Part shown: positions 1-21,730 of the stretch, one piece after another
Layout of the letters: every line of letters starts with the position of its first letter
Position numbering within the stretch: the first letter of the stretch is position 1
Assembly (NCBI GenBank): GCA_023229365.1
Contig: JALNZK010000002.1
Coordinates: forward strand, 318,343-340,072
From: Pseudomonadota bacterium
GTDB lineage: Bacteria > Myxococcota_A > Polyangia > JAAYKL01
Direction: 5' to 3'
Length of the DNA stretch: 21,730 nucleotides
Program-made: the position numbers and the translations under genes
Notes under the pieces: model-generated
Seen by the model: only the letters and a program-made list of their open reading frames with translations
What the model was told of the DNA's origin: nothing
Database searches by the model: none

Positions 1-179
1 TGCTCCGTTGTTTTGTATATTTGTTCGTCACACTTGGTGCATTTTATTTCTGATTCGCCATAACCAGCCGATGCCCCAGGCCAAAACCAACCCCGCTTTA
101 GTTTTGTGTAACACCTAACACATATTGGTTTGATGACTCCAGAATCCAGATAATAATAACAATCTCTTTGAATATTCAT
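1..179 (-). CDS. Hypothetical Zn-ribbon-like protein, 3' end outside the window
   Basis: Manual translation from the ATG at 179-177 gives MNIQRDCYYYLDSGVIKPICVRCYTKLKRGWFWPGASAGYGESEIKCTKCDEQIYKTTE, open to position 1. Two CxxC pairs (CVRC, CTKC). Not in the ORF track because no stop lies in the window. RBS is weak. Confidence 0.4.
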   Translation of the reverse strand, partial: MNIQRDCYYYLDSGVIKPICVRCYTKLKRGWFWPGASAGYGESEIKCTKCDEQIYKTTE

Positions 180-223
180 AAACCAAATCTCTATCTAATA
201 TTAGTAAGAAAAGGAAAAAATTT

Positions 224-553
224 ATGGCCTGTTCCAAAGTTAAAAACTTATCTCAACAAACCTTGTTGGGAATGACAGCCAATACTCCAACTGGAAACTT
301 TCTTAATAAAATACCACTATCACAATGGGAAGTATTCAGCTTTGATCCTAAAAGATATGAGGCTTGTGTGAAAGTCTATCGGGTTTTTAATCAGGCAGAG
401 ATTCAGGCATATGTTGATAATTTACGAACAGAATTAGCAATAACAACAGACCTTACTACCAAACTAGCACTTCAACAAGTAATATTAGAGCGGGAAAAAC
501 AACTAAATAATCCGCCTTTTAATATGATAACCGTGCCACTTGCCCCTCCATAA
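224..553 (+). CDS. Hypothetical protein (109 aa)
   Basis: ORF with a purine-rich stretch (aaaaggaaaaaa) upstream of the ATG. No recognisable motif. Confidence 0.5.
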   Translation: MACSKVKNLSQQTLLGMTANTPTGNFLNKIPLSQWEVFSFDPKRYEACVKVYRVFNQAEIQAYVDNLRTELAITTDLTTKLALQQVILEREKQLNNPPFNMITVPLAPP

Positions 554-600
554 ATTTTTGTTTAATTCACTATATACCATATTGAGAACTGGAGAAAATA

Positions 601-1104
601 ATGCGAACATTTACAGATTATGTCGAACAACAAAAATTAGATGCAATGTTTGAAAATGCCTTTAGACAACTTGCCATAGAAGCCGAACACAACTCACAAT
701 TAAACGATCTTTTGCTCGAACAAGGTTGGGGTGGTATGATACGAAATGCCGGGCAGGCTTTAAAACAATTTGGACAAACAGCATGGAGTGGACTTAAGGC
801 AGGAGCACAAGGTGCCTACAGTCAAATGACAGGACCATTGACACAATACCAGAATGCAATTGGTGCTCTTCAAAAAGCTTGGCAACAAATATCAAAAGAC
901 CCAAATTGGAGCAAATCAATGACTACTGGCGGCGGCGGCTTGCCAGCAATGAATTTGTCAACATGGCTACAGCAAACAATTGCAGAATTACAAAGTCAGT
1001 TAACACAGGTGCAGAACAAACAAGTGAATCCAGCCACTACTCAAACAAATGTGGCGGCAACAACAGCACAAGTAGGTCAAAATCAAAAGAATTTTGGTCC
1101 CTAA
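601..1104 (+). CDS. Hypothetical Gln/Thr-rich protein (167 aa)
   Basis: ORF preceded by ctggagaaaata-ATG (SD-like). Helical N-terminal part and Q/T-rich tail. The overlapping frame 879..1127 is judged spurious. Confidence 0.55.
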   Translation: MRTFTDYVEQQKLDAMFENAFRQLAIEAEHNSQLNDLLLEQGWGGMIRNAGQALKQFGQTAWSGLKAGAQGAYSQMTGPLTQYQNAIGALQKAWQQISKDPNWSKSMTTGGGGLPAMNLSTWLQQTIAELQSQLTQVQNKQVNPATTQTNVAATTAQVGQNQKNFGP

Positions 1105-1427
1105 ATCCACCCAGTTTTAGTGGCTAATTTAATATCCTCAGTAGTAACTCTTCTTCCAAGCACTTCACTGACACTTTCAGTGAAGTGCTTTTCTATGTCT
1201 TTTTGGACTGCTCTAAAAAACATTGGCCCCATTTGTAGAGCTTCTGCTAAACTACTCATATCAACTGACCAGTCTAAAAACTCTCCATCTATGAAAATGG
1301 CTTTTTCTATATTGCCACCCTTGCCTTTTCGCATCATGACCTCAAAGCTTTTTTTTGGAGTGCCATCGGGCAAAAGTGGAGTGGGTGTTACTGGGGGTTC
1401 TTCAAAAGGATTGATAATTTCTGCCAT
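1101..1427 (-). CDS. Hypothetical protein (~108 aa)
   Basis: The minus-frame product is protein-like (MAEIINPFEEPP...DGEFLDWSVDMSSLAEALQ...), whereas the antisense plus ORF 1120..1434 is low-complexity. Start placed at the second ATG (1427); 1439 is also possible. Confidence 0.5.
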   Translation of the reverse strand: MAEIINPFEEPPVTPTPLLPDGTPKKSFEVMMRKGKGGNIEKAIFIDGEFLDWSVDMSSLAEALQMGPMFFRAVQKDIEKHFTESVSEVLGRRVTTEDIKLATKTGWI

Positions 1428-1449
1428 AATATAATACATAAGTAATAGT

Positions 1450-1965
1450 ATGGAATTTTCTAACTGGATTTTGCAAGAATCGAGCCTGAACGACCTTTAT
1501 CAAAGTGCCGTCGAAGCATTCCCCCGCACTACAAAAAGACAACATGCCACCCAACCAATCAAAATAGTGGAACTTACTTGGGTGCCATATAGGGGTGTAA
1601 AAACCCTGTTTGTCAAAGCAATGGCTCGTAATGAAGGTCGTGTCTACAATCCCATCATTGTTTTTAAGAAAGTTCATTATCTGGAATCTGGTGGTATTGC
1701 TCTAAAAGACAAAAATGGACAACGATACTTTGTAGAACAACTATCATTACAAAATAATGATGTTTTGGTCAGATGCCAGTGTGGTGATTTTTATTGGCGA
1801 GGAACACATTTTAATAAATTGGATCATTCGTTATATGGACCCGATAGGAAAAAATACGAAGCCAAACATAATCCTGGTTCTGCAAATCCTACTGAATCCC
1901 CTATTGTGTGTAAGCATTTGATGAAGATGATGGAAGTTTTACACAACTCAGGATTTGCTAAATAA
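1450..1965 (+). CDS. Hypothetical protein with a CxC...CxH (SWIM-like) Cys/His motif
   Basis: VRCQCGDFYW...PIVCKHLMKM resembles a SWIM zinc finger, but the spacing between CxC and CxH (~43 aa) is longer than in the classical motif. Confidence 0.5.
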   Translation: MEFSNWILQESSLNDLYQSAVEAFPRTTKRQHATQPIKIVELTWVPYRGVKTLFVKAMARNEGRVYNPIIVFKKVHYLESGGIALKDKNGQRYFVEQLSLQNNDVLVRCQCGDFYWRGTHFNKLDHSLYGPDRKKYEAKHNPGSANPTESPIVCKHLMKMMEVLHNSGFAK

Positions 1966-2138
1966 TTTTCGAGCCCTTGCTCATATTTGCTTTCTTTTCA
2001 AGCGGTTGCAAATTATCTAATTTCCAACACTCCAAAAATAATGGATCATTCATTGAGGTGTATGGAAAGTTGCTATGAGGCATTATATAGCAATTAAAAC
2101 AAGATTTTTTATGTAGATTTAATTATTATTTTGTTAAC

Positions 2139-2176
2139 AAAAAAGCCAATGAGCCCCATAAAGGAACTCATTGGCT
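2139..2176 (-). terminator. Rho-independent terminator after the paralog pair
   Basis: Perfect 10-bp inverted repeat agccaatgag(2144-2153)/ctcattggct(2167-2176), followed on the minus strand by a T6 run (plus-strand aaaaaa 2139-2144). It lies just downstream of the stop at 2203. Confidence 0.65.
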
Positions 2177-2202
2177 CTTGAAAGGTTGTTACCTATTATT
2201 TG

Positions 2203-2577
2203 TTATACAGTGTGATGTAAATCTAATCCCCAACCTGTATTCACGACTATCCACTCAACCACATCACCCGGTGTCTCGGCATAGACAACGAATGAAGTAA
2301 AGTGACTAGACGTATCACTCTTGGTGGTCAGACTAGCATTATGTGTAGCAGCCCCTGCACCCCTTGCAGTTAATATAACTGCATAACTAGCAGCAGCCAA
2401 TGGTAGAGCGTCTGGAAAAGTCACTGTAGCTAAACCAGTTCCACCATCAGTTGTTACTATACCAGCAGCTACGATGTGCGGGCTATTTTGCGGAACATTA
2501 AAATTACGATTATTACCTGGACCTTTTAAATTGGAGGCAACGCCTTGTCCAACACCTGTTACACTTGCAGCACCCAT
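2203..2577 (-). CDS. Small Gly/Ala/Val/Thr-rich protein, paralog B (124 aa); possibly structural
   Basis: About two-thirds identical by eye to the upstream neighbour. Shared N-terminus MGA(A/S)SVTGVGQGVA.NLKGPGNNR and shared C-terminus TGWG(L/I)DLHHTV. A terminator follows. Confidence 0.75.
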   Translation of the reverse strand: MGAASVTGVGQGVASNLKGPGNNRNFNVPQNSPHIVAAGIVTTDGGTGLATVTFPDALPLAAASYAVILTARGAGAATHNASLTTKSDTSSHFTSFVVYAETPGDVVEWIVVNTGWGLDLHHTV

Positions 2578-2620
2578 TATATTTTTTCCTTTTTGTTAGT
2601 TTGAGTAATTTATTGGCATA

Positions 2621-2989
2621 TTACACAGTGTGATGTAAATCAATGCCCCAACCTGTACGAATAACGACCCAATCGATCTCGTCAGTTGCACCCTCTGAGT
2701 AAATTGTGAAATAATCAAACTTACTAGAAGTGTCATGTTTAGTGACTACACTTGCATTGTGAGTAGCAGCCCCGGCCCCAAGAGCCGTTACTAAAACAAC
2801 ATAATTCGCAGCAGCCAAATCCAGAGCATCTGGAAAAGTAACTGTCAATGAATTAGCCGCAGCCGTTCCAACGCCAGCAGCTACAACATGCGGGCAAACC
2901 TGTGGAACACAAAAACTACGATTATTACCTGGGCCTTTTAAATTGGCGGCAACGCCTTGTCCAACACCTGTTACACTTGATGCACCCAT
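2621..2989 (-). CDS. Small Gly/Ala/Val/Thr-rich protein, paralog A (122 aa); possibly structural
   Basis: Strong SD (aaggagaataaaATG on the minus strand). Tandem paralog of 2203..2577. Confidence 0.75.
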   Translation of the reverse strand: MGASSVTGVGQGVAANLKGPGNNRSFCVPQVCPHVVAAGVGTAAANSLTVTFPDALDLAAANYVVLVTALGAGAATHNASVVTKHDTSSKFDYFTIYSEGATDEIDWVVIRTGWGIDLHHTV

Positions 2990-3059
2990 TTTATTCTCCT
3001 TGTGGTTAAATACCCACGTTTTAGATACAATAGATACTCATGCCCTTTTAAATTTATGC

Positions 3060-3088
3060 CTCGTTTGGAAAAATTTTTTCCAAACGAG
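3060..3088. promoter_or_regulatory. Perfect 14-bp-arm palindrome in a divergent intergenic region (operator or hairpin candidate)
   Basis: ctcgtttggaaaaa-t-tttttccaaacgag lies between the minus start at 2989 and the plus start at 3102. No flanking U-tract typical of a terminator. Confidence 0.35.
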
Positions 3089-3101
3089 TATATAGGATAT
3101 T

Positions 3102-3635
3102 ATGGAACCAACAAAACGAGAATATCAGGTTATTTTGGGCACTATTATGGGCGGCTCATCAATCATCCGGCCTAAAAAGGGAAAGCATTGTTATTTGTCC
3201 ATGCGAGACAAAAGAGCCAATTGGCTAGAGTTCAAAGCAGATCAATTAGCTCGATACGCCTCGCCAGAGCCTTTTACGATTGAAAAAACAAATCGTTGGC
3301 ACTCTTTGGCATATCCTATTTTCGATGAATTTAGAGAAAAGTTTTATAATCACAAAAAACGTTGTGTCGATATCGAAAGCCTTACTTTCTGGGACGTGGG
3401 ATTGTCTATTTGGTTTGGAGATGTGGGCAAGTTCGAAAATGGACAAGTTATATTAAACACTCACATCTGGGGCGAAAAAGGATCAGAAACCCTGGCAAAA
3501 TATTTCGAATATTGTCAATGGCCTGCTGAAATATTTAAAGACCGCACCTATTACCGTTTACGATTGAACAGAGAGGCTTCTGTGCATTTTATGAATACGG
3601 TTAGCCCTCATTTGCCATTCCCATTGACTCAATAA
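3102..3635 (+). CDS. LAGLIDADG-family homing endonuclease (free-standing; first catalytic motif degenerate)
   Basis: Two LAGLIDADG-like motifs: ILGTIMGGSSI and LSIWFGDVGKF. Family-typical surrounding pattern: CYLSMRDKRANWLEFKADQL, FREKFYNHKKR, ILNTH, YYRLRLNREAS. Confidence 0.75.
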   Translation: MEPTKREYQVILGTIMGGSSIIRPKKGKHCYLSMRDKRANWLEFKADQLARYASPEPFTIEKTNRWHSLAYPIFDEFREKFYNHKKRCVDIESLTFWDVGLSIWFGDVGKFENGQVILNTHIWGEKGSETLAKYFEYCQWPAEIFKDRTYYRLRLNREASVHFMNTVSPHLPFPLTQ

Positions 3636-3671
3636 TTATTATTTGTTAAAATTGACTGTGGAGGATTACAA

Positions 3672-3956
3672 ATGATTAAATTTTTAAAACTAATTACCGG
3701 CGAAGACACATTGGCAGAAGTTACAGAAGAAACCGAATTGCATTATGTTTTAAAGAACCCAATGCGATTTATACCCACCGAACAGGGCATAGGTATAGCC
3801 CCCTTCGCAATGTTTGTGAAAAAGGGCTCTACAATCACAATTGATAAAGATAAGGTTATTTTTGCCGCCGATCCAGAAGATGAAATAGCCAATGTTTATA
3901 ATGAAAAATATGGCTCTGGGATCGTTGTGCCACCCTCAAGCATACAATTACCATGA
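3672..3956 (+). CDS. Hypothetical protein (94 aa)
   Basis: Strong SD (tggaggattacaaATG). The stop overlaps the next start (ATGA). Confidence 0.6.
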   Translation: MIKFLKLITGEDTLAEVTEETELHYVLKNPMRFIPTEQGIGIAPFAMFVKKGSTITIDKDKVIFAADPEDEIANVYNEKYGSGIVVPPSSIQLP

Positions 3957-4543
3957 CAATGCCACATTTAATGAATTGCCCACATTCACCTGATGGGTGG
4001 TGCCTTGATTGCGTCAGTAAACAAGGCAAGCTTTTGCTTGAAATTGACCAAGCCATACAAGACCCGGATAAATTTCTGGCGATGGTTGCTAATCGTGGCC
4101 GACCATTAATCGGCGTTTGCGTTTGCATTTGTCGTCGTGAACCATCCAGCGGCAAAGTTCTTTTGCACAAAAGAAAAGGAAAGCACGCTCCTGGCACATG
4201 GGCATTCCCTGGCGGGCATATGGAAAAATGGGAATCCTTTGAAGGAGTTGTTCGTAGAGAACTAGAAGAAGAAGCAGGGCCAGATATAGAAATTGATAAT
4301 TTGCAATTTTGGACTGTTGCCAATACTCGATTTCATGATGAAGACAAGCATTATGTTGTTCTTTTTATTATGGCTGATTGGGTATCTGGCGAGCCAAAGA
4401 TTATGGAGCCAGAAAAATGTGAATGCTGGGAATGGTTTGATTGGAATGATCTTCCTTCACCACTGATGATGGGGATACAAGATATTGTTGATCGTAAACT
4501 GAGCCCTTTTGACTATGGAGGCGAACACGAAACATTATGCTAG
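3953..4543 (+). CDS. Nudix hydrolase with a Cys-rich N-terminal extension
   Basis: Nudix box GGHMEKWESFEGVVRRELEEEAG (GX5EX7REUXEEXGU). N-terminal CPHSPDGWCLDC cluster. Confidence 0.9.
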   Translation: MTMPHLMNCPHSPDGWCLDCVSKQGKLLLEIDQAIQDPDKFLAMVANRGRPLIGVCVCICRREPSSGKVLLHKRKGKHAPGTWAFPGGHMEKWESFEGVVRRELEEEAGPDIEIDNLQFWTVANTRFHDEDKHYVVLFIMADWVSGEPKIMEPEKCECWEWFDWNDLPSPLMMGIQDIVDRKLSPFDYGGEHETLC

Positions 4544-5109
4544 AAGTAGAAGCTAAATTCATTGTGGATAGTTTTGATTTATTGGAAGCCAAATACCAAT
4601 TTGATGGCCCCGTGTTACAAAGAGATATATATTATCAGCATCCCTCTCGTGATTTTATGAAAACTGGAGAGTGGTTCCGTGTGCGAAGAATTTTTAAGGG
4701 CATTCCCTGTGCGGAAAACCTCGGGTGCGAAGAAATTCATCTGTGTCACAAAGGATCAAATCAAGGCTCATCTGATGTTAAAAGTCGCAGAGAGATAGAA
4801 TTTTCTGTGCCTATGGACATAATTGAACTTTTGCAAATCCTTGATTTTGCAGAATTGATACGAGTGGAAAAATACCGCCGATCAGCCGTGGTTACACCAA
4901 CTAACGATAGTGGCGAACCCACCTTTACCATAACATTAGATGAAGTTTTGGGATTGGGAAAATATGTAGAAATTGAAATGCTGGTTCTCAAAGAAGAATT
5001 TAAAGCAGGAGCAATTGAAGCCATTAATGACATAGCCAAAAAACTGGGACTCACCCAGCCAGAGAAACACGGATATGCTAAATTAATGCTGAAAAAAGAG
5101 AAAAAATGA
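4537..5109 (+). CDS. CYTH-domain protein (triphosphate tunnel metalloenzyme / CyaB-ThTPase family)
   Basis: N-terminal MLEVEAKF carries the ExExK signature. Length and basic/acidic strand pattern fit CYTH. Overlaps its neighbours by 7 nt and 4 nt. Confidence 0.8.
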   Translation: MLEVEAKFIVDSFDLLEAKYQFDGPVLQRDIYYQHPSRDFMKTGEWFRVRRIFKGIPCAENLGCEEIHLCHKGSNQGSSDVKSRREIEFSVPMDIIELLQILDFAELIRVEKYRRSAVVTPTNDSGEPTFTITLDEVLGLGKYVEIEMLVLKEEFKAGAIEAINDIAKKLGLTQPEKHGYAKLMLKKEKK

Positions 5110-5288
5110 TGCCTAATTACGAATATCAGTGCGATACTTGTGAACACAAGTTTGAAATATTTCAACACATGAATGATAAGCCCATTAAAATTTGCCCTAA
5201 GTGCGGCAAAAAAGTCCATCGATTGATTACTGGCGGAACTGGCTTTATTCTTAAAGGAACCGGCTGGACTCCAAAAGGAAATAAATGA
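5106..5288 (+). CDS. FmdB-family zinc-ribbon protein
   Basis: MPNYEYQCDTCEHKFEIFQHMNDKPIKICPKCG matches the (Y/F)EYxCxxC...CPxCG pattern of FmdB-type putative regulatory Zn ribbons. Confidence 0.85.
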   Translation: MMPNYEYQCDTCEHKFEIFQHMNDKPIKICPKCGKKVHRLITGGTGFILKGTGWTPKGNK

Positions 5289-5539
5289 GCACTTATGTCC
5301 ATAACGCCATTGTTGAGAATGGCTTACAATCTGAGTTTGCTTATGGAGATAAGCTTGCGAAAAGACACGGATTTGAAGATGGACCGCTGCATCGACGCCG
5401 ACAAGGAACTATTGAGCAATTCGATGAGTGGATTGCCAATTGTTTAAAGGATGTTGAAGAAGGGAAAATGTGCCCTGTTAGAGCTAGAAAAATAATTGAA
5501 AGATGGTGGACACTTCGAGAAAAAAAGGCAAATAGATAA
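5285..5539 (+). CDS. Hypothetical protein (84 aa)
   Basis: ATGA overlap with the upstream gene. Protein-like composition. Antisense ORFs 5341..5565 and 5444..5641 are judged spurious. Confidence 0.6.
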   Translation: MSTYVHNAIVENGLQSEFAYGDKLAKRHGFEDGPLHRRRQGTIEQFDEWIANCLKDVEEGKMCPVRARKIIERWWTLREKKANR

Positions 5540-5628
5540 TGAAATGGGAAGCTTTTTGTGGTCATGAATTAGGCAAGTTTGACCAATACAAAGATGCTGT
5601 AAAAGCCATATTTGATGAATTGCTATAA
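5539..5628 (+). CDS. Possible small ORF (29 aa)
   Basis: TAATG overlap with the upstream stop. Manual translation: MKWEAFCGHELGKFDQYKDAVKAIFDELL. Below the ORF-track size cut-off. Confidence 0.3.
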   Translation: MKWEAFCGHELGKFDQYKDAVKAIFDELL

Positions 5629-5639
5629 AAGAAGGTCGC

Positions 5640-5765
5640 ATGAGTTATTTAATCTTGGAAACAGCGACTTGGGTTGTTTCTGATGGCCTGCCAATTATGT
5701 TTTATGAAATGCGAGACAATGCAATTGATCGTGGGTGGATCAATGAGAGTAAATGGTGTGGATAG
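5640..5765 (+). CDS. Possible small ORF (41 aa)
   Basis: aaagaaggtcgcATG SD-like. Manual translation: MSYLILETATWVVSDGLPIMFYEMRDNAIDRGWINESKWCG. Confidence 0.35.
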   Translation: MSYLILETATWVVSDGLPIMFYEMRDNAIDRGWINESKWCG

Positions 5766-5851
5766 TGTGTAATTTAAAGAATGGTTATTGACCGAAAAGG
5801 CAGAACGCACCTTCCAAAGTGGAAAAGAATTTAAGTGGTCGATAGCTAAAC

Positions 5852-5887
5852 AAAAAAAGGCAGGGATTTTTCAATCCCTGCCTTTTT
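5852..5887. terminator. Bidirectional rho-independent terminator
   Basis: 10-bp stem ggcagggatt(5859-5868)/aatccctgcc(5873-5882), flanked by A7 upstream and T5 downstream. It sits between convergent gene blocks. Confidence 0.75.
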
Positions 5888-5900
5888 AGCTTTTCCAGAA

Positions 5901-6422
5901 CTATCTATTTCGGAATTGCTGACACCAGAAGATTACTCCGCTGGCAGTACGAAAAGCCGCCACACCAATGCGTAGATGACCTGGGTTGAGAATGTTCGCC
6001 CTGTGACCTGACGAATTCATCCAACAATTGACCACATCACTACTGTGCGGTTGTCCCATTGCAATGTTTTCAGCAAGTGGGAGCCTCGTATGCACCATTG
6101 CCTGATTGCGAGTCATCCAGGCAGCGTGCCCTCTGGCGGTCTGCATCAAATCCTTGTCAACCTCGAAAGGCGGAAGACCATATCGTGCCCGCTCTTCGTT
6201 GGTGAATTTAATGATGTTGGCTTCAATTTCGGCAAGCTTCACACCATCAACCACCACTACTTTATCCGCAGCAGTCGGATAATTTGTTATTGCTTCCACT
6301 TCAGTGGTCTGTGCCGTCGTTGGGGCATTATAACTCTGCTGGCGACGACCTCTGCCTCTGGCTTCTGCCACTGAACAAACACACAACACAACAACAAACG
6401 CAAACAATAGATTCAACCTCAT
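5901..6422 (-). CDS. Secreted CAP/SCP/PR-1-like (YkwD-type) protein
   Basis: Signal peptide MRLNLLFAFVVVLCVCSVAEA. CAP-domain motifs NEERARYGLPP, HAAWM, NSSGHRANILNPG. Strong SD (aaggagtatcgtATG). Confidence 0.85.
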   Translation of the reverse strand: MRLNLLFAFVVVLCVCSVAEARGRGRRQQSYNAPTTAQTTEVEAITNYPTAADKVVVVDGVKLAEIEANIIKFTNEERARYGLPPFEVDKDLMQTARGHAAWMTRNQAMVHTRLPLAENIAMGQPHSSDVVNCWMNSSGHRANILNPGHLRIGVAAFRTASGVIFWCQQFRNR

Positions 6423-6460
6423 ACGATACTCCTTAGGGCTAGGGGTTGAAACACACAGAA

Positions 6461-6477
6461 TGTCCTCACCGTGAGGA
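6461..6477 (-). terminator. Possible weak terminator or stabilising hairpin after the vWA gene
   Basis: 7-bp stem gtcctca/tgaggac with a 3-nt loop, 8 nt past the stop at 6485. The downstream minus-strand tract is only moderately U-rich. Confidence 0.3.
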
Positions 6478-6484
6478 CGAAATA

Positions 6485-7219
6485 TTAGCTATCGGTTTTG
6501 TGCAATGCATCGTATTCCGCCGATGTTGCTCGCAGAACGGCCCTGTTGTGAACTTCATCGGCATCACAAGAAGCAGAGGTTCTCGATTCGTAATCGGCAT
6601 AGGCTTTGCTTCCAGCCGCCGCAAAAGCCATAGCTTCCATCGTTCTTGCCGATTTGCCGCCTGTGAACTCATTCAACAGCATTAGTTTGGTATCGGCAGC
6701 TTGAGCCACATTAGCCCAGAATTTGCTTCCGCTATTCAGGCATTGCAACGGGAAAACACGGACACCCATTTCTTTGAGGGCAGCCAATTCTTGTCTCCAA
6801 TTCAGCTTGCCTTCATTCTGCGGATAATTAACATCGTGGGGATCAGCATCACCAATCATGACGAAAGCCGCCGCCACACCGGGGGTCCAACCCAAATCCC
6901 TGGCTTCGTGCAAAACCAATTCATAACATTCATCGCAATCGCCACCCGATGTGTCAGGTGCATTGCGAATAAAGTCGAAGATTTTTGCACGATCATTCGT
7001 GAGCTTTAGCACACGGATGCAGTTTTGTCCATCGCAATAATCCCCGTGAGAAATAAATGCCATTTTCAAGCCGGGAATATTTGCAAATAAACCCTCACAG
7101 GTTTCTTCCAGATGTTTGCGAACATCAGCGATACACGGTCGCATGGAACCTGTGGTGTCAAAACTTATGCCAATTTCCGTAGCGTCATCAATTCTTTCGC
7201 CAAGTGTTTGTTCCGCCAT
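6485..7219 (-). CDS. von Willebrand factor A (vWA) domain protein, last gene of the JAB-E1 cassette
   Basis: MIDAS-like DxTxS (ISFDTTGSM), later TSGG and MIGDADPHD. Start moved to the internal ATG at 7219 (MAEQTL...), which has an SD (aagaggaaaaaATG) and avoids overlap with the E1 gene ending at 7233. Confidence 0.8.
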   Translation of the reverse strand: MAEQTLGERIDDATEIGISFDTTGSMRPCIADVRKHLEETCEGLFANIPGLKMAFISHGDYCDGQNCIRVLKLTNDRAKIFDFIRNAPDTSGGDCDECYELVLHEARDLGWTPGVAAAFVMIGDADPHDVNYPQNEGKLNWRQELAALKEMGVRVFPLQCLNSGSKFWANVAQAADTKLMLLNEFTGGKSARTMEAMAFAAAGSKAYADYESRTSASCDADEVHNRAVLRATSAEYDALHKTDS

Positions 7220-7232
7220 TTTTTCCTCTTTT

Positions 7233-7877
7233 CTAGTGCATTGCACTAATGTGTAAGTCACGCAGGGTAATGGACCATGATTGATGCCGTGGCGATGATG
7301 CCAAGAAGAAATCAAGGATTTCCTCTGAGGCTGCCGCTACTGTCAACATGATGATGTTACGAGCCAAGGGATAGTCGCAAACGTCGCCACCGCTGTCCTT
7401 TGGCACCTTGTAGCGATCATCCCATACAACCTCGCCATAATCTTCAAATAATCCAGTGTGCAGACATGGAATCTTCTTTGCCCGGCAATGGGTTTGAACA
7501 ATTTGCCGTGCAGCATTATTATCAAAACAATCCAACACCAATGCTGAGCCACGCAGCATTTTATCCACGGTAGCGGCGGTCAATTCCTTGTCCACGGTGT
7601 CAATTTCAACACCAATGTTGCCAAACACCTTCTGTTTGGCGGCGGCAACTTTCAAAGCTCCAACATCCCGCTCATTCCAAAACTGGGTGTTTAGATTATG
7701 AGTATCGACACGATCTTTGTCAATACCACGGAGATTGGCAAATCCTTGTCGAGAAAGATTGTCAAGCAAATTGCTACCCAGGGCTCCTACACCACAAATG
7801 GTGATTAGACCTTGCAATTTCTTGGCATAATCCTTGCCTCGGTAAATTTCTTCATGATGGAATTTATTCGTTGCCAT
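7233..7877 (-). CDS. ThiF/MoeB/E1-like adenylyltransferase (short, 214 aa)
   Basis: Rossmann Gly loop ICGVGALGSNL. GIDKDRVDTHNLNTQ (compare the ThiF/E1 D.D.V..SNL.RQ pattern). LDCFDNNAARQ. Cys in GGDVCDYP. SD ggaggaagaaaATG. Confidence 0.88.
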   Translation of the reverse strand: MATNKFHHEEIYRGKDYAKKLQGLITICGVGALGSNLLDNLSRQGFANLRGIDKDRVDTHNLNTQFWNERDVGALKVAAAKQKVFGNIGVEIDTVDKELTAATVDKMLRGSALVLDCFDNNAARQIVQTHCRAKKIPCLHTGLFEDYGEVVWDDRYKVPKDSGGDVCDYPLARNIIMLTVAAASEEILDFFLASSPRHQSWSITLRDLHISAMH

Positions 7878-8025
7878 TTTCTTCCTCCACTATTTCGTAA
7901 ACTGTGCCCCAAATCTTATCATGTGGATCGTAACGCATTTGTATATGATTGAAACTGCAATTGTCGGGATTTGGTCGAAATTCAAGCCATGCTTCAAATT
8001 CTGGTATGTAATTTGCCCGCAGCAT
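7864..8025 (-). CDS. Candidate small ORF (53 aa) between the JAB and E1 genes
   Basis: Manual translation: MLRANYIPEFEAWLEFRPNPDNCSFNHIQMRYDPHDKIWGTVYEIVEEENGNE. Overlaps the E1 start by 14 nt. More protein-like than the competing 78-aa frame 7890..8126, which overlaps the JAB 3' end. Neither frame is proven. Confidence 0.3.
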   Translation of the reverse strand: MLRANYIPEFEAWLEFRPNPDNCSFNHIQMRYDPHDKIWGTVYEIVEEENGNE

Positions 8026-8097
8026 AAATATCCAGCAACCCAAATATCTCTATATTTCACCAAATACTGATATTTGGTTTTACCAGTTGTTTTTATT

Positions 8098-8661
8098 TCA
8101 CTTGGGTTTGTCTGTTTCAATTTCATTCGCCACCTCTTCGCTCTCTAGGAGAGCACCCAAATTAATTGCAGAGTCTTGATCCCAATCAATGGCATGCCCC
8201 CCAAGCTCAACCTCTTCATCAAATAATGTCAAGTCATCCTCCACAACGACATTAGGTGTTGCCAAGCCATAGCAAGCCAGTGGCTTTTTGGGTGTAATTC
8301 CTACAATTAGTTGCCCAAAGCTCTTTAGAGTACGAATGGGAATTGGAGGTTGTTCATCGCTGTAATACAAATAACCCTTGAGCCCATTGACTCCTTCGAT
8401 CAAACAAACGAGAGGCTTGCCAAACGACAACACCCACTGTGCCATTGTAGCATCATCCCGTGGGCTTGGGGAGGCGATCATTCCGGGGTGCGTGTGATAA
8501 AACCCAACCACATCCCCATATTTTTCTTCACGATCCATGACCCACTTATATGGAAAATCCACGGAGCCAGGGTGCCCTTCGCTTTCGTGCGAAACATGAC
8601 CCCACCACATTCTCCTGTGATTTCCGCCCGTCAAAATCCACGATTGTTCATTTTGTCTCAT
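8098..8661 (-). CDS. JAB/MPN (JAMM) metalloisopeptidase
   Basis: Complete JAMM motif HTHPGMIASPSPRD (HxHx7Sx2D) with upstream acidic residues. The ATG directly abuts the upstream stop (TAAATG). Confidence 0.9.
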   Translation of the reverse strand: MRQNEQSWILTGGNHRRMWWGHVSHESEGHPGSVDFPYKWVMDREEKYGDVVGFYHTHPGMIASPSPRDDATMAQWVLSFGKPLVCLIEGVNGLKGYLYYSDEQPPIPIRTLKSFGQLIVGITPKKPLACYGLATPNVVVEDDLTLFDEEVELGGHAIDWDQDSAINLGALLESEEVANEIETDKPK

Positions 8662-9177
8662 TTATTTTTCCCTTAGTCGTTTTATTGCTTCTTGACGTTG
8701 TTCTCGGGTTTGTTCTTCTAGTTCTTGAGTAAACAATTTCCCGCTCATGTAATATTCTGTACCCCAAGCTGGGCACATTTTGTGTAATTCAGGACGACCA
8801 CAACCAGGGCACACACAATCTTTTGACTCTTCTATGTCCCAGTCCATTGACTCTACAATTTCTTTCACATTCTCTTCGATAAATTTCTCACAAGCCTCTG
8901 GACCAATAGCTTCTCGCAATGCAGCAAACGGATTGCCTGTCGCTGCCCAGCGTGCCTCTTCTTCTTCCCAACACTCGTTTTGTCCACACTCTTTAACCTG
9001 ATCCCACAACAAAGCAACGGATGGGTGTTTGTCTTCTTCCCAATCACCACGTTCCAAAAATGCACAATAGCCGTCTTCTTGTTCAGCGTGGTCGGGGTGC
9101 TTGCTCCAATAAGGGCAAATGCCATTTGTATCATAGCAATATATTCCCTTCGGAATTAAACTCGGGTCTTTATTCAT
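8662..9177 (-). CDS. Cys/Trp/Glu-rich hypothetical protein (171 aa), probable metal-binding
   Basis: Start set at the ATG at 9177 (MNKDPS...), which forms an ATGA overlap with the GIY-YIG stop. Cys clusters: YCYDTNGICPYW...GYCAF and CVCPGCG...MCPAWG. Confidence 0.6.
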   Translation of the reverse strand: MNKDPSLIPKGIYCYDTNGICPYWSKHPDHAEQEDGYCAFLERGDWEEDKHPSVALLWDQVKECGQNECWEEEEARWAATGNPFAALREAIGPEACEKFIEENVKEIVESMDWDIEESKDCVCPGCGRPELHKMCPAWGTEYYMSGKLFTQELEEQTREQRQEAIKRLREK

Positions 9178-9893
9178 AATGTTTTCTTTTCCAACACTTT
9201 CCAATTTTTGTAATGTGCGATTTTGCCAGCAGCTACACTCCACATATGCCCAGAATTCAAATTGTGTTCCCTTGAAAACTGCTCCAAATTACTTGTCTCG
9301 AATACTTCTCCATCTGGCGATGCTATTTTGTATGCGAATTTCAATTTTTTGTTTCGCATTTTTTCTTTTGACTTATCCGAATACTTTCTTCCTGTGGCTG
9401 ATTTGGCAATTTTGTTTTTGTGTTCCTCTGTAAGCGTTTTGCCAGTGTTAAATAGCGATAACTTCTTTTTTGTTTTATTGCTTACTTTGTGTCCTAAATG
9501 ACTCGATCTAAGCTTTTTAATTGTTGCTTGGGTTACTTTTTTCCCTTTGTTGCCGATGGATATTTTGCGTTTAACCTCCTCAGATATTACGCCTCGGGCA
9601 TTTCCAAGTTTTAAATTATAACCATTTGGAGAAAGGGTTTTTAATTCACAGCCCCAATACACTTCCCTGGCATCTATTTCTTCTTGTGTGCCATTTAATT
9701 TTTCTAACACCACAATCTTAAAATGTTCTGGTCCGTATTTTCGAATGGCAAGGACAATCGGCATTAGTTTGGTGTTATTCCACCTTGCCTCCGCACAGTG
9801 TCTTTTGAACCTTTCTTCTGCCGTTTTCCAAGTTTGCCCAACATAGACCTTTGCATTAAGATCATTTATTATTTTGTATATAATTGCTTCCAT
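9174..9893 (-). CDS. GIY-YIG homing endonuclease (I-TevI/Seg-like) with NUMOD3-type repeats
   Basis: IIYKIINDLNAKVYVGQT (GIY...YIG), R/H/E core, NGYN. C-terminal repeated S.GNKGKK / SSHLGHKVS / NTGKTLTEEHKNKI DNA-binding motifs. Confidence 0.9.
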   Translation of the reverse strand: MEAIIYKIINDLNAKVYVGQTWKTAEERFKRHCAEARWNNTKLMPIVLAIRKYGPEHFKIVVLEKLNGTQEEIDAREVYWGCELKTLSPNGYNLKLGNARGVISEEVKRKISIGNKGKKVTQATIKKLRSSHLGHKVSNKTKKKLSLFNTGKTLTEEHKNKIAKSATGRKYSDKSKEKMRNKKLKFAYKIASPDGEVFETSNLEQFSREHNLNSGHMWSVAAGKIAHYKNWKVLEKKTL

Positions 9894-9945
9894 ACAATTA
9901 TATAGTAGCTTTCTAATTTATTTGCCCACTAATTTCCTTCTTTTC

Positions 9946-10401
9946 TTATAATTTGTCAAATTGGTCTCTGATCTTCATTAGAAGTTTTCCAAGATGGTTT
10001 TCCCCAACTCCGTTGCATACCCCAAAAAACGTGTCGTGCCACCAATTTCCTTCTACTAATTCCGCCTTGCCAGTGGCAAGAAGCTGATTGCATAATTGTG
10101 GATCGGAGAATTTTTGCACAAGCAAATCTTCCATAATCCCTAAATTAATATTTTGCCAATCGGGTCGTTGGTGTCCAGCTTTTTTGAATACAGCCGCAAG
10201 CTTCTTTGCTTTTCCAGGGGTAATAGCGTCTTGAATTTGCTTACGCAATGCCGGGTCTAAAAATTTAGCAGCTTGGTAAGCGTGTTCGGTGGAAATATAT
10301 TTTTCACCATCCAAAACTACCGGCGTGGACAGTATGGCAAAATTCGACAAATACCTGTATTCACCATCAAATGAATCAATTTTTGTTTGCTTGTCATTCA
10401 T
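9946..10401 (-). CDS. NADAR (YbiA/DUF1768) domain protein
   Basis: FDGEYRYLSNF, YISTEHAYQAAKF, GNWWHDTFFG and GENHLGKLLMKIR match the NADAR signature. Confidence 0.88.
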   Translation of the reverse strand: MNDKQTKIDSFDGEYRYLSNFAILSTPVVLDGEKYISTEHAYQAAKFLDPALRKQIQDAITPGKAKKLAAVFKKAGHQRPDWQNINLGIMEDLLVQKFSDPQLCNQLLATGKAELVEGNWWHDTFFGVCNGVGENHLGKLLMKIRDQFDKL

Positions 10402-10634
10402 TTTTTCTTTTCTTTCTTTTCAAGCTTTTTCAATGAATGTGCCAAATCCATTGAATTTGTTACTTTTCTCACTCCCTTTTTAAATTGTTTCAATTCTTCA
10501 CGCAACCGAATCACTTCTGCCTCCATGACCTGTGCTTTGCAACCATAGTCATACAAAACACCAGCGGTTGGCTCTGCCTTATTGACAGCATTCCAAAACT
10601 TGCGGGAGGCATTTCCAGAAAATATTTTTTTCAT
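10398..10634 (-). CDS. Hypothetical coiled-coil protein (~78 aa)
   Basis: Start placed at the ATG at 10634 (TAATG coupling to the upstream stop) rather than 10649. Lys-rich C-terminus. Confidence 0.5.
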   Translation of the reverse strand: MKKIFSGNASRKFWNAVNKAEPTAGVLYDYGCKAQVMEAEVIRLREELKQFKKGVRKVTNSMDLAHSLKKLEKKEKKK

Positions 10635-11122
10635 TACATTTCTGTCCACGATTTCAAAGGTGGTGCTACCAACATCTTTACAAACATCATGATTGTTCCG
10701 TAGACCACATCATCCTTGGTGAAATTAAATCTTTTCATTGCCTCATCATTCACCCATTCCATCAAGGAAGTGGCCCTTTCCTCGGAACGGGTCTTCCAAT
10801 CACACACCAACTCGGCAAGATAAATGCGGGGCATTCCTTTAATTCCGCCATCCCAATATTCTGGGTGGTGTTTATTCGTATGATTGTGCTGCATAATAGC
10901 GAGTTTCAAGGCAGCCTTATCTGGATTCTCTATTGATAAATGATCCCATTCAGCACCAAAAAACTTGCTATTATCGTGAAGAAAAGAATTTGCCACCAGC
11001 GTTTTGGCAAGCTTAAACTCTCCATTCTCCATCAGTCTTTCAGCAAGAATTACGCAATTCTCCTGAACACCGTGAATGTGCCGCATCAGTTTTTGAATAC
11101 GATCAATATCACGCTGACTCAT
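10634..11122 (-). CDS. HD-motif protein (putative metal-dependent phosphohydrolase-like; resembles phage DUF5662-type proteins from memory)
   Basis: H...HD pattern (HIHGV...FLHDNSKF), HNHTNKHHPEYW, AELVCDW. Start at 11122 preferred (ATGA coupling with the upstream 50-aa ORF); 11170 is the alternative. Confidence 0.5.
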   Translation of the reverse strand: MSQRDIDRIQKLMRHIHGVQENCVILAERLMENGEFKLAKTLVANSFLHDNSKFFGAEWDHLSIENPDKAALKLAIMQHNHTNKHHPEYWDGGIKGMPRIYLAELVCDWKTRSEERATSLMEWVNDEAMKRFNFTKDDVVYGTIMMFVKMLVAPPLKSWTEM

Positions 11123-11271
11123 TTCTTTTCTTGCTCCTTTTGCTTCTGTTCGATAATATAATTTCGACACCTTTCCAGTGCTTGATAATAAAGCAATTGG
11201 GAAAGTGGATCAACAGTATCTTGCAGACCTTTTGCACAAGCCAATTCGTGATTGTATTCTATTTCAGTCAT
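11119..11271 (-). CDS. Possible small ORF (50 aa)
   Basis: Manual translation: MTEIEYNHELACAKGLQDTVDPLSQLLYYQALERCRNYIIEQKQKEQEKK. It fills the gap between 11278 and 11122 with an ATGA overlap. Confidence 0.35.
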   Translation of the reverse strand: MTEIEYNHELACAKGLQDTVDPLSQLLYYQALERCRNYIIEQKQKEQEKK

Positions 11272-11277
11272 GATTTA

Positions 11278-12225
11278 CTAATCGTCGTCGTCGTCGTCGT
11301 AATCGTGCTCTGGCTCGTTGCCACGATTATGGCCGTATTGATTCCAATACCACGTATCACGACCAGAGGTATCTACAATATGGTCACGGCGGTGTCCCTC
11401 TCGGATAACACCTACTAGACTTTGAAGATCAAAGTTACGGTCATAGCCCGACAAACAAATACCAGCAGAAATTACTGATAAAGTTTTTTTGTCAACAACT
11501 GAACGATGAGGGTTTCCATCGATTTGATATTCAATAGTGAAACTGTCTCCACGCTCAATGTGGCTTTTATAATCAGCACCAGCACGCTCTAGGGCAACTT
11601 TGATACGATTGCCTGCCTGTGCCATCTTGGCTTCTTCGCTGGCTTCATAGGCGACCTTATAAGCGATTTGGTATGCATCCAATTCTTGCTTGGAAACAAT
11701 ATCCAAATCCAGCTTCTCTGGCTTGGCCAATGTAGTCAACATTTCTCGCAAATATGCTCCGCTTTTCGGACTTTTGCGAGGGTCTACTTCATCAAACCAA
11801 CAAATCTGTCCATCGAAACGAGCACAAACAGTATCAAACAATTGCACTTCCTCAGACAAATAAATCGGCACGGACCCAGAAATGTTAAATCTGGCATCTG
11901 CCTGAGCAAGGGTTCCATACCACAAATCTTTATTTTGATGGTGCAAAATAAATTTCATAGTAGGAAACAATGCCAAGTATTGTCTTCGCTCCATCATGGA
12001 CGGGGCACGCACATGTTTGGCCAAACGACGGGTGGTAGGCTTGAAAACACCCCAACCCTGAAAATTCACAGGCACTACACGCATTTCCATCACAATGCCA
12101 GAAATACGAACTCTGACCGCTCGCCCCTTGAGCACAGGGGACAAAAACTCTGATTGAAGGAATTGATCTTCCTCAGCGGCGAGCTTATCGATCAGACTGT
12201 GAATATTCGTTTTCTTTTTTTTCAT
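11278..12225 (-). CDS. Hypothetical protein (315 aa) with a C-terminal hexa-Asp tail
   Basis: Start set at the ATG at 12225 (MKKKKTNIHS), directly after the upstream stop (TAACATG). Ends ...EHDYDDDDDD. No motif recognised. Confidence 0.7.
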   Translation of the reverse strand: MKKKKTNIHSLIDKLAAEEDQFLQSEFLSPVLKGRAVRVRISGIVMEMRVVPVNFQGWGVFKPTTRRLAKHVRAPSMMERRQYLALFPTMKFILHHQNKDLWYGTLAQADARFNISGSVPIYLSEEVQLFDTVCARFDGQICWFDEVDPRKSPKSGAYLREMLTTLAKPEKLDLDIVSKQELDAYQIAYKVAYEASEEAKMAQAGNRIKVALERAGADYKSHIERGDSFTIEYQIDGNPHRSVVDKKTLSVISAGICLSGYDRNFDLQSLVGVIREGHRRDHIVDTSGRDTWYWNQYGHNRGNEPEHDYDDDDDD

Positions 12226-12226
12226 G

Positions 12227-12610
12227 TTATTCGATAGCTTCTGTCTGCCCGCTGCCGTTTTTTCCTGCGTCCCAGCCCGCTCCATTGATTTCTTTGGGTG
12301 AATGCAGATGAATTGTCATCGTTAAATAGTAACTTGTGGCAATAGTTCCTTCCATCCACACTTTTTCATTTTCCCTGACATCAAAAACAAATTTTACATT
12401 GTCTGCACACACCGGGTAAGTGTGCATTTTCCCATTAATTAGGAAGGAATATCGGGATGGCTCATGCATCAAAACACGGTCAATGTTTTTTAATTTGCTA
12501 TAATGCGGCTCAGGAGAGCATCCGGCAAGGAGCAAAACAAAAAATAAAAACCATTTCAAATGAATTAACCAGGACATTTTCTGAAATCTCCGTAAGAACA
12601 TTCTCCGCAC
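12227..12610 (-). CDS. Putative lipoprotein
   Basis: Hydrophobic signal followed by the lipobox LLLAGC|S (WFLFFVLLLAGCSPE). The start is ambiguous (12610 or 12577). Confidence 0.7.
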   Translation of the reverse strand: MRRMFLRRFQKMSWLIHLKWFLFFVLLLAGCSPEPHYSKLKNIDRVLMHEPSRYSFLINGKMHTYPVCADNVKFVFDVRENEKVWMEGTIATSYYLTMTIHLHSPKEINGAGWDAGKNGSGQTEAIE

Positions 12611-12816
12611 AATGCTGTTTCGCTTTCACCCCACAATTGCCAGTAGCAAGAGGCACAAACACCCCAGTGATCGCTCCACCGCACCACTCTGTCCCCTAAA
12701 TCCCAGTATGCCGAGCCGCTTTTAGAAACAAAATGAGGTTTCTCATCTGGTATCTTGCAAACTGTAAAATTGGCAACTGTTGCTTTATAAAAATTCCACC
12801 AACCAAATCTCAACAA
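12565..12816 (-). CDS. Hypothetical Trp/Cys-rich protein (83 aa), non-ATG (TTG) start
   Basis: The frame has no in-frame ATG; TTG at 12816 is preceded by the purine-rich aagaaagagaaaaa. Contains CASCYW...CGEC Cys pairs. Confidence 0.45.
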   Translation of the reverse strand: MLRFGWWNFYKATVANFTVCKIPDEKPHFVSKSGSAYWDLGDRVVRWSDHWGVCASCYWQLWGESETALCGECSYGDFRKCPG

Positions 12817-13038
12817 TTTTTCTCTTTCTTGTCCATCTAAATTTCTTTCCCGCCAACCTCTTTATCCGACCTGCATCAATGTAAGACTGTGATAAGTAGA
12901 CATTGGGGCTTTCAATTCGGGGCTATCGCCCTTCCACCCTGTTCACGACCGCTTTAACTCAGTATAGCGATTTCAACATTGCTACTTATTATTTTGTACC
13001 CTTTCACGGATTTTTGTTTCTGCACAGTCTCTATAACC

Positions 13039-13066
13039 ATTATACTCCAGAAACGCATCTTGTAAA
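13039..13066 (-). promoter_or_regulatory. Sigma70-like promoter (TTTACA-N16-TATAAT) reading leftward
   Basis: Minus strand: tttaca(13066-13061)-16 nt-tataat(13044-13039). It shares extended similarity (..ctg[ga]agTATAAT) with the promoters at 15090 and 16797. Confidence 0.55.
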
Positions 13067-13097
13067 TAAGAAAAGCCCTGGGGACAATCCCCAGGGC
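13066..13097 (-). terminator. Rho-independent terminator after the Ro60-like gene
   Basis: 10-bp stem gccctgggga(13075-13084)/tccccagggc(13088-13097), 3-nt loop, then ttttcttattt on the minus strand. It lies 26 nt past the stop at 13123. Confidence 0.7.
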
Positions 13098-13122
13098 TTC
13101 CCAGACAAGTTCGCAAAGCTCA

Positions 13123-14691
13123 CTACGCAACTTTTCTCTTCGGCAAAGGCCAACTCATGATTTCCATGAGCAAGTCAAGCTTACTGGGCTTGCACAGGAA
13201 TTTCACCAGTCCAGGCAAGCTGTAGTAGTCGCCGGTAAATTGCCAAGCGTCTACTTCGATGCCTTTGACTCGACCTTCTTGCTCCAATTGATCCGTAGCA
13301 TTAGGAGTCTTGACAATGCAAATGTTGGGGAATGCATTCAAGGCTTGACAGTATTTTTGATAAATGTCAAAGAACTTGGGAGCAGTATTTTCCCCTTCAT
13401 CCGTTACCAAAATGATCTGTTCGACCATGTATTTCTTTTGTAGCATAAACTGCAAGCCAACGCCGCAGGAAGTCCAACCGCTTGCACGGATGCCTTCAAA
13501 TGCTTTCTCCCAAGCTGCCAAGTCTTTTCCTTGGCTAGTGATGGGATAGGCGATTGTATCTTGAGCATACGCATACAAAGGAACACCATCCTCCATAACC
13601 GTAGACAATAGGGAGCCAATTCGCTTGCCCAATTCAATGGTAGCGGCTTGAGAACCCGACTTGTCCACAAACAAAGCCGTGGGGCGACTGATACGACCCT
13701 TGGACTTAATTTGTTGGTCAGCAACGGCTTCCAATTGTTGCTTTACTTCATCCGAAACTCCAGGTGCCGCCTTGACGGCTTCCAAGGATTTCAATGCAGC
13801 CATTCGCTTATCGCCCTTGGCCACAACAAGTTTTTCCTCAATCAATTGCTTGAGATCGGGGTTGTCGAACACGCCACGCTTTTTCAAGCTGCCGATGCTG
13901 TTGACCAACTCTTGCGAAGTCATTACTTCCAACAAAGCCGCAATAACAGGCGGTGTCATGGATTCGATTACCGTACTGGCAATCCGGTACGGAATTTTAT
14001 TTTCCACGATCACTCGGGCTTGGTCAGTCGGTGAAGTTGCCTTGGCCAACTCCTTGATTAGGAACGCTTTGGAATCAGCAGGCGGCTTATCATCGAACAA
14101 CACGGCTTGAGCCCGGTCGGTCGGCTTGCGGTGTCCGAAAGCATACAAACTCTTCATATATTTTCGAGCACCAACGCAGACACTATCGAACCAATCTTTA
14201 TCCAATTCTCGCTCTTGCAGATAACGATTGATTTCCGTCATTACGGAATTGGGCAATTGTCGGAACAAGCCCGTTTTGACTTTCTTGGCAGGAGCAGCCG
14301 GTTGTGCCGGTGCGGCAGCAACTCTACGACCCCGAACCATGCGTGCGGGTGCCGGTGCGGCAGCCTTCGGCTTTCGTTCGGTGATATAGTTGCCCAAAAT
14401 GAACTTCAATACCCGTGTCAATTGATAGGGCGGAAGCTCACGCAACATGGCCAAACCAACTTCTCGGTGCCCGTCAAACTTGGACAGACACAAAGAAATA
14501 ATAAACATTTCTTTGTGGTCACGAATTTCGCCGGTATCATTATACCAAGCCGCCAATTGCGAATAGAACCGAGGATCATCGGTAATCATTCGCTGGTGTT
14601 CTGGATAAATAGCGGCCAGATCACGGTGAGGCGTGGTCAATAGAGTGTTGAGAATTCGGAGTCGCACATCTTGTTCGGTATTTTCGTTCAT
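13123..14691 (-). CDS. Ro60/Rsr-like protein: helical-repeat (TROVE-like) N-terminal region plus C-terminal vWA domain (522 aa)
   Basis: C-terminal vWA with MIDAS FVDKSGSQ (DxSxS), ASGWTSCG and ILVTDEGEN, in the same order as human Ro60 VDVSASM / GGTDCS / IVFTDNET (recalled). The N-terminal helical segments RDHKEMFIISLCLS and REVGLAMLRELPPYQLTRVLKFI parallel Ro60 KQEPMLFALAICSQ and [24 protein letters not shown]. Total length is close to Ro60 (~540 aa). Start moved to 14691 (MNENTEQ, SD aaagggatatgaaATG) because the ATG at 14727 lies inside a structured RNA element. Ala/Pro/Arg-rich insert KPKAAAPAPARMVRGRRVAAAPAQPAAPAKK. Confidence 0.65.
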   Translation of the reverse strand: MNENTEQDVRLRILNTLLTTPHRDLAAIYPEHQRMITDDPRFYSQLAAWYNDTGEIRDHKEMFIISLCLSKFDGHREVGLAMLRELPPYQLTRVLKFILGNYITERKPKAAAPAPARMVRGRRVAAAPAQPAAPAKKVKTGLFRQLPNSVMTEINRYLQERELDKDWFDSVCVGARKYMKSLYAFGHRKPTDRAQAVLFDDKPPADSKAFLIKELAKATSPTDQARVIVENKIPYRIASTVIESMTPPVIAALLEVMTSQELVNSIGSLKKRGVFDNPDLKQLIEEKLVVAKGDKRMAALKSLEAVKAAPGVSDEVKQQLEAVADQQIKSKGRISRPTALFVDKSGSQAATIELGKRIGSLLSTVMEDGVPLYAYAQDTIAYPITSQGKDLAAWEKAFEGIRASGWTSCGVGLQFMLQKKYMVEQIILVTDEGENTAPKFFDIYQKYCQALNAFPNICIVKTPNATDQLEQEGRVKGIEVDAWQFTGDYYSLPGLVKFLCKPSKLDLLMEIMSWPLPKRKVA

Positions 14692-14716
14692 TTCATATCC
14701 CTTTCTAAATAAAAAT

Positions 14717-14797
14717 AGCCCATCCAAGTCTGGTCAGCTTTGATTGGAAACGATATGGAAGTTTCTGTTTGTAAGCTGGGCCGGTATGGGATGGGCT
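14717..14797 (-). ncRNA. Y-RNA-like module 0 (minimal: conserved stem motif closed by a ~35-nt insert, no tRNA-like domain)
   Basis: 9-bp terminal stem agcccatcc/ggatgggct. Carries both conserved strands (minus sense 5' ..CCCAUACC..CAGCUUACAAACAG and 3' GCUGACCAGACUUGGAUGGG). Followed on the minus strand by AUUUUUAUUU. Confidence 0.55.
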
Positions 14798-14815
14798 TGT
14801 TCTGTTGTTTTGTTT

Positions 14816-15046
14816 TTAGCCGAAAACTGCCTCCGGTCGGAGTGTAAGGGTGTTAGTTTCACCATTACGATCAACAGCAAAAGCCCGTAGCTTCCCTTGA
14901 GGGATGCCTAGCCAATCGGCGGCAGCATTGCGGATATCGGCATCCGAGCTATTGTCGCCAATATTCAGTTCCGCCAAGGGAACGTCGTAAGACCTTCCTT
15001 CGACTCGAACGTGCAGCATGTTTTCAAGTTGGTTTTCGTTGTCCAT
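14816..15046 (-). CDS. Small beta-grasp/ubiquitin-like candidate (76 aa) ending in Gly
   Basis: Strong SD (aaggagaaattacgATG) and its own promoter. Ubiquitin size. Predicted strand-strand-helix-strand pattern (MLHVRVEGRSYDVPL / SDADIRNAAADWLGI / LTLRPEAVFG). The terminal residue is Gly, directly before the stop. Confidence 0.4.
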   Translation of the reverse strand: MDNENQLENMLHVRVEGRSYDVPLAELNIGDNSSDADIRNAAADWLGIPQGKLRAFAVDRNGETNTLTLRPEAVFG

Positions 15047-15089
15047 CGTAATTTCTCCTTATATCGTTCGTTCGTCTTTCACTTTCCCT

Positions 15090-15117
15090 ATTATACTTCA
15101 GAAATTTGAGTTGTAAA
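15090..15117 (-). promoter_or_regulatory. Sigma70-like promoter (TTTACA-N16-TATAAT) for the 76-aa ORF and Ro60-like gene
   Basis: Minus strand: tttaca(15117-15112)-16 nt-tataat(15095-15090), ~45 nt upstream of the ATG at 15046. Confidence 0.6.
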
Positions 15118-15127
15118 CAAGAAAAAA

Positions 15128-15253
15128 TCCGTCCAAGTTACAAAAACTGTTTTTGGTAAACAATGCAGGAATTGAACCAGCATTCTTCAGTTTTCAAGAC
15201 TGACGCTCAACCATTGAGCTAATTGTTTGTAAGTTTTAGTGGTATGGGACGGA
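15128..15253 (-). ncRNA. Y-RNA-like module 1: conserved stem motif flanking a complete tRNA
   Basis: Terminal stem tccgtcc(15128-15134)/ggacgga(15247-15253). The conserved 5' and 3' motif strands bracket the tRNA at 15154-15228. Confidence 0.6.
15154..15228 (-). tRNA. tRNA or tRNA-like, anticodon UGA, class I (short variable arm), CCA encoded
   Basis: Minus sense: AAACAAT-TA-GCTC-AATGGTT-GAGC-G-TCAGT-CTTGAAA-ACTGA-AGAAT-GCTGG-TTCAATT-CCTGC-ATTGTTT-A-CCA. U8, A14, G18G19, U33 and the T-loop TTCAA are present. One T-stem mismatch. A Ser-type anticodon without the long variable arm is anomalous. Confidence 0.55.
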
Positions 15254-15256
15254 AAG

Positions 15257-15385
15257 TGGAGGGTGTTGGATTCGAACCAACATTTTTTCGTTTTCAGTGA
15301 AAAAAGTTACCTTTTGTTTGTATGTCTCTCAGGTGTGGGACAATTGCTTGTCCAAGTTTGGGAAACTGAACGTTTTTAACCCTCC
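15257..15385 (-). ncRNA. tRNA-like RNA (anticodon loop CUGAAAA, GAA/Phe-type) with the conserved stem-loop inserted in the D-loop (module 2)
   Basis: 7-bp acceptor GGAGGGT/ACCCTCC. T arm GTTGG-TTCGAAT-CCAAC. Anticodon arm present. The D region is replaced by ...GTTCAGTT[motif hairpin, loop AGCAAUU]...AAGGTAAC. No CCA. Confidence 0.55.
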
Positions 15386-15395
15386 AAAGTATCAG

Positions 15396-15522
15396 CGGGG
15401 AAGATGGGATTCGAACCCATAATTTTTCCTTAACAGGGAAACTTTTACCAATTGTTTGTATGTCTCTCAGGTGTGGGATGGTCGCCCATCCAAGTTTGGG
15501 AAACTGAACTTCTAACTTCCCC
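15396..15522 (-). ncRNA. tRNA-like RNA (anticodon loop CUGUUAA, GUU/Asn-type) with the conserved stem-loop inserted in the D-loop (module 3)
   Basis: Perfect acceptor GGGGAAG/CTTCCCC. T arm ATGGG-TTCGAAT-CCCAT. Anticodon stem TTTCC/GGAAA. D region ...GTTCAGTT[hairpin closed by GGAUGGG-CGA-CCAUCC]...TTGGTAAAAG. Confidence 0.55.
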
Positions 15523-15612
15523 ATGTGCCCGGTTTATAATTCTCTGCCTGCAACCGGAAACCCGGCAGAAAAGCCTCCAGTTATTGGTTTATCCCAAGAG
15601 GCGAGTAATCAG

Positions 15613-15738
15613 ACCCGGTGGTAGGAGTCGCACCTACAATCTTTTCCTTAGGATGGAAACGCTGTTTGTACGTCTCTCAGGTTTGGGATAATTTCTTATC
15701 CGAGTTTGGGAAACTGTTTGCTGTTTAGCTTCACCGGG
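15613..15738 (-). ncRNA. tRNA-like RNA (anticodon loop AUCCUAA, CCU/Arg-type) with the conserved stem-loop inserted in the D region (module 4)
   Basis: Acceptor CCCGGTG/CACCGGG. Anticodon stem TTTCC/GGAAA. Non-canonical T-loop TGCGACT (G at position 55). 3-bp D-stem GCT/AGC enclosing the motif hairpin (loop GAAA). Confidence 0.5.
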
Positions 15739-15743
15739 ATATT

Positions 15744-15902
15744 CATAAGGCAAACATTTGATCGTCCAAGTCGAAGAAACTGTTTTTTGCAACAATGTTG
15801 GATTCGCACCAACTACCGAAACTTTATGGAAGTTTTGCTCTACTGATGAGCTAATTGTTTGTAAGTTCCGTCAGTATGGGACGATCAAATGTTTGCCTTA
15901 TG
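15744..15902 (-). ncRNA. Y-RNA-like module 5: 24-bp perfect terminal stem plus conserved motif flanking a degenerate tRNA-like domain (CAU loop)
   Basis: cataaggcaaacatttgatcgtcc(15744-15767) is the exact reverse complement of 15879-15902. The inner tRNA-like domain (15789-15860) has a D-loop ATCAGTA lacking GG, anticodon loop UCCAUAA (C33) and T-loop TGCGAAT. Confidence 0.6.
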
Positions 15903-15913
15903 TTGATTTTACC

Positions 15914-16090
15914 GACGCAAGCAAGTGTTGGCCCGTCCAAGTCGAAAAAGCTGTTTCACATAGTGACAGTTTAATAGACTGTTGCCTTTACCATTAGGCT
16001 AAAACACATTTTGGCGTGTTTGTTGGATTCGAACCAACAGATTGTTTGTAAGCTCTGTCTGTGTGGGACGAGCAAACACTTGCCTGCGTC
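15914..16090 (-). ncRNA. Y-RNA-like module 6 with a circularly permuted tRNA-like domain
   Basis: Long imperfect terminal stem 15914-15938/16066-16090. Minus-sense order: motif 5' strand, T arm (GTTGG-TTCGAAT-CCAAC, 16022-16038), loop-capped helix AAACAC/GTGTTT (16002-16021), D-like arm with GG (15984-15999), ACAGT-CTATTAA-ACTGT (15966-15982), motif 3' strand. Confidence 0.6.
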
Positions 16091-16092
16091 AA

Positions 16093-16260
16093 CATCATCA
16101 AGCTTCCGTCTGTCCAAGTTGAAGAAGCTGTTCAACTTTTGACAGTTCCAATTACTGGTGCCTGACCGTTAGGCTACATTCCTTGCGGAATGATGGGAGT
16201 CGAACCCACTTATTTGTTTGTAAGCTCCGTCTGTATGGGACAGACGGAAGCTTGATGATG
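16093..16260 (-). ncRNA. Y-RNA-like module 7 with a circularly permuted tRNA-like domain and a GNRA-capped acceptor-like helix
   Basis: 23-bp perfect terminal stem 16093-16115/16238-16260. T arm 16193-16209. CATTCC-GCAA-GGAATG hairpin 16177-16192. D-like GCCT-AACGGTC-AGGC 16160-16174. CAGT-AATTGGA-ACTG 16143-16157. Confidence 0.6.
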
Positions 16261-16295
16261 TTTACAACTCAAATTGTCAAAGAACACAAAATTGG

Positions 16296-16384
16296 CTATC
16301 CAAGTTCATAGAGGGGAGAACATTCAAATCTCCCCCTTCAAGCGGGGGAGAAAGTCGTTTGTAACCTCTATAGGTTTGGGATAG
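16296..16384 (-). ncRNA. Y-RNA-like module 8: conserved motif enclosing a GC-rich hairpin instead of a tRNA-like domain
   Basis: Terminal stem ctatcc/ggatag. Internal helix AUAGAGG/CCUCUAU. Insert hairpin TCTCCCCC-GCTTGAA-GGGGGAGA. Confidence 0.5.
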
Positions 16385-16475
16385 CAAGGGGAGCCGTTGG
16401 AGTCGAACCAACAAAACCACAAGCCCCGTCTTTCAACACTATACGCTGAATACCGTATTGCGGTTCATTCAGTAT
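16385..16475 (-). ncRNA. 5' leader of the RNA array: stem-loop plus a tRNA T-arm/minihelix-like element
   Basis: Minus sense from the predicted TSS: hairpin CTGAAT-GA-ACCG-CAATA-CGGT-ATTCAG (about 16447-16473). Then GGGG...GTTGG-TTCGACT-CCAAC(16396-16412)...CCCC. Confidence 0.4.
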
Positions 16476-16480
16476 GATCT

Positions 16481-16508
16481 ATTATACGCCTTTTTTATTC
16501 CCTGTCAA
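16481..16508 (-). promoter_or_regulatory. Consensus sigma70 promoter (TTGACA-N16-TATAAT) driving the RNA array
   Basis: Minus strand: ttgaca(16508-16503)-16 nt-tataat(16486-16481). It points into 16475..15128, where no protein-coding potential is apparent. Confidence 0.65.
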
Positions 16509-16542
16509 CACCAGTTTCTCAATTTTCAAAAAAATTTTTCGG

Positions 16543-16782
16543 TTATTCTTCCCGCATGGCTTTTAATGCCGCCTGGGAAATTTCAATTCCCCGAAAAAAT
16601 TCCTGCAAATGTTCGTCATTCTCGCCCAGGTTGAAGTCAGCCTCATGAAGAATTTCCCCATGAACAAAGGCGTTGTGTACGCCAGTCATAATGTACCGTG
16701 GATCGGCTTGTGCTTCAACTACAAGCATTCTAATGAAATGCTCGACTACTTCGTGGGTTTGTATTTGATCTGCTGTCATCAT
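16543..16782 (-). CDS. Hypothetical acidic protein (79 aa)
   Basis: SD ggaggaaaATGATG. Promoter immediately upstream. Protein-like helical sequence. Confidence 0.6.
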   Translation of the reverse strand: MMTADQIQTHEVVEHFIRMLVVEAQADPRYIMTGVHNAFVHGEILHEADFNLGENDEHLQEFFRGIEISQAALKAMREE

Positions 16783-16796
16783 TTTCCTCCACCGCC

Positions 16797-16824
16797 ATTA
16801 TACTTCAGCTTTCTGGTTTGTAAA
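16797..16824 (-). promoter_or_regulatory. Sigma70-like promoter (TTTACA-N16-TATAAT)
   Basis: Minus strand: tttaca(16824-16819)-16 nt-tataat(16802-16797). The predicted TSS falls at or next to the SD of the 79-aa ORF, giving a very short leader. Confidence 0.5.
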
Positions 16825-16891
16825 CCCCAAAATTACCCCACAAACTGGTGGTTTTTACTGAAACTGGCAGGGCAAAGGATAGATACTCAAT

Positions 16892-19240
16892 ATGGAAATT
16901 AAAGGTGCATTTAAGGCCGAAACGATTGTTGCTGGCAATATTAATTATTCAGCAGATACTGGGGCTGCCAACGCTTATGTTGTAAGCTTGGGTTTAAATT
17001 ATTTATTTATAGGGCTGCCGGTTTCTTTCAAAGCCTCTCATGATAATACAGGTGCGTCAACTTTAAAAGTTGATAGTCTGCCTGCTGTTGCTATTAAAAA
17101 AAATGTAAGTGATGCCCTGGATATGGGCGATATCAAAACAGGACAAGTCATCACTGTTATTTATGATGGAATATATTTTCAAATAGCAAGTGCCCTTGGC
17201 TCAGGTATTAGCGGATATTCTGGCTACTCTGGAATTGGTATTAGTGGGTATAGCGGATATTCAGGTGACTCAGGCATTAGTGGGTATAGCGGATATTCAG
17301 GTGACTCAGGCATTAGTGGGTATAGCGGATATTCAGGTGACTCAGGCATCAGTGGATACTCAGGATACTCAGGATCAGGCATCAGTGGATATTCAGGATA
17401 CTCAGGATCAGGCATCAGTGGATATTCAGGATACTCAGGATCAGGCATCAGTGGATACTCAGGATACTCTGGAACCACAAATATATATTTGGGAAATCCA
17501 ACGACTGGCGATTACCTAGATGGGTTATTTCCCTGGGAACCCAATGTAACTTTGATTGCTGATGCCGAACAAGAAGTAAATGAAGTATTAGCTGCATTAG
17601 CACCCGCACCAGCACCCAATTTTTCGACATATAACAATGCCCAAACAACAGGAGCAACAGGAAAACTAAGTTTTGATGGATCATATCCCATAGGCGGTGT
17701 ATCGAACGTAGATGGCATTGGCAATTGCACATCTGTCGCTGTCGATGGTGCATTTACTTATAATGCTTTAAGCGGCATGCGAAGAGGTGTTTTTAGTTCC
17801 ACAACAACAAGTTTTACAGGACAATTGGCATCTAATATTGTTGCAGAACCGAATGGAGCATATCTTCAATATGCTTTTATTGACGGTGACACAGGAATTC
17901 TAAGTATATATGTCAATAATGATGTAACACCAAAACATACTGTTGATTTATCAATATTTAGTTCTGGAAGCTCTCTGAATGGCAATGGCACCGGGTTTAC
18001 AAGTATATCAGCAGTAACCTATGAAAAATTTCCTAATGGCAGTGATTTTACATTATTTGTTTATAGGACAGCACAATGGGTGGTCAATACCGCTGATTGC
18101 AGAGAAGGTTGGAATTGGGTGCGTATTACCCATACCGTAGGAACAGATCGCCCGCCCACCAATCTTTATTGCGATTTTATTCGTGACCTAAATACTACGA
18201 CCACGACTTTTTCTGCGGACACGCTTACAGGATTTACTGGCAGTGGATCAAAATATTTGTCGGGAGTAAATTATTATACGGGTGGATCGGCAACTTATGC
18301 CGCAACAATCAGCAATCTTTACAGAAACACATGGTATACAGGATCAGATGCTATTGCTTACAGCTTTAACAGCACCCCTTTACAAGCATTGACAAATGAA
18401 TCTTTGGGCAATTCAGGAGGGGATGAAGCACTAGATGTAACTAAATCAAAAACAGTAAACATTACTTCATCCAGCACCAGACTAAATCCCACTGCTGGAC
18501 ATACCATTAGTGTTAGAACAACTGCAAAAAGGACTGTGCAATCTACTCAATCTTCATCCTATCGATCTATCACAGATATACTTCTTGATAATTTTGTTGC
18601 CTCATCTACCGTTACTGCTGAATATTTTGACGATGAGACTTATAGATTGCCATCAAATTCAGATTTTGACAACGACGCTACAGCCGTCACTAGTTCGTGG
18701 ACATCATCTAATACCATTGCTGATGCTGGTAGTGCTGGATACAACGATGGAACACAAACATATAATGGCACACTTGTGTATCCAACAATGAATTTCTCAA
18801 CCATAGCCAATGGTCCCGCTGGAAACGTTAACTACTCCACAGGTATATCTGGTGAACGTTGCTATTATAGATTTTTTGACATGTTAACCACAGCTAGGAG
18901 CAATTTTACACTTACGGTAAATGGAGCGTCAATAACACCAATATCAAATGGAACGGCTTTTTCTACAACAAGTCAAATAAAAATAGATATTAAGCTACCT
19001 AATGATGGTGGAGAAGGCACTGGTTGGCTAGATGTAACTGCATTGTTCGCAACAGCCCATTGGTCAGACGGTGACGGATGTTTGTTATCAGGAACATTTT
19101 CTATGAATTCTGCCATGTCAATAACTGTTGGCACAAAATCTACGGGAGCCGCAAGTGTTAATGGCAAGGTATTTTTAAGAATTAGAGTTCCTAGTGGATG
19201 GATTAGAAATTTGACTAGTATTACATTGGTTGGAGCATAA
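16892..19240 (+). CDS. Tail fibre protein with an internal (G-x-S/GYS) repeat stalk (782 aa)
   Basis: The N-terminal segment ADTGAANAYVVSL...FKASHDNTGASTLKVDSLPAVAIKK matches the widespread tail-fibre N-terminal pattern (NAY.v.l....F.a...NTGa.TLnv.gl.a..i). A 92-aa SGYSG repeat follows, then a long Ser/Thr/Asn-rich beta-type C-terminal region. Confidence 0.8.
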   Translation: MEIKGAFKAETIVAGNINYSADTGAANAYVVSLGLNYLFIGLPVSFKASHDNTGASTLKVDSLPAVAIKKNVSDALDMGDIKTGQVITVIYDGIYFQIASALGSGISGYSGYSGIGISGYSGYSGDSGISGYSGYSGDSGISGYSGYSGDSGISGYSGYSGSGISGYSGYSGSGISGYSGYSGSGISGYSGYSGTTNIYLGNPTTGDYLDGLFPWEPNVTLIADAEQEVNEVLAALAPAPAPNFSTYNNAQTTGATGKLSFDGSYPIGGVSNVDGIGNCTSVAVDGAFTYNALSGMRRGVFSSTTTSFTGQLASNIVAEPNGAYLQYAFIDGDTGILSIYVNNDVTPKHTVDLSIFSSGSSLNGNGTGFTSISAVTYEKFPNGSDFTLFVYRTAQWVVNTADCREGWNWVRITHTVGTDRPPTNLYCDFIRDLNTTTTTFSADTLTGFTGSGSKYLSGVNYYTGGSATYAATISNLYRNTWYTGSDAIAYSFNSTPLQALTNESLGNSGGDEALDVTKSKTVNITSSSTRLNPTAGHTISVRTTAKRTVQSTQSSSYRSITDILLDNFVASSTVTAEYFDDETYRLPSNSDFDNDATAVTSSWTSSNTIADAGSAGYNDGTQTYNGTLVYPTMNFSTIANGPAGNVNYSTGISGERCYYRFFDMLTTARSNFTLTVNGASITPISNGTAFSTTSQIKIDIKLPNDGGEGTGWLDVTALFATAHWSDGDGCLLSGTFSMNSAMSITVGTKSTGAASVNGKVFLRIRVPSGWIRNLTSITLVGA
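17198..17473 (+). repeat. Coding tandem repeat: 36-nt unit x3 (GISGYSGYSGDS) then 33-nt unit x3-4 (GISGYSGYSGS)
   Basis: Direct reading of 17198-17473. All three forward frames and the reverse frames stay open here, which produces spurious ORFs. Confidence 0.9.
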
Positions 19241-21730
19241 ATGGCGTTATCAACAGACACAATGGCCCAAATGGCATTAAAGTTCCTCTTAGGTAAGAGT
19301 GATACTAATTATGCACAGAAAGGACCAAACAATGAGGCTGAAGCTTACAACATTGTTGTTGATGGCACTAAAGTCTGGACAGATAGTGTTCCAGGCACGG
19401 CTCCTGTTGGTGACACGAGTGTTATTTATTGTCTGGATGGAGTGACGCACGCTCAGGCTGTCCTTACAGCCGATCCAACATCTAATGGGCAAGCATTTTT
19501 TGCCACATATCCAGCAGGAGAGATGTCTTATCCGCCTGGAATTTCTGCTGGAGACAGAGTAAAAAATGCCATTCCTCCGTCTTATGGAACAGACTATGAA
19601 GGAAAACCATACGCCGGGGCCACACTCATTCCTCCTGGAGATGGAAGAGATTGGATTTATCAATATGAATCTGGTGTGTTTTTTCAAGAAACCGCCAGTG
19701 CCCCACCAACTCCAACCTCTATTAAGATTTATGTTTATATAGGGAAAACTGTAGCTACGGGCGGCTACAGTGGATATTCTGGAATCAGCGGTTACTCAGG
19801 ATCAGGAATTAGTGGCTACAGCGGTTACTCAGGCATTAGTGGTTACTCTGGTTCTGGTGTCAGTGGCTACTCAGGATATAGTGGTTCAGGCATTAGTGGT
19901 TACTCTGGTTCTGGTGTCAGTGGCTACTCAGGGAAAAGTGGATACTCAGGCTCAGGCATCAGTGGCTACAGCGGTTATAGTGGTTCAGGCGTTAGTGGTT
20001 ACAGCGGTTACTCAGGGAAAAGTGGGTACTCAGGCTCAGGCGTTAGTGGTTACTCAGGATCAGGCATTAGTGGATACTCTGGCTCAGGTGTCAGTGGTTA
20101 CTCAGGATATAGTGGGTATTCAGGGAAAAGTGGATACTCTGGAATTAGTGGATACTCTGGATCGGGCATTAGTGGCTACAGCGGATATAGTGGAATTAGC
20201 GGCTACTCGGGCATCAGTGGATATAGTGGAATTAGCGGCTACTCGGGCATCAGTGGATATAGTGGAATTAGCGGCTACTCGGGATATAGCGGTTACTCAG
20301 GATATAGTGGTTCAGGCATTAGTGGATACTCTGGCTCAGGTGTCAGTGGTTACTCGGGATATAGCGGTTACTCAGGATATAGTGGTTACTCAGGTATTAG
20401 TGGATACTCAGGCTCAGGCATCAGTGGCTACAGCGGTTATAGTGGTTCAGGTGTTAGTGGCTACAGTGGTTATAGTGGTTCAGGTGTTAGTGGCTACAGT
20501 GGTTATTCAGGCGTTAGTGGTTATTCAGGTTACTCAGGTTCAGGTGTCAGTGGCCACAGCGGAATTAGCGGCTACTCGGGCATTAGCGGCTACTCGGGCA
20601 TTAGTGGTTACTCGGGCATTAGTGGTTACTCGGGCATTAGTGGTTACTCGGGATATAGCGGTTACTCAGGAAAAAGTGGATACTCAGGCATTAGCGGTTA
20701 CTCAGGATCGGGCATCAGTGGTTACTCAGGATATAGCGGTTACTCAGGGAAAAGTGGATACTCGGGCATTAGTGGTGACTCGGGCATTAGTGGTTACTCG
20801 GGCATTAGTGGGTACTCGGGCATTAGTGGGTACTCGGGCATTAGTGGTTACTCGGGCATTAGTGGGTACTCGGGCATTAGTGGTTACTCGGGATATAGCG
20901 GTTACTCAGGATCGGGCATCAGTGGTTACTCAGGATATAGCGGTTACTCAGGGAAAAGTGGATACTCGGGCATTAGTGGTTACTCAGGTTCAGGTATTAG
21001 TGGATACAGTGGTTATTCAGGCATTAGTGGTTATTCAGGCATTAGTGGTTACTCGGGCATTAGTGGGTACTCGGGCATTAGTGGGTACTCGGGCATTAGT
21101 GGGTACTCGGGCATTAGTGGGTACTCGGGCTCAGGTGTCAGTGGTTACAGCGGATACTCAGGAGAGCCAGCACCATATTTGTATTTATATAATTCAGCCC
21201 ATACCAGCACCCCTGGTGCTGGTCATTTCTCCGCAGATGATGTATTAACAGATGCTACCGTTGTATACATTTCATCAATAGAGTTTCATACTACCGATGT
21301 TTATATGTTTTTTAACCTTATGAAGGTTGGGGATCAAATAAGGATTACAAATCTCAATAATAAGGCATTATACTTTGGTTTTAACATCATAAGTATTGAT
21401 AGTTCAGTCAGTGATGTTATCGCACTGGGTGTGAATACGGGGCCTTTTAGCGGAGGGTTTAGCCCAGGATTTGATGGGTCTTTTGGTGGTACTGGATTCA
21501 GCGACAATGATTTGGTTGAAATTTCATTGCAAGTCATAGGAGTTTCAGGCTACTCAGGCGTTAGTGGTTACTCGGGATATAGTGGCTCAGGCATCAGTGG
21601 TTATTCTGGCATTAGTGGGTACTCGGGTTACTCAGGCTCAGGCATTAGTGGATACTCTGGATCGGGCATCAGTGGCTACAGTGGTTATTCAGGGAAAAGT
21701 GGATACTCTGGAATTAGTGGATACTCTGGA
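19241..21730 (+). CDS. Second tail fibre-like protein, 3' end outside the window (>829 aa), dominated by (S/G)YSG repeats
   Basis: The ATG at 19241 abuts the TAA of the upstream gene. Manual translation: MALSTDTMAQMALKFLLGKSDTNYAQKGPNNEAEAYNIVVDGTKVW...IKIYVYIGKTVATGGYSGYSGISGYSGSG.... I followed this frame through the ~125-aa non-repeat domain (EPAPYLYLYNSAHTSTPGAGHF...LVEISLQVIG) and into a second repeat block without meeting a stop. Missing from the ORF track because it has no stop in the window. Confidence 0.8.
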   Translation, partial: MALSTDTMAQMALKFLLGKSDTNYAQKGPNNEAEAYNIVVDGTKVWTDSVPGTAPVGDTSVIYCLDGVTHAQAVLTADPTSNGQAFFATYPAGEMSYPPGISAGDRVKNAIPPSYGTDYEGKPYAGATLIPPGDGRDWIYQYESGVFFQETASAPPTPTSIKIYVYIGKTVATGGYSGYSGISGYSGSGISGYSGYSGISGYSGSGVSGYSGYSGSGISGYSGSGVSGYSGKSGYSGSGISGYSGYSGSGVSGYSGYSGKSGYSGSGVSGYSGSGISGYSGSGVSGYSGYSGYSGKSGYSGISGYSGSGISGYSGYSGISGYSGISGYSGISGYSGISGYSGISGYSGYSGYSGYSGSGISGYSGSGVSGYSGYSGYSGYSGYSGISGYSGSGISGYSGYSGSGVSGYSGYSGSGVSGYSGYSGVSGYSGYSGSGVSGHSGISGYSGISGYSGISGYSGISGYSGISGYSGYSGYSGKSGYSGISGYSGSGISGYSGYSGYSGKSGYSGISGDSGISGYSGISGYSGISGYSGISGYSGISGYSGISGYSGYSGYSGSGISGYSGYSGYSGKSGYSGISGYSGSGISGYSGYSGISGYSGISGYSGISGYSGISGYSGISGYSGISGYSGSGVSGYSGYSGEPAPYLYLYNSAHTSTPGAGHFSADDVLTDATVVYISSIEFHTTDVYMFFNLMKVGDQIRITNLNNKALYFGFNIISIDSSVSDVIALGVNTGPFSGGFSPGFDGSFGGTGFSDNDLVEISLQVIGVSGYSGVSGYSGYSGSGISGYSGISGYSGYSGSGISGYSGSGISGYSGYSGKSGYSGISGYSG
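19760..21163 (+). repeat. 1.4-kb coding array of imperfect 9/15/18-nt-based repeats encoding ~468 aa of G-[YIVKSD]-S triplets with frequent GS phase shifts
   Basis: Direct reading: GYSGYSGISGYSGSGISGYSGYSGISGYSGSGVSGYSGYSGSGISG...GKSGYSG.... A second block resumes at 21539 and runs to the window end. Confidence 0.9.

What the first reader, a model, noticed from the sequence alone, without database searches (positions are those of the whole stretch)
6485..9177. Phage-encoded JAB/JAMM peptidase, ThiF/E1-like enzyme and vWA protein in one translationally coupled cassette
The cassette runs in this order: a 171-aa Cys-rich protein, a JAMM peptidase with an intact HxHx7Sx2D motif, a small ORF, a 214-aa E1-like adenylyltransferase with complete nucleotide-binding motifs, and a vWA protein with MIDAS. 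Stop/start abutment or overlap is seen directly at the Cys-rich/JAB junction and, if the 53-aa ORF is real, at the small ORF/E1 junction; the E1 and vWA genes are separated by 13 nt. E1+JAB pairs define prokaryotic ubiquitin-like conjugation/deconjugation modules, including CBASS Cap2/Cap3, Bil-type antiphage operons and PRTRC cassettes. Here the pair is on the phage side, has no recognisable E2, and is joined to a vWA domain, a combination that echoes the proteasomal Rpn10/Rpn11 pairing. Possible roles are modification of virion or host proteins, or reversal of host Ubl-based defence (a JAB enzyme could remove Ubl from tail fibres).
Basis: partly seen in the sequence, partly recalled or inferred. 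Interest (0 to 1): 0.82.

Follow-up and report, generated by a model that had tools for sequence, protein, structure and literature searches.

The report
Ubiquitin-like system wired to Ro60

Summary
The ORFs, motifs and gene junctions are as described, on the minus strand. The cassette boundaries are wrong. Across 24 huge-phage loci and 67 bacterial loci, the E1-like gene (7233-7877) travels in fixed order with four partners:
- a 76-aa beta-grasp protein ending in an invariant Gly (14816-15046);
- tandem copies of a ~150-nt covarying Y-RNA-like/tRNA-like RNA;
- a Ro60-like TROVE+vWA protein (13123-14691);
- a ~290-aa OB-fold protein with one invariant Cys (11278-12285).

The module is not phage-only: 569 bacterial genome matches, mainly Planctomycetota and Cyanobacteria among the 80 best examined.

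Best reading: a Ubl activation/processing arm dedicated to a Ro60-Y-RNA-type ribonucleoprotein. The chemistry (protein conjugation versus sulfur carrier) is inferred, not shown. I found no description of this combination in the searchable literature.

The parts
16104..16249 (-). Y-RNA-like/tRNA-like structured RNA, copy 1: a long closing stem plus T-arm-like and D-arm-like hairpins
   Evidence: 28-nt inverted repeat, 96% complementary. Fold z-score -7.05. Rfam YrlA match below threshold (27.7 bits, E 0.029). Model R1 146.6 bits, but this copy is one of the sequences the model was built from.
15927..16077 (-). Y-RNA-like structured RNA, copy 2
   Evidence: R1 162 bits; this copy is a seed of the model. 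36-nt inverted arms. Compensatory changes against the other copies.
15756..15890 (-). Y-RNA-like structured RNA, copy 3. It encloses the ARAGORN 'tRNA-Met' (15789-15860) within a 24-bp perfect stem.
   Evidence: R1 112 bits; this copy is a seed of the model.
15123..15258 (-). Y-RNA-like structured RNA, copy 4. It encloses the ARAGORN 'tRNA-Ser' (15154-15228).
   Evidence: R1 55.7 bits, E 7e-12; this copy was not used to build the model. tRNA call.
14816..15046 (-). Ubl: 76-aa beta-grasp protein ending ...TLRPEAVFG-stop
14714..14800 (-). Short copy of the structured RNA, between the Ubl and Ro60-like genes
   Evidence: R1 39.5 bits, E 1.4e-7. It overlaps the alternative TTG start at 14727, which favours the ATG at 14691 as the real start.
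13123..14691 (-). Ro60-like TROVE + vWA protein (522 aa) with MIDAS motif DKSGS
   Evidence: Family profile hits human Ro60 9nen (E 4e-6), Thermus phage phiLo Ro60 9l5y/9kop (1.2e-4) and D. radiodurans Rsr 2nvo (0.036). D343, S345, S347, T407 and D431 invariant. Found in 28 phage and 68 bacterial ORF hits in conserved order.
11278..12285 (-). 'p335': conserved OB-fold protein with invariant Cys277 (AGICLxGxDxxFDL) and a disordered acidic tail
9174..9893 (-). GIY-YIG homing endonuclease: an insertion inside the module, not part of it
   Evidence: Pfam GIY-YIG 2.6e-8 and PHROG homing endonuclease 2e-30. Absent from relatives.
8662..9177 (-). Cys-rich 171-aa ORF: lineage-specific, function unknown, not part of the conserved module
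   Evidence: No family hit. No counterpart in 108 related loci. Only a 35%-coverage match in one other huge phage, deposited as two records, LR756501.1 and LR756503.1. No PDB match.
8098..8661 (-). JAB/JAMM metallopeptidase (187 aa; core about 130 aa plus an acidic C-terminal extension)
   Evidence: Prok-JAB 34.4 bits against cutoff 25. E5, H56, H58, S66 and D69 invariant. Present in 23/24 phage and 25/67 bacterial loci. Its presence tracks Ubl tails (Fisher p 0.0016).
7864..8025 (-). 53-aa ORF overlapping the E1 start by 14 nt: unverified, lineage-specific
   Evidence: Called by a gene finder on the sister contig. No homologue in any related locus. In relatives, JAB and E1 abut or overlap directly.
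7233..7877 (-). E1-like (ThiF-fold) adenylating enzyme, 214 aa, with invariant Cys167 in DxCDYPLAR
   Evidence: Pfam ThiF 5.3e-27. 1148 homologues. Invariant residues. Profile against PDB: Uba1/SAE2 1.6e-16, TcdA 3e-14, MoeB 2e-13, Cap2 7e-7, all over residues 4-151 only.
6485..7219 (-). Stand-alone VWA_4-type vWA protein (244 aa) with complete MIDAS: a recurrent accessory of the module
   Evidence: 1650 homologues; 26/30 match VWA_4. VWA_4 proteins lie inside the module in L036, L046, L049, L058, L069 and L026.

Best explanation
The JAB peptidase and the E1-like enzyme are the enzymatic arm of a conserved multi-gene ribonucleoprotein module. They are not a free-standing JAB/E1/vWA cassette. 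The module order is: [Y-RNA-like RNAs] - Ubl - [Y-RNA-like RNAs] - Ro60-like TROVE/vWA - (VWA_4 accessory) - OB-fold Cys protein - (JAB) - E1. In this window the module spans about 6485-16249 on the minus strand. It has been pulled apart by insertions: a lipoprotein-like ORF, DUF5662, NADAR, a GIY-YIG homing endonuclease, the Cys-rich ORF and the 53-aa ORF.

Proposed mechanism:
1. (Inferred) The E1 adenylates the invariant C-terminal Gly of the 76-aa beta-grasp protein.
2. (Inferred) The activated Ubl passes to the invariant E1 Cys167 and/or to Cys277 of the OB-fold protein. That protein is translationally coupled to E1 and would act as a non-UBC carrier or as the acceptor.
3. (Inferred) The Ubl ends on a lysine of the Ro60-like particle or of RNA-bound clients, so that Ubl modification controls an RNA-surveillance particle.
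4. (Supported by correlation) JAB removes residues encoded after the Gly, and probably also reverses the modification.

Shown here: gene content, gene order, co-conservation, intact catalytic motifs, the beta-grasp and OB folds, and a real RNA structure.
Not shown here: any chemical step or any target.

The confidence of 0.5 is for the whole statement. Membership of the conserved module alone I put at about 0.9, and protein conjugation as the chemistry at about 0.45.
For: Module conservation:
- Iterative HMM searches over 28 phage loci find the Ubl in 22, the TROVE protein in 28, p335 in 28, JAB in 27 and E1 in 30, always collinear. Six loci hold them in a compact block of about 4 kb.
- The same order occurs in 80 bacterial loci, drawn from 569 genome matches.

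Ubl:
- Invariant terminal Gly in the motif T(L/V)RPxAx(F/Y/W)G.
- Predicted beta-grasp fold.

JAB:
- 9 of 30 JAB-containing loci encode Ubl tails after the Gly, against 0 of 27 loci lacking JAB (p 0.0016).
- The JAMM motif is invariant.

E1:
- The adenylation-domain motifs and C167 are invariant.
- The profile is at least as close to Ub/SUMO E1s as to MoeB/ThiF.
- It falls below every ThiF/MoeB equivalog cutoff.

p335:
- Cys277 is invariant.
- It abuts E1 wherever JAB is absent (median gap 41 nt). Where JAB is present, JAB fills the gap.
- In L080 and L103 the genes run Ubl-p335-(JAB)-E1 with no TROVE gene in between.

Ro60 identity.

RNA:
- 133 matches to model R1, 132 of them on the module strand.
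- 71 of the 72 strongest lie next to the Ubl or TROVE genes.
- 90.6% of cells are paired, against 60% in shuffles and 32-41% with slid partners. 31 of 32 pairs show changes on both sides.
Against: - No target lysine has been identified.
- E1-like enzymes also serve sulfur transfer and RNA modification (MoeB, ThiF, Uba4 and TcdA are all within E 1e-12 to 1e-14).
- JAB is absent from 42 of 67 bacterial loci, so reversal of the modification is not obligatory.
- The Ro60 assignment rests on moderate profile E-values (4e-6). The RNA does not reach the Rfam YrlA gathering score (27.7 against 69 bits).
- The Ubl model comes from a shallow alignment (12 sequences, pLDDT 79).
- The covariation was counted on an alignment fitted to the model.
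- The locus counts are not phylogenetically independent.
Confidence: 0.5

Rival explanations
1. Sulfur-carrier system. The E1 adenylates the Ubl, which is converted to a C-terminal thiocarboxylate. That donates sulfur for thiolation of the adjacent tRNA-like RNAs or of tRNAs, as in TtuB/TtuC, Urm1/Uba4 or SAMP2/UbaA. JAB exposes the Gly, as Mec+/CysO and QbsD/QbsE do.
For: - The E1 profile matches Uba4 (3e-13), MoeB (2e-13) and ThiF (7.5e-12).
- The best NCBIfam names are ThiF/MoeB.
- The module is packed with tRNA-like RNAs carrying T-arm-like hairpins.
- JAB-plus-E1-plus-Ubl sulfur-carrier operons are known (Iyer 2006, PMC1779556, Table 1 rows 4a-4c).
Against: - The Ubl ends in aromatic-Gly, never Gly-Gly. 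Characterised sulfur carriers end in GG (from my own knowledge).
- Clustering of all ORFs found no rhodanese, cysteine desulfurase or PP-loop thiolase among the conserved module genes.
- The E1 lacks a rhodanese fusion and scores far below every ThiF/MoeB/UbaA cutoff.
- p335 has no PP-loop signature and no Pfam match.
Confidence: 0.17
2. This is a phage counter-defence cassette in which JAB strips host Ubl conjugates (Bil, CBASS) from phage proteins, and E1 plus vWA modify virion or host proteins in an Rpn10/Rpn11-like pairing.
For: - JAB is nearly universal in the phage versions (23/24) but present in only 25/67 bacterial ones (p 4e-7).
- The window neighbourhood holds plausible anti-defence genes (NADAR, NUDIX, CYTH).
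- E1 and JAB give weak hits to CBASS Cap2/Cap3 models.
- Homologues of the 244-aa vWA elsewhere are fused to ubiquitin, UQ_con and WWE domains.
Against: - The module brings its own Ubl and is chromosomal in 569 bacterial genomes with the same gene order.
- The vWA244, Cys-rich and small ORFs are not co-conserved.
- JAB presence tracks tails on the module's own Ubl.
- The Ubl, TROVE, p335 and vWA proteins have no PADLOC match.
Confidence: 0.1
3. The E1-like enzyme acts on RNA rather than on the Ubl, in the way TcdA uses ATP to cyclise t6A on tRNA. It would modify a nucleoside in the tRNA-like RNAs. The small beta-grasp protein would then be a structural or RNA-binding subunit of the particle.
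For: - TcdA is among the better PDB matches (3e-14).
- The RNAs are tRNA-like, and bacterial YrlA RNAs are known to carry tRNA-type modifications (PMC4201824).
- No E2 was found.
Against: - The invariant C-terminal Gly, the variable post-Gly tails and their link to an active JAMM peptidase are the signature of a C-terminally activated Ubl.
- The JAB/E1 pairing has no role in this scheme.
Confidence: 0.08
4. The proximity is incidental: two unrelated units (a Ro60/Y-RNA locus and a Ubl/E1/JAB locus) that merely lie near each other in a variable genomic island.
For: - In the window the two halves are separated by about 2.6 kb of unrelated insertions.
- In several cyanobacterial loci only p335 and E1 were detected within the fetched span.
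Against: - Order and orientation are kept from phages to Planctomycetota, Cyanobacteria, Acidobacteriota, Chloroflexota and Armatimonadota, with E1 identity down to about 40%.
- The Ubl gene lies on the Ro60 side, flanked by the RNAs, while its presumptive E1 lies on the far side of p335. The 'two units' are therefore interleaved.
Confidence: 0.05

Closest known systems
Bil (BilABCD) and type II CBASS Cap2/Cap3 bacterial Ubl-conjugation systems
   Same: - A beta-grasp Ubl or Ubl-like C-terminus ending in Gly.
- A ThiF-fold E1 with a conserved Cys.
- A JAMM peptidase that processes or deconjugates.
- Operon organisation.
   Different: - No UBC-type E2.
- The E1 is a 214-aa stand-alone protein, not an E1-E2 fusion.
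- No CD-NTase or effector.
- The conserved partners are instead a Ro60-like protein, an OB-fold Cys protein and structured RNAs.
- JAB is optional.
- The non-E1/JAB parts have no PADLOC match.
Ro60 (Rsr)-Y RNA/YrlA ribonucleoproteins, including Thermus phage phiLo Ro60 with its two upstream Yrl RNAs (PMC12135203)
   Same: - A TROVE HEAT ring plus a vWA domain with MIDAS.
- Tandem structured RNAs encoded just upstream on the same strand, each with a long 5'/3' stem and a tRNA-like module.
- Also present in large phages.
   Different: - The sequence match to Ro60 is distant (E 4e-6).
- The RNA does not reach the Rfam YrlA threshold (27.7 against 69 bits).
- None of the Ro60 papers I could search mentions a Ubl, E1, JAB or OB-fold/Cys partner.
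- No RtcB or PNPase gene was seen in the loci examined.
Dual-function Ubl systems tied to tRNA: archaeal SAMP2/UbaA/JAMM1, Thermus TtuB/TtuC and eukaryotic Urm1/Uba4 (from my own knowledge)
   Same: - A minimal E1-like enzyme, a small beta-grasp protein and a JAMM peptidase.
- No E2.
- A functional link to tRNA-type RNA.
   Different: - Those Ubls end in Gly-Gly and work with rhodanese or desulfurase and PP-loop thiolases, none of which is in this module.
- The UbaA model scores 58 bits against a cutoff of 450.
ATG8/ATG12-ATG7 and UFM1-UBA5 (from my own knowledge; not tested here)
   Same: - Ubl C-termini of the aromatic- or hydrophobic-Gly type, with short tails removed by a dedicated protease.
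- E1s of the homodimeric, non-canonical type.
- UBA5 is matched at 7.7e-12.
   Different: - Those pathways have recognisable, if divergent, E2s (ATG3, ATG10, UFC1) and cysteine-protease processing enzymes rather than JAMM.
- There is no evidence of homology beyond the shared fold.
Rea1 MIDAS-Ytm1/Rsa4 UBL interaction in ribosome biogenesis
   Same: - A MIDAS-containing vWA-type domain that uses a UBL domain as its ligand on an RNP.
   Different: - It is a non-covalent interaction mediated by a conserved UBL glutamate. The equivalent position here (RP-E/Q/D/N/M-A) is not conserved.
- This is an analogy only.

Membership tests
JAMM/MPN+ metallopeptidase (Prok-JAB) | Catalytic motif E...HxHx7Sx2D, and a Pfam score above the gathering cutoff | tested here: met
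   Prok-JAB 34.4 bits against cutoff 25. E5, H56, H58, S66 and D69 invariant in 23 sequences.
E1-like/ThiF-fold adenylating enzymes (superfamily) | ThiF Rossmann-type domain with GxGxxG and the conserved Asp, Arg and Lys residues | tested here: met
   Pfam ThiF 94.9 bits against cutoff 28.1. G29, G31, G34, D53, D55, K76, D116 and D119 invariant.
ThiF / MoeB sulfur-carrier adenylyltransferases (equivalogs) | Score above the NCBIfam equivalog cutoff | tested here: not met
   TIGR02356 88.9 against 275; PRK08644 74.7 against 159; TIGR02355 54.8 against 377.
ThiF / MoeB sulfur-carrier adenylyltransferases (equivalogs) | Partner Ubl ending in Gly-Gly, and a thiamine, molybdopterin or cysteine biosynthesis gene context | tested here: not met
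   The Ubl ends F/Y/W-Gly in all 57 loci where the C-terminal motif could be read. The neighbours are TROVE, an OB-fold protein and RNAs.
Bil (BilABCD) Ubl conjugation system | Ubl, E1 and JAB genes present in one operon | tested here: met
Bil (BilABCD) Ubl conjugation system | A UBC-fold E2 (BilB) | tested here: not met
Type II CBASS (Cap2/Cap3) | An E1-E2 fusion (Cap2) together with a CD-NTase and an effector | tested here: not met
   The E1 is 214 aa with only the adenylation domain aligned to Cap2 models. No CD-NTase was found among the window ORFs scanned.
PRTRC system | PRTRC ThiF-family protein scoring above the TIGR03736 cutoff | tested here: not met
   32 bits against a cutoff of 144.75.
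Ro60/TROVE-vWA proteins | Detectable homology over the TROVE repeats and the vWA domain, with MIDAS motif DxSxS...T...D | tested here: met
   The family profile hits human Ro60 at E 4e-6 over profile positions 204-455, phiLo Ro60 at 1.2e-4 and Rsr at 0.036. MIDAS residues are invariant. No Pfam TROVE hit for the single sequence. One relative has a weak vWA_Ro60 hit.
Ro60/TROVE-vWA proteins | Binds an adjacent Y RNA | not testable with these tools
   Only the adjacency and conservation of a structured RNA are shown.
Rfam YrlA (RF02553) Y RNA-like | Score at or above the gathering threshold of 69 bits | tested here: not met
   27.7 bits, E 0.029, at 16160-16209. The architecture (long stem plus tRNA-like module next to a TROVE gene) is the same.
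von Willebrand A domain (for the 244-aa ORF) | Pfam vWA model above cutoff, and MIDAS residues | tested here: inconclusive
   The ORF's own score is 17.9 bits against 27. Even so, 26 of 30 homologues match VWA_4, and the MIDAS residues D21, T23, S25, T90 and D124 are conserved. The profile found no PDB match.
Ubiquitin-like beta-grasp modifiers (for the 76-aa ORF) | Beta-grasp fold, an exposed or processable C-terminal Gly, and a cognate E1 | tested here: met
Ubiquitin-like beta-grasp modifiers (for the 76-aa ORF) | Covalent attachment to a target | not testable with these tools
   Requires biochemistry or mass spectrometry.

The most novel reading that the evidence does not exclude
This would be a previously undescribed, E2-less ubiquitin-like modification pathway built into a Ro60-Y-RNA-type ribonucleoprotein and shared by huge phages and several bacterial phyla. 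The OB-fold protein would be a new, non-UBC cysteine carrier or RNA-guided substrate adaptor. The Ro60-like MIDAS domain would be the docking or acceptor site. Ubl tagging would then be directed by RNA recognition: either the surveillance particle or RNA-bound clients are marked. An even more radical version is that the activated Gly is transferred onto RNA itself.
Probability: 0.3. Interest if true: 0.9.

Novelty: new variant of a known kind. Interest (0 to 1): 0.78.

Why it matters
- **Ro60 biology.** Ro60 and its Y RNAs are conserved from bacteria to humans, yet the role of the Ro60 MIDAS site and the way Ro60 particles are regulated remain unclear. A hard-wired genetic link to a Ubl, an E1 and a deconjugating peptidase gives a concrete hypothesis that can be tested in culturable cyanobacteria and planctomycetes.
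- **Prokaryotic ubiquitin-like systems.** The module adds a widespread family: 569 bacterial genome matches, and 1148 E1 and 678 p335 homologues in metagenome protein sets. It has no recognisable E2 but has a conserved cysteine protein and dedicated RNAs. Known systems (Bil, CBASS, Bub, SAMP, Pup) do not have this design.
- **Phage biology.** Huge phages carry the complete module almost always with the peptidase. That suggests they import a host RNA-surveillance or translation-stress device, or use it against RNA-targeting defences.

Tried and rejected
- **E2 or RING identity of the Cys-rich ORF and the 53-aa ORF.** No hit in Pfam, PHROGs, NCBIfam, PADLOC or PDB, and no homologues in related loci. 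They are rejected as module members, but their function is unknown.
- **PDB profile search for p335.** Only a spurious repeat hit.
- **The afdb50 fold library.** It was not available.
- **A single-sequence scan of viral contigs with the E1.** It gave one locus. The alignment-based scan was needed.
- **vWA244 relatives.** The nearest homologue lies on a 1.3-kb contig and gives no context.
- **Literature.** Seven full-text searches found no paper linking TROVE/Ro60 with ThiF, Ubl or JAB; an eighth, on tRNA arrays in cyanobacteria, found nothing relevant either. Burroughs and Aravind (NAR 2016, RNA-repair systems) and the 2020 Annual Review on bacterial Ro60 are not held, so prior description there cannot be excluded.
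- **An NJ tree of the E1s.** Phage sequences form a few blocks between two bacterial groups. The tree is too crude to infer the direction of transfer.

Full report
**1. Observation**

An independent gene caller finds them on the sister contig L002.
- The sequence shows the Cys-rich TAA directly followed by the JAB ATG.
- The 53-aa ORF and the E1 gene overlap by 14 nt.
- A 13-nt spacer containing AGAGGA separates the E1 and vWA genes.
- Pfam places the 187-aa protein in Prok-JAB (34.4 bits, cutoff 25) and the 214-aa protein in ThiF (94.9 bits, cutoff 28.1).
- The 244-aa protein is below the VWA_4 cutoff on its own. It belongs to a family of 1650 detectable homologues, of which 26 of 30 sampled match VWA_4. 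Its MIDAS residues are conserved.

The description is therefore accurate. What fails is the assumption that these five genes form one unit.

**2. Source of the window**

- The E1 protein is identical to one on a 340-kb contig that NCBI labels as a Proteobacteria MAG.
- Its closest catalogued relative is the 595-kb 'uncultured phage' LR756511.1 (64% identity).
- Further relatives lie on IMG/VR contigs of 120-570 kb.
- The window carries two homing endonucleases and collagen-like Gly-X-Y fibre genes.
- A huge-phage origin is likely but was not proven inside the window.

**3. The real unit**

I fetched 28 related phage loci and called all ORFs. I then ran iterative HMM searches seeded with each window protein.
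- The Cys-rich ORF, the 53-aa ORF, the 244-aa vWA, DUF5662, the GIY-YIG gene and two small neighbouring ORFs were found only in the window and its duplicate. NADAR turned up in three further loci, but about 9 kb downstream of E1 and outside the module.
- Four other families travel with the E1 in every lineage and always in the same order: the 76-aa ORF at 14816-15046, the 522-aa ORF at 13123-14691, the 335-aa ORF at 11278-12285, and JAB.
- In six loci (for example L009, L015, L017) the five genes form a contiguous block of about 4 kb, with JAB and E1 overlapping.
- The window is thus an expanded version. Mobile and accessory genes have been inserted between the 335-aa gene and JAB, and between JAB and E1.

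**4. The 76-aa protein is a Ubl**

- Its family has an invariant C-terminal Gly in the motif T(L/V)RPxAx(F/Y/W)G.
- Most members stop exactly at that Gly. Others continue with IA, K, KS, RG, GH, KIET, F, SI, C, GV or a hydrophobic segment of about 25 aa.
- Sequence methods find nothing.
- An AlphaFold2 model (pLDDT 79) has beta-beta-alpha-beta-beta order.

**5. JAB**

- The JAMM residues, including the N-terminal Glu, are invariant.
- Across 57 loci where both features could be scored, all nine Ubls with post-Gly residues lie in JAB-containing loci. None of the 27 loci lacking JAB has a tail (one-sided Fisher p 0.0016, not corrected for phylogeny).
- This supports precursor trimming as one JAB role.
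- The 21 JAB-containing loci whose Ubl already ends in Gly imply a second role, most simply deconjugation.

**6. E1**

- The nucleotide-binding and catalytic residues are invariant, and so is C167 in DxCDYPLAR.
- A family profile matches Ub/SUMO E1s (1.6e-16), a bacterial ThiF-type protein 9egb (4e-16), TcdA (3e-14), MoeB and Uba4 (about 2e-13), ThiF and UBA5 (about 8e-12) and Cap2 (7e-7). All matches cover residues 4-151 only.
- It is far below all NCBIfam equivalog cutoffs, including PRTRC and UbaA.
- It is therefore an E1-like enzyme of its own family. Sequence does not settle its chemistry.

**7. The 522-aa protein**

- Its family profile hits human Ro60 (E 4e-6), the Thermus phage phiLo Ro60 (1.2e-4) and Deinococcus Rsr (0.036). 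The matches span part of the TROVE repeats and the vWA domain.
- The MIDAS residues are invariant.
- In one phage (L005) an intein sits inside the MIDAS motif, a position typical of functionally critical sites.

**8. The RNAs**

- Upstream of the Ubl gene on the same strand, the window has three adjacent elements. Each is closed by a 24-36-nt stem and encloses T-arm-like and D-arm-like hairpins.
- One of them gives a sub-threshold Rfam YrlA hit.
- The ARAGORN 'tRNA-Met' and 'tRNA-Ser' each lie inside such an element.
- I built a covariance model from the three window copies plus one from L009. It found 133 matches at E <= 0.01 in 1.03 Mb of phage and bacterial loci, 132 of them on the module strand.
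- Of the 72 matches at E <= 1e-5 (in 37 loci), 71 lie within 2.5 kb upstream of the Ubl, between the Ubl and TROVE genes, or between the TROVE and p335 genes.
- On their alignment, 90.6% of cells pair, against 59.9% in shuffles and 32-41% with slid partners. 31 of 32 pairs show double-sided changes. The caveat is that the alignment is fitted to the model.
- This is the design of bacterial and phage Y RNAs encoded next to Ro60 (PMC4201824; PMC12135203). The family does not reach the YrlA threshold.

**9. The 335-aa protein (p335)**

- It has 678 homologues, none with a name or a Pfam domain.
- The model (pLDDT 86) shows an N-terminal helix, two beta-barrels, a long helix, a four-stranded meander, the invariant Cys277 and a final helix, followed by a disordered acidic/aromatic tail.
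- The AGICL motif made me test an E2 relationship. Pfam on 58 members and hhalign against four E2s were both negative.
- Genetically it is the tightest partner of E1. Where JAB is absent the two genes abut (median gap 41 nt; 25 of 43 within 100 nt). Where JAB is present it fills the gap.
- In L080 and L103 the genes run Ubl-p335-(JAB)-E1 without an intervening TROVE gene.

**10. The module is not phage-specific**

- An alignment-based scan of one genome per species found 569 matches.
- The 80 best are mostly Planctomycetota and Cyanobacteria, including the complete Acaryochloris marina and Nostoc linckia chromosomes. Acidobacteriota, Chloroflexota and Armatimonadota are also represented.
- They have the same gene order and the same RNAs.
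- JAB is present in 23 of 24 phage loci but only 25 of 67 bacterial loci.
- A VWA_4-type stand-alone vWA protein related to the window's 244-aa ORF lies between the TROVE and p335 genes in five bacterial loci, and between p335 and JAB in phage L026.
- In L036 a CAP-domain gene follows E1, as it does in the window.

**11. Mechanism**

The shown facts are these:
- a C-terminally processable beta-grasp protein;
- an intact E1;
- an intact JAMM peptidase whose presence tracks Ubl tails;
- an RNA-binding-type protein with an invariant Cys coupled to E1;
- a Ro60-like MIDAS protein;
- dedicated structured RNAs.

They best fit a Ubl activation-and-transfer pathway that acts on or through a Ro60-type RNP.

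The aromatic-Gly terminus and the absence of rhodanese, desulfurase or PP-loop genes argue against a pure sulfur-carrier role, but do not exclude it. Which residue receives the Ubl, whether Cys277 is a carrier, and what the particle does for phage or host are all inferences.

**12. Comparison and novelty**

- Each component class is known: Ubl/E1/JAB operons (Iyer 2006) and the Bil and CBASS systems on one side, Ro60/Y RNA in bacteria and phages on the other.
- In the searchable literature I found no description of their combination, of the OB-fold/Cys protein, or of the Ubl family.
- PADLOC holds no model for the non-enzymatic parts.
- A preprint on 'Nidhogg' viruses lists a Ro60 gene and three ThiF genes in one genome without connecting them.
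- I therefore rate this a new variant of known kinds rather than categorically new, with high interest.

Noticed in passing
L005:566-3271 (587-kb phage contig): The Ro60-like gene carries a LAGLIDADG intein inserted exactly inside the MIDAS motif (DK|C...HN|SGS). This implies that the MIDAS site is functionally critical.
   Followed up: partly
L004:9898-16550; L007:9442-16265; L008: In one phage lineage the module is followed by a 915-aa protein with major-vault-protein shoulder and repeat domains (Pfam 5.7e-15), three ORFs of about 320-370 aa, and a second, shorter ThiF-fold gene (227-229 aa). A TROVE protein plus an MVP-like protein recalls the components of the eukaryotic vault particle.
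   Followed up: partly
L064:2660-2742; L106:6839-6894: Inside the bacterial modules there are short sequences that score above the Rfam gathering threshold as 23S rRNA positions ~1077-1160 (the GTPase-associated centre, by my own knowledge of 23S numbering). They lie on the module strand. They may be rRNA-fragment mimics.
   Followed up: no
L064:1672-2872; L085:79-1206; L105:439-868: Arrays of up to 12 high-scoring tRNA genes lie on the module strand next to the Ubl gene in Armatimonadota, Acidobacteriota and Acaryochloris.
   Followed up: no
window 15789-15860 and 15154-15228 (minus strand): The two ARAGORN/Rfam tRNA calls (Met-CAT, Ser-TGA) lie inside R1 RNA elements closed by long stems. 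They may be tRNA-like modules of Y-type RNAs rather than free tRNAs. Further sub-threshold tRNA-like hits lie at 15265-15319, 15403-15448 and 15903-16008.
   Followed up: partly
window 9174-9893 (-), 3102-3635 (+): Two homing endonuclease genes, one GIY-YIG and one LAGLIDADG. The GIY-YIG gene sits inside the module, and its stop overlaps the start of the Cys-rich ORF (ATGA).
   Followed up: partly
window 9946-10401 (-), 10634-11170 (-), 3953-4543 (+), 4537-5109 (+), 5106-5288 (+): NADAR (1.3e-22), DUF5662 (1.6e-20), NUDIX, CYTH and a Zn-ribbon protein lie around the module. They may be nucleotide- or ADP-ribose-related accessory genes.
   Followed up: no
window 5901-6422 (-): A CAP/SCP-domain protein with a signal-peptide-like N-terminus lies directly downstream of the vWA gene. 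A CAP-domain gene also follows the E1 in Gemmataceae locus L036 (9267-10058).
   Followed up: partly
window 16892-19240 (+) and 19763-21680 (+): Gly-X-Y collagen-like repeats (SGY/ISGYSG; 9-, 18- and 33-nt periods) occur in a 782-aa fibre-like ORF and in a second long repeat tract. The listed 492-aa ORF at 19770-21248 looks like an out-of-frame reading of that second tract.
   Followed up: partly
homologues of window 6485-7219: Distant homologues of the 244-aa VWA_4 protein are fused elsewhere to ubiquitin, UQ_con (E2), WWE and WD40 domains. This hints at a broader link between this vWA family and ubiquitin systems.
   Followed up: no
L007:3543-3968; protein P0247: Some Ubl precursors carry a hydrophobic, transmembrane-like tail of about 25 residues after the terminal Gly. 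This suggests membrane tethering until JAB cleaves the precursor.
   Followed up: no
window 12227-12610 (-): A 127-aa ORF with a lipoprotein-like signal (LLAGC) lies between the Ro60-like and p335 genes. It is specific to this phage.
   Followed up: no

Follow-up and report, generated by a model that had tools for sequence, protein, structure and literature searches.

Our analysis of a 21,730-nucleotide stretch of DNA (hereafter the window) confirms, as far as sequence can, that one of its genes encodes a full-length member of the NADAR family with intact catalytic residues. Taking the whole locus together, we favour with moderate confidence a reading in which the NADAR protein would provide a phage with counter-defence against ADP-ribosylation, the HD-superfamily protein encoded upstream of it (DUF5662) would act independently, and a GIY-YIG homing endonuclease gene forms part of a mobile cassette of about 783 nucleotides that sits at the junction of the NADAR and a four-cysteine domain. 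Counter-defence by phage NADARs has already been published, and that hypothesis is not new; what is new is the endonuclease insertion and its site at the junction of the NADAR and the Cys domain.

Gene order and phage context

The NADAR, DUF5662 and GIY-YIG genes all lie on the minus strand, at the coordinates given by an earlier reading that was made from the letters of the window (the sequence-only reading). The heading of that reading had the NADAR gene followed by the HD gene, an order that has to be reversed, while its text correctly placed the HD protein upstream in the direction of transcription. The start of the DUF5662 gene is the ATG at 11122, since a GTG-initiated extension to 178 aa has no support from homologues or gene calls. 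From a 50-aa ORF (p50) through DUF5662 and a 78-aa ORF to NADAR, consecutive start and stop codons overlap (ATGA, TAATG and ATGA, respectively), implying that the four genes are translationally coupled. The 78-aa ORF is called as a gene in the related locus L002 and in a 58-kb contig, and in a second related locus, L009, its place is taken by a 59-aa homologue (phmmer E 1.1e-19); its product matched nothing in Pfam, PHROG, NCBIfam or PADLOC, and p50 likewise has no family match. The sequence-only reading had passed over this 78-aa ORF, as it had the cysteine-rich protein listed in Table 1.

Two terminator-like hairpins frame these genes. The transcription unit that holds the cassette probably starts where a hairpin (13102-13070) with a 15-bp stem and a T-run is followed by a promoter-like site of the form TTTACA-16-TATAAT (11/12 match), and it probably ends at the hairpin that follows the CAP-domain gene. 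For an upstream protein of 534 aa, a TROVE/Ro60 identity was set aside as a weak lead, its sole support being a PDB match at E 0.013 that Pfam does not back.

The window probably derives from a large phage, likely one of more than 200 kb. This origin is suggested by its two homing endonucleases and two tRNAs, by the best database relatives of the NADAR and DUF5662 proteins, which belong to uncultured phages of 462-595 kb, and by the occurrence of an identical protein on contigs of the 0.2-1 Mb class. A megablast search with positions 8000-13000 found no near-identical phage genome.

Table 1. Features of the locus, in order of position in the window
Feature	Coordinates	Strand	Evidence or remark
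Terminator-like hairpin after CAP-domain gene	5854..5887	-	15-bp stem and T-run
Cys-rich protein, 171 aa	8662..9177	-	Start overlaps endonuclease stop (ATGA)
Free-standing GIY-YIG homing endonuclease, 239 aa	9174..9893	-	PF01541 E 2.6e-8; phrog_314 E 2e-30
AT-rich spacer, 52 nt, 27% GC, 5' of endonuclease gene	9894..9945	-	Part of inserted cassette
NADAR protein, 151 aa	9946..10401	-	PF08719, phrog_1017 and PDB matches
Conserved small protein, 78 aa, no known family	10398..10634	-	ORF; start/stop overlaps both neighbours
DUF5662 protein, 162 aa, HD-superfamily metal-dependent phosphohydrolase	10634..11122	-	Pfam DUF5662 E 1.6e-20
50-aa ORF (p50)	11119..11271	-	Stop overlaps DUF5662 start (ATGA); called as gene in L002
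Terminator-like hairpin, then promoter-like site (13066-13039)	13039..13102	-	Consensus scans only

The NADAR protein and its characterised relatives

The full NADAR signature claimed by the sequence-only reading is borne out across the whole domain: PF08719 matches at E 1.3e-22, its 81.2 bits exceeding the threshold of 35.1, with residues 14-148 covering profile positions 9-162 of 163, and the best PHROG is phrog_1017 (E 2.7e-38). In searches of the PDB, the sequence itself matched E. coli YbiA (2b3w; E 1.8e-15) and the structure 8bau (P. nicotianae NADAR, PnNADAR; E 2.5e-3), and a family profile improved these values to 1.7e-34 (YbiA) and 7e-18. The protein consists of the core YbiA-like fold only. 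Two more specific names were rejected, namely the NCBIfam model DS32_2, 'NADAR family anti-phage protein', which scored 52.8 bits where 240 are required, and PDC-M42C, which was the sole PADLOC match to the protein and a weak one; the PADLOC results for the window contained no DarG model.

The catalytic residues are E39, K46 and E117, which are invariant in an alignment of 36 family members and align with E43, K50 and E125 of PnNADAR; R79, W82 and D123 were also noted. The roles of E43, K50 and E125 have been described, as have E88 and K95, the counterparts of the first two in the E. coli C7 NADAR, and the third catalytic position is known to vary by family: Glu marks the YbiA and NADAR families, DarG1 has Asp there, and T4-type proteins have His (PMC11543638). 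In the window protein E117 sits in LVEGN and aligns with the Glu of YbiA's LVEHT, which makes it of the Glu (YbiA-subfamily) type, a placement among the four published families that is based only on pairwise scores (against OSYSP gp038, YbiA and T4 gp30.3) and profile scores. Where PnNADAR has two arginines that contact the pyrophosphate, R79 and R93, the aligned residues of the window protein are Ala69/70 and Asn86, and beside these positions lies a 7-residue insertion (FKKAGHQ); the ligand site may have been remodelled. Relatives of the protein are carried by about 465 phage genomes, and the best bacterial ones among GTDB genomes have only 41-55% identity, too little to assign a host.

The closest tested relative is the NADAR of phage Bas32 (IrisVonRoten), bas32_0066, shown by Johannesman et al. 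to neutralise DarT1 and to protect phages against DarTG1 (PMC11257639). The comparison was made via gp038 of phage OSYSP, a gene 98.9% nucleotide-identical to bas32_0066; the window protein is 36% identical to its product from end to end (E 5e-30), a level that shows homology, though orthology and shared function do not follow from it. Both are stand-alone phage genes without a transferase partner, and both encode about 150 aa with the core NADAR fold only, the catalytic Glu/Lys/Glu and the motif EGNxW-D-x-x-WGVC-G-x-G-x-N. They differ at 64% of positions, and the window protein, unlike that of Bas32, has the 7-residue insertion and lacks the two basic pyrophosphate-contact residues. Their surroundings differ too: the Bas32 gene, with orthologues in T5-like Markadamsvirinae, lies in a context of thymidylate synthase and RNase H genes, whereas the window gene has DUF5662 on one side and the endonuclease and Cys-rich genes on the other.

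AdfN (T4 gp30.3) is likewise a phage-borne, stand-alone protein of about 150 aa in the NADAR superfamily, with the same proposed role in counter-defence against DNA ADP-ribosylation. However, BLASTP of the window protein against gp30.3 gave no alignment, the score against Phage_30_3 (PF08010) was 17.7 bits for a cut-off of 36, which places the protein outside the T4 type, and the window protein has Glu where T4-type proteins have the catalytic His (PMC11543638); AdfN is moreover specific for T-even modified DNA (PMC11257639). DarG1, the DarT1-associated antitoxin of the BC4488 subfamily, belongs to the same superfamily and hydrolyses guanine-N2-ADP-ribose, but the window gene has no DarT1 neighbour, its product (151 aa, with the domain starting at residue ~8-14) lacks the N-terminal beta-beta-alpha DNA-binding extension, and Glu replaces the catalytic Asp. 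Neither the single sequence nor the family profile recovered a solved DarG1 chain from the PDB at E<=1, in a hit table that does not say which DarG1 entries were included.

What the NADAR may act on

All four NADAR families hydrolyse guanine-linked ADP-ribose (G-ADPr) on DNA and RNA, and the YbiA and 'NADAR' families also hydrolyse the cytosine-linked form, C-ADPr (PMC11125620, PMC11833690, PMC12945103), so that the general statement of the sequence-only reading about NADAR enzymes holds for every family tested (PMC11125620, PMC12945103). Most likely, then, the window protein is a core-only N-glycohydrolase that would cleave the bond between C1'' of ADP-ribose and an exocyclic base nitrogen, releasing ADP-ribose and restoring the base. 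Guanine-N2 in DNA or RNA would be the main candidate substrate, with cytosine as a further possibility. The most probable use of such a reaction in a phage would be to undo DarT1-like or pierisin-like ADP-ribosylation of phage nucleic acid by the host. Activity, substrate and role are here what we infer from sequence and relatives.

The proposal of counter-defence thus keeps its footing in the 36%-identical Bas32 protein, which counters DarTG1 (PMC11257639), but it loses its novelty to earlier publication and has found no support from ADP-ribosyltransferase context. Neither an ADP-ribosyltransferase nor DarT nor any other defence-related partner was found near the window gene or its viral and bacterial relatives; no window ORF that was scanned matched a transferase family in Pfam, PADLOC or NCBIfam, and none of the recurrent neighbour clusters stood out as a transferase partner, although only a minority of them were put through a family search. 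Neutralisation of DarT1 together with restored plating on DarTG1 hosts has been reported for the Bas32, Bas60 and T4 proteins only (PMC11257639), while elsewhere YbiA and the T4 NADAR were active in vitro and yet gave no protection against DarT1 in vivo (PMC11125620), which means that the physiological target cannot be read off from what a NADAR does to a model substrate. If the favoured reading is right, the window protein would be one more example, from an uncultured phage, of an established counter-defence against DarTG1, and would introduce no new principle.

Sequence does not decide whether the substrate is DNA, RNA or a small ADP-ribose derivative, and the last of these deserves to be weighed. 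Iyer et al. made the case that small ADP-ribose derivatives, rather than macromolecular adducts, are what most phage NADARs act on (PMC9503650). In our case the NADAR would act on low-molecular-weight compounds of this kind, while the HD phosphodiesterase and a nearby NUDIX protein would process phosphate-containing products; candidates are immune signals or toxins derived from NAD+ (cADPR isomers, ADPr-1''P) and ADP-ribose 1''-2'' cyclic phosphate, a by-product of NAD-dependent RNA repair. We regard this as possible, if on the unlikely side. Gene context has led others to suggest it for the majority of phage NADARs (PMC9503650, PMC7824862), and several of our own observations agree with it: the most frequent neighbour of DUF5662 is RlaP, an RNA-repair nucleotidyltransferase (20/80 loci); in another locus, L004, DUF5662 lies among PARG, NUDIX, NadE and NAPRTase genes, the NUDIX protein there resembling that of the window (E 2e-22); the Cys-rich domain is elsewhere fused to HAD_SAK_2 (an RNA-repair HAD), DUF4326, a deoxyribosyltransferase-like domain and MazG; and the pyrophosphate-contact residues are altered in the subclade of the window protein. 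Against it, the literature covered contained no report of any NADAR hydrolysing such small molecules, NADARs are inactive on phosphate-linked RNA ADP-ribosylation (PMC11833690), and every phage NADAR tested acted on DNA G-ADPr (PMC11257639). The L004 context is, moreover, a single case, and within the window there is no gene for an RNA ligase, KptA or RtcB and none related to TIR/Thoeris.

The DUF5662 protein

The 'HD-motif protein' of the sequence-only reading is real and belongs to DUF5662, a family of which we found no mention in the literature searched. It has the HD fold and the conserved H...HD...D metal-binding residues of the superfamily, with H15, H49-D50, H79, H85-H86 and D108 invariant in 33 homologues, although no HD-family Pfam model matched it even at E<=5. 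We take its seven conserved metal ligands to resemble the ligand set of two-metal HD phosphodiesterases. The HD-GYP signature HHExxDGxGYP is absent, the sequence at that place being HHPEYWDGGIKGMP, in which HHPEYW-GGI-x-MP stands in for the GYP motif; identity to HD-GYP and PgpH-type HD phosphodiesterases is only ~10-16%, and at 162 aa the protein is much smaller than these and lacks any sensor or partner domain. In viral contigs it is surrounded by genes of RNA repair and nucleotide metabolism (RlaP, GMP reductase, dCMP deaminase and DUF1937). Comparative evidence points to DUF5662 as a phosphodiesterase that large phages carry, with an HD fold and probably two metals, and associated with genes of these two kinds, and from the ligand set and the neighbours we would expect it to act independently on nucleotides or RNA ends, being co-transcribed with NADAR here by chance and not as an obligate partner.

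How closely is DUF5662 linked to NADAR? Viral loci anchored on NADAR contain DUF5662 in 1/80 cases. Conversely, in 12/80 viral loci anchored on DUF5662 a NADAR gene lies no more than 10 kb away, in every case on the same strand and never adjacent, and this 15% is at most about 1.5-3 times the expectation, by a rough estimate that takes about every second large phage to have a NADAR (PMC9503650). Adjacency occurs only in close relatives of the window; a distance of 31 kb separates the pair in the huge phage LR756511, and none of 80 bacterial NADAR loci contains DUF5662. Nor did clustering of neighbours reveal a conserved NADAR operon, no family being present in more than 7/80 viral loci and synteny being taxon-specific in the 80 bacterial loci. 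The pairing of the HD protein with NADAR is thus lineage-specific and the functional link weak, which leaves the suggestion that the HD protein acts on a related nucleotide product with the translational coupling of the genes in its favour and their distribution against it.

The same counts bear on the idea of a single machine that works in several steps and is made up of DUF5662, the 78-aa protein, NADAR and the Cys-rich protein; in it NADAR would free ADP-ribose and the HD enzyme would either degrade it or first open a cyclic or pyrophosphate linkage. The tight coupling of four genes would suit such a machine, as would the order DUF5662, small protein, NADAR (with or without the fused Cys domain), which three lineages share at 63-99% identity, and the constant strand of the 12 DUF5662-anchored loci with a nearby NADAR. 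We nevertheless think it doubtful, given the near-absence of DUF5662 and the complete absence of the Cys domain (0/80) from NADAR-anchored viral loci, the distance in LR756511, the bacterial loci, an excess that is modest at best, and a 141-aa gene inserted between DUF5662 and NADAR in L009.

The endonuclease cassette and the cysteine-rich domain

The sequence-only reading had a GIY-YIG endonuclease inserted directly downstream of NADAR, and comparison with L009, which has no endonuclease, establishes this at a precise site: the homologous flanks are 12 nt apart there and 795 nt apart in the window, a difference of ~783 nt. The ORF has a GC content of 36.5%, lower than the 40-44% of its flanks. 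Its PF01541 match is above threshold (34.5 bits against 22.6), while that to NUMOD3 is weak (17.1 bits against the Pfam cut-off of 20.4), which makes a NUMOD-type DNA-binding module no more than a candidate. In relatives without the endonuclease, NADAR and the four-Cys domain are a single ORF, and the cassette supplies both the stop codon of NADAR and the start codon of the Cys-rich protein. Free-standing GIY-YIG endonucleases also split genes in T4-like phages, as mobE does with nrdA in Aeromonas phage Aeh1. What the locus shares with such cases is a cassette between two pieces that are one ORF in endonuclease-free relatives, and new stop and start codons from the cassette. The order of events is not proven, and could have been insertion into a fused gene or fusion after loss of the endonuclease; in either case this is a clean example of a homing endonuclease at a fused-gene junction.

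The four-Cys domain makes up the N-terminal ~70 residues of the Cys-rich protein (about 8968-9168), with the motif IPxGxYCY..CPYW..GYC..LLWDQVKECG; in an alignment C14, C38 and C64 are invariant and C21 nearly so. Towards its C-terminus the protein has a second Cys module, and it belongs to no Pfam family. The domain forms 871 clusters at 50% identity in a representative library. It is fused to NADAR in P0002, P0003 and P0382, and is joined in the same way to a NADAR of the YbiA type whose identity to the window NADAR is only 35%. Downstream JAB/ThiF genes, by comparison, were rejected as partners of NADAR, being absent after the NADAR::Cys fusion in L010. On this pattern of fusions the Cys-rich domain is a better candidate than DUF5662 for the true functional partner of NADAR, and one might speculate that it is a Zn-binding targeting module. 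The domain is widespread and unannotated, and could account for the way core-only NADARs locate their substrates.

A bolder version would make NADAR and the four-Cys domain the endonuclease-split halves of one enzyme. The Cys domain would then be a new Zn-binding module of ADP-ribose- and nucleotide-processing enzymes, targeting NADAR, DUF4326, deoxyribosyltransferase-like, HAD and MazG domains (to all of which we find it fused) to nucleic acid or to a specific ligand, and with DUF5662 and the 78-aa protein it would belong to an undescribed cassette that removes ADP-ribose adducts or signals in several steps. We give this small credence.

An improbable role in riboflavin metabolism

Very improbable, finally, is a YbiA-like damage-control N-glycosidase acting on intermediates of the riboflavin pathway, which would make the NADAR gene an auxiliary metabolic gene: YbiA is indeed the best solved-structure match (33% identity, E 2e-21, with the same core fold length; profile value as above), the window protein has the Glu that defines the YbiA subfamily (PMC11543638), the YbiA equivalog TIGR02464 matches at E 1.5e-17 and many phage homologues are annotated as 'riboflavin biosynthesis' or 'swarming motility' proteins, but the TIGR02464 score of 64.2 bits is below the cut-off of 73.7, those annotations are transferred names and not tests, the active-site loop reads VEGNWWHD where YbiA has VEHT-END, the gene, unlike ybiA, is not in a LexA/dinG-type or rib context, rib genes being absent from the window and from recurrent neighbours, YbiA itself removes G-ADPr and C-ADPr in vitro (PMC11125620, PMC12945103), and action against DarT1 has been demonstrated for the Bas32 protein, to which that of the window is 36% identical (PMC11257639).

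NADAR identity, subtype and likely role

Sequence comparison places the 151-aa protein securely in the NADAR family (PF08719), whose members remove ADP-ribose. Pfam NADAR matches it with E 1.3e-22 (81 bits, cut-off 35) and phrog_1017 with E 2.7e-38, while the structures of E. coli YbiA (2B3W) and of the P. nicotianae NADAR (PnNADAR, 8BAU) are found at E 1.8e-15 and 2.5e-3 with the single sequence and at 1.7e-34 and 7e-18 with the family profile. Schuller et al. list residues shown or proposed to matter in NADARs (PMC11543638). In our alignment E39 and K46 correspond to E43 and K50 of PnNADAR (E88 and K95 of the E. coli C7 NADAR), and E117 corresponds to E125, where DarG1 has Asp and T4-type proteins have His (PMC11543638). 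The sequence-only reading had proposed a full NADAR signature and named missing catalytic residues as grounds to reject it; E39, K46 and E117 are all present and, like R79, W82 and D123, invariant in 36 relatives, so this refutation fails. The window protein, like its nearest relatives, has Ala69/70 and Asn86 opposite R79 and R93, the two pyrophosphate contacts of PnNADAR, and this group also shares a Lys-rich insertion of 6-7 residues (FKKAGHQ) in the region of residues 66-90. The subclade may thus have a remodelled ligand site of its own, which might alter its preference for substrates.

Comparison with characterised NADARs, together with the missing N-terminal extension and catalytic Asp that set DarG1 apart, leads us to classify the protein, judging from its sequence, as a Glu-type NADAR that consists of the core only and belongs to a large clade. 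It is 36% identical to the NADAR of a T5-like phage (OSYSP gp038; E 5e-30) and 33% identical to E. coli YbiA (E 2e-21); similarity to T4 gp30.3/AdfN is undetectable. Pfam Phage_30_3 (17.7 bits, cut-off 36), the YbiA equivalog TIGR02464 (64.2 bits, cut-off 73.7) and the 'NADAR anti-phage protein' model (far under its cut-off) all stay below threshold, and PDB searches with the single sequence and the family profile recovered no DarG1-type structure. The clade comprises 1380 proteins at E<=1e-5 and 465 phage records, the latter nearly all full-length; phage homologues are annotated as 'swarming motility', 'riboflavin biosynthesis', 'NADAR' or 'antitoxin-like enzyme', and members also occur in many bacterial genomes. 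One Bryobacterales MAG chromosome (OZ241991.1) holds at least four separate copies (L211, L216, L218, L256), 43-46% identical to the window's. The same pair of small ORFs flanks each copy, an arrangement suggestive of a repeated mobile or multi-copy element.

Guanine-N2-ADP-ribose is a substrate of NADARs (PMC11543638). Hydrolysis on DNA as well as RNA holds for representatives of each of the four families (NADAR, YbiA, T4-type phage, DarG1), and two of these, NADAR and YbiA, can take off cytidine-ADP-ribose too (PMC11125620, PMC11833690, PMC12945103). Phages use NADARs against DarTG1: the action of T4 AdfN is specific to phage DNA, and that of the Bas32 and Bas60 proteins is general, neutralising DarT1 even without infection (PMC11257639). 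The window protein is homologous to such a tested anti-DarT1 protein, the OSYSP gene being 98.9% identical in nucleotides to bas32_0066 of phage IrisVonRoten (Bas32). Given this literature, the counter-defence role against DarTG-like immunity proposed earlier is reasonable yet already published (PMC11257639), and the window NADAR would be one further example of the known phage NADARs. We lean slightly towards a protein that would hydrolyse base-linked ADP-ribose on nucleic acid and so guard the phage's DNA or RNA against host defences that use ADP-ribosyltransferases; because the active site is of the Glu type, guanine-N2 would be the main candidate substrate, and possibly cytosine. Iyer et al. 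favoured small ADP-ribose derivatives as the main NADAR targets (PMC9503650), and action on such derivatives, tied to immune signalling or RNA repair, is possible but rather unlikely beside the nucleic-acid activity of the tested representatives. A YbiA-like metabolic role, for which the 33% identity speaks and against which the sub-threshold equivalog score does, seems very improbable.

Operon organisation and the endonuclease insertion

The genes concerned are all encoded on the minus strand, with start/stop overlaps between the 50-aa ORF and DUF5662 (ATGA), DUF5662 and the 78-aa ORF (TAATG), the 78-aa ORF and NADAR (ATGA), and the endonuclease and the cysteine-rich gene (ATGA). Two sites from a consensus scan likely bracket the transcription unit.

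Features of the NADAR operon and its surroundings
Feature	Coordinates	Strand	Remarks
Paralogues, two, ~123 aa each	2203-2989	-	adjoining
LAGLIDADG endonuclease	3102-3635	+	
NUDIX	3953-4543	+	
CYTH	4537-5109	+	
Terminator-like hairpin	5887-5854		consensus scan only
CAP-domain protein, secreted	5901-6422		operon continuation, after vWA-like
vWA-like protein	6485-7315		operon continuation, after ThiF-like
ThiF/E1-like adenylyltransferase	7233-7877	-	operon continuation, after JAB
JAB/MPN protein	8098-8661	-	operon continuation, after Cys-rich gene
C-terminal Cys module	8662-8830	-	~residues 117-171 of Cys-rich protein
Cysteine-rich protein, 171 aa	9177-8662	-	after endonuclease
GIY-YIG endonuclease, 239 aa	9893-9174	-	after spacer
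AT-rich spacer, 52 nt			between NADAR and endonuclease
NADAR, 151 aa	10401-9946	-	after 78-aa ORF
78-aa ORF	10634-10398	-	between DUF5662 and NADAR
DUF5662 protein, 162 aa	11122-10634	-	second in transcription order
50-aa ORF	11271-11119	-	first of cassette in transcription order
Strong terminator-like hairpin, then promoter-like site	13102-13039		consensus scan only
534-aa protein	13123-14727	-	upstream of operon
tRNA-Ser (TGA)	15154-15228	-	
tRNA-Met (CAT)	15789-15860	-	
Collagen-repeat protein, 782 aa	16892-19240		

Gene order and gene calls match the window in a 12-kb contig with an identical NADAR and a 58-kb contig with a 93%-identical one. The cassette is plastic even in close relatives, since in the endonuclease-free relative locus L009 the small ORF and NADAR are separated by an inserted gene for a 141-aa predicted coiled-coil protein (L009 1327-1752).

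In two NADAR relatives of 224-226 aa (P0002 and P0003, 66-68% identical) the NADAR domain continues directly into a homologue of the N-terminus of the cysteine-rich protein. In the DNA, only 12 nt separate the homologous blocks in L009, against 795 nt in the window. The difference of ~783 nt is made up of NADAR's final 21 nt, stop codon included, the spacer (27% GC) and the endonuclease ORF (36.5% GC), whose stop overlaps the start codon of the cysteine-rich gene. The earlier claim of an inserted GIY-YIG gene is thus confirmed and made specific: the endonuclease lies where the NADAR and Cys parts of a fused or adjacent module meet, a modestly novel by-product of this work. The event could have been the split of a fused gene, or fusion after endonuclease loss.

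The Cys domain (C14, C21, C38 and C64 invariant or nearly so; IPxGxYCY..CPYW..GYC..LLWDQVKECG) matches no Pfam family, and structure prediction gave no confident model. It has 871 clusters at E<=1e-3 in a 50%-identity library, mostly as a stand-alone protein of 70-130 aa. In three cases it is joined to NADAR, once to a YbiA-type NADAR that shares only 35% identity with the window protein and 42% with E. coli YbiA; other fusions involve Nuc_deoxyri_tr2, DUF4326, HAD_SAK_2, MazG and DUF7831. A second small Cys module (CPGCGRPELHKMCPAWGTEYYMSGKLFT...) forms the C-terminus of the 171-aa protein, which is a two-module mosaic because this module also exists independently of the first (P0194, P0274) and does not appear where NADAR is fused to the Cys domain. 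The four-cysteine domain, a recurrent associate of NADAR, is likewise modestly novel.

Further downstream, the ThiF-like protein matches PADLOC 'E1-E2' (E 5.5e-14) and NCBIfam 6A-MBL cap2_3 (E 6.7e-13). Such a pair of E1-like and JAB genes in a phage could act against host defences based on ubiquitin-like conjugation; we found no link of this pair to NADAR, and JAB and ThiF are absent after the NADAR::Cys fusion in the relative locus L010.

The DUF5662 protein

The upstream 'HD-motif protein' is Pfam DUF5662, a family on which we found no paper. H15, H49-D50, K53, E58, H79, H85-H86-P-E, E104, D108-W, R112 and E115 are invariant in 33 homologues, and the AlphaFold2 model is confident (pLDDT 94) and all-helical. 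Two-metal HD phosphodiesterases typically have such an H/HD/H/HH/D set of ligands. Membership of the HD superfamily is established, although the protein has no HD-family Pfam match and differs from HD-GYP in carrying HHPEYW-GGI-x-MP in place of that signature. The fold assignment and genomic context are a modestly novel by-product.

Does this protein act on a related nucleotide product alongside NADAR, as the sequence-only reading suggested it could? The order DUF5662, small ORF, NADAR is common to the window, the 58-kb contig and L009 (DUF5662 ~77%, NADAR 68% identical). Yet DUF5662 occurs in one of 80 NADAR-anchored viral loci (±8 kb) and in none of 80 bacterial ones, NADAR occurs in 12 of 80 DUF5662-anchored loci (±10 kb), always on the same strand and never adjacent, and in LR756511 a distance of 31 kb separates the two. 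If about half of large phages carry NADAR (PMC9503650), 15% within a 20-kb window is, as a rough estimate resting on that fraction, at most a 1.5-3-fold enrichment. The HD protein is thus only weakly tied to NADAR, and an integrated machine of the two is doubtful.

The families recurring on the same strand around DUF5662 are the RNA-repair nucleotidyltransferase RlaP (20 of 80 loci), EF-Ts (16), GMP reductase (12), DUF1937 (12), dCMP deaminase (10) and a YpsA-like SLOG protein (9; 25.6 bits, under Pfam's 27.7 cut-off). In L004, a relative locus on an 88-kb contig, NadE and NAPRTase flank DUF5662, with PARG and a NUDIX gene homologous to the window's (E 2e-22) nearby. These neighbours fit a nucleotide, RNA-end or NAD-related phosphodiesterase rather than a dedicated NADAR partner.

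Probable phage origin and flanking genes

A megablast search with positions 8000-13000 found no near-identical phage record. The window probably derives from a phage, and a very large one, since it carries two homing endonucleases (GIY-YIG, LAGLIDADG), two tRNAs and a collagen-repeat protein, the phage-database proteins closest to NADAR and to DUF5662 alike come from uncultured phages with genomes of 462-595 kb, and the identical NADAR protein is also on record in contigs of the 0.2-1 Mb class. Bacterial relatives of NADAR are at best 41-55% identical.

The 534-aa protein has a single weak match, a PDB 'TROVE domain-containing protein' (9l5y/9kop, E 0.013), with no Pfam support; a Ro60-like function in RNA quality control, a thin case, would go with the region's leaning towards RNA repair. 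Both tRNA genes lie just upstream of it, on the same strand. The LAGLIDADG gene adjoins the NUDIX/CYTH pair, whose gene ends overlap. One of the ~123-aa paralogues (MGA[A/S]SVTGVGQGV...) weakly matches a tail-fibre gp53-like C-terminal domain (E 0.0024). Together with the collagen-repeat protein, these paralogues point to structural genes on the flanks of the accessory region.

What the first reader, a model, noticed from the sequence alone, without database searches (positions are those of the whole stretch)
13123..16508. Phage Ro60/TROVE-like gene next to a promoter-driven array of nine Y-RNA-like, tRNA-linked RNA modules
The 522-aa protein has Ro60 architecture: a helical-repeat N-terminal region plus a C-terminal vWA domain with a DxSxS MIDAS. 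Directly upstream on the same strand lies ~1.8 kb with no convincing coding potential, headed by a consensus TTGACA-N16-TATAAT promoter. That stretch holds nine copies of a conserved two-strand motif that pairs into a stem (minus sense: 5' strand ..GUCC-CAYAC-..-UUACAAACAA, 3' strand ACAG-..-ACUU-GGAC..). From memory, the strictly conserved parts GUCC.. and ..ACUUGGAC resemble the Ro-binding helix of Y RNAs (5' GGUCCGA / 3' CACUUGAC). Bacterial Ro orthologues (Rsr) are known to be encoded beside Y RNAs with tRNA-like domains (YrlA-type), usually one or two per locus. Nine modules with eight T-arm-bearing tRNA-like domains in one transcription unit would be a large, diversified expansion. Speculatively, it could retarget a host exoribonuclease/Ro RNP or act as a decoy for tRNA-directed host defences.
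Basis: partly seen in the sequence, partly recalled or inferred. Interest (0 to 1): 0.92.

Follow-up and report, generated by a model that had tools for sequence, protein, structure and literature searches.

The report
Divergent Ro60 with Y-RNA/tRNA-mimic array
A jumbo-phage-sized contig encodes a distant, unannotated relative of the Ro60 RNA-binding protein next to nine structured small-RNA modules; each module joins one conserved stem, the probable protein-binding site, to a tRNA look-alike in one of several layouts, and the same system, linked to ubiquitin-like modification genes, is present in hundreds of bacterial genomes.

Summary
On the minus strand, 16508-13123 carries a 12/12 sigma-70-like promoter and nine copies of one RNA module. 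Each module has a lower stem (..GUCC/GGAC..), a 6x5 internal loop (CAYACM / RACUU), an upper stem of about 8 bp and a single-stranded UACAAAC. There are eight T-arms. The 522-aa protein's predicted fold matches every solved Ro60/Rsr over its full length, and its MIDAS motif is intact.

The interpretation (Ro60-like protein plus Y-RNA-like, tRNA-linked RNAs) is supported, with four corrections:
- The protein is a remote Ro60 relative: Pfam TROVE does not detect it.
- The RNAs are not Rfam YrlA members. They score below threshold and lack the GNCGAA motif.
- The "non-coding" stretch contains a conserved 76-aa beta-grasp (ubiquitin-like) gene with its own promoter.
- The modules come in four layouts: permuted tRNA (YrlA-like), a whole tRNA nested inside, a Ro-site hairpin replacing the D arm of a cloverleaf, and a plain hairpin.

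The system is not phage-specific. More than 569 genome hits, mostly Planctomycetota, and several huge phages share the protein. The loci examined mostly carry the modules (up to 7 per bacterial locus, 11 in one phage relative) and the operon Ubl / Ro-like / 335-aa unknown / JAB / ThiF-E1. I found no description of this in the literature. It is a new variant of Ro60/Y-RNA systems.

The parts
13123..14691 (-). Ro60-like protein gene, 522 aa: N-terminal helical-repeat ring plus C-terminal vWA domain with an intact MIDAS (D343xS345xS347, T407, D431).
   Evidence: Translation. Invariant residues. AF2 model and Foldseek: the top 13 hits are all Ro60/Rsr/TROVE, full length. PDB profile hit to Thermus phage phiLo Ro60, E 0.0011. 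Pfam vWA_Ro60 below threshold in 21 of 38 homologues, TROVE in none.
14717..14797 (-). Module M9 (type D): Ro-site stem (AGCCCAUCC / GGAUGGGCU, CAUACC / GACUU, upper stem, UACAAAC) closing a plain loop. It is followed by AUUUUUAUUU and ends 26 nt before the Ro-like ATG.
   Evidence: Sequence. RNAfold. Model R1 38.8 bits, E 1.7e-7. A module directly upstream of the Ro-like gene recurs in many loci.
14816..15046 (-). Conserved 76-aa gene for a beta-grasp (ubiquitin-like) protein ending in the invariant ...RPEAVFG, with 0-1 extra residue in most close homologues.
15090..15117 (-). Promoter-like site P2: TTTACA-N16-TATAAT, 11 of 12 positions.
15128..15253 (-). Module M8 (type B): Ro-site stem enclosing a complete tRNA cloverleaf (15154-15228). 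The anticodon is UGA but there is no long variable arm, CCA is encoded, and the acceptor 5' strand is part of the UACAAAC motif. A U-run (GGACGGAUUUUUU) follows and is the likely end of the P1 transcript.
   Evidence: ARAGORN and Rfam tRNA 69.9 bits. RNAfold. R1 50.1 bits.
15258..15385 (-). Module C3 (type C): tRNA-like cloverleaf (acceptor GGAGGGU/ACCCUCC, anticodon-like arm, T arm) in which a GCAA-capped Ro-site hairpin occupies the D-arm position.
   Evidence: RNAfold MFE gives exactly this fold. The acceptor stem is 7/7 paired.
15397..15522 (-). Module C2 (type C): acceptor GGGGAAG/CUUCCCC, with a GCGA-capped Ro-site hairpin in the D-arm position.
   Evidence: Rfam tRNA partial hit 26.6 bits with the D arm missing.
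15614..15738 (-). Module C1 (type C): acceptor CCCGGUG/CACCGGG, with a GAAA-capped Ro-site hairpin in the D-arm position.
   Evidence: RNAfold and sequence.
15744..15902 (-). Module M3 (type B): a 24-bp perfect lower stem plus Ro-site, enclosing a tRNA cloverleaf (15789-15860, anticodon CAU, 1:72 mismatch).
   Evidence: R1 41.0 bits.
15914..16090 (-). Module M2 (type A, YrlA-like): a lower stem of about 25 bp plus Ro-site, then T arm, closed acceptor hairpin (AAACAC-GCCAAAAU-GUGUUU), D arm and an anticodon-like arm.
   Evidence: R1 82.4 bits, E 2e-17, global alignment. RNAfold.
16091..16262 (-). Module M1 (type A, YrlA-like): a 25-bp perfect lower stem plus Ro-site, then T arm, GCAA-capped acceptor hairpin, D arm and an extra arm.
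   Evidence: Rfam YrlA local hit 27.7 bits, model positions 31-81. R1 78.4 bits. RNAfold.
16295..16385 (-). Module M0 (type D): Ro-site stem (GCUAUCC/GGAUAGC, CAAACC/AACUU, UAUAGAGG/CCUCUAUG, UUACAAAC) closing a simple hairpin.
   Evidence: R1 33.5 bits.
16386..16476 (-). Transcript leader with a hairpin and a T-arm-like element (16396-16412). Its architecture is not resolved.
16481..16508 (-). Promoter-like site P1: TTGACA-N16-TATAAT, 12 of 12 positions.
11278..12285 (-). Conserved operon partner 'X335': function unknown, invariant Cys277, no Pfam or PDB match.
   Evidence: tblastn finds it downstream of the Ro-like gene in 51 of 68 loci that have enough flank..
8098..8661 (-). Prok-JAB peptidase, a conserved operon partner.
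   Evidence: Pfam E 2.2e-8. Found in 31 of 68 loci. PADLOC JAB models.
7233..7877 (-). ThiF-family E1-like adenylating enzyme, a conserved operon partner.
   Evidence: Pfam E 5.3e-27. Found in 43 of 68 loci. PADLOC E1-E2 models.

Best explanation
This is a divergent Ro60/Y-RNA ribonucleoprotein system carried by a jumbo-phage-sized element. A strong promoter drives a structured precursor of about 1.35 kb that holds eight tightly packed modules. A ninth module lies in the leader of the Ro-like gene.

Every module contains the same 'Ro-site': a lower stem, a 6x5 internal loop, an upper stem of about 8 bp, and a single-stranded UACAAAC. This site is most likely the docking site of the 522-aa Ro60-like ring protein.

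Each module couples the Ro-site to a variable domain, usually a tRNA mimic, and this domain would determine what the RNP is tethered to or mistaken for. It takes four forms:
- a circularly permuted tRNA, as in YrlA;
- a whole tRNA cloverleaf nested inside the stem;
- a cloverleaf whose D arm is replaced by the Ro-site hairpin;
- no tRNA part at all.

Individual RNAs are probably released by RNase III at the 24-25-bp perfect stems (M1-M3) and by tRNA-end-processing enzymes at the acceptor/T-arm minihelices (type B and C modules).

Shown here: the protein's Ro60 fold, the conserved and covarying RNA structure, and its tight genomic linkage to this protein family. Inferred: that the protein binds the Ro-site, how the precursor is processed, and the tethering or mimicry function. 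The system also appears to be coupled to a ubiquitin-like protein, an E1-like enzyme and a JAB peptidase through conserved synteny; the purpose of that coupling is unknown.
For: Protein fold. The Foldseek top 13 hits are all Ro60/Rsr/TROVE, full length, E down to 8.9e-12. The MIDAS motif is intact and invariant. There are weak but specific sequence links to Ro60.

RNA structure.
- On 149 spliced Ro-sites from the window and 50 other loci, 87.4% of cells pair against 68.3% in shuffles. There are 487 double-change cells against 130 expected, 0/500 shuffles reach this, and slid controls give 27-47%.
- Strands from the same module reach >=13 of 15 pairs in 165 of 282 cases, against 103 of 844 for cross-module controls.
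- RNAalifold, run independently on 44 full modules, predicts the lower stem, upper stem, T arm, 7-bp closed acceptor and D arm; 21 of 29 pairs show compensatory changes.
- Type C acceptor stems are 7/7 paired in 12 of 15 cases, each with a different sequence.

Linkage. TACAAAC occurs at 1.30 per kb in the 2 kb upstream of Ro-like genes on the coding strand. Elsewhere it is 0.06 per kb, and 0.03 per kb on the other strand (96 loci). Model R1, built without the window, hits only the nine-module region and only on the gene's strand.

Precedent. Bacterial and phage Ro60 proteins are encoded beside Y RNAs with tRNA-like domains. D. radiodurans makes Yrn2, tRNA-Asp and Yrn1 as one precursor (PMC4201824). 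Thermus phage phiLo Ro60 binds two adjacent Y-like RNAs (PMC12135203).

Transcription. Near-consensus promoters and U-runs sit at the expected places. A fold of the whole 1357-nt transcript keeps the module folds.
Against: - There is no expression, processing or binding data for any member of this family.
- Pfam TROVE and NCBIfam Rsr do not recognise the protein.
- The Ro-site lacks the GNCGAA motif of YrlA, and Rfam YrlA and Y_RNA thresholds are not met. Binding by analogy is therefore plausible but not guaranteed.
- Other conserved operon proteins (X335, the Ubl) could be the ones that read the Ro-site or the UACAAAC.
- The spliced alignment behind one search was selected for >=12 of 15 pairs, which inflates the percentage paired. 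It does not inflate the excess over shuffles of the same columns.
- The promoter scan as a whole is at chance level (3 found, 3.7 expected). Only the quality and placement of the sites is suggestive.
Confidence: 0.7

Rival explanations
1. The modules are substrates or scaffolds of the co-encoded Ubl / E1 (ThiF) / JAB / X335 machinery rather than Ro partners in the classical sense. One possibility is Ubl-dependent sulfur transfer or another modification of the tRNA-like domains, as in TtuB/TtuC/TtuA or Urm1/Uba4. Another is that the Ubl-modified state of the Ro-like protein is the real output. In this reading the conserved stem or UACAAAC is read by X335 or another partner.
For: The operon order Ubl / modules / Ro-like / X335 / JAB / ThiF is conserved in bacterial chromosomes and in phages. 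The small protein has a beta-grasp fold and an invariant C-terminal Gly. ThiF and JAB are clearly identified. Nearly all modules carry a T arm. From established knowledge, Ubl sulfur carriers activated by E1-like enzymes thiolate tRNA.
Against: There is no PP-loop thiolase or recognisable E2. X335 has no detectable family. The Ubl ends in a single Gly, not the GG typical of sulfur carriers. Type D modules have no tRNA part yet keep the Ro-site. This reading does not remove the need for a Ro-like RNA binder, so the two explanations can coexist.
Confidence: 0.15
2. It is an ordinary phage tRNA gene cluster. The conserved flanking stems are just processing signals, and the neighbouring vWA protein is unrelated or acts only as a tRNA-maturation factor.
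For: ARAGORN and Rfam call two tRNAs (69.9 and 46.3 bits). Eight T-arms are present. Some related loci sit next to real tRNA arrays (L073, L003). Several nested tRNAs encode CCA.
Against: Only 2 of 9 modules are cloverleaves. Two are circularly permuted with closed acceptor stems, three lack a D arm and two have no tRNA part. The nested tRNAs all share an acceptor strand dictated by the UACAAAC motif. Their anticodons are assorted, including Ser and Leu without the long variable arm. The stem covaries and tracks the Ro-like gene in bacteria that lack tRNA arrays nearby.
Confidence: 0.08
3. At the functional level, the tRNA-like domains act mainly as decoys or spare parts against host tRNA-targeting nucleases (anticodon nucleases, PARIS-type or VapC-type toxins). 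The Ro-like protein only stabilises or protects them.
For: The nested tRNAs show a diverse repertoire of anticodon loops across phage relatives: Arg, Lys, Thr, Asn, Gly, Leu, Trp, Met, Ser and Ile. The array is expanded in phage loci (8 in the window and 11 in L001, against a strict-count median of 1 and maximum of 7 in bacterial loci). The window also carries other conflict-type genes (NADAR, NUDIX, CYTH).
Against: The same system is chromosomal in hundreds of bacteria outside prophage contexts. Many modules lack an anticodon arm altogether. No nuclease target is identified.
Confidence: 0.12
4. The repeats act at the DNA level (protein-binding sites, recombination sites or REP-like elements), not as RNA.
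For: They are repeated, closely spaced and contain inverted repeats.
Against: Compensatory base changes, including G-U pairs, are strand-specific. Strand bias is extreme (1.30 per kb against 0.03 per kb). T-loop and D-loop sequence signatures are present.
Confidence: 0.02

Closest known systems
Bacterial Rsr (Ro60) with YrlA/YrlB Y RNAs (Salmonella, Mycobacterium smegmatis, mycobacteriophages; Chen et al. 2014, PMC4201824; Rfam RF02553)
   Same: A ring-plus-vWA protein is encoded on the same strand and within a few kb of small RNAs. These RNAs combine a stem with an internal loop and a tRNA-like domain ordered T arm, closed acceptor-like stem, D arm. The 3' strand of the stem contains AACUUG. 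Hairpin-only partners (YrlB-like) also occur.
   Different: Pfam TROVE and NCBIfam Rsr do not detect the protein. No module reaches the RF02553 threshold (best 37.5 against 69 bits). The GNCGAA(N)G motif is absent, while the 5'-strand loop (CCNACN) and the single-stranded UACAAAC are specific to this family. There are up to 9-11 modules per locus, against about 1.4 in Chen et al. (355 YrlAs in 276 genomes). Two further fusion layouts (nested tRNA; Ro-site in the D-arm position) are not described for YrlA. The gene partners are Ubl/E1/JAB rather than RtcB/RtcA.
Deinococcus radiodurans Rsr with Yrn1/Yrn2 (the RYPER complex with PNPase)
   Same: The Y RNAs are made with a tRNA as one polycistronic precursor upstream of rsr. 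The Y RNA tethers Ro60 to an effector (from PMC4201824).
   Different: No PNPase link is evident here, the Ro-binding sequence differs, and the array is much larger.
Thermus phage phiLo Ro60 with Yrl1/Yrl2 (PMC12135203; PDB 9l5y, 9kop)
   Same: It is a phage-encoded Ro60 with adjacent upstream Y-like RNAs. It is also the best sequence-level PDB match to this protein (E 0.0011 with the family profile).
   Different: phiLo has two Y-like RNAs with a CGAA motif and no tRNA chimeras. Sequence similarity is marginal (about 14% identity in the structural alignment).
Metazoan Ro60 with Y RNAs (Rfam RF00019)
   Same: The overall logic is the same: a conserved bulged stem for Ro plus a variable effector loop. 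The protein fold also matches (1yvp, 9nen).
   Different: Rfam Y_RNA gives no hit at E<=10. The system here is bacterial or phage, polycistronic, and fused to tRNA mimics.
Prokaryotic ubiquitin-like systems with an E1 (ThiF) and a JAB peptidase (CBASS Cap2/Cap3, Bil; TtuB/TtuC sulfur carriers)
   Same: A small beta-grasp protein with a C-terminal Gly, an E1-like adenylating enzyme and a JAB peptidase lie in one operon. The ThiF matches PADLOC CBASS-type E1-E2 models.
   Different: There is no recognisable E2, CD-NTase or thiolase. The system is linked instead to a Ro60-like protein and structured RNAs, and I found no description of that combination.

Membership tests
Ro60 / TROVE protein family | Sequence match to the TROVE domain (Pfam PF05731) or to NCBIfam RNA-bind_Rsr at the curated threshold. 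| tested here: not met
   No TROVE hit for the window protein or any of 38 homologues. Rsr NF041674 scores 13 bits against a cutoff of 900 in one homologue.
Ro60 / TROVE protein family | Fold: a closed alpha-helical (HEAT-like) ring capped by a vWA domain. | tested here: met
   The AF2 model has pLDDT 85.9. The Foldseek PDB top 13 hits are all Ro60/Rsr/TROVE, 547-591 aligned columns, TM 0.53-0.64, E 9e-12 to 5e-8. This rests on a predicted structure, not a solved one.
Ro60 / TROVE protein family | A vWA domain with a MIDAS motif (DxSxS ... T ... D), of the Ro60 vWA type. | tested here: met
   D343, S345, S347, T407 and D431 are invariant. Pfam vWA_Ro60 hits 21 of 38 homologues, best E 3.5e-7; the hits inspected individually scored below the cutoff.
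Ro60 / TROVE protein family | Binds the adjacent Y-like RNAs. | not testable with these tools
   Only genomic linkage and co-variation of the RNA with the protein family are shown.
YrlA (Rfam RF02553) | Score at or above the gathering threshold of 69 bits. | tested here: not met
   27.7 bits in the window (local, model positions 31-81). 37.5 and 35.8 bits in Gemmata locus L065. No hit at threshold in 10 loci.
YrlA (Rfam RF02553) | A tRNA-like domain ordered T arm, closed acceptor-like stem, D arm, set inside a Ro-binding stem. | tested here: met
   Met for M1 and M2 only. It is also the dominant class in bacterial loci (57 of 165 modules; RNAalifold). The other seven window modules have different layouts.
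YrlA (Rfam RF02553) | GNCGAA(N0-1)G motif on the 5' strand of the Ro-binding site (Chen et al. 2014). | tested here: not met
   No minus-strand GNCGAA lies in any of the nine 5' strands.
YrlA (Rfam RF02553) | Encoded within 4 kb of the Ro60 orthologue, on the same strand. | tested here: met
   All nine modules lie 26-1,700 nt upstream on the same strand.
Metazoan Y RNA (Rfam RF00019) | Match to the covariance model. | tested here: not met
   The family is absent from the E<=10 list for 14500-16900.
Canonical tRNA genes | A complete cloverleaf detected by ARAGORN or by Rfam tRNA at threshold. | tested here: inconclusive
   Met by 2 of 9 modules (15154-15228 and 15789-15860). The others score 16.9-27 bits (below the 29-bit threshold) or are permuted.
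Canonical tRNA genes | Features that fit the anticodon identity, such as a long variable arm for tRNA-Ser. | tested here: not met
   The UGA ('Ser') tRNA is 72 nt with a short variable loop. The CAU tRNA has a 1:72 mismatch and no GGG/CCC anticodon stem. Both acceptor 5' strands are the conserved AAACAAU.
Ubiquitin-like protein with E1/JAB (operon partners) | Beta-grasp fold, C-terminal glycine, and co-encoded E1-like and JAB enzymes. | tested here: met

The most novel reading that the evidence does not exclude
This may be a previously undescribed, widespread cellular and viral system (more than 500 genome hits, mostly Planctomycetota, plus huge phages). In it a Ro60-like ring protein, loaded with modular RNAs that imitate tRNA in several layouts, works together with a dedicated ubiquitin-like protein, an E1 enzyme and a JAB peptidase.

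One possible mode of coupling is that the Ubl is the long-sought ligand of the Ro-type MIDAS site, by analogy with Rea1-MIDAS binding UBL domains. Another is that the Ubl is transferred onto targets brought in by the RNA modules. That would link RNA mimicry and surveillance to protein (or RNA) tagging in bacteria.
Probability: 0.3. Interest if true: 0.9.

Novelty: new variant of a known kind. Interest (0 to 1): 0.78.

Why it matters
Ro60/Y-RNA particles are conserved from bacteria to humans. Two things remain unknown: what the tRNA-like domain of bacterial Y RNAs recruits, and what the Ro60 MIDAS site binds.

This family offers a natural experiment on both questions:
- The RNA set is large and diverse. 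I extracted 165 high-confidence modules from 97 sequences (96 loci plus the window), and they keep one protein-docking stem while swapping the mimic domain among four or more designs.
- The gene partnership with Ubl, E1 and JAB is fixed and points to a biochemical output.
- Culturable carriers exist (Zavarzinella formosa, Gemmata).

It also shows that Ro60-like proteins are more widespread than TROVE-based annotation suggests (1,496 50%-identity clusters at E<=1e-3). Jumbo phages expand the RNA arm of the system, which suggests a role in infection.

Tried and rejected
- Pfam, NCBIfam and PADLOC scans of the Ro-like protein gave no family above threshold.
- Rfam at gathering threshold finds only two tRNAs in the window and no YrlA in ten related loci.
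- My first by-eye pairing of module 4 (UUAUCCCAA with UUGGGAUAA, 15692-15684 with 15597-15589) is probably an alternative or vestigial pairing. The GNRA-capped local hairpin plus a 7-bp acceptor stem explains the region better and recurs in other loci.
- Motif-only partner assignment with a strict AACUYG lost many modules, because RACUYG variants exist. I relaxed it and added cross-module controls.
- The idea that X335 is a TtuA-like PP-loop thiolase is not supported, since there is no Pfam hit and no visible PP-loop motif.
- Some bacterial modules contain GACGGUCCUAAGGUAGC, which I recall as a 23S rRNA segment. Rfam gave no hit on L056 4440-4700, so this stays unverified.
- Three reviews or analyses that might describe this neighbourhood are not held in the library.
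- Literature searches combining Ro60/TROVE with Ubl, ThiF, JAB or Planctomycetes found nothing relevant. One Asgard-virus preprint lists Ro60 and ThiF genes separately, without linking them.

Full report
**What is in the sequence.**

All features lie on the minus strand. A 12/12 sigma-70-type promoter (TTGACA-N16-TATAAT, 16508-16481) is followed by about 1.35 kb without a credible ORF. After that come a second near-consensus promoter (15117-15090), a 76-aa ORF (15046-14816), an 81-nt structured element, and the 522-aa ORF (14691-13123).

The heptamer TACAAAC occurs 13 times in the window (3.4 expected, 0/100 shuffles reach this). Nine of these lie on the minus strand between 14767 and 16363. 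ACTTGGA occurs 11 times (3.2 expected, 0/100), eight of them on that strand and in that interval.

**The protein.**

Pfam, NCBIfam and PADLOC give nothing above threshold. phmmer against the PDB gives a marginal hit to 'TROVE domain-containing protein' 9l5y/9kop, which is Thermus phage phiLo Ro60 (E 0.012). A profile of 38 homologues improves this to E 0.0011 over residues 197-434.

An AlphaFold2 model built on that alignment has pLDDT 85.9. It shows about 20 helices followed by an alpha/beta domain. Foldseek against the PDB returns only Ro60 structures as its 13 best hits: human and Xenopus Ro60, D. radiodurans Rsr, and phiLo Ro60. These alignments span 547-591 columns, with TM 0.53-0.64 and E from 9e-12 to 5e-8. 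From rank 14 onward only isolated vWA domains match (TMq about 0.25).

The MIDAS residues D343, S345, S347, T407 and D431 are invariant. Pfam vWA_Ro60 hits 21 of 38 homologues (the hits I inspected individually fell below the cutoff), and TROVE hits none. The protein is therefore a structural Ro60 homologue that sequence annotation misses.

The family is large. At 50% identity there are 1,496 cluster representatives at E<=1e-3 and 539 at E<=1e-30. More than 569 hits occur in GTDB species genomes. Most are Planctomycetota, including the isolates Zavarzinella formosa DSM 19928 and Gemmata sp. IIL30, with some Chloroflexota and others. There are also 15 IMG/VR loci on contigs up to 572 kb. Only one GenBank phage record carries a relative, the unannotated 595-kb LR756511.1.

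The window itself comes from a 228-kb contig that also carries homing endonucleases, NUDIX, CYTH and NADAR genes and a 2,069-aa protein. This fits a jumbo phage.

**The RNA module.**

Every module contains the same core, which I call the Ro-site. It consists of:
- a lower stem ending ..GUCC/GGAC.. (..GUAC/GURC.. in most bacteria);
- an internal loop of 6 nt on the 5' side (CAYACM; CCNACN in bacteria) and 5 nt on the 3' side (RACUY);
- an upper stem of 8-9 bp;
- immediately 3' of the upper stem's 5' strand, a single-stranded UACAAAC.

RNAfold recovers this in each module, and in a fold of the whole 1,357-nt putative transcript.

For covariation I collected modules from the window and 96 related loci. 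The 3' partner of each UACAAAC-bearing strand was chosen among xACUxG sites. Same-module pairs reach >=13 of 15 base pairs in 165 of 282 cases, against 103 of 844 for cross-module controls.

On 149 distinct spliced Ro-sites, 87.4% of cells form standard pairs, against 68.3% in column-preserving shuffles. There are 487 cells with changes on both sides against 130 expected, and 0/500 shuffles reach this. Sliding the partner by 1-3 columns drops pairing to 27-47%. The set was selected for >=12 of 15 pairs, so the absolute percentage is inflated. The excess over shuffles, and pair 16-31 with UA:56, GC:44, CG:36 and AU:7, are not explained by that selection.

**Four layouts in one array.**

*Type A (M1 16262-16091, M2 16090-15914).* The Ro-site sits on a 25-bp lower stem. 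The loop holds a T arm, then directly a 6-bp acceptor-like hairpin, then UA plus a D arm, then an anticodon-like arm. This is a circularly permuted tRNA, as in YrlA. Rfam YrlA matches M1 locally over exactly these arms (27.7 bits).

*Type B (M3 15902-15744, M8 15253-15128).* A complete cloverleaf is nested in the Ro-site loop (Rfam tRNA 46.3 and 69.9 bits). Its acceptor 5' strand (AAACAAU) is part of the conserved motif. M8 reads 'Ser' (UGA) but has no long variable arm, and it encodes ACCA. M3 reads CAU and has a 1:72 mismatch.

*Type C (C1 15738-15614, C2 15522-15397, C3 15385-15258).* Here the 3'-type strand comes first and is joined to the 5'-type strand by a GNRA tetraloop. The hairpin is embedded in a cloverleaf with a perfect 7-bp acceptor stem (CCCGGUG/CACCGGG, GGGGAAG/CUUCCCC, GGAGGGU/ACCCUCC), an anticodon-like arm and a T arm that abuts the acceptor 3' strand. 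The Ro-site therefore replaces the D arm. The unconstrained MFE of C3 gives this fold exactly. Across the window and loci L001, L003, L004, L007, L016 and L054, 12 of 15 such elements have 7/7 acceptor pairs with unrelated sequences, where chance gives roughly 0.05 per element.

*Type D (M0 16385-16295, M9 14797-14717).* The Ro-site closes a plain hairpin or loop. M9 ends 26 nt before the Ro-like start codon and is followed by a U-run.

**The same RNA family elsewhere.**

TACAAAC density is 1.30 per kb in the 2 kb upstream of Ro-like genes on the coding strand. It is 0.52 per kb just downstream, 0.06 per kb elsewhere and 0.03 per kb on the other strand (96 loci).

Among 165 high-confidence modules, the classes are:
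- 57 with T arm before D arm (YrlA-like);
- 43 with a T arm only;
- 28 with short loops;
- 16 permuted (type C);
- 13 with D before T or D only, mostly nested whole tRNAs;
- 8 with long non-tRNA inserts.

MAFFT plus RNAalifold on 44 type A modules from other loci predicts, without any input from me, the lower stem, upper stem, a 5-bp T arm, an adjoining 7-bp closed acceptor stem and a 4-bp D arm. Of the 29 pairs, 21 show compensatory changes.

A covariance model built from that alignment (R1) hits the window only on the minus strand between 14719 and 16385. The scores are M2 82.4 bits (E 2e-17), M1 78.4, M8 50.1, M3 41.0, M9 38.8 and M0 33.5, plus two hits spanning type C elements. The next best hits score 11.7 and 10.5 bits (E 0.24 and 0.47) and are isolated T arms within the array (C3 and the leader). 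The calibration was shortened, so these E-values are rough.

Nested tRNAs that start 1-4 nt inside UACAAAC recur in L001, L003, L004, L007, L010 and L056. Their anticodons are assorted (Arg, Lys, Thr, Asn, Gly, Leu, Trp, Ile), and the Leu examples lack long arms.

By a strict count, the window has 8 modules and L001 has 11. Bacterial loci have 0-7 with a median of 1, which is an undercount for divergent loci. Arrays are thus a property of the family, and the window is near the top of the range.

**Relation to known Y RNAs.**

Chen et al. 2014 (PMC4201824) found 355 YrlAs next to TROVE-annotated genes in 254 bacteria and 22 phages. They defined V, T, AS and D arms and a GNCGAA(N)G motif. They also showed that D. 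radiodurans makes Yrn2, tRNA-Asp and Yrn1 as one precursor. Thermus phage phiLo Ro60 binds two adjacent Y-like RNAs and host PNPase (PMC12135203).

The present RNAs share several features with these:
- the genomic arrangement;
- the stem / internal loop / stem logic;
- the permuted tRNA domain (type A);
- the 3'-strand AACUUG, which the Rfam YrlA consensus also has (..AaAcUuGucGccg).

They differ in other respects:
- they fail the RF02553 threshold everywhere (best 37.5 bits against 69);
- they lack GNCGAA;
- they give no Rfam Y_RNA hit;
- they add the UACAAAC element;
- layouts B and C are not described for YrlA.

I therefore file them as a sister family of YrlA that co-varies with a divergent Ro60 clade, not as YrlA members.

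Downstream of the Ro-like gene, in the same order in phages and in ordinary bacterial chromosomal contexts, lie three more genes:
- a 305-335-aa protein of unknown family with an invariant Cys (51 of 68 loci);
- a Prok-JAB peptidase (31 of 68);
- a short ThiF-type E1 (43 of 68).

In the window this operon is interrupted by DUF5662, NADAR and a GIY-YIG homing endonuclease. The system thus looks like a Ro-like RNP coupled to a ubiquitin-like activation and deconjugation module. I found no paper describing that combination.

**Most likely mechanism.**

- *Shown:* a Ro60-fold protein; a conserved, covarying RNA element tightly linked to it; tRNA-mimic domains in four layouts.
- *Inferred, about 0.7:* the Ro-like protein docks on the Ro-site, with UACAAAC as an additional single-stranded contact, giving a set of RNPs that differ in their tRNA-like face.
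- *Inferred, weaker:* the precursor is cut by RNase III in the 24-25-bp perfect stems of M1-M3. RNase P, RNase Z and the CCA-adding enzyme act at the acceptor/T-arm minihelices of types B and C. The tRNA-like faces recruit, or are mistaken for substrates by, tRNA-binding host factors. M9 in the Ro mRNA leader could give autoregulation or attenuation.

What the Ubl/E1/JAB arm does is unknown. Possibilities include the Ubl acting as the MIDAS ligand, tagging of RNP-bound targets, or sulfur-carrier chemistry on the tRNA-like RNAs.

**Verdict.**

The finding is a new variant of the Ro60/Y-RNA kind. It combines a large, unannotated protein clade with its own RNA family, unusual chimeric RNA architectures and an unexpected ubiquitin-like partnership. 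The main weakness is that there is no expression or binding data for any member.

Noticed in passing
window 14816-15046 (-), with 11278-12285, 8098-8661 and 7233-7877 (-); also L097, L098, L099, L021: The operon is conserved: a beta-grasp Ubl-like protein (C-terminal ...RPEAVFG), RNA modules, the Ro-like gene, a 305-335-aa unknown with an invariant Cys, a JAB peptidase and a ThiF E1. The order is the same in jumbo-phage and bacterial chromosomal loci.
   Followed up: partly
L019 about 4306-4450, L035 about 6761-6873, L056 about 4492-4646: Some bacterial modules carry, instead of a tRNA mimic, a long insert that starts GACGGUCCUAAGGUAGC. From memory this is identical to a conserved 23S rRNA segment, so it may be an rRNA-fragment mimic. 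Rfam gave no hit on L056 4440-4700, so the resemblance is unverified.
   Followed up: partly
window 9174-9893 (-), 9946-10401 (-), 10634-11170 (-): A GIY-YIG/HNH homing endonuclease, a NADAR-domain protein and a DUF5662 protein are inserted between X335 and JAB. They split an operon that is compact in bacteria. A LAGLIDADG endonuclease gene lies on the same contig at the far end of locus L100, which extends slightly beyond the window.
   Followed up: no
window 16824-16797, 16508-16481, 15117-15090 (-): There are three near-consensus promoters, all with a 16-nt spacer. Two of them share the extended -10 context CTGAAGTATAAT and the -35 TTTACA, which suggests one phage promoter class. The first drives a 79-aa ORF (16782-16543) of unknown function.
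   Followed up: no
window 15692-15684 with 15597-15589 (-), and 15613-15523: A 9-bp alternative pairing (UUAUCCCAA/UUGGGAUAA) competes with the GAAA-capped hairpin of module C1. A 90-nt spacer with its own hairpin (CUGCC...GGCAG) belongs to no module. This may be a decayed tenth module or a structural switch.
   Followed up: partly
L073 1-4900, L082, L003 600-3530, L032, L034, L045, L055: In several related loci a large array of canonical tRNA genes (up to about 33 in L073) lies directly upstream of the Ubl / module / Ro-like unit, on the same strand.
   Followed up: no
window protein residues about 100-145 (DNA about 14257-14394, -): A low-confidence insert rich in Ala, Pro, Lys and Arg (..KPKAAAPAPARMVRGRRVAAAPAQPAAPAKKVKTG..), flanked by two short strands, sits in the helical ring. 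It could be an extra RNA-binding arm.
   Followed up: no
window 15990-16020 (M2) and 15153-15156 (M8) (-): The closed acceptor hairpin of M2 has the loop GCCAAAAU, which reads as discriminator plus CCA joined back to the 5' end. M8 and several type B relatives encode A/G-CCA after the acceptor stem. This hints that some modules derive from, or can be processed into, CCA-ended tRNA-like RNAs.
   Followed up: no

Follow-up and report, generated by a model that had tools for sequence, protein, structure and literature searches.

The genes and RNA elements described here lie on the minus strand of a 21,730-nt stretch of DNA, and "the window" refers to this whole stretch. A small ORF of 76 amino acids is followed by a gene for a Ro60-like protein of 522 amino acids. 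The gap between the stop codon of the former and the ATG of the latter, at 14691, covers positions 14692-14815. The preliminary description gave its length as 124 nt, and with these two genes as borders it is exactly this. The gap contains an 81-nt hairpin, which we call module 0. It is followed by the U-rich tract AUUUUUAUUU, the Shine-Dalgarno sequence (SD) AGAAAGGGA and the ATG, in the order that had been proposed. An array of further modules occupies positions 15128-16386 of the minus strand, and these share a 5' box (UCCCAnAC..CUUACAAACA), a 3' box (ACUUGGA) and T-arm-like hairpins. Genes for ThiF/E1-like and Prok-JAB proteins are also present within the window. The coordinates of the features are collected in Table 1.

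Table 1. Coordinates of module 0, its parts and the neighboring features, in window positions
Feature	Position	Strand	Basis or remark
Module 0, 81-nt hairpin-type Y-like RNA element	14717..14797	-	MFE and centroid fold; leave-out covariance model R1
Module 0 helix 1, 5' strand AGCCCAUCC	14789..14797	-	pairs with 14725-14717
Module 0 internal loop, 5' side CAUAC	14784..14788	-	aligned tables; family consensus C-N-N-A-C
Module 0 helix 2, 5' strand CGGCCCAGC	14775..14783	-	pairs with 14738-14730 at 6/9 positions
Module 0 conserved box UUACAAACA	14766..14774	-	repeat family D1; columns nearly invariant (A5); tRNA alignments
Module 0 apical hairpin GAAAC-UUCCAUAUC-GUUUC	14747..14765	-	89% identity to 15818-15835 (D14)
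Module 0 helix 2, 3' strand GCUGACCAG	14730..14738	-	fold and family covariation
Module 0 internal loop, 3' side ACUU	14726..14729	-	A-C-U invariant in A3 and A5
Module 0 helix 1, 3' strand GGAUGGGCU	14717..14725	-	fold and family covariation
U-rich tract AUUUUUAUUU, terminator-like tail directly after helix 1	14707..14716	-	sequence
Shine-Dalgarno AGAAAGGGA of the Ro60-like gene	14698..14706	-	sequence
Ro60-like gene, 522 aa, HEAT-repeat ring and vWA domain	13123..14691	-	Foldseek, profile search, homologs
In-frame TTG at which the longest ORF spuriously begins; lies as UUG within the conserved ACUUGG	14725..14727	-	
Small ORF, 76 aa, ending ...RPEAVFG, first gene of the transcription unit	14816..15046	-	conserved position, weak fold matches
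Promoter-like TTTACA-N16-TATAAT, would drive small ORF, module 0 and Ro-like gene	15090..15117	-	
Sibling module 1, with tRNA-like insert	15128..15253	-	R1 match
Canonical intrinsic terminator after the Ro-like gene	13070..13102	-	followed immediately by promoter 13066-13039

The Ro60-like protein, its start codon and the small upstream ORF

The 522-aa protein has no match to TROVE or to any other Pfam family at E ≤ 0.01, and no match in PHROGs. An AlphaFold (AF2) model of it, built from 36 homologs, has a pLDDT of 82. When this model is compared with the PDB by Foldseek, the best 13 matches are all full-length Ro60 proteins (E 1e-11 to 2e-8, TM about 0.6), namely those of human, Xenopus, D. 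radiodurans (Rsr) and Thermus phage phiLo. The vWA domain carries a D-K-S-G-S MIDAS motif, in which D343-x-S345-x-S347 is invariant. Since the 13 best fold matches are all Ro60 and the MIDAS motif is invariant, the protein, as modelled, is a divergent protein with the Ro60 fold. In sequence, the similarity is marginal. A profile matches the TROVE entries 9kop and 9l5y in the PDB with an E value of 6e-4, phiRo60 is the closest solved sequence relative with an identity of only about 14%, and the best match among the relatives of the protein is a sub-threshold one to vWA_Ro60 (PF25045). The Ro60-like identity that had been suggested for this gene is therefore strongly supported by the Foldseek matches together with the TROVE profile match. 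The family has more than 1700 members, and these are found on huge-phage contigs and on chromosomes of Planctomycetota, Chloroflexota and Abditibacteriota. A scan of IMG/VR with the single Ro-like protein gave no match, and a scan with a sub-clade profile gave no contigs beyond those already found.

Module 0 had been thought to overlap the first in-frame ATG of this gene. This is incorrect, since the codon at 14727 is TTG, and the first in-frame ATG is that at 14691, 25 nt downstream of module 0. The longest ORF does start at 14727, inside the RNA stem as had been noted, and more precisely in its 3' strand. Translation from this TTG would give 534 aa beginning with LDGLFLFRKGYEM..., and translation from the ATG gives 522 aa beginning with MNENTEQD.... 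We conclude from the sequence comparisons that ATG 14691 is the true start. This is because a strong SD lies 6 nt before it, whereas the TTG has no SD and is within the 9-bp helix; the N-termini of 35 homologs align at the ATG, as do those from related loci; and the TTG is out of frame in L252, a locus on a contig that is 95-96% identical. There, the leader has a 7-nt insertion, and a TAA stands two codons before the ATG. That the hairpin region is coding and the Ro-like protein starts at TTG 14727 is thus extremely improbable and essentially excluded, though the codon is in frame and yields the longest ORF, and homologs have been given 534-aa calls in public data. A mis-call of this kind had been predicted, and we found it for P0003 and L254, whose 534-aa calls start at a TTG within the equivalent hairpin.

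Among 189 related loci, 123 carry the small ORF upstream and on the same strand. Its C-terminus, ...AVFG, is invariant, with 0-2 extra residues in relatives. Pfam and PHROGs gave no match for it. Its model has a beta-beta-alpha-beta-beta topology, which is beta-grasp-like, and the top Foldseek matches are UBL domains, but these are weak (E of at least 0.09, TM about 0.45). A Ubl-like nature of this ORF is plausible on the model. In the literature searched, we found no report that links Ro60 or TROVE to Ubl-E1-JAB.

Module 0 and the Y-like RNA family

Folding of the gap gives a single long hairpin, from 14797 to 14717, with a dG of -27.7 kcal/mol and a z score of -3.35; none of 200 shuffles was equally stable. 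In a context of 241 nt, the centroid structure is again this hairpin. The remaining spacer, 14798-14815, is A-rich and unstructured.

An alignment in fixed register of 34 modules from the window and its relatives defines a common core, which consists of helix 1, the loop C(A/G)NAC, a 9-nt helix 2, (Y)UACAAAC, a body, helix 2', ACUU and helix 1'. In this alignment, 84% of the cells are paired, compared with 28-43% when the partner strand is slid. Compensatory changes are found at 16 of 19 pairs of the core and at 9 of 10 pairs of helix 1. Helix 2 played no role in the selection of modules; family-wide, 76.5% of it is paired, and 7 of its 9 pairs show compensatory changes. All of the core elements are present in module 0, i.e., a 9-bp helix 1, the CAUAC/ACUU loop, helix 2 with six of nine positions paired, and the UUACAAACA box. 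This box is unpaired in module 0, and it forms the 5' strand of an acceptor-like stem in the tRNA-like sibling modules.

In 169 unique related loci, a pattern anchored on UACAAAC identifies 318 modules, all on the gene strand, and gives no match on the opposite one. These modules are spread over 123 loci, including GC-rich bacteria, where the loop is CCAAC or CCGAC. In relatives, the loop at the same place is CGAAC (L018), CGCAC or CCAAC. We used this pattern in place of a stricter motif (CA/G-N-AC), which undercounts the family and recovers 15-18 loci only. Short forms like module 0 make up 71 of the 318 modules, or about a fifth. A scan of IMG/VR with a DNA pattern (TCCCAYAC..YTTACAAACA) returned 52 stretches; 51 of them have neither a Ro-like gene nor a complete module, and we rejected these as chance matches.

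For the covariance model R1, we used 57 hairpin-type modules from other loci and excluded both the window and L252. It matches module 0 over its full length (model positions 1-78) with 48.5 bits and an E value of 4.4e-10. In the window, R1 finds exactly eight modules on the minus strand, module 0 and seven siblings, and the next match has an E value of 0.77. Sibling module 1 scores 56.1 bits and the L252 ortholog of module 0 scores 49.8 bits. Across 19 low-GC loci, 56 of 56 matches are on the gene strand. Since a score of 48.5 bits with an E value of 4e-10 comes from a model built without the window, this comparison excludes a chance origin of module 0. The aligned core, the covariation, the strand-specific pattern and the R1 score thus give strong support to the Y-like identity that had been assigned to it.

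Compared with its L252 ortholog, module 0 has no change in the 58-nt core and seven changes in the apical hairpin. The leader also differs, and L252 has a longer U-rich tract. The apical hairpin, 14765-14747, shares 89% identity with the anticodon arm of a tRNA-Met-like module at 15818-15835 (D14). Since it resembles an anticodon arm, and since the substitutions relative to L252 fall there and not in the core, module 0 is a deletion derivative which retains a remnant of the anticodon arm and in which only the core is under constraint. The apical hairpin itself appears to be without constraint. The view that module 0 has no tRNA body is therefore correct as to the T and D arms, which are missing, but a remnant of the anticodon arm is kept. 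ARAGORN and Rfam found no tRNA in 14692-14815. With Rfam, module 0 had no match at the gathering threshold or at a permissive one; the sole match there, to mir-259 on the plus strand with 24 bits, is spurious.

Hairpin-type Y RNAs have been described in bacteria. Each of the three bacteria studied has one tRNA-like Y RNA and one hairpin-type Y RNA, YrlB or Yrn2 (Chen et al. 2014, PMC4201824). In M. smegmatis, YrlB is located between YrlA and rsr, and it is processed from a common precursor; polycistronic precursors are likewise cut to release YrlA and YrlB in this species and Yrn1 and Yrn2 from Yrn2-tRNA-Yrn1 in D. radiodurans (PMC4201824). Module 0 is similar to YrlB (M. smegmatis, S. Typhimurium) and Yrn2 (D. 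radiodurans) in having a long end-paired stem with a presumed Ro-binding motif and a small loop, and in being encoded beside a Ro60 gene together with a larger tRNA-like Y RNA. Its stem is end-paired with an internal loop, its 81 nt are within the Y RNA length of about 80-130 nt, and it lies 25 nt upstream of a Ro60-fold gene, where Y RNAs are expected within about 2 kb of a Ro60 ortholog. There are also differences. The core of module 0 is C-N-N-A-C/ACUU with UACAAAC and not GNCGAAN0-1G, its putative partner belongs to a Ro60-fold family that Pfam TROVE misses, and it is placed between a Ubl-like ORF and the Ro-like gene, with its stem and U-run abutting the SD.

The motif GNCGAAN0-1G marks the bacterial binding site, and it resembles the vertebrate GGUCCGA that is contacted by Ro60 (PMC4201824). 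In module 0, the loop and its context, (A)UCC-CAUAC / ACUU-GGA(U), are similar to GGUCCGA or GNCGAAN0-1G/CGAA in position and partly in sequence, but are not identical. The C(A/G)NAC loop is a candidate binding site, where the Ro-like protein may bind. In Thermus phage phiLo, two upstream Y-like RNAs were identified by a CGAA motif in a stem bulge (PMC12135203). These RNAs, Yrl1 and Yrl2 (PMC12135203; 9KOP, 9L5Y), lie directly upstream of a phage-encoded Ro60 and have a stem-bulge-stem architecture with a CGAA-type motif in the bulge, an arrangement comparable to that of our locus; no Ubl-like ORF, multi-module array, or terminator or leader role is reported for phiLo. The sibling modules, with a T arm, a stem and a D arm and an associated Ro60-type gene, are like YrlA (RF02553), and the best RF02553 match among them is partial, with 27.7 bits, below the gathering score of 69. 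Module 0, unlike YrlA, has neither a T nor a D arm and has no RF02553 match.

Position of the hairpin in relatives and in the transcription unit

The hairpin, U-run, SD and ATG are found together in every relative with at least 61% protein identity that also has the small upstream ORF (L252, L018, L023, L020, L184, L187, L016 and L017/L254). The SD before the ATG in relatives at this level of identity is of the GAAAGGA type, and GAAAGGA stands at the same distance in L018, L020, L023, L184 and L187. Though stems and loops differ among the relatives, the end of the stem is always 22-32 nt from the ATG. L018, L023 and L252 retain the core of module 0, although their loops are entirely different. 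In L023, a full module is followed by a minimal one, and in L020, a full module is followed by an ultra-minimal one of 32 nt (3944-3975). Shrunken elements are also present beside the SD in L187 (2934-2978, 45 nt) and, similarly, in L184 (659-724). In L020, L187 and L184, these elements consist of little beyond helix 1 and a CACAC/ACUU loop. L016 keeps the layout with a diverged motif, and L017/L254 keep the hairpin and U-run but have lost the Y motif. L009, L015, L031 and L186 have a hairpin that is circularly permuted (GGAC..loop..GUCCCCAAC) and directly adjoins the SD, with no U-run in between. In the distant phage loci L002, L004 and L006, the last module is separated from the SD by a canonical terminator, which leaves no space where a promoter could fit. 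In L001 and L005, there is no element in the gap before the Ro-like gene. A pairing AUCCC/GGGAU that would act as an anti-SD was considered and rejected; it is of 5 bp only and is not conserved in relatives.

Of 38 Ro-like genes in low-GC loci, 15 have a hairpin with a U-run no farther than 60 nt from their start, compared with 11 of 131 control ORFs, counts which are indicative only, as loci within a clade are not independent and the enrichment overstates the evidence. In 37 of 115 loci, no more than 60 nt separate the end of the nearest upstream module from the Ro-like start. This place shows no specific enrichment of minimal modules (11 of 71, compared with 26 of 247 for full ones). Where the bacteria are GC-rich, the space between the small ORF and the Ro-like gene is taken up by a full YrlA-type Y-like RNA. 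Thus, module 0 sits at the ancestral position of a Y RNA.

Sites of the form TT(G/T)ACA-N16-TATAAT occur only four times in the whole window, all on the minus strand, at 16824, 16508, 15117 and 13066. In module 1, UUUUUUCUU stands behind helix 1, and the promoter at 15117 comes directly after it. Because of this U-run and the promoter next to it, module 1 marks the end of a transcription unit. A scan for sigma-70-type promoters gave no match between 15090 and 14691, and a phage-RNAP promoter in the AT-rich leader would escape a scan of this type. Since there is no such match, the Ro-like gene must be transcribed through module 0. A candidate promoter between module 0 and the ATG was rejected, as TTGGAT-N17 leads to AAAGGG. 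L187 has a possible promoter, TTGGAC-N16-TATACT, which does not generalise.

The basal helix of module 0 has 9 bp, six of which are G-C pairs, and AUUUUUAUUU follows directly, so that a GC-rich stem is joined to a U-tract. A consensus terminator scan for hairpins with loops of 3-8 nt did not call module 0, whose hairpin spans 81 nt and is not compact. At least five U in the 9 nt after the stem are found for 42% of the 318 modules and 61% of the minimal ones, compared with 3.5% of background windows. Such U-runs also lie behind modules that precede no gene, namely module 1 of the window, L023 1066-1192, L187 2792-2915, L121 5713-5792 and L067 4266-4340. Thus, the U-run is a property of the 3' ends of modules and not only of ribosome-binding regions. 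Modules of the array with stems of 13-25 bp have no U-runs.

Role of module 0 in expression of the Ro-like gene

We suggest that module 0 is probably a hairpin-type Y-like RNA whose basal helix and U-run form a leaky intrinsic terminator that limits read-through into the Ro-like gene. Module 0 would be analogous to YrlB and Yrn2, with a presumably protein-binding core that has been kept and a tRNA-like body that has been lost. A single transcript from the promoter at 15117-15090 would comprise the small ORF, module 0 and the Ro-like gene. At the GC-rich basal helix and the U-run, which resemble the 3' end made by an intrinsic terminator, a fraction of the transcripts would stop. These would yield either an mRNA of the small ORF or, after processing, a small RNA, with the Y-like hairpin at the end. 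The remaining transcripts would read through and give the Ro-like protein from ATG 14691. Since the Ro-like gene has no promoter of its own, termination would have to be leaky.

Intrinsic terminators serve as attenuators within operons, and small RNAs derive from 3'-UTRs. Module 0 is similar to the former in that a GC-rich helix and a U-run lie within a unit whose downstream gene is promoterless, and to the latter in that the terminator hairpin would form the body of the small RNA. It differs from the usual attenuators, since its 81-nt hairpin is composite and carries a conserved internal loop of a putative protein-binding type. An 81-nt hairpin with internal loops is also unlike a compact terminator, in line with the result of the terminator scan, and the U-run could instead be an A/U-rich translation enhancer. 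These two points weigh against the terminator, as does the lack of a specific preference of minimal modules for the place beside the Ro-like start.

Three roles had been put forward for module 0: a Y-like RNA released from the mRNA, a terminator or attenuator, and an autoregulatory site. They are not separable by the computations made here. The role as a terminator or attenuator has the best comparative support of the three. This is because a hairpin with a U-run precedes the SD in all close relatives, including the lineage without the Y motif, because canonical terminators stand at the same place in the distant phage loci, and because there is no downstream promoter match. The release of a Y-like RNA is compatible with this role, with YrlB of M. 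smegmatis as a precedent (PMC4201824). Autoregulation is only suggested, by the ultra-minimal and permuted versions of the motif beside the SD in relatives.

Autoregulation can also be taken as a full alternative, which we regard as possible but doubtful. Module 0 would then be not primarily a free RNA but a cis-acting operator, at which the Ro-like protein, bound to a mimic of a Y RNA in its own leader, adjusts its own production; it would do so by making the terminator helix more stable or by covering the neighboring ribosome-binding site. Binding at CAUAC/ACUU may stabilise the basal helix and raise termination, or may occlude the SD 10-20 nt away, and synthesis of the protein would be titrated against the pool of free Y-like RNA from the upstream array. 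That a Ro60-like protein senses its own abundance in this way is, in our estimate, rather unlikely. The shrinkage of the SD-adjacent element to helix 1 and a loop (L020, L187, L184), the permuted hairpins that abut the SD without a U-run, and the distance of stem end and ATG, which stays the same while loops and stems diverge, are all consistent with an operator. The lineage of L017/L254, which loses the motif while keeping the hairpin and U-run, the empty gaps of L001 and L005, and the finding that the leader position is not enriched in minimal modules argue against it. We know of no precedent for Ro60 autoregulation through a Y mimic. If true, this would be the first feedback circuit for Ro60, and a terminator whose hairpin is a protein-binding domain of a non-coding RNA.

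Alternatively, there may be no termination at all. The module would be co-transcribed and cut out by RNases, so that the Y-like RNA and the Ro mRNA are made in stoichiometric amounts, and the U-run would enhance translation. Known Y RNAs are indeed processed from polycistronic precursors (PMC4201824), those array modules whose stems are 13-25 bp long have no U-run and require processing, and the A-rich spacer before module 0 could be an RNase E-type site. We nevertheless think this unlikely, as U-runs follow modules that are not in front of any gene. It is also quite improbable that the hairpin is a plain intercistronic terminator or stabiliser in which the Y-like motif is a decaying relic with no role in protein binding. 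The degraded anticodon arm at its apex (D14) and the incomplete pairing of helix 2 would suit a relic, and the L017 lineage and the distant phage loci reach the same layout with unrelated hairpins. However, the core is 100% conserved relative to L252 while loop and leader change, it is the same in L018, L023 and L252 under entirely different loops, and module 0 scores comparably to its tRNA-bearing siblings in a model from which it was left out. The leaky terminator formed by a Y-like hairpin is the reading that we favor. The sequence analysis shows the structure of module 0, its place in the family, its covariation and position, the lack of a sigma-70-type promoter match downstream and the start codon, and from these we infer binding by the Ro-like protein, termination and its efficiency, and the release of a stable small RNA.

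Hairpin-type Y RNAs beside Ro60 genes, including those of phages, are already known. What is new here is a divergent Ro60-fold family together with its own Y-like core motif, neither of which is recognised by Pfam TROVE or Rfam YrlA. Also new are the small Ubl-like ORF that is conserved upstream and a Y-like hairpin fused to a terminator-like tail and to the Ro-like gene's ribosome-binding site. Module 0 belongs to an extensive system not captured by the present Pfam and Rfam models, in which the Ro60-fold family is combined with this conserved ORF and with Y-like RNAs whose core motif is distinct. Elements of this type cause real annotation errors, as seen in the 534-aa calls that start inside the hairpin. 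Hairpin Y RNAs of the YrlB/Yrn2 type are the least understood partners of bacterial Ro60. In module 0, a Y-like hairpin is joined to the expression signals of a Ro-type gene, and this layout is seen repeatedly, in phage-like as well as bacterial genomes. It links the structure of a Y RNA, the termination of transcription and the dosage of Ro in a concrete way that is open to testing.

The Y-like module array and its tRNA calls

Upstream of the small ubiquitin-like (Ubl) candidate ORF, at least seven additional Y-like modules form an array at window 15128-16386 (-). All of these modules score 20-56 bits with R1, the covariance model built from 57 hairpin-type modules of other loci. A perfect TTGACA-N16-TATAAT promoter of the array lies upstream of the modules at 16508-16481 (-). 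In addition, three promoter-like sites in the window have an extended form in common, and two of the three begin within the U-run of the preceding terminator. A 76-aa ORF at 15294-15524 (-), which is contained wholly inside the array, is unlikely to be a gene.

Both tRNA calls, Ser-UGA and Met-CAU, are nested within Y-like stems, and the conserved ACAAACAAU box is the acceptor 5' strand of each. The called tRNA-Ser has no long variable arm. Thus, both are probably tRNA-shaped Y modules, not genuine tRNAs. In each of the three permuted hairpins of the window, local pairing joins the 3' half of a module to the 5' half of the module that follows, and two alternative topologies are therefore possible for this part of the array.

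Features in the window and in related loci (L-numbers)
Feature	Position	Strand	Remark
Promoter-like sites	16797-16824, 15090-15117, 13039-13066	-	TTTACA-N10-CTG(A/G)AG-TATAAT
"tRNA genes" Ser-UGA, Met-CAU	15157-15228 and 15789-15860	-	ARAGORN, Rfam
Permuted hairpins	15332-15357, 15470-15495, 15680-15705	-	ACUUGGAC-loop-GUCCCACAC
YrlA-type (tRNA-like) array module	16262-16091	-	basal stem 24-25 bp
YrlA-type (tRNA-like) array module	15902-15744	-	basal stem 24-25 bp
ThiF/E1-like, Prok-JAB, NADAR, DUF5662, GIY-YIG, CAP-domain genes	7233-7877, 8098-8661, 9946-10401, 10634-11170, 9174-9893, 5901-6422	-
Permuted SD-abutting hairpin	L009 about 3955-3990; L015 about 3950-3990; L186 about 2940-2990; L031 just before ATG
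Hairpin-type module downstream of Ro-like gene, examples	L067 4266-4340; L121 5713-5792; L029 4128

Leader hairpins in related loci

In four related loci, a hairpin with the permuted layout GGAC(N)-loop-(N)GUCCCCAAC immediately adjoins the AAGGAG SD that serves the Ro-like gene. Since a TTTACA-N16-TATCAT promoter lies shortly upstream of this hairpin in L015, the 5' UTR there amounts essentially to the permuted hairpin. In two further relatives (L017 1581 and L254 2822), the public 534-aa Ro-like calls begin at a TTG within the leader hairpin, and the conserved ATG is located 60 nt downstream.

Neighbours, distribution and mobility

Downstream of the Ro-like gene in the window are ThiF/E1-like and Prok-JAB genes, accompanied by NADAR, DUF5662, GIY-YIG and CAP-domain genes. 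L020 and L186 also carry Prok-JAB after the Ro-like gene. Our literature search found no report tying Ro60 to a Ubl-E1-JAB set. The Ro60-fold family, which Pfam TROVE misses, comprises more than 1700 proteins from huge phages and from Planctomycetota, Chloroflexota and Abditibacteriota. Within the set L001-L189, Y-like modules with the same core are present in 123 of the 169 unique loci, on the gene strand in every case. In bacterial loci, a module of the hairpin type is frequently found shortly downstream of the Ro-like gene as well.

When the 95%-identical relative L252 (1-290) is compared with window 15047-15300, the homology ends exactly at the small-ORF SD, and unrelated sequence stands where the window has its Y-like array and the promoter at 15117. 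This boundary in the sequence implies that the small ORF, module 0 (the hairpin-type Y-like RNA between the two genes) and the Ro-like gene constitute a cassette that moves as one unit.

Follow-up and report, generated by a model that had tools for sequence, protein, structure and literature searches.

The minus strand of the window, i.e. the whole stretch of 21,730 nucleotides analysed here, contains nine copies of one RNA element between positions 14717 and 16385, each made up of helix P1, a conserved internal loop, a second helix, P2, and the junction UACAAAC. These repeats are genuine RNA stems whose paired strands covary. Together they probably form an array of Y-RNA-like noncoding RNAs, paired with a divergent Ro60-type protein encoded immediately downstream. 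Ro60 and Y RNAs are conserved from bacteria to humans, and to our knowledge the known examples of Ro60 all come from proteins detectable by standard TROVE models. The array looks like a previously uncatalogued branch of this system, present in large phages and several bacterial phyla. The evidence comes from the structure and covariation of the RNA, its strand and tRNA-likeness, the predicted Ro60 fold of the protein encoded next to it and the strictly shared location of RNA and gene.

Exactly nine 5' halves are found on the minus strand with the pattern UCCCAnAC, 9 nt, N, UACAAAC (the U of UACAAAC at 16363, 16222, 16050, 15863, 15670, 15460, 15322, 15231 and 14773), together with nine 3' halves, ACUYGGA, at 16305, 16119, 15942, 15771, 15705, 15495, 15357, 15138 and 14729. 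This confirms the nine copies of P1, internal loop, P2 and junction described in the original prediction. In all nine stems the asymmetric internal loop has a 5' C-C/A-N-A-C facing a 3' A-C-U-Y; as claimed, CA[U/C/A]AC is invariant at C, A, A and C, and ACU[U/C] at A, C and U. Reading this loop as a K-turn was rejected, as no tandem G.A pairs are seen by eye. The P2 strand pairs listed earlier are reproduced letter for letter, and positions 2, 3, 5 and 8 covary, each with changes on both sides. However, P2 is not the proposed helix of nine positions: because position 1 is unpaired in seven of nine copies, it consists of 2 + 5 pairs flanking a mismatch. The mismatch at position 4 holds for the window, where eight of nine copies are unpaired, but not for the family, where 78% of the modules elsewhere pair at this position. 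The junction sequence ACAG before the second P2 strand is present in five copies, while two have UCAG. Nor do all nine share one layout, as modules 2-4 have the 3' strand before the 5' strand. Because these three modules have identical P2 sequences, the window contains only six independent versions of P2.

A tRNA cloverleaf or a permuted tRNA-like domain sits on seven of the nine stems and a plain hairpin on the other two, giving four cargo arrangements: cloverleaf (modules 1 and 5), permuted domain (6 and 7), GNRA-capped (2-4) and plain hairpin (8 and 0). All features below are on the minus strand. A sigma-70-type promoter-like site at 16481-16508 (TTGACA, 16 nt spacer, TATAAT; 12/12 consensus) lies upstream of modules 8 to 1 and is followed by a leader mini-helix at 16388-16430, read from the sequence as a T-arm-like hairpin, GUUGG UUCGACU CCAAC, with GGGG/CCCC on either side. 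Module 8 (16295-16385) is an open stem around a plain hairpin, without a tRNA-like domain; its P1 is GCUAUCC/GGAUAGC, its loops CAAAC/ACUU and its P2 CUAUAGAGG/CCUCUAUGA. According to the MFE fold, module 7 (16091-16262) is an open stem whose insert is a permuted tRNA-like domain: a T arm comes first, then an acceptor-like stem capped by GCAA, a D arm and an anticodon-like arm. The open stem of module 6 (15918-16086) carries a domain ordered in the same way. Only these two modules have T arm, capped acceptor-like stem and D arm in this order; the other seven are arranged differently or have no tRNA-like part. Module 5 (15744-15902) is an open stem around a complete cloverleaf at 15789-15860, recognised by Rfam, ARAGORN and the fold, with the anticodon CAU; the 5' strand of its acceptor is supplied by the junction, as the conserved AAACAAU. 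Sequence and fold give a perfect P1 extension of 25 bp in module 7 and of 24 bp in module 5; in module 6 it is about 21 bp and includes two G.U pairs and a single mismatch.

A 6-bp P1 with the cap GAAA, GCGA or GCAA connects the two strands of modules 2-4, which gives a compact, well-defined hairpin of about 43 nt as the putative docking stem. Module 4 is the GAAA-capped hairpin at 15672-15714, located in the D-arm region of a tRNA-like structure at 15613-15738 that also has a 7-bp acceptor (CCCGGUG/CACCGGG), an anticodon-like arm and a T arm; it scores 67.1 bits with our covariance model of the element, R1. Module 3 is the GCGA-capped hairpin at 15462-15504 in a second such structure at 15396-15522 (acceptor GGGGAAG/CUUCCCC, 69.1 bits), and module 2 is the GCAA-capped hairpin at 15324-15366 in a third, at 15257-15385 (acceptor GGAGGGU/ACCCUCC, 74.4 bits), for which the MFE fold recovers all four helices. 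An alternative reading of modules 2-4 as open stems was discarded, as orphan halves would remain (3' half 15705, 5' half 15340) and an acceptor stem would be lacking. With the capped reading one obtains GNRA loops, a covarying 6-bp P1 and perfect 7-bp acceptor stems. Across the family, the 7-bp acceptor stem is perfect in 22 of 24 capped modules, and its sequence varies greatly among them.

Module 1 (15128-15253) is again an open stem around a cloverleaf, at 15154-15228, found by Rfam, ARAGORN and the fold, with the anticodon UGA, an encoded ACCA and no long variable arm. A second promoter-like site at 15090-15117 (TTTACA, 16 nt spacer, TATAAT; 11/12 consensus matches) precedes a small ORF, module 0 and the Ro60-like gene. 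The span described earlier thus holds, besides the modules, a promoter-like site and a real gene of 76 aa (14816-15046) between the array and the Ro60-like gene, which is not an RNA module. This gene has 11 homologues in the protein database and occupies the same position in five related loci (L110, L124, L126, L127, L128). Module 0 (14717-14797) is an open stem, AGCCCAUCC/GGAUGGGCU, with the P2 CGGCCCAGC/GCUGACCAG and a short hairpin insert, and it ends 26 nt ahead of the start codon of the Ro60-like gene. Homing endonuclease genes are also present in the window. No known ribozymes or riboswitches were matched in an Rfam search of the window, and comparing the whole window with the INPHARED phages by megablast gave no match.

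The covariation does not depend on the window alone. In the ungapped alignment of the nine stems (68 columns), 80.1% of the cells pair, compared with 65.3% after shuffling, a level reached by none of 500 shuffles, and 30-40% with the partner displaced by 1-3 columns. For 139 further modules from 45 unrelated loci the value is 81.6%, which is partly by construction because the script that found them required some pairing, against 33-43% with slid partners. Multiple pair types are seen at nearly every position in these modules, e.g. the third pair of P1 is A-U in 53, C-G in 39 and G-C in 31. Partner permutation, a selection free of P2 and a count on the opposite strand served as controls for the selection. 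When hairpins were chosen by sequence anchors and P1 pairing only, the pairing at P2 position 2 was 0.80 against 0.42 with permuted partners, and at position 3 it was 0.90 against 0.51. The P1 extension, which was not used in picking the modules, reaches z-scores up to 13.7. Shuffling or swapping P2 positions 1-6 was dropped as a control because it is uninformative: the anchors find the true partner, and three of six chance pairs pass the filter. RNAalifold, run on 27 contiguous hairpins, recovers the same P2, internal loop and P1 from scratch, with compensatory changes at 10 of 13 pairs.

These data support an RNA element and not a DNA repeat, as the original prediction had it. Homing endonuclease genes in the window and the many copies of the repeat would suit recombination or homing-endonuclease sites, or a small mobile element, the helices then being palindromes. 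However, pairing is kept through two-sided changes although the copies differ, and in most open modules the partner strands are 25-110 nt apart (the closest 25-29 nt), around structured cargo. G.U cells outnumber A.C cells in the family modules (217 against 108), and the T-loop and the other tRNA features are present in one orientation only. The strand bias is absolute: in 791 kb the script-defined modules number 150 on the strand of the gene and none on the other, and with the covariance model all 75 matches at E <= 1e-3 in 99 loci are on that strand. We therefore consider a DNA-level origin of the copies extremely improbable.

The array adjoins the Ro60-like gene (13123-14691, minus strand, 522 aa) on its 5' side and on the same strand. 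The gene is predicted to encode a highly diverged Ro60-type protein, i.e. a TROVE ring plus a vWA domain. In the AF2 model (pLDDT 80.5) a ring of helical repeats is followed by a C-terminal vWA domain with a DKSGS MIDAS motif, and the 13 best fold matches in PDB are all full-length Ro60 chains, with TM-scores of 0.52-0.63. The human, Xenopus, Deinococcus and phage phiLo Ro60 are among them (TM about 0.6, E 1e-10 to 1e-7). More than 1700 homologues are found in the database. Weak vWA_Ro60 matches occur among homologues, and D343, K344, S345 and S347 of the MIDAS motif are invariant. The Ro60 assignment rests on the predicted fold, because Pfam TROVE is not matched and the sequence homology, which is to phiLo Ro60 only, is marginal (E 0.013 with phmmer and 0.0012 with a profile). 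The phiLo protein is the only PDB sequence matched by the family at the sequence level, with an identity of about 14%. Pfam at E <= 10 gave noise only, NCBIfam and PHROGs did not match the protein, and with PADLOC added to these three nothing usable was obtained for it or for its neighbours at 11278-12285 and 12227-12610.

Among 95 loci encoding homologues of this protein, 45 contain the motif, about 150 times in total and always on the strand of the gene, with up to 12 modules per locus. The family is found in Planctomycetota, Chloroflexota, Cyanobacteria and Abditibacteriota and on phage contigs of 85-570 kb. In the loci where both flanks are available (n=59), 90 of 112 modules lie less than 2 kb upstream of the gene, and 60 of these 112 within 1 kb. 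Co-occurrence was also examined with the RNA as the starting point: in an IMG/VR scan four matches passed the checks for P2 pairing and for UACAAAC, and each of them is in a locus that encodes the protein, i.e. verified modules are found only where there is a Ro60-like gene. An exact-pattern scan of IMG/VR with the 5' half from the window gave 28 matches, 27 of them chance hits without a partner strand, and the protein-led search was far more productive. Recognition of the element by a protein of the TROVE type, as originally proposed, is thus suggested by the predicted Ro60 fold, the upstream clustering and the IMG/VR result.

The same clustering could also mean that the stem is a cis-acting operator, where the Ro60-like protein or another factor binds module 0 and controls translation or termination of its own gene, the other copies being decoys or idle duplications. 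The 26 nt between module 0 and the start codon would suit this, as would the 60 modules within 1 kb and the relatives with a module directly upstream of the gene (L110 at 3805, L124 at 3816, L128 at 1228). However, arrays of up to 12 modules with structured, covarying cargo are left unexplained, a second promoter-like site and a small gene intervene between most copies and the Ro60-like gene, and in bacterial loci some modules are downstream of the gene. We regard an operator as very unlikely.

The tRNA-likeness bears on another alternative, in which the repeats act as processing cassettes that yield tRNAs, unusual yet functional, for use in translation. The stem would then be a cleavage signal, with RNase III cutting the long P1 before RNase P and 3' trimming act, and the Ro60-like protein at most a chaperone of the precursors. 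The threshold of the Rfam tRNA model (RF00005, 29 bits) is passed by modules 1 (69.9 bits) and 5 (46.3 bits) only, and the remaining modules score 17-27 bits. In the family 23 embedded cloverleaves with diverse anticodons are found, many with an encoded CCA directly after the acceptor stem, and cloverleaf modules of this kind could be real tRNA precursors instead. The perfect P1 duplexes of modules 5 and 7 fit such processing, as do the relatives in which arrays of 9-25 ordinary tRNA genes (several of 18-25) lie directly upstream of the modules, and YrlA of M. smegmatis, which can be cleaved by RNase P and can receive CCA (PMC4201824). However, two of the nine modules have no tRNA-like part and five more cannot be tRNAs, because the acceptor is capped (6 and 7) or the D arm is missing (2-4). 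Regardless of their anticodon, all embedded cloverleaves take one and the same A/C-rich acceptor strand from the conserved ACAAAC. A long variable arm is a feature of bacterial tRNA-Leu and tRNA-Ser, but the UGA (Ser) cloverleaf, of 75 nt, has a short variable region, and the family members with Leu anticodons are 72-75 nt. Features of tRNA identity that fit the anticodon, e.g. a long variable arm for Ser and Leu, and an isoacceptor-specific acceptor stem were thus not found in the embedded cloverleaves. Moreover, a duplex that serves as a cleavage signal would not require the sequence conservation seen in the internal loops and UACAAAC. We find processing cassettes unlikely and prefer Y-RNA-like RNAs.

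Among the closest known systems are the YrlA RNAs with Rsr/Ro60 (Chen et al. 2014). In bacteria and phages, Y RNAs mimic tRNA and are encoded beside Ro60, on the strand of that gene (PMC4201824). The modules likewise would be small RNAs beside a Ro60-type gene, with paired ends that form a stem with a conserved internal loop and, in seven of the nine, a middle that mimics tRNA. Modules 6 and 7 and the Planctomycete modules share with YrlA the order T arm, capped acceptor, D arm, and they match its core. The Rfam YrlA model (RF02553, gathering threshold 69 bits) finds no match at this threshold in the window or in 11 related loci; its best score in the window is a sub-threshold 27.7 bits at 16160-16209 in module 7 (model positions 31-81), covering the T arm, the capped stem and the D arm. 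Planctomycete modules give YrlA-core matches of 41 and 35 bits (best elsewhere 41.2, core only). The stem motif is different: the proposed Rsr site of YrlA is GNCGAAN0-1G near the 5' end (PMC4201824), whereas the stems here have C-C/A-N-A-C facing A-C-U-Y plus UACAAAC. No module stem contains GNCGAAN0-1G, and its two minus-strand matches in the region are in or near the small ORF only. Unlike YrlA, the array also has a whole cloverleaf within the stem, a capped stem replacing the D arm and a plain hairpin, arrangements for which no description was found, and its partner protein is too diverged for Pfam TROVE.

In Thermus phage phiLo a Ro60 homologue binds two Y-like RNAs, Yrl1 and Yrl2, located just upstream (PMC12135203; PDB 9KOP, 9L5Y), an arrangement similar to ours. 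However, those two RNAs were found through a CGAA motif, whereas the RNAs here number nine in the window and up to 12 per locus, have another motif and are tRNA-like. The metazoan Y RNAs have a terminal stem with a conserved asymmetric interruption as well, and by eye GUCC-C-A in the 5' strand of our stems resembles their Ro-binding helix, GGUCCGA with a bulged C (quoted in PMC4201824). They differ in the second helix, the junction and the cargo, which is tRNA-like here and not a pyrimidine-rich loop, and Rfam Y_RNA (RF00019) has no match in the window even at E <= 10. The 3' strand ACUUGGAC seems to resemble ACUUGAC of human Y1. Dense tRNA gene arrays are also runs of tRNA shapes on one strand, with homing endonucleases nearby and links to mobile elements; unlike them, each unit here has the conserved stem and most units cannot act as tRNAs.

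If the array is Y-RNA-like, all nine repeats would be one protein-docking stem fused to variable cargo. By analogy with known Ro60 particles, the stem may bind the outside of the Ro60-like ring, while the tRNA-like part may attract enzymes that act on tRNA, or keep them engaged. In this way the phage would possess several Ro particles that differ in their tRNA mimic. Transcription may start at the two promoter-like sites, and the polycistronic RNA would presumably be cut. RNase III cutting is plausible because P1 of modules 5 and 7 is perfect over 24-25 bp. A bolder version, to which we give only a small chance, is a large uncatalogued family of Ro60 paralogues with its own Y-RNA family, whose docking stem is spliced into tRNA scaffolds at three places; phages may use these Ro particles, whose tRNA mimics each have a different anticodon loop, as a decoy or for repair against host defences that target tRNAs. 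If true, Ro60 biology would connect to the struggle between phage and host over tRNAs.

A protein family unmatched by Pfam, NCBIfam and PHROGs thus has a predicted Ro60 fold, and its companion RNA family is unmatched by Rfam. Nature has placed one stem on tRNA scaffolds in several permutations, an experiment that separates the putative protein handle from the cargo. The association with tRNA arrays and with large phages hints at a part in tRNA surveillance during infection. The motif, together with the protein alignment, would let hundreds of 'hypothetical' loci be annotated.

A regular-expression scan found exactly nine 5' halves (UCCCAnAC, nine variable nt, 1 nt, UACAAAC) on the minus strand at 14717-16385, and nine 3' halves (ACUYGGA) on the same strand between these positions. 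Pairing the halves by script recovered the nine modules, numbered 0 to 8, together with the exact P2 strand pairs of the original prediction. The nine stems were joined by an artificial GAAA linker into an ungapped alignment of 68 columns, in which 80.1% of the cells form standard pairs, compared with 65.3% in shuffles (0 out of 500 reached the observed value). When the partners are slid by one to three columns, pairing falls to 30-40%. P2 positions 2, 3, 5 and 8 covary as proposed, with changes on both sides at each, eight of the nine copies lack a pair at position 4, and the internal-loop letters C, A, A, C and A, C, U are constant in all nine. The first P1 pair is G-C in five copies and A-U in four, and the P1 extension covaries likewise; it is a perfect duplex of 25 bp in module 7 and of 24 bp in module 5, and about 21 bp long in module 6. 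The observation of nine structured copies is confirmed.

P2 had been described as a nine-position helix. The pairing stands, but seven of the nine copies have no pair at position 1, so that P2 consists of two pairs, a mismatch and five pairs. Since modules 2-4 share identical P2 sequences, the window holds six independent P2 versions. Nor is there one layout for all nine copies: in modules 2-4 the order is reversed, with the 3' half 44 nt upstream of its partner, and the halves are linked through a 6-bp P1 capped by GAAA, GCGA or GCAA, with P1 sequences that are all different (AUAA/UUAU, AUGG/CCAU, ACAA/UUGU). Each capped hairpin sits within a larger RNA with perfect 7-bp pairing around it (CCCGGUG/CACCGGG, GGGGAAG/CUUCCCC, GGAGGGU/ACCCUCC). 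The 3' strand of this pairing directly follows the downstream T arm, and an anticodon-like arm lies between the two strands. Because of the outer pairing, the T arm and the anticodon-like arm, modules 2-4 are tRNA-like RNAs in which the conserved hairpin occupies the D-arm region. Their stems do not carry the RNA's ends, unlike in the layout first predicted.

By eye, GGUAAAG or a close variant is seen 2-5 nt after UACAAAC in the capped modules, at 15446-15452 and 15308-15313 (minus strand) in the window and also in the fetched loci L110, L111, L117, L123, L124 and L126. In tRNA, G18-G19 of the D loop contacts the T loop, and GGUAAAG may stand in for these residues. The RNAs holding modules 4 and 3 (tRNA-like A and B) are separated by a spacer of about 90 nt outside all modules (15523-15612, minus strand), which contains a G+C-rich hairpin, CUGCCGG...GCAGGCAG, at 15544-15568 on the same strand.

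Modules 1 and 5 surround complete cloverleaves that score above the Rfam tRNA threshold (69.9 and 46.3 bits), and the acceptor 5' strand of both is the AAACAAU of the conserved junction. Modules 6 and 7 surround a T arm, a capped acceptor-like stem, a D arm and an anticodon-like arm, while modules 8 and 0 surround plain hairpins. The main rival explanation takes the cloverleaf modules for precursors of functional tRNAs, with the stem as a signal for processing, as the encoded CCA (module 1 encodes ACCA), the diverse anticodons and the presence of tRNA arrays nearby would suggest. However, seven out of nine modules cannot be tRNAs, a single acceptor strand is common to all embedded cloverleaves whatever the anticodon, and the Ser and Leu types have no long variable arm.

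For comparison, we fetched 80 bacterial loci, mostly from Planctomycetota with others from Chloroflexota, Cyanobacteria and Abditibacteriota, 15 loci from IMG/VR, many on contigs of 85-570 kb, and four closer metagenome relatives. Counts of the junction word TACAAAC in the fetched loci are 235 on the strand of the Ro60-like gene and 29 on the opposite strand; complete modules number 150 and 0, respectively. Modules were found in 45 of the 95 bacterial and IMG/VR loci, never more than 12 in any one of them. For 59 loci both flanks are available, and of the 112 modules in these, 90 lie at most 2 kb upstream of the gene. Among the 139 modules outside the window, 81.6% of the helix cells are paired, against 33-43% with slid partners. 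In these modules P1 pair 3 is A-U in 53, C-G in 39 and G-C in 31, and there are 217 G.U cells vs 108 A.C cells. The P1 extension, unused in module selection, pairs far above permutation, with z up to 13.7. A repeat maintained at the DNA level is excluded by the covariation of the helices and the absolute strand bias.

As the module finder demanded some pairing, we repeated the test on capped hairpins picked by sequence anchors and P1 pairing alone. Pairing in P2 was 0.80 vs 0.42 at position 2, 0.90 vs 0.51 at position 3 and 0.93 vs 0.67 at position 8; position 4 was paired in half of the hairpins and position 1 in 17%. For 27 real contiguous hairpins, RNAalifold returned the same P2, loop and P1, with compensatory changes in 10 out of 13 pairs. 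When 99 loci were searched with a covariance model built from these 27 capped hairpins, 75 matches had E <= 1e-3; every one lies on the gene's strand, and many are outside the training set. The model also matches across the boundaries of open modules, joining the 3' half of one to the 5' half of the next (16040-16136, 15853-15954 and 16213-16314, minus strand; 43, 35 and 26 bits), so that alternative inter-module pairing in a polycistronic transcript is conceivable.

An RNA-first search of IMG/VR with the capped-hairpin pattern gave 44 matches. Only four of these combine UACAAAC with at least six of nine P2 pairs, and each is in a locus encoding the Ro60-like protein. In a fifth match, L138, seven P2 positions pair, the junction is the variant UACAACC, and the 5.3-kb locus contains no Ro60-like gene. 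Two details of the original prediction do not extend to the family. The mismatch at position 4 is specific to the window's lineage: of the modules elsewhere, 78% have a pair there, and the Planctomycete mismatch is found one position further along. The ACAG before P2' also lacks conservation across the family. Loci of distant homologues (Chloroflexota L063, L065, L066 and L070; cyanobacterial L090-L107) often have no strictly defined modules but still hold T-loop words, and Chloroflexota have stems of a related type, for example GCGUACCC...AGAAGCUUACAAAC, in another register. The RNA family probably reaches beyond the counted modules.

Several relatives carry arrays of 9-25 ordinary tRNA genes that share the strand of the modules and the Ro60-like gene and directly precede them (L045 541-2935, L050 234-2059, L062 20-3120, L068 32-3184, L058 493-1506, L110 276-2527). 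These relatives are Phycisphaerae and Tepidisphaeraceae MAGs, Bythopirellula and one IMG/VR contig.

The Ro60-like gene (13123-14691, minus strand) begins 26 nt past module 0, the sole module for which an autoregulatory operator role is plausible. The gene's 522-aa product has no match in Pfam, NCBIfam, PHROGs or PADLOC; some homologues, of which the database holds more than 1700, match Pfam vWA_Ro60 weakly. At the sequence level the protein matches Thermus phage phiLo Ro60 only marginally (E 0.013; profile E 0.0012). Structure prediction on an alignment of 27 sequences gave a model (pLDDT 80.5) that resembles Ro60 over its full length, with TM 0.52-0.63 and E 1e-10 to 3e-7, and its 13 best PDB matches are human, Xenopus, Deinococcus and phiLo Ro60. 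The vWA MIDAS motif DKSGS is invariant.

Three near-consensus sigma-70-type sites on the minus strand are consensus matches only and do not imply use: 16508-16481 ahead of the array (12/12), 15117-15090 ahead of a small ORF (11/12) and 16797-16824 (11/12) ahead of a 79-aa ORF. This ORF (16543-16782, minus strand), just upstream of the array, matched no protein family. Ahead of module 8, at 16388-16430 (minus strand), a T-arm-like hairpin, GUUGG UUCGACU CCAAC flanked by GGGG/CCCC, may represent a tRNA mini-helix or what is left of another module. A 76-aa ORF (14816-15046, minus strand), lying between array and Ro60-like gene, keeps its position in five relatives, and its product ends in ...RPEAVFG in every relative compared. 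The predicted fold (two strands, helix, two strands; pLDDT 79) has ubiquitin-like domains as its best PDB matches, not significant at E about 0.1. The protein could form a ubiquitin-like conjugation set with the ThiF/E1-like and JAB-domain genes some 6-7 kb downstream on the same strand (7233-7877 and 8098-8661).

Other genes look phage-like: GIY-YIG/HNH and LAGLIDADG homing endonucleases, NADAR, NUDIX and CYTH; together with a DUF5662 gene they are located at 9174-9893, 9946-10401 and 10634-11170 (minus) and at 3102-3635 and 3953-5109 (plus). The order DUF5662, NADAR, GIY-YIG downstream of the Ro60-like gene recurs in a contig with a 95%-identical protein; no deposited phage genome is closely related to the whole window. 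Long tandem repeats that stay in frame (period 9-99 nt; 17200-17473 and 19763-21730, plus strand) and encode Gly/Ser/Tyr-rich repeats occur in ORFs 16892-19240, which has a weak collagen-repeat match, and 19770-21248; both may encode fibre or surface proteins.

Y RNAs are encoded beside Ro60 on the same strand. The protein binds their stem, which has a conserved interruption, and bacterial and phage Y RNAs also include a tRNA mimic (PMC4201824). In phage phiLo, two RNAs encoded immediately upstream of the Ro60 gene are bound by its product (PMC12135203). With its same-strand adjacency, interrupted stem and tRNA mimic, the array and gene fit this pattern. The core of the Rfam YrlA model is matched by Planctomycete modules (41 and 35 bits) and partially by module 7 (27.7 bits), but its outer stem is never matched by the modules here, and the YrlA threshold is reached in no locus searched. 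The published motif GNCGAAN0-1G is absent from the module stems. We conclude that array and gene form a branch of their own, in which Ro60 has diverged and its docking stem with it. A literature search found no description of the protein family, the stem motif, an array of this size or the permuted arrangements, an earlier mention being possible.

By co-location and analogy, the array would be transcribed, the conserved stem would be the binding site of the Ro60-like protein, and the long perfect P1 duplexes would suit processing by RNase III; any function of the modules is proposed on the same grounds. Except for how modules 2-4 are laid out, the earlier interpretation stands. The system is a variant of the known Ro60/Y-RNA kind, not a new kind, and the finding is of interest for research on Ro60, Y RNA, tRNA mimicry and large phages.

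Follow-up and report, generated by a model that had tools for sequence, protein, structure and literature searches.

A 76-aa ubiquitin-like protein encoded beside a Ro60-like gene and Y-like RNAs is a candidate substrate of a minimal, linked E1

The window, that is, the whole stretch of 21,730 nucleotides that was analysed, carries on its minus strand at 14816..15046 a gene for a 76-aa protein (MDNENQ...LTLRPEAVFG; hereafter Ubl), whose TAA stop follows the codon of the terminal Gly directly, as the translation of the window shows and as an earlier note on this DNA had claimed without giving the strand. That note had also ascribed to the gene its own near-consensus promoter and a strong SD, and both are present at 15055..15117 on the same strand: a consensus scan gives a sigma-70-like site with 11/12 matches (TTTACA-16-TATAAT, 15117->15090), and AAGGAG (15060->15055) lies 8 nt ahead of the ATG. 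The gene stands between two RNA features, a Y-RNA-like stem-loop on its downstream side and an array of similar units directly upstream, and is followed by a gene for a Ro60-like protein. The genes of an E1-like enzyme and of a JAB peptidase lie 6.2-7 kb downstream on the same strand.

Eleven close homologues of the 76-aa protein, at 65-96% identity, all keep the PEAVFG end, and a profile search extends the family to 311 clusters at 50% identity, or 2,979 clusters at 90% identity. A short ORF surrounded by structured RNA genes might be a chance ORF or a decayed remnant within a non-coding RNA array; the thousands of homologues found in several bacterial phyla and in giant phages, with protein-like conservation, argue against this, as do the confident AlphaFold2 prediction and the strong SD and promoter-like site ahead of the gene. 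The homologues leave that explanation effectively refuted, with a vanishingly small probability, and on this comparative evidence we regard the gene as real and not as a chance ORF. The uniqueness claimed for it earlier, as the sole ORF of the window with a Gly end and a plausible beta-grasp, needs rewording: ten mechanical ORFs of at least 50 aa end in Gly, and among them Ubl alone is shown to be conserved.

No model for the Ubl family is found in Pfam, NCBIfam, PHROG or PADLOC, the sole match being DUF6801 at a chance-level E of 0.023, and a Pfam scan of 60 family members gave no match. The AlphaFold2 model (mean pLDDT 79.4) places strands at residues 10-15, 18-23, 56-61 and 66-71 and a helix at 35-46, bearing out the beta-beta-alpha-beta-like pattern that had been read from the sequence, and the predicted structure is a beta-grasp, so that the idea of a ubiquitin-like modifier survives the check on the fold. 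A Foldseek comparison of this model with PDB gave weak matches (best E 0.09), a profile search of PDB by sequence returned noise only (L23; FAT10 at E 0.75), and hhalign of the family against ubiquitin, MoaD and Atg8 gave nothing significant, MoaD reaching a probability of 0.2%. We take the 76-aa protein to be a genuine ubiquitin-like beta-grasp protein of a large family outside every curated library. Together with protein X and the Ro-like clade, both described below, three protein families of this system fall outside such libraries.

In an alignment of 60 sequences, reaching ~30% identity, H12, P71 and the terminal Gly (G76) are invariant, and the proposal of a Gly-ended modifier holds among the homologues. 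The earlier likening of LTLRPEAVFG to the LRLRGG tail of ubiquitin was loose, the end being aromatic-Gly and not Gly-Gly and the similarity to ubiquitin not significant. Among the best 150 representatives the last two residues are FG in 106, YG in 19 and WG in 3; 91 stop exactly at the Gly, 30 carry tails past it (1-4 residues in 23, 5-40 in 7) and seven are fusions, with Ro-like or vWA proteins as partners. Tails and fusions form the pattern that would be expected of precursors. Two natural fusions join Ubl to a Ro-like protein and are independent: in one (P0056) Ubl runs straight into a full-length protein that shares 49% identity with the Ro-like protein of the window, and in the other (L071, Chloroflexia) a 30-aa linker separates the two. 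A third (P0043) joins Ubl to a vWA domain, and its gene lies just upstream of a Ro-like gene with a ThiF gene nearby. A protein of 1105 aa with 10 partial matches to the Ubl profile (P0049) was judged a repetitive false positive.

Immediately downstream of Ubl, at 13123..14691 on the minus strand, lies the gene of the Ro60-like protein, which appears to combine a helical TROVE-like part with a vWA domain carrying the MIDAS motif DKSGS, a motif kept among the Ro-like proteins. Its start is most likely the ATG at 14691 (522 aa) and not the mechanical TTG at 14727. Its profile matches PDB entries 9KOP/9L5Y, the Ro60 homologue of Thermus phage phiLo, at E 7e-5 over the distal TROVE part and the vWA domain, a very distant similarity; against Pfam, vWA_Ro60 appears below threshold in 3/7 members and TROVE gives no match. 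Between the Ubl stop and the Ro-like start, at 14716..14798 (minus strand), the transcript would fold into the Y-RNA-like stem-loop (-27.7 kcal/mol, z = -5.2), which has shared stem motifs GCCCAUCCCAUAC...CUUACAAACA / ...ACUUGGAUGGGC, contains the motif CTTACAAACA at 14766-14775 and is followed by a U-run. A consensus scan found no canonical intrinsic terminator between the two genes. The earlier note took the genes to be co-transcribed, which may not hold: the strong hairpin with its U-run (14798->14716) stands between them, and might yield a small RNA by processing, end transcription, or do both.

The stretch at 15126..16260 (minus strand), which adjoins the Ubl gene on its upstream side, holds an array of about seven Y-RNA-like units. 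Each is closed by a stem of at most 22-23 bp and contains a conserved GUCCCAUAC / ACUUGGAC internal loop along with a tRNA-like module, in some units permuted as in YrlA and in others a cloverleaf of the standard kind. A motif count gave eight occurrences against 2.4 expected. Rfam YrlA matches at 16160-16209 with E 0.0057, under the curated gathering score of 69 bits; in the gaps of bacterial cassettes it reaches E 1.7e-5 and 4.2e-5, both again under that score of 69 bits. A custom model (R1) matches the window at 16149-16224, 15973-16053, 15578-15652, 15367-15435 and 15194-15296. With the custom Y-like RNA model, the cassette strand holds 125 of 128 strong matches, and a match occurs in 53 of the 61 loci that contain Ubl, the RNAs lying between or beside the Ubl and Ro-like genes in most loci. 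The link between Ubl and the Ro-like gene is, with these RNAs and the two independent fusions, stronger than first proposed.

The E1-like adenylating enzyme (7233..7877, minus strand) is a minimal, 214-aa protein of the ThiF/MoeB type (Pfam ThiF, 5e-27). In the alignment its nucleotide-binding and Mg motifs are intact (GxGxxGS, D.DRV..HN..TQ, D.FDN...RQ), and its single invariant Cys, C167, sits in GDVC[DE]YPLARN. The protein consists of the adenylation domain only, lacking CxxC zinc motifs as well as any rhodanese or E2 domain; its best matches are the ThiF and MoeB sulfur-carrier adenylyltransferases (TIGR02356, 2.8e-25), and it falls below all NCBIfam equivalog cut-offs. The JAB/JAMM metallopeptidase (8098..8661, minus strand; 187 aa; Pfam Prok-JAB, 2e-8) has an intact E...HxH-x7-S-x2-D motif. 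E1 and JAB are 54% and 55% identical, respectively, to their counterparts in the cassette of locus L012, and over X, E1 and JAB together the identity of the window proteins to the cassette genes is 41-55%.

Protein X (11278..12225, minus strand; 315 aa from the ATG at 12225) is encoded by the third gene of the cassette. It belongs to no Pfam family, shows OB-fold-like beta-barrels and a long helix, and carries an invariant AGICLxGxD..FDLxSLVGV motif. A 276-aa vWA ORF of the window was rejected as the homologue of cassette gene 3, the true homologue being a 335-aa ORF. Scans of Pfam, NCBIfam and PADLOC gave no E2 match for any protein of the cassette, and X was ruled out as the missing E2 because its domains are OB folds and not UBC. 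Directly after E1, both in the window (6485..7219, minus strand) and in phage locus L005, comes a small vWA protein of 244 aa (from the ATG at 7219) with the MIDAS motif DTTGS and a weak match to Pfam VWA_4; it is 66% identical to the L005 gene, adjoins the Ro-like gene in 11 other loci and is an accessory component of the cassette. Neither the vWA part of the P0043 fusion nor the 278-aa gene of L009 has detectable similarity to it, and both were discarded as orthologues.

Loci were collected with the Ro-like protein as bait, species-representative genomes having more than 541 of them, and the comparison reveals a conserved cassette made of Ubl, one or more Y-like RNAs, the Ro60-like, putative TROVE+vWA protein, X, an optional JAB and the minimal ThiF-type E1. 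Bacterial chromosomes carry the same five genes compactly, and a bacterial cassette is present, for example, in Abditibacteriota IAD-21 (AP024152.1, locus L098) and in Pirellulaceae; the window has all five proteins in cassette order with inserted genes between them, a phage cassette that has been pulled apart by insertions and that also has the small vWA protein. The cassette is spread over Planctomycetota, Chloroflexota, Desulfobacterota, Abditibacteriota and giant phages, and the full set is present in 14 of 15 viral loci. X accompanies Ubl in 40 of 41 loci. Full flanks were available for 51 Ro-like loci, of which 38 contain Ubl together with E1, three Ubl only, one E1 only and nine neither; this co-occurrence has a Fisher value of 7e-7 on counts uncorrected for shared ancestry. 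The proposal that Ubl is the substrate candidate for the E1/JAB pair 7 kb away is supported by the conserved gene order and by these 38 concordant presences and nine concordant absences against four discordant loci.

JAB is missing from 11 of 25 bacterial loci that contain E1. Tails and fusions of Ubl occur only in loci with JAB (6/27 against 0/15), which is the direction expected if JAB existed to trim tails, yet the difference is not significant (p = 0.07) and that idea was set aside. Conjugate removal and cleavage of fusions are the more likely main roles of JAB, since most Ubls of JAB-containing loci already end at the Gly.

A few loci (the cyanobacteria-like L017/L018, and L035) keep Ubl, a Y-like RNA and the Ro-like gene while E1, JAB and X are all missing from the vicinity, which implies a function of Ubl, actual or possible, that is independent of a linked E1. 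These loci raise the possibility that Ubl is a small, non-covalent adaptor of the Ro particle, which might dock on the vWA MIDAS site through its C-terminal carboxylate or conserved acidic residues while E1 and JAB only modulate it or act elsewhere. The UBL domains of Ytm1 and Rsa4 dock in this way on the MIDAS domain of Rea1, the tightest partner of Ubl is the Ro-like gene and not E1, and Ubl has been fused to vWA-containing proteins three times. Against such a subunit, E1 is present in 38 of 41 Ubl-containing loci and absent from nine of ten that lack Ubl, the carboxylate of a fused Ubl is not free unless cleaved, and the terminal Gly is invariant, with most genes ending there and precursor-like tails found only alongside JAB. 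Conservation of the Gly together with tails confined to JAB loci looks, as far as the sequences go, like the signature of C-terminal activation rather than of simple binding, and we judge the adaptor explanation unlikely.

The reading that we favour, with moderate confidence, is that the 76-aa Ubl is the dedicated substrate of the 214-aa ThiF-type E1, the two belonging to one conserved cassette, with E2-free conjugation that JAB would reverse. The real gene, its predicted fold, the terminal Gly with its variable tails, the motifs of E1 and JAB, the linkage and the fusions are backed computationally; what we infer is that the E1 adenylates Ubl, that a thioester forms and that Ubl is conjugated to protein, along with which targets it reaches and what it does for the cell or phage. 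E1 would bind the flexible ...PEAVFG tail and adenylate the carboxylate of Gly76, although a tail that ends in aromatic-Gly and not Gly-Gly makes its fit into a ThiF-type adenylation pocket uncertain. Ubl would then probably be handed to the invariant Cys167 and, because the cassette has no E2, would pass directly to a lysine of a nearby target, resembling archaeal SAMP/UbaA and Thermus TtuB/TtuC. The likeliest targets would lie within the Ro-like particle itself, namely its Ro-like protein, X or the small vWA protein, and tagging would govern how a particle for RNA surveillance or RNA repair, built on Y-like, tRNA-like RNAs, is assembled, works or is turned over. By cutting after the Gly, JAB would detach Ubl from the tails of precursors and from its fusions to Ro-like or vWA proteins, and would reverse conjugation.

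The archaeal SAMP1-3/UbaA/HvJAMM1 and Thermus TtuB/TtuC/JAMM systems use Ubls of the ThiS/MoaD sequence families, which have a Gly-Gly end and serve as sulfur carriers too. The cassette resembles them in pairing a small beta-grasp protein, its C-terminal Gly exposed, with a MoeB/ThiF-type E1, in lacking E2 and E3, and in having a JAMM peptidase that would both mature and remove the tag. It differs from them in that the Ubl family of the window ends in aromatic-Gly and is a sequence orphan, that its E1 is shorter (214 aa, no zinc motifs) and that Ubl is hard-wired to a Ro-like/Y-RNA locus. Such E2-independent prokaryotic systems appear in the literature (PMC4895103, PMC4443979).

Ubl could also be a sulfur carrier like ThiS, MoaD, TtuB or Urm1, in which the adenylate of Gly76 would become a thiocarboxylate and give sulfur, for instance, to the tRNA-like Y RNAs or to RNAs handled by the Ro-like particle, JAB only maturing a precursor. 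Thermus TtuB and eukaryotic Urm1 thiolate tRNA, and Mec+ and QbsD provide JAB-type maturation of sulfur-carrier precursors. The ThiF and MoeB matches of the E1 (TIGR02356 at 2.8e-25), the lack of an E2 in the cassette and its wealth of RNA-binding parts and tRNA-like RNAs would all suit a carrier. We nonetheless consider it distinctly unlikely: Ubl ends in [F/Y/W]-G where known carriers end in Gly-Gly, the E1 has no rhodanese domain and lies far under every sulfur-carrier equivalog cut-off, no cysteine desulfurase, rhodanese or PP-loop thiolase was found in any locus examined, and fusion of Ubl to Ro-like and vWA proteins better fits a protein-protein relationship. Nor do sequence models place Ubl in the ThiS/MoaD families, the protein giving no Pfam or NCBIfam match and ending in FG, YG or WG. 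A gene triad of Ubl and E1, with or without JAB, and an E1 adenylation domain are shared with ThiS/MoaD-ThiF/MoeB, CysO-Mec+ and QbsE-QbsD (PMC1779556), from which the cassette of the window is set apart by the absence of linked biosynthetic or sulfur-transfer genes, of a Gly-Gly end and of an E1 near the equivalog cut-offs. No sulfur-transfer or cofactor-biosynthesis gene was seen in the phage or bacterial neighbourhoods examined, and the paper by Iyer, Burroughs and Aravind of 2006 (PMC1779556) makes no mention of vWA, TROVE or a planctomycete system.

A further alternative concerns the acceptor: activated Gly76 could be joined to RNA at one of its ends, the 3' hydroxyl of a tRNA-like Y RNA for example, or to some other small molecule, by chemistry akin to aminoacylation or to the E1-like peptide adenylation of MccB. 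In 53 of the 61 loci with Ubl, its gene lies among Y-like RNAs that contain tRNA-like modules, one unit of the window encodes an ACCA end past its acceptor stem, the closely linked X is modelled as an OB-fold protein and so a likely RNA binder, and neither E2 nor E3 is present. Yet this is pure inference with no bacterial precedent, the other tRNA-like units have no encoded CCA and the fusions indicate protein partners, so that we hold a non-protein acceptor to be very improbable and keep conjugation to protein as our preferred reading.

Comparison with other ubiquitin-like systems gives partial likenesses. Atg8/LC3/GABARAP and Atg12 have an aromatic-Gly C-terminus (FG, YG, WG), often with one or a few extra residues that a protease removes before E1 activation, and the Ubl family shares this end, often with short tails; it shows no sequence similarity and has no N-terminal helices, its E1 is not Atg7-like and there is no E2. 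In polyubiquitin and in ubiquitin-ribosomal protein fusions an N-terminal Ubl is cut off after its terminal Gly, and P0056, L071 and P0043 likewise encode Ubl N-terminally and would need cleavage after the Gly, except that their partners are Ro-like or vWA proteins and the presumed processor is a JAMM peptidase and not a cysteine deubiquitinase. The anti-phage systems Bil, Bub and CBASS Cap2/Cap3 include an E2, either as a protein of its own or as part of a fusion (PMC10557695, PMC11601596, PMC10097602), unlike our cassette, which lacks one and is carried by phages as well as bacteria. In a PADLOC 2.0 scan the cassette gave generic JAB matches and the E1 domain of 'E1-E2' models only, with none for Ubl, Ro-like, X or vWA. 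The PRTRC system, with its ThiF, JAB and small Ubl 'protein C', does not fit either, with 32 bits for the E1 against the TIGR03736 cut-off of 144.75 and no NCBIfam match for Ubl.

Ro60 and its Y RNAs are conserved from bacteria to humans, and to our knowledge little is understood of how Ro particles are regulated. The roles ascribed to prokaryotic Ubl systems to date are in sulfur metabolism, archaeal proteasomal targeting, phage tail assembly and anti-phage defence. The locus resembles known Ro60/Rsr-Y RNA particles (Salmonella YrlA; phiLo Ro60-Yrl; PMC4201824, PMC12135203) in its neighbour, putatively of the TROVE+vWA type, and in having just upstream, on the strand of that gene, Y-like RNAs that carry tRNA-like modules, and differs from phiLo Ro60-Yrl and other Ro particles in the very distant similarity of its protein (E 7e-5) and in the array, about eight Y-like units in the window phage. 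No Ubl, E1, JAB or X component was found in the literature for any described Ro system, and the literature covered, from which Burroughs and Aravind (NAR 2016), the work likeliest to touch on this system, stood apart, gave no published link between Ubl systems and Ro/Y RNA.

A Ubl gene that travels with an E1, a peptidase, a Ro60-like protein and Y-like RNAs suggests an RNA-quality-control particle under ubiquitin-like control. A larger proposal, which we offer tentatively and regard as possible though short of probable, is that E2-free conjugation of Ubl is an integral, ancient part of the Ro60/Y-RNA particle in several bacterial phyla, later captured by giant phages, with Ubl attached to the Ro-like, vWA or OB-fold protein, or, in a radical version, to the tRNA-like RNA, switching RNA surveillance or repair on or off. 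If true, ubiquitin-like tagging would for the first time in any organism be connected with Ro/Y RNA, and phages would have a new means to control or protect RNA; a Ubl, E1 and JAB module genetically welded to a Ro-like protein and Y-like RNAs, a welding evident from the order of the genes, from their co-occurrence and from three fusions, would extend prokaryotic tagging to a new functional area. With five proteins and one small RNA the cassette would be a compact, E2-free and tractable system, in which one could ask how an E1 passes Ubl straight to a target and what role a Ro particle plays in phage infection.

Finally, two 'tRNAs' called by ARAGORN in the window, at 15154-15228 and 15789-15860, are standard-cloverleaf modules of the array, and some 'tRNA genes' of giant phages may likewise be modules of Y-like RNAs.

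The candidate ubiquitin-like protein (Ubl, 76 aa) is encoded on the minus strand of the window (14816..15046) as MDNENQLENMLHVRVEGRSYDVPLAELNIGDNSSDADIRNAAADWLGIPQGKLRAFAVDRNGETNTLTLRPEAVFG, followed at once by TAA. A promoter-like site on the same strand (TTTACA-16-TATAAT, 15117->15090) shows 11/12 matches and AAGGAG lies 8 nt 5' of the ATG; the reading frame, the terminal Gly directly before the stop codon, the promoter and the Shine-Dalgarno sequence described in the earlier note were all found in the window sequence. Ubl is a real gene, and its family is large. An invariant ...PEAVFG end is common to 11 close homologues of 65-96% identity; among 1.84 billion cluster representatives searched with a profile, 311 were members at E <= 1e-3, and a second search gave 2,979 clusters at 90% identity. 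In a 60-member alignment with identity down to ~30%, H12, P71 and G76 are invariant and R14, G17, S19 and A73 nearly so; the terminal Gly, central to the proposal of a ubiquitin-like modifier, is therefore conserved among homologues. None of the Pfam, NCBIfam, PHROG and PADLOC models matches the family, and sequence comparison of Ubl with solved structures, ubiquitin, MoaD and Atg8 was not significant. One long, repetitive protein (P0049, 1105 aa) aligned in part with the central region of the profile at 10 places and is probably a false positive caused by repeats.

Among the 150 best representatives the Gly is the exact C-terminus in 91, while tails of 1-4 residues follow it in 23, tails of 5-40 residues in 7 and long fusions in 7; the closing dipeptide is FG in 106, YG in 19 and WG in 3. 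Residues beyond the Gly are also present in 6 of the 11 close homologues (F, SI, R, C, GV and one extension of ~25 residues). Such tails or fusions occur at 6/27 loci with the JAB/JAMM peptidase (JAB) versus 0/15 without it (p = 0.07). The aromatic-Gly end resembles those of Atg8 and Atg12. A role as a sulfur carrier is possible and we rank it below conjugation to protein; ThiS/MoaD-type proteins end in Gly-Gly, whereas the Ubl family ends in aromatic-Gly. A Foldseek search with the Ubl model returned UBL domains and the related protein G/L fold, in keeping with the beta-grasp first suggested for this protein, but the matches were weak, and the fold is supported to the degree that a predicted model of 76 residues permits.

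On large contigs with neighbours typical of Planctomycetota we found a compact, same-strand bacterial cassette with Ubl first: Ubl (74-75 aa), a gap of 0.7-1 kb, a protein of 520-534 aa, the OB-fold-like protein X (316-350 aa), JAB (129-149 aa) and the ThiF-type E1 (214-217 aa). All five proteins are present in the window, in the same order and on the minus strand, the large protein at 13123..14691, X as a 335-aa ORF at 11278..12285 (41% identity to cassette X, E 2e-78), JAB at 8098..8661 (55%) and E1 at 7233..7877 (54%). Here the cassette is split by a lipoprotein-like ORF, DUF5662, NADAR, a GIY-YIG endonuclease and a Cys-rich protein. In related phage contigs Ubl adjoins the large protein, and JAB and ThiF lie 4-6 kb downstream.

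Using the large protein as bait, we collected 80 loci from species-representative genomes, out of more than 541 relatives, plus 18 viral loci. The bacterial loci were mostly from Planctomycetota, with some from Chloroflexota, Desulfobacterota, Myxococcota and Abditibacteriota. In the 51 loci with >=2.5 kb upstream and >=4.5 kb downstream, E1 was present at 38 and absent at 3 of those with Ubl, and present at 1 and absent at 9 of those lacking it (Fisher's exact test, 7e-7, uncorrected for shared ancestry). X accompanies Ubl in 40/41 loci, and JAB is found in 14/25 bacterial and 13/14 viral E1-containing loci. The link between Ubl and the distant E1 and JAB genes, proposed from the window, thus recurs in the five-gene order of bacterial cassettes and in the 38/41 Ubl loci with E1.

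Many Ro-like genes of Gemmataceae and other Planctomycetota have no Ubl, X, JAB or E1 nearby (L046, L053, L056, L057, L075, L077, L084, L086, L088, L091 and others), so the Ubl module is confined to one subset of the Ro-like clade. A minimal form of the locus is found on a cyanobacteria-like contig (L017/L018, 4612-7784), where a Ubl that belongs to the ...YG subfamily, Y-like RNAs and a Ro-like gene are immediately preceded by two Band_7 (SPFH) genes, with no X, JAB or E1 within 8 kb; another locus, L035, holds only Ubl, a Y-like RNA and the Ro-like gene. A purely non-covalent adaptor is a possible role for Ubl, which we place below protein conjugation, E1 being present at most Ubl loci and absent from these two.

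The E1 keeps the motifs GxGxxGS, D.DRV..HN..TQ and D.FDN...RQ and one invariant Cys, in GDVC[DE]YPLARN, whose position we take to be that of the cross-over-loop Cys of ThiF/MoeB; CxxC zinc motifs, a rhodanese domain and an E2 domain were not found in it. The JAMM motif of JAB is intact. E1 alone can drive conjugation in the SAMP/UbaA and TtuB/TtuC systems, and in the same manner the cassette E1 would activate Ubl for conjugation to protein without an E2. That Ubl is a substrate of this E1 is the simplest reading, because of the beta-grasp fold, the invariant terminal Gly with precursor-like variants, the tight linkage to an intact E1, the usual JAMM peptidase and the lack of an E2; it is tempered by the E1-less L017 and L035, the optional JAB and the aromatic-Gly end. 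Every computational test available supports the candidate ubiquitin-like substrate put forward in the earlier note.

Against the solved structure of the phiLo (Thermus phage) Ro60 homologue (9KOP/9L5Y), the large protein gives a match of E 7e-5 that spans the vWA domain and the distal part of TROVE, and some family members give below-threshold matches to Pfam vWA_Ro60; the name Ro-like is reasonable, though the relationship is distant. Ubl is fused directly (...RPEASWG) to a full-length Ro-like homologue with 49% identity to that of the window (P0056, 575 aa), and in a Chloroflexia genome (L071) Ubl (...RPEAVFG) is joined to the Ro-like protein by a 30-residue linker. A third protein (P0043, 291 aa) combines Ubl with a vWA domain, and its gene lies just upstream of that of a 562-aa vWA-containing protein, with a ThiF gene near. 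A small vWA gene directly follows E1 in the window (6485..7219, minus strand) and in L005; in 11 further loci it is a neighbour of the Ro-like gene. Ubl is thus repeatedly fused to, or encoded beside, Ro-like and vWA proteins, and these gene arrangements point to the Ro-like particle as a putative partner or target of Ubl. In L015/L016 the Ubl-Ro fusion has a NUDIX gene two positions upstream.

About eight Y-RNA-like units flank the window Ubl gene on the minus strand, ~7 in an upstream array (16260->15126) and one between the Ubl and Ro-like genes (14798->14716). Every unit is closed by a long stem, of up to 22-23 bp, and has the motifs GUCCCAUAC...CUUACAAACA / ...ACUUGGAC in common with the others; a tRNA-like module is present in most. 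On this strand, a stretch of 1.5 kb holds 8 copies of the motif C[TAG]TACAAACA, and the whole window has 11 versus 2.4 expected. Within the pair 15154-15228 / 15789-15860 (minus strand), ARAGORN reports a 75-nt 'tRNA-Ser' (tga) and a 'tRNA-Met' (cat), each inside a Y-like closing stem; the former, at only 75 nt, is without the long variable arm usual in bacterial tRNA-Ser, and the same 75-nt tRNA-Ser(tga) lies directly upstream of Ubl in L001. Instead of ordinary tRNA genes, the two may be parts of Y RNAs that resemble tRNA, or they may be both at once. The gaps of bacterial loci gave Rfam YrlA matches on the cassette strand (E 1.7e-5 and 4.2e-5, sub-threshold but significant) or tRNA-like matches. 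A search with a covariance model built on the permuted tRNA-like module gave 226 hits in 87 sources, with at least one in 53/61 Ubl-containing loci. Of the 128 strong hits in baited loci, the cassette strand holds 125; the stretch that separates Ubl from the Ro-like gene accounts for 57, and 38 are just upstream of Ubl. In some Planctomycetota genomes (L066, L040, L048, L059, L076), ten or more hits to the permuted module stand in long arrays ahead of Ubl and the Ro-like gene, every one on the cassette strand; several Ro-like loci without the Ubl module keep Y-like modules just upstream. Transfer of Ubl to RNA is possible, and with Ubl fused to Ro-like and vWA proteins we rank it below conjugation to protein.

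Full-text searches found no paper joining YrlA with ubiquitin and none treating TROVE/Ro60 with ThiF/JAB/Ubl as one system. Work by Burroughs and Aravind from 2016, outside that search, reportedly treats TROVE and Band-7 modules, and an earlier mention is possible. A 2006 survey of prokaryotic Ubl systems mentions neither vWA nor TROVE (PMC1779556), in a jumbo-phage survey TROVE proteins come up solely in connection with RNA repair, and an Asgard-virus preprint reports viruses that have both Ro60 and E1-like genes but draws no connection between the two. We class the Ubl-E1-JAB triad as of a known prokaryotic kind, and the Ubl family and its functional setting as new.

The window is phage-like; it encodes GIY-YIG (9174-9893, minus, Pfam 2.6e-8, inside the split cassette) and LAGLIDADG (3102-3635, plus, 5e-15) endonucleases, NADAR (9946-10401, minus, 1e-22), NUDIX (3953-4543, plus, 6e-22), CYTH (4537-5109, plus, 6e-23) and a collagen-like fibre protein. 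The last is a 782-aa protein (16892-19240, plus; Pfam Collagen 1e-5, below cut-off) with long GYSGYSG(D/S)GIS repeats; the next ORF (19241-21730, plus) runs past the window end and closes in the same repeat, and both are probably fibre proteins. One window protein has an identical copy on a 228-kb contig, and the sole GenBank phage with similar DNA is LR756511, uncultured, 595 kb and unannotated. Homing endonucleases may explain the interrupted phage cassette. The NADAR, NUDIX, CYTH and DUF5662 (10634-11170, minus, 2e-20) genes surround or interrupt it, and one X homologue carries the source label 'CYTH domain-containing'. The Cys-rich 193-aa ORF (8662-9243, minus), whose end abuts the start codon of JAB, had no family hit; its homologues (E ~1e-16) are in the viral loci L100 and L101, far from their E1 genes. 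A secreted CAP/SCP-family protein (5901-6422, minus, Pfam 2e-13) adjoins the window cassette, and genes of this family also lie beside the cassette in L005 (1246-1710) and just after E1 in the bacterial locus L041 (12530-13324).

What the first reader, a model, noticed from the sequence alone, without database searches (positions are those of the whole stretch)
15128..15253. Near-canonical CCA-encoding tRNA with anticodon UGA but no long variable arm, held inside the conserved stem
The 75-nt sequence at 15154-15228 has almost all universal tRNA features and an encoded CCA. Its anticodon UGA (which reads UCA, a Ser codon) is paired with a 5-nt variable loop and an all-A/U acceptor stem. Bacterial SerRS identity normally depends on the long variable arm, so the charging identity is unclear. 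The acceptor 5' strand AAACAAT is itself part of the motif sequence conserved in all nine modules. Leader and trailer pair with each other (tccgtcc/ggacgga), which would hide the ends from RNase P/Z unless the stem is opened.
Basis: partly seen in the sequence, partly recalled or inferred. Interest (0 to 1): 0.6.

Follow-up and report, generated by a model that had tools for sequence, protein, structure and literature searches.

The report
tRNA held in Ro60-type RNA handle
The odd "serine" tRNA is real, but it is most likely the tRNA-shaped working end of a Y-RNA-like molecule, one of nine sharing a structured handle beside a very divergent Ro60-like gene, a system not found described that also occurs in Planctomycetota genomes.

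Summary
A 75-nt cloverleaf with encoded CCA and anticodon UGA lies at 15154-15228 on the MINUS strand (Rfam tRNA 69.9 bits), clamped by a leader/trailer stem.

It is module 8 of nine. All share a two-helix "handle" with a sequence-conserved internal loop and a UACAAAC tail. Covariation over 54 handles is strong: 90% paired against 33-45% in slid controls.

In relatives the same tRNA body carries different anticodons. Positions 35 and 36 are near-random, G34 is almost absent, and some loops have 6 nt. Half of the Ro60-proximal tRNA calls are undecodable by normal rules, against 4% of other tRNAs. CCA is templated in 10 of 18 handle tRNAs against 1 of 26 ordinary ones.

Best reading: this is a Y-RNA-like RNA whose effector domain is a complete tRNA mimic, not a Ser-decoding tRNA. 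Ro60 binding is inferred, not shown.

The same RNA and protein pair occurs in Planctomycetota, including Zavarzinella formosa. It is usually linked to a ubiquitin-like protein, a ThiF/E1 enzyme and a JAB peptidase.

The parts
16481..16508 (-). Promoter of the RNA array (TTGACA-16-TATAAT)
   Evidence: 12 of 12 match to the sigma-70 consensus. It lies about 95 nt upstream of module 1.
16295..16385 (-). Module 1: handle holding a short G/C-rich hairpin cargo. It is preceded by a T-arm minihelix at 16386-16440.
   Evidence: M5/M3 pair. The fold reproduces H1, the internal loop and H2, z = -5.6.
16106..16247 (-). Module 2: handle holding a permuted tRNA-like cargo (T arm, acceptor closed by GCAA, D arm, anticodon-like hairpin). 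This is the YrlA-like layout.
   Evidence: Partial Rfam YrlA match at 16160-16209, 27.7 bits, below the gathering score of 69. Fold z = -4.7.
15932..16072 (-). Module 3: the same permuted layout. The acceptor 3' strand is followed by G-CCA-AAA and then the acceptor 5' strand.
   Evidence: Sequence. Fold z = -3.5. Sub-threshold tRNA hit of 27.0 bits.
15751..15895 (-). Module 4: handle with a 17-bp H1 holding a full tRNA, anticodon CAU (15789-15860), with no encoded CCA.
   Evidence: ARAGORN and Rfam, 46.3 bits. Fold.
15613..15738 (-). Module 5: tRNA-like body (acceptor CCCGGUG/CACCGGG, anticodon-like loop AUCCUAA, T arm) with the handle as a closed hairpin in the D-loop position.
   Evidence: M3-loop-M5 order with d = -22. 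Sub-threshold tRNA hit.
15396..15522 (-). Module 6: the same layout as module 5 (acceptor GGGGAAG/CUUCCCC).
   Evidence: centroid structure.
15257..15385 (-). Module 7: the same layout as module 5 (acceptor GGAGGGU/ACCCUCC). It abuts module 8 through CUUU.
   Evidence: The MFE fold shows the acceptor, the handle hairpin, an anticodon-like hairpin and the T arm.
15247..15253 (-). Module 8, handle helix H1, 5' strand UCCGUCC
   Evidence: Pairs with 15128-15134. Covariation.
15232..15246 (-). Module 8: conserved internal-loop 5' side CAUACC (15241-15246) and H2 5' strand ACUAAAACU (15232-15240)
   Evidence: Alignment A2, pair counts, fold.
15154..15228 (-). Module 8 cargo, the finding itself: a complete class-I tRNA with anticodon UGA, A73 and encoded CCA. 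It is preceded by the unpaired UAC at 15229-15231.
   Evidence: Cloverleaf covariation across 18 handle tRNAs.
15128..15153 (-). Module 8 3' half: spacer AAAAC (15149-15153), H2 3' strand AGUUUUUGU (15140-15148), loop AACUU (15135-15139) and H1 3' strand GGACGGA (15128-15134)
15122..15127 (-). U6 tract directly after the handle. It is the likely 3' end or terminator of the array transcript.
   Evidence: Sequence. Twenty of 35 split modules have at least 4 U right after H1.
15090..15117 (-). Second promoter (TTTACA-16-TATAAT) for the small ORF, module 9 and the Ro60-like gene
   Evidence: 11 of 12 match.
14816..15046 (-). 76-aa protein, probably ubiquitin-like (beta-grasp-like model, invariant C-terminal ...PEAVFG)
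   Evidence: Conserved inside the array in 13 viral and 45 genome loci. AF2 pLDDT 78.5. Only weak UBL matches, E >= 0.1.
14717..14797 (-). Module 9: handle with a short hairpin cargo, followed by a U-rich tail, just upstream of the Ro60-like start codon
   Evidence: Fold z = -5.1.
13123..14694 (-). Divergent Ro60/Rsr homolog (HEAT-repeat ring plus vWA domain with a DKSGS MIDAS motif)
11278..12285 (-). Conserved ~335-aa protein of unknown fold with an invariant GICLSG cysteine. In cellular genomes it sits immediately after the Ro60-like gene.
   Evidence: Found in 14 viral and 46 of 80 genome loci. No Pfam or PDB relative.
8098..8661 (-). Prok-JAB (JAMM) peptidase with an intact HTHPG...S..D motif
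   Evidence: Pfam 34.4 bits against a cutoff of 25. Found in 9 viral and 24 genome loci.
7233..7877 (-). ThiF/E1-like adenylating enzyme
   Evidence: Pfam ThiF 94.9 bits. Found in 10 viral and 38 of 80 genome loci, always after the 335-aa gene.

Best explanation
The 126-nt unit at 15128-15253 (minus strand) is one Y-RNA-like non-coding RNA. Its 5' and 3' ends pair to form a conserved handle. The handle consists of helix H1, a sequence-conserved internal loop (CAUACC / AACUU) and helix H2 with one fixed non-pair, followed by an unpaired UAC. I infer that this handle is the docking site for the divergent Ro60-like ring protein encoded just downstream.

The part held by the handle is a complete tRNA mimic with D, anticodon and T arms. 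Its acceptor stem is built from the handle's own conserved AAACAAU tail, and it has a templated ACCA followed by AAAAC. This is the effector domain. It presents a tRNA shape to some tRNA-binding partner, as canonical bacterial YrlA RNAs are thought to do.

The anticodon UGA is not a decoding specification. The triplet drifts or diversifies freely on a conserved body.

The unit is the last of eight modules transcribed from a consensus promoter. It ends at a U6 tract directly after the handle.

Shown: the tRNA, the handle structure and its covariation, the array, the Ro60 fold of the neighbouring protein, the two-way genomic association, and the anticodon variability.

Inferred: Ro60-like binding to the handle, tethered rather than released tRNA, and the identity of the partner.
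For: 1. Genomic signature of Y RNAs. Nine handle modules lie 0-1.7 kb upstream of, and co-directional with, a protein whose only full-length structural relatives are Ro60, Rsr and phage Ro60.

2. The association holds in both directions.
- Handles cluster upstream of the gene in all 11 close viral loci.
- Of 8 viral loci with a structurally valid handle found by an RNA pattern alone, 7 are on contigs carrying the gene. Among chance-like hits, 4 of 89 are.
- The pair also occurs in cellular genomes. In Zavarzinella formosa it occurs without the other linked genes.

3. The handle is a selected structure. It is 90.2% paired against 33-45% in slid controls, and 15 of 16 pairs show compensatory changes.

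4. The handle is modular. It clamps full tRNAs, permuted tRNA-like domains of YrlA layout (partial YrlA hit) and short hairpins. It also sits as a closed hairpin inside the D-loop of tRNA-like bodies. This fits a protein-binding handle, not a tRNA-processing signal.

5. The tRNA fold is selected but the anticodon is not.
- The cloverleaf is 89% paired, with 16 of 21 pairs compensated.
- Entropy is 1.92 and 1.91 bits at positions 35 and 36.
- U33 is kept in 15 of 18, R37 in 18 of 18, and G10, G19, C56 and A58 in 18 of 18.
- The nearest bodies (75-81% identity) carry UAG, ACG, UCU, CCA, AAG and AUU.
- L059 and Z. formosa have 6-nt loops.

6. Decoding anomalies are concentrated here. Twenty-one of 42 Ro60-proximal tRNA calls are anomalous against 10 of 241 other tRNAs (p = 4e-13). 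G34 occurs in 1 of 38 against 73 of 241.

7. CCA is templated in 10 of 18 handle tRNAs but in 1 of 26 ordinary tRNA genes of the same genomes (p = 1.5e-4). This is as expected if the 3' end stays joined to the handle and cannot receive CCA enzymatically.

8. Distant relatives carry a diverged handle. In two of them it includes CGAA, the hallmark of canonical Rsr-binding sites (PMC4201824, PMC12135203).
Against: - No binding, expression or processing data exist for any member.
- The handle does not match the Rfam Y_RNA or YrlA models anywhere, and it lacks the canonical GNCGAAN0-1G motif in this clade.
- The protein fails the Pfam TROVE and NCBIfam Rsr models, so a Ro60-like function is extrapolated from fold alone.
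- This module has every feature needed for RNase P cleavage plus an encoded CCA, so release of a free tRNA is not excluded.
- UGA recurs in several handle tRNAs (window, L003, L041, and the L006 D-loop type). This hints that the triplet may not be entirely neutral.
- The handle could bind one of the other conserved proteins (the 335-aa protein or the small Ubl-like protein) instead of the Ro60-like ring.
Confidence: 0.68

Rival explanations
1. It is a genuine decoding tRNA. RNase P and 3' processing excise it from the handle, some synthetase (host or phage) charges it, and it reads UCN codons, either supplementing Ser decoding or recoding UCA. On this reading the handle only stabilises or times maturation.
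For: High tRNA score of 69.9 bits. All universal positions are kept and the cloverleaf is under selection. It has an encoded CCA, and unpaired nucleotides flank the acceptor stem. UCA is the commonest Ser codon in the window, 16.3 per 1000. UGA recurs in some relatives.
Against: It has no long variable arm, and it has A73 and A2-U71. From established knowledge, bacterial SerRS identity rests on the long arm and G73. The same acceptor stem is shared by handle tRNAs with more than 12 different anticodons, so acceptor-based identities cannot all be met. Close relatives replace UGA by UCU, ACG, AUU, AAG or a 6-nt loop. Half of such tRNAs are undecodable by normal rules. A mischarged UCA reader would corrupt the phage's own most-used Ser codon. 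Related phages carry normal class-II tRNA-Ser(UGA) in their ordinary arrays (L010).
Confidence: 0.12
2. The tRNA-shaped cargos are decoys or baits for tRNA-targeting enzymes such as anticodon nucleases, PIN/VapC toxins or tRNA-modifying defence factors. On this reading the variable anticodon loops track the specificities of those enzymes, and the Ro60-like protein holds or disposes of the complexes. This refines the best explanation by naming the partner.
For: The anticodon triplet is hypervariable on a conserved U33/R37 loop scaffold. Position 34 composition is non-random, with G34 1 of 38 and A34 11 of 38. CAU, ACG, UGU and UGA recur. The system is carried by huge phages as well as by cells. 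Bacterial Rsr/YrlA is co-regulated with a tRNA-damage response (PMC7790460).
Against: This is purely circumstantial. The system is chromosomal in many Planctomycetota, where an anti-defence role is less obvious. Loops with 6 nt would be poor mimics. No nuclease or toxin is linked in the loci examined.
Confidence: 0.12
3. The handle is an RNA-processing or stability element, for example a double-strand RNase site bracketing units of a polycistronic tRNA operon. On this reading it is unrelated to the Ro60-like protein, whose proximity is incidental.
For: Leader/trailer stems with internal loops flank rRNAs and some phage RNAs, where they act as RNase III sites (established knowledge). The modules are transcribed as an array from one promoter.
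Against: The internal loop and the UACAAAC tail are conserved in sequence, not only in structure. The handle also occurs as a closed hairpin inside tRNA-like bodies and around tiny hairpins that are not tRNAs. Ordinary tRNA arrays on the same contigs lack it. Its presence tracks the Ro60-like gene in viral and cellular genomes.
Confidence: 0.06
4. The handle is a small self-cleaving or ligating ribozyme, or a splicing motif of the bulge-helix-bulge kind. It would rearrange permuted and split tRNA pieces into mature tRNAs.
For: Some modules are circularly permuted in arm order. The motif is bipartite with a conserved internal loop.
Against: No ribozyme family matches, even at E <= 10. Permuted order with a closed acceptor is exactly the known YrlA layout (10.1101/312249). 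Full, unpermuted tRNAs carry the same handle. No splicing endonuclease or ligase is linked.
Confidence: 0.02

Closest known systems
YrlA-type bacterial Y RNAs bound by Rsr/Ro60 (Rfam RF02553; Chen et al. 2014, PMC4201824; structure in 10.1101/312249)
   Same: They are encoded within a few kb upstream of, and co-directional with, a Ro60-fold protein. The 5'/3' ends form a stem carrying a conserved protein-binding motif. The other end is a tRNA-like domain with authentic T and D arms. There are often several per locus. Modules 2 and 3 have the same T arm, closed acceptor and D arm order.
   Different: The handle sequence is different: there is no GNCGAAN0-1G motif, and no module reaches the YrlA model threshold. 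There are up to 9-11 modules per locus. In the finding's module the cargo is a complete cloverleaf with an anticodon loop and a templated CCA, and the handle is attached at the acceptor end instead of the anticodon-stem position. In other modules the handle sits in the variable-loop or D-loop position. The partner protein is far outside the recognised TROVE family.
Mycobacterium smegmatis YrlA (RNase P-cleaved, CCA-added Y RNA)
   Same: A Y RNA whose tRNA-like domain has a 7-bp acceptor stem. It is a real RNase P substrate and ends in CCA, and both halves stay with Rsr (PMC4201824). Module 3 (G-CCA-AAA before the acceptor 5' strand) looks built for the same treatment.
   Different: In M. smegmatis the CCA is added after cleavage of a closed acceptor loop. 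In the finding's module the CCA is templated and continues into the handle strand, and the tRNA is not permuted.
Thermus phage phiLo Ro60 with Yrl1 and Yrl2 (PMC12135203)
   Same: A phage-encoded Ro60-fold protein with Y-like RNAs directly upstream. This is the closest solved sequence relative of the window's protein (E = 1e-3 by profile).
   Different: It has two RNAs with a CGAA bulge and no tRNA cargo reported. The protein is recognisable as TROVE. No Ubl/E1/JAB linkage is reported.
tmRNA and viral 3' tRNA-like structures
   Same: tRNA mimics with an acceptor/T-arm stack and a CCA end, embedded in a larger RNA.
   Different: Those have a free, chargeable 3' end and lack a normal anticodon arm. 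ARAGORN finds no tmRNA here. Here all four arms are present and the 3' end is internal.
Ubl-E1(-JAB) sulfur relays that thiolate tRNA (Urm1/Uba4, TtuB/TtuC, SAMP2/UbaA). This is recalled knowledge and serves only as a lead.
   Same: A small beta-grasp protein ending in Gly, a ThiF-family E1 and a JAB peptidase, genetically tied to tRNA-shaped RNAs.
   Different: No PP-loop thiolase was detected. The Ubl ends in FG, not GG. The linkage to a Ro60-fold protein has no precedent that I could find.

Membership tests
Canonical bacterial-type decoding tRNA-Ser | Cloverleaf with universal nucleotides (U8, A14, G18G19, U33, R37, T54-psi55-C56, A58) | tested here: met
   Rfam tRNA 69.9 bits and ARAGORN. 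There are two minor deviations: U21 and a U.U in the T stem.
Canonical bacterial-type decoding tRNA-Ser | Long (class II) variable arm and G73, the main SerRS identity elements (established knowledge) | tested here: not met
   Five-nt variable loop AGAAU, A73 and A2-U71.
Canonical bacterial-type decoding tRNA-Ser | Anticodon conserved among orthologues and matched to the body's identity | tested here: not met
   The same body carries ACG, AUU, AAG, UCU, UAG, CCA or 6-nt loops.
Canonical bacterial-type decoding tRNA-Ser | Aminoacylated and used on ribosomes | not testable with these tools
   Needs acid-gel Northern, tRNA-seq or in vitro charging.
Y RNA / YrlA (Ro60-associated ncRNA) | Encoded within about 4 kb of a Ro60 orthologue on the same strand (criterion of Chen et al. 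2014) | tested here: met
   The finding's module ends 434 nt upstream of the start codon of the Ro60-fold gene on the same strand. The whole array lies within 1.7 kb. The association is reciprocal.
Y RNA / YrlA (Ro60-associated ncRNA) | Terminal stem formed by the 5' and 3' ends, with a conserved internal loop or bulge | tested here: met
   H1, loop and H2 with covariation.
Y RNA / YrlA (Ro60-associated ncRNA) | GNCGAAN0-1G / GGUCCGA-type Ro-binding motif | tested here: not met
   The handle has GUCCCAyAC / AACUUGGAC instead. CGAA appears only in distant relatives, L029 and L031.
Y RNA / YrlA (Ro60-associated ncRNA) | Match to Rfam YrlA (RF02553) or Y_RNA above the gathering score | tested here: not met
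   The best hit is 27.7 bits against 69, on module 2 only. There is none in 14 related loci.
Y RNA / YrlA (Ro60-associated ncRNA) | tRNA-like domain with T and D arms | tested here: met
   It is exceeded here: the full cloverleaf is present.
Y RNA / YrlA (Ro60-associated ncRNA) | Physically bound by the Ro60 orthologue | not testable with these tools
   Needs RIP/CLIP or EMSA.
Ro60/Rsr (TROVE + vWA) proteins, for ORF 13123-14694 | HEAT-repeat ring followed by a vWA domain with MIDAS | tested here: met
Ro60/Rsr (TROVE + vWA) proteins, for ORF 13123-14694 | Recognised by the Pfam TROVE or NCBIfam Rsr sequence models | tested here: not met
   No TROVE hit. NCBIfam Rsr gives 17.8 bits against a cutoff of 900, on a homolog. 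Only vWA_Ro60 passes, in one homolog.
Prokaryotic Ubl-E1-JAB systems (neighbouring genes) | ThiF-family E1 and JAMM peptidase with intact motifs | tested here: met
   ThiF 94.9 bits and Prok-JAB 34.4 bits. Conserved linkage.
Prokaryotic Ubl-E1-JAB systems (neighbouring genes) | Beta-grasp Ubl with C-terminal Gly(-Gly) | tested here: inconclusive
   The model is beta-beta-alpha-alpha-beta-beta with an invariant C-terminal FG. Structural matches to UBLs reach only E >= 0.1.

The most novel reading that the evidence does not exclude
The tRNA-shaped cargos are working substrates or cofactors of a previously unrecognised machine built from a Ro60-like ring, a ubiquitin-like protein, a ThiF/E1 enzyme, a JAB peptidase and a cysteine-bearing 335-aa protein. 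For example, the E1-activated Ubl C-terminus could be used to thiolate or otherwise modify the tethered tRNA mimic, or it could even be esterified to the mimic's CCA end. The hypervariable anticodon loop would then act as a specificity or decoy code. This would link Ro60/Y-RNA biology to ubiquitin-like chemistry in bacteria and their giant phages.
Probability: 0.12. Interest if true: 0.95.

Novelty: new variant of a known kind. Interest (0 to 1): 0.8.

Why it matters
Y RNAs and Ro60 are conserved from bacteria to humans. What the tRNA-like end of bacterial Y RNAs does is still an open question.

Here the mimicry is pushed to its limit. The cargo is a whole cloverleaf with CCA, in arrays of up to about ten RNAs. 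The same handle is grafted at three different positions on the tRNA body, and the anticodon is free to vary. This natural series shows which tRNA surfaces must stay exposed.

The partner protein belongs to a large family. At least 1282 proteins match it, and at least 569 stretches in cellular genomes. Sequence models do not recognise it as Ro60, so Ro60-type RNPs are much more widespread than annotated. This applies especially to Planctomycetota and huge phages.

The conserved linkage to a Ubl, an E1 and a JAB peptidase gives a concrete and testable biochemical lead.

There is also a practical point. tRNA finders will annotate these RNAs as tRNAs with odd or suppressor anticodons, such as Ser/Leu without long arms, tta, tca and A34 forms. 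This can mislead inferences about codon reassignment in phage genomes.

Tried and rejected
- Ribozyme idea. On seeing permuted tRNA-like pieces between conserved half-motifs, I first suspected a hairpin-type or other small ribozyme. No ribozyme family matches even at E <= 10, and the layout equals the known YrlA architecture.
- Permuted or split tRNA genes joined by splicing (bulge-helix-bulge type). Rejected because the same handle also flanks intact tRNAs and tiny hairpins.
- CRISPR-like array. Rejected because the spacing is irregular and the motif is bipartite and self-complementary.
- Sequence annotation of the 523-aa protein. Pfam, PHROGs and NCBIfam gave nothing useful. Only fold comparison resolved it.
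- Phage record search. It found one unannotated 595-kb record.
- Closest contig. The P0001 contig (95% identity) has no DNA on file.
- Leader/trailer duplex-energy control. It is significant but confounded, because in dense tRNA arrays the flanks contain neighbouring tRNAs. I rely on the handle covariation instead.
- The 14-base handle pattern. It gives mostly chance hits in the viral collection and needed structural filtering.
- My quick handle census in genome loci. It picks distant partners and misclassifies cargo sizes, so I use only the count of 48 of 80 loci with a strict handle.
- The 335-aa protein. It has no relative in PDB sequences; the only hit is a spurious repeat match.
- The 76-aa protein's fold matches. 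They are not significant.
- Isotype-specific tRNA models. None were available, so I substituted nearest-neighbour comparison of tRNA bodies.
Full report
1. THE OBSERVATION

ARAGORN finds a 75-nt tRNA with anticodon tga at 15154-15228, and a second tRNA (cat) at 15789-15860. Both are on the minus strand. Rfam's tRNA model scores them 69.9 bits (E = 1.1e-13) and 46.3 bits.

Read on the minus strand, the first tRNA has these features:
- Acceptor stem AAACAAU/AUUGUUU.
- U8 and A9.
- D arm GCUC-AAUGGUU-GAGC.
- Anticodon arm UCAGU-CUUGAAA-ACUGA.
- Five-nt variable loop AGAAU.
- T arm GCUGG-UUCAAUU-CCUGC.
- A73 and an encoded CCA.

They also form a second helix, ACUAAAACU with AGUUUUUGU. An MFE fold of 15122-15256 recovers both helices together with the D and anticodon arms, z = -2.8. 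The only correction is the strand.

2. WHAT SURROUNDS IT

The minus strand between 14717 and 16385 holds nine copies of a bipartite motif. The M5 half reads GUCCCAyAC, then 10 nt, then UACAAAC(A). The M3 half reads 9 nt, then (A/G)ACUUGGAy. Each M5 pairs with one M3 to give helix H1, an internal loop of about 6 x 5 nt with conserved sequence, and helix H2. I call this the handle.

Four layouts occur:
- (i) M5, full tRNA, M3. These are modules 4 and 8. The conserved AAACAAU tail of M5 serves as the acceptor 5' strand.
- (ii) M5, T arm, closed acceptor, D arm, anticodon-like hairpin, M3. These are modules 2 and 3. Module 3 has G-CCA-AAA ahead of the acceptor 5' strand.
- (iii) M3, 8-nt loop, M5 as a closed hairpin sitting in the D-loop position of a tRNA-like body that has its own G/C-rich acceptor stem. 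These are modules 5, 6 and 7.
- (iv) M5, short hairpin, M3. These are modules 1 and 9.

Independent folding of each module reproduces handle plus cargo, with z from -1.4 to -5.6.

A perfect sigma-70 consensus promoter sits at 16508-16481. A second promoter (11 of 12) sits at 15117-15090. Module 8 is the last unit of the first transcription unit, and its H1 is followed directly by UUUUUU. Twenty of 35 split-type modules in the family have such a U run.

3. THE NEIGHBOURING PROTEIN

The next large gene on the same strand, 13123-14694 (523 aa), has no Pfam, PHROG or NCBIfam assignment. It does end in a vWA-like region with a DKSGS motif.

- A profile of 29 homologs hits only the phage phiLo TROVE protein in PDB sequences, E = 1e-3.
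- An AlphaFold model has pLDDT 84.7 and pTM 0.78.
- Foldseek's top 13 hits are all Ro60, Rsr or phage Ro60, E from 1e-10 to 4e-8 over about 550 columns.
- One close homolog passes Pfam's vWA_Ro60 model.

The protein is therefore a very divergent Ro60/Rsr homolog. Structured RNAs with tRNA-like domains encoded just upstream of Ro60, on the same strand, are the defining genomic signature of bacterial and phage Y RNAs (PMC4201824, PMC12135203).

4. IS THE HANDLE REAL, AND IS IT TIED TO THE PROTEIN?

I collected 54 M5/M3 pairs from the window and 11 related loci. Sixteen base pairs of H1 and H2 are 90.2% paired, against 33-45% when the partner is slid by 1-3 columns. Fifteen of 16 pairs show changes on both sides (221 cells), and 0 of 500 shuffles reach the observed score. 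One H2 position is a recurrent non-pair. One caveat applies: partners were chosen partly by complementarity. However, the register is fixed by sequence anchors, and usually only one candidate partner exists.

Association from the protein side:
- All close viral loci (48-75% protein identity) carry handle arrays within about 3.5 kb upstream of the gene.
- Distant loci (27-30% identity) carry the same design with a diverged handle. In L029 and L031 its 3' strand contains CGAA, the motif of canonical Rsr-binding sites.

Association from the RNA side:
- A handle pattern scanned over the viral collection gave 93 stretches.
- Only 8 loci had a structurally valid handle, and 7 of these lie on contigs that encode the protein. 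Among the chance-like hits, 4 of 89 loci do.

5. THE tRNA CARGO IS SELECTED FOR SHAPE, NOT FOR DECODING

Eighteen handle-held full tRNAs were aligned.
- The cloverleaf is 89% paired, with 16 of 21 pairs compensated. The D stem is 100% paired and the anticodon stem 94%.
- G10, G19, C25, C56, A58 and C61 are invariant. U33 is kept in 15 of 18 and purine 37 in 18 of 18.
- Anticodon positions 35 and 36 have 1.92 and 1.91 bits of entropy. Position 34 is never G.

The closest bodies to the window's tRNA (75-81% identity) carry UAG, ACG, UCU, CCA, AAG and AUU. Several share its exact anticodon stem UCAGU/ACUGA. L059 (75% protein identity) and Zavarzinella formosa have the same body with a 6-nt loop.

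I compared tRNA calls within 1.5 kb upstream of the gene (n = 42) with all other tRNAs on the same loci (n = 241).
- Twenty-one of 42 against 10 of 241 have a decoding anomaly. Anomalies are a Leu/Ser anticodon on a body of 79 nt or less, A34 other than ACG, a stop anticodon, or an abnormal loop. Fisher p = 4e-13.
- G34 occurs in 1 of 38 against 73 of 241, p = 1e-4.
- In the close family, CCA is templated in 10 of 18 handle tRNAs but in 1 of 26 ordinary tRNA genes, p = 1.5e-4. The junction NCCA-AAAC is conserved.

The CCA result argues that the 3' end normally stays joined to the handle strand, so a CCA that mimics a mature end has to be encoded.

UCA is the window's most used Ser codon (16.3 per 1000), and all three stop codons are in use. 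A mischarged UCA reader would therefore harm the phage's own proteins.

6. MECHANISM PROPOSED

Shown:
- The array, its promoter and the handle fold.
- The tRNA fold.
- The Ro60 fold of the neighbouring protein.
- The reciprocal association.
- The unconstrained anticodon.

Inferred:
- The array is transcribed as one or a few precursors and cut into modules.
- The Ro60-like ring binds each handle.
- The tRNA-shaped cargo is the effector end that recruits or sequesters a tRNA-binding partner.

Module 8 thus presents an entire uncharged-tRNA look-alike with an internal CCA. Cleavage by RNase P at UAC^A is possible and has a precedent in M. smegmatis YrlA. It would leave the two pieces held together by the handle. 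I put this reading at about 0.68.

Rival readings and my confidence in each:
- A released, decoding tRNA: 0.12.
- A decoy for tRNA-targeting enzymes, which refines rather than contradicts the main reading: 0.12.
- A mere processing stem: 0.06.
- A ribozyme or splicing motif: 0.02.

7. A WIDER SYSTEM

The protein family is not phage-specific. The genome collection holds at least 569 stretches at 47-57% identity. Most are Planctomycetota, including isolates (Zavarzinella formosa DSM 19928, Gemmata sp.) and multi-Mb contigs, and some are Chloroflexota.

- Strict handles are detectable in 48 of 80 fetched loci.
- Z. formosa has three modules upstream of the gene. The first is a near-copy of the window's tRNA body. 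Rfam scores it 52.5 bits as a tRNA.

Four further genes are conserved with the pair:
- A 76-aa protein inside the array (window 14816-15046). It is found in 13 viral and 45 genome loci. Its model is beta-grasp-like and it has an invariant C-terminal FG.
- A ~335-aa protein with an invariant GICLSG cysteine (11278-12285). It is found in 14 viral and 46 genome loci.
- A ThiF/E1-like enzyme (7233-7877), found in 10 viral and 38 genome loci.
- A Prok-JAB peptidase (8098-8661), found in 9 viral and 24 genome loci.

In cellular genomes the order is tight and co-directional: Ro60-like, then the 335-aa protein, then ThiF. In the window the same genes are separated by insertions that include homing endonucleases. 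Z. formosa has the RNAs and the Ro60-like gene, with no 335-aa or ThiF gene within 3 kb. The RNA and Ro60-like pair is therefore the core.

A Ubl plus E1 plus JAB set next to tRNA-shaped RNAs recalls the Urm1, TtuB and SAMP sulfur relays for tRNA thiolation. That is my recollection and a lead, not a test.

8. COMPARISON WITH WHAT IS KNOWN

The unit works like a YrlA-type Y RNA, but it fails two membership tests:
- It has no GNCGAA-type motif.
- It has no match to the Rfam YrlA or Y_RNA models in the window or in 14 related loci.

Canonical YrlA has a closed acceptor and no anticodon loop, and it joins its Rsr-binding stem at the anticodon-stem position. The finding's module has a full cloverleaf and a templated CCA, and the handle joins at the acceptor end.

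I found no paper in the held library describing this family, its arrays, or the Ubl/E1/JAB linkage. I therefore classify it as a new variant of a known kind.

9. PRACTICAL CONSEQUENCE

tRNA finders report these cargos as tRNA-Ser or tRNA-Leu without long arms, as suppressor-like tta or tca tRNAs, or as A34 tRNAs. In huge-phage genomes such calls should not be taken as evidence of codon reassignment unless the handle has been checked for.

Noticed in passing
window 16386-16480 (-): Between the consensus promoter and module 1 there is a 5' hairpin and a T-arm minihelix (GGGGC...GUUGGUUCGACUCCAAC...GCUCCCC, T arm 16396-16413). This is a truncated tRNA-like unit abutting the first handle.
   Followed up: partly
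window 15523-15612 (-): About 90 nt of structured spacer between modules 5 and 6. It has no handle, no tRNA features and no Rfam match.
   Followed up: no
window 14816-15046 (-), 7233-7877 (-), 8098-8661 (-), 11278-12285 (-): A probable ubiquitin-like 76-aa protein, a ThiF/E1 enzyme, a JAMM/JAB peptidase and a conserved 335-aa cysteine-bearing protein are genomically linked to the Ro60-like gene. The linkage is seen in phages and in Planctomycetota and Chloroflexota genomes.
   Followed up: partly
L213 (Zavarzinella formosa DSM 19928) 2000-2700; L201 (Gemmata sp.) 2450-2900: Cultured planctomycetes carry the same handle RNAs upstream of a Ro60-like gene. The Z. formosa tRNA cargo is nearly the window's body but has a 6-nt anticodon loop.
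   Followed up: partly
L009 2429-2740: One handle encloses a 286-nt cargo that matches no Rfam family. Handles may carry other kinds of RNA.
   Followed up: no
related loci, tRNA calls within 1.5 kb upstream of the Ro60-like gene: The first anticodon position almost never is G (1 of 38 against 73 of 241 elsewhere), and A34 is enriched (11 of 38 against 7 of 241). UGA, CAU, ACG and UGU recur. The triplet may be biased rather than purely neutral.
   Followed up: partly
window 17201-17477 (+), inside ORF 16892-19240: Tandem 33/36-nt repeats encode a Gly-Tyr-Ser-rich collagen-like tract in a 782-aa protein, with a weak tail-protein match. It is probably a tail fibre.
   Followed up: no
window 15090-15117 and 16797-16824 (-): Two near-identical promoter-like blocks (GTTTACAA...GAAGTATAAT) suggest a phage-specific extended promoter motif.
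   Followed up: no
window 3102-3635 (+), 9174-9893 (-), 9946-10401 (-), 3953-5109 (+): LAGLIDADG and GIY-YIG homing endonucleases, a NADAR domain protein, and adjacent NUDIX and CYTH genes. The endonucleases sit between system genes that are contiguous in cellular genomes.
   Followed up: no
L053, L035, L055 (distant relatives), ordinary tRNA arrays: Several Leu-anticodon tRNAs of only 76-78 nt occur away from the Ro60-like gene. I did not check whether they are handle-held or a separate oddity.
   Followed up: no
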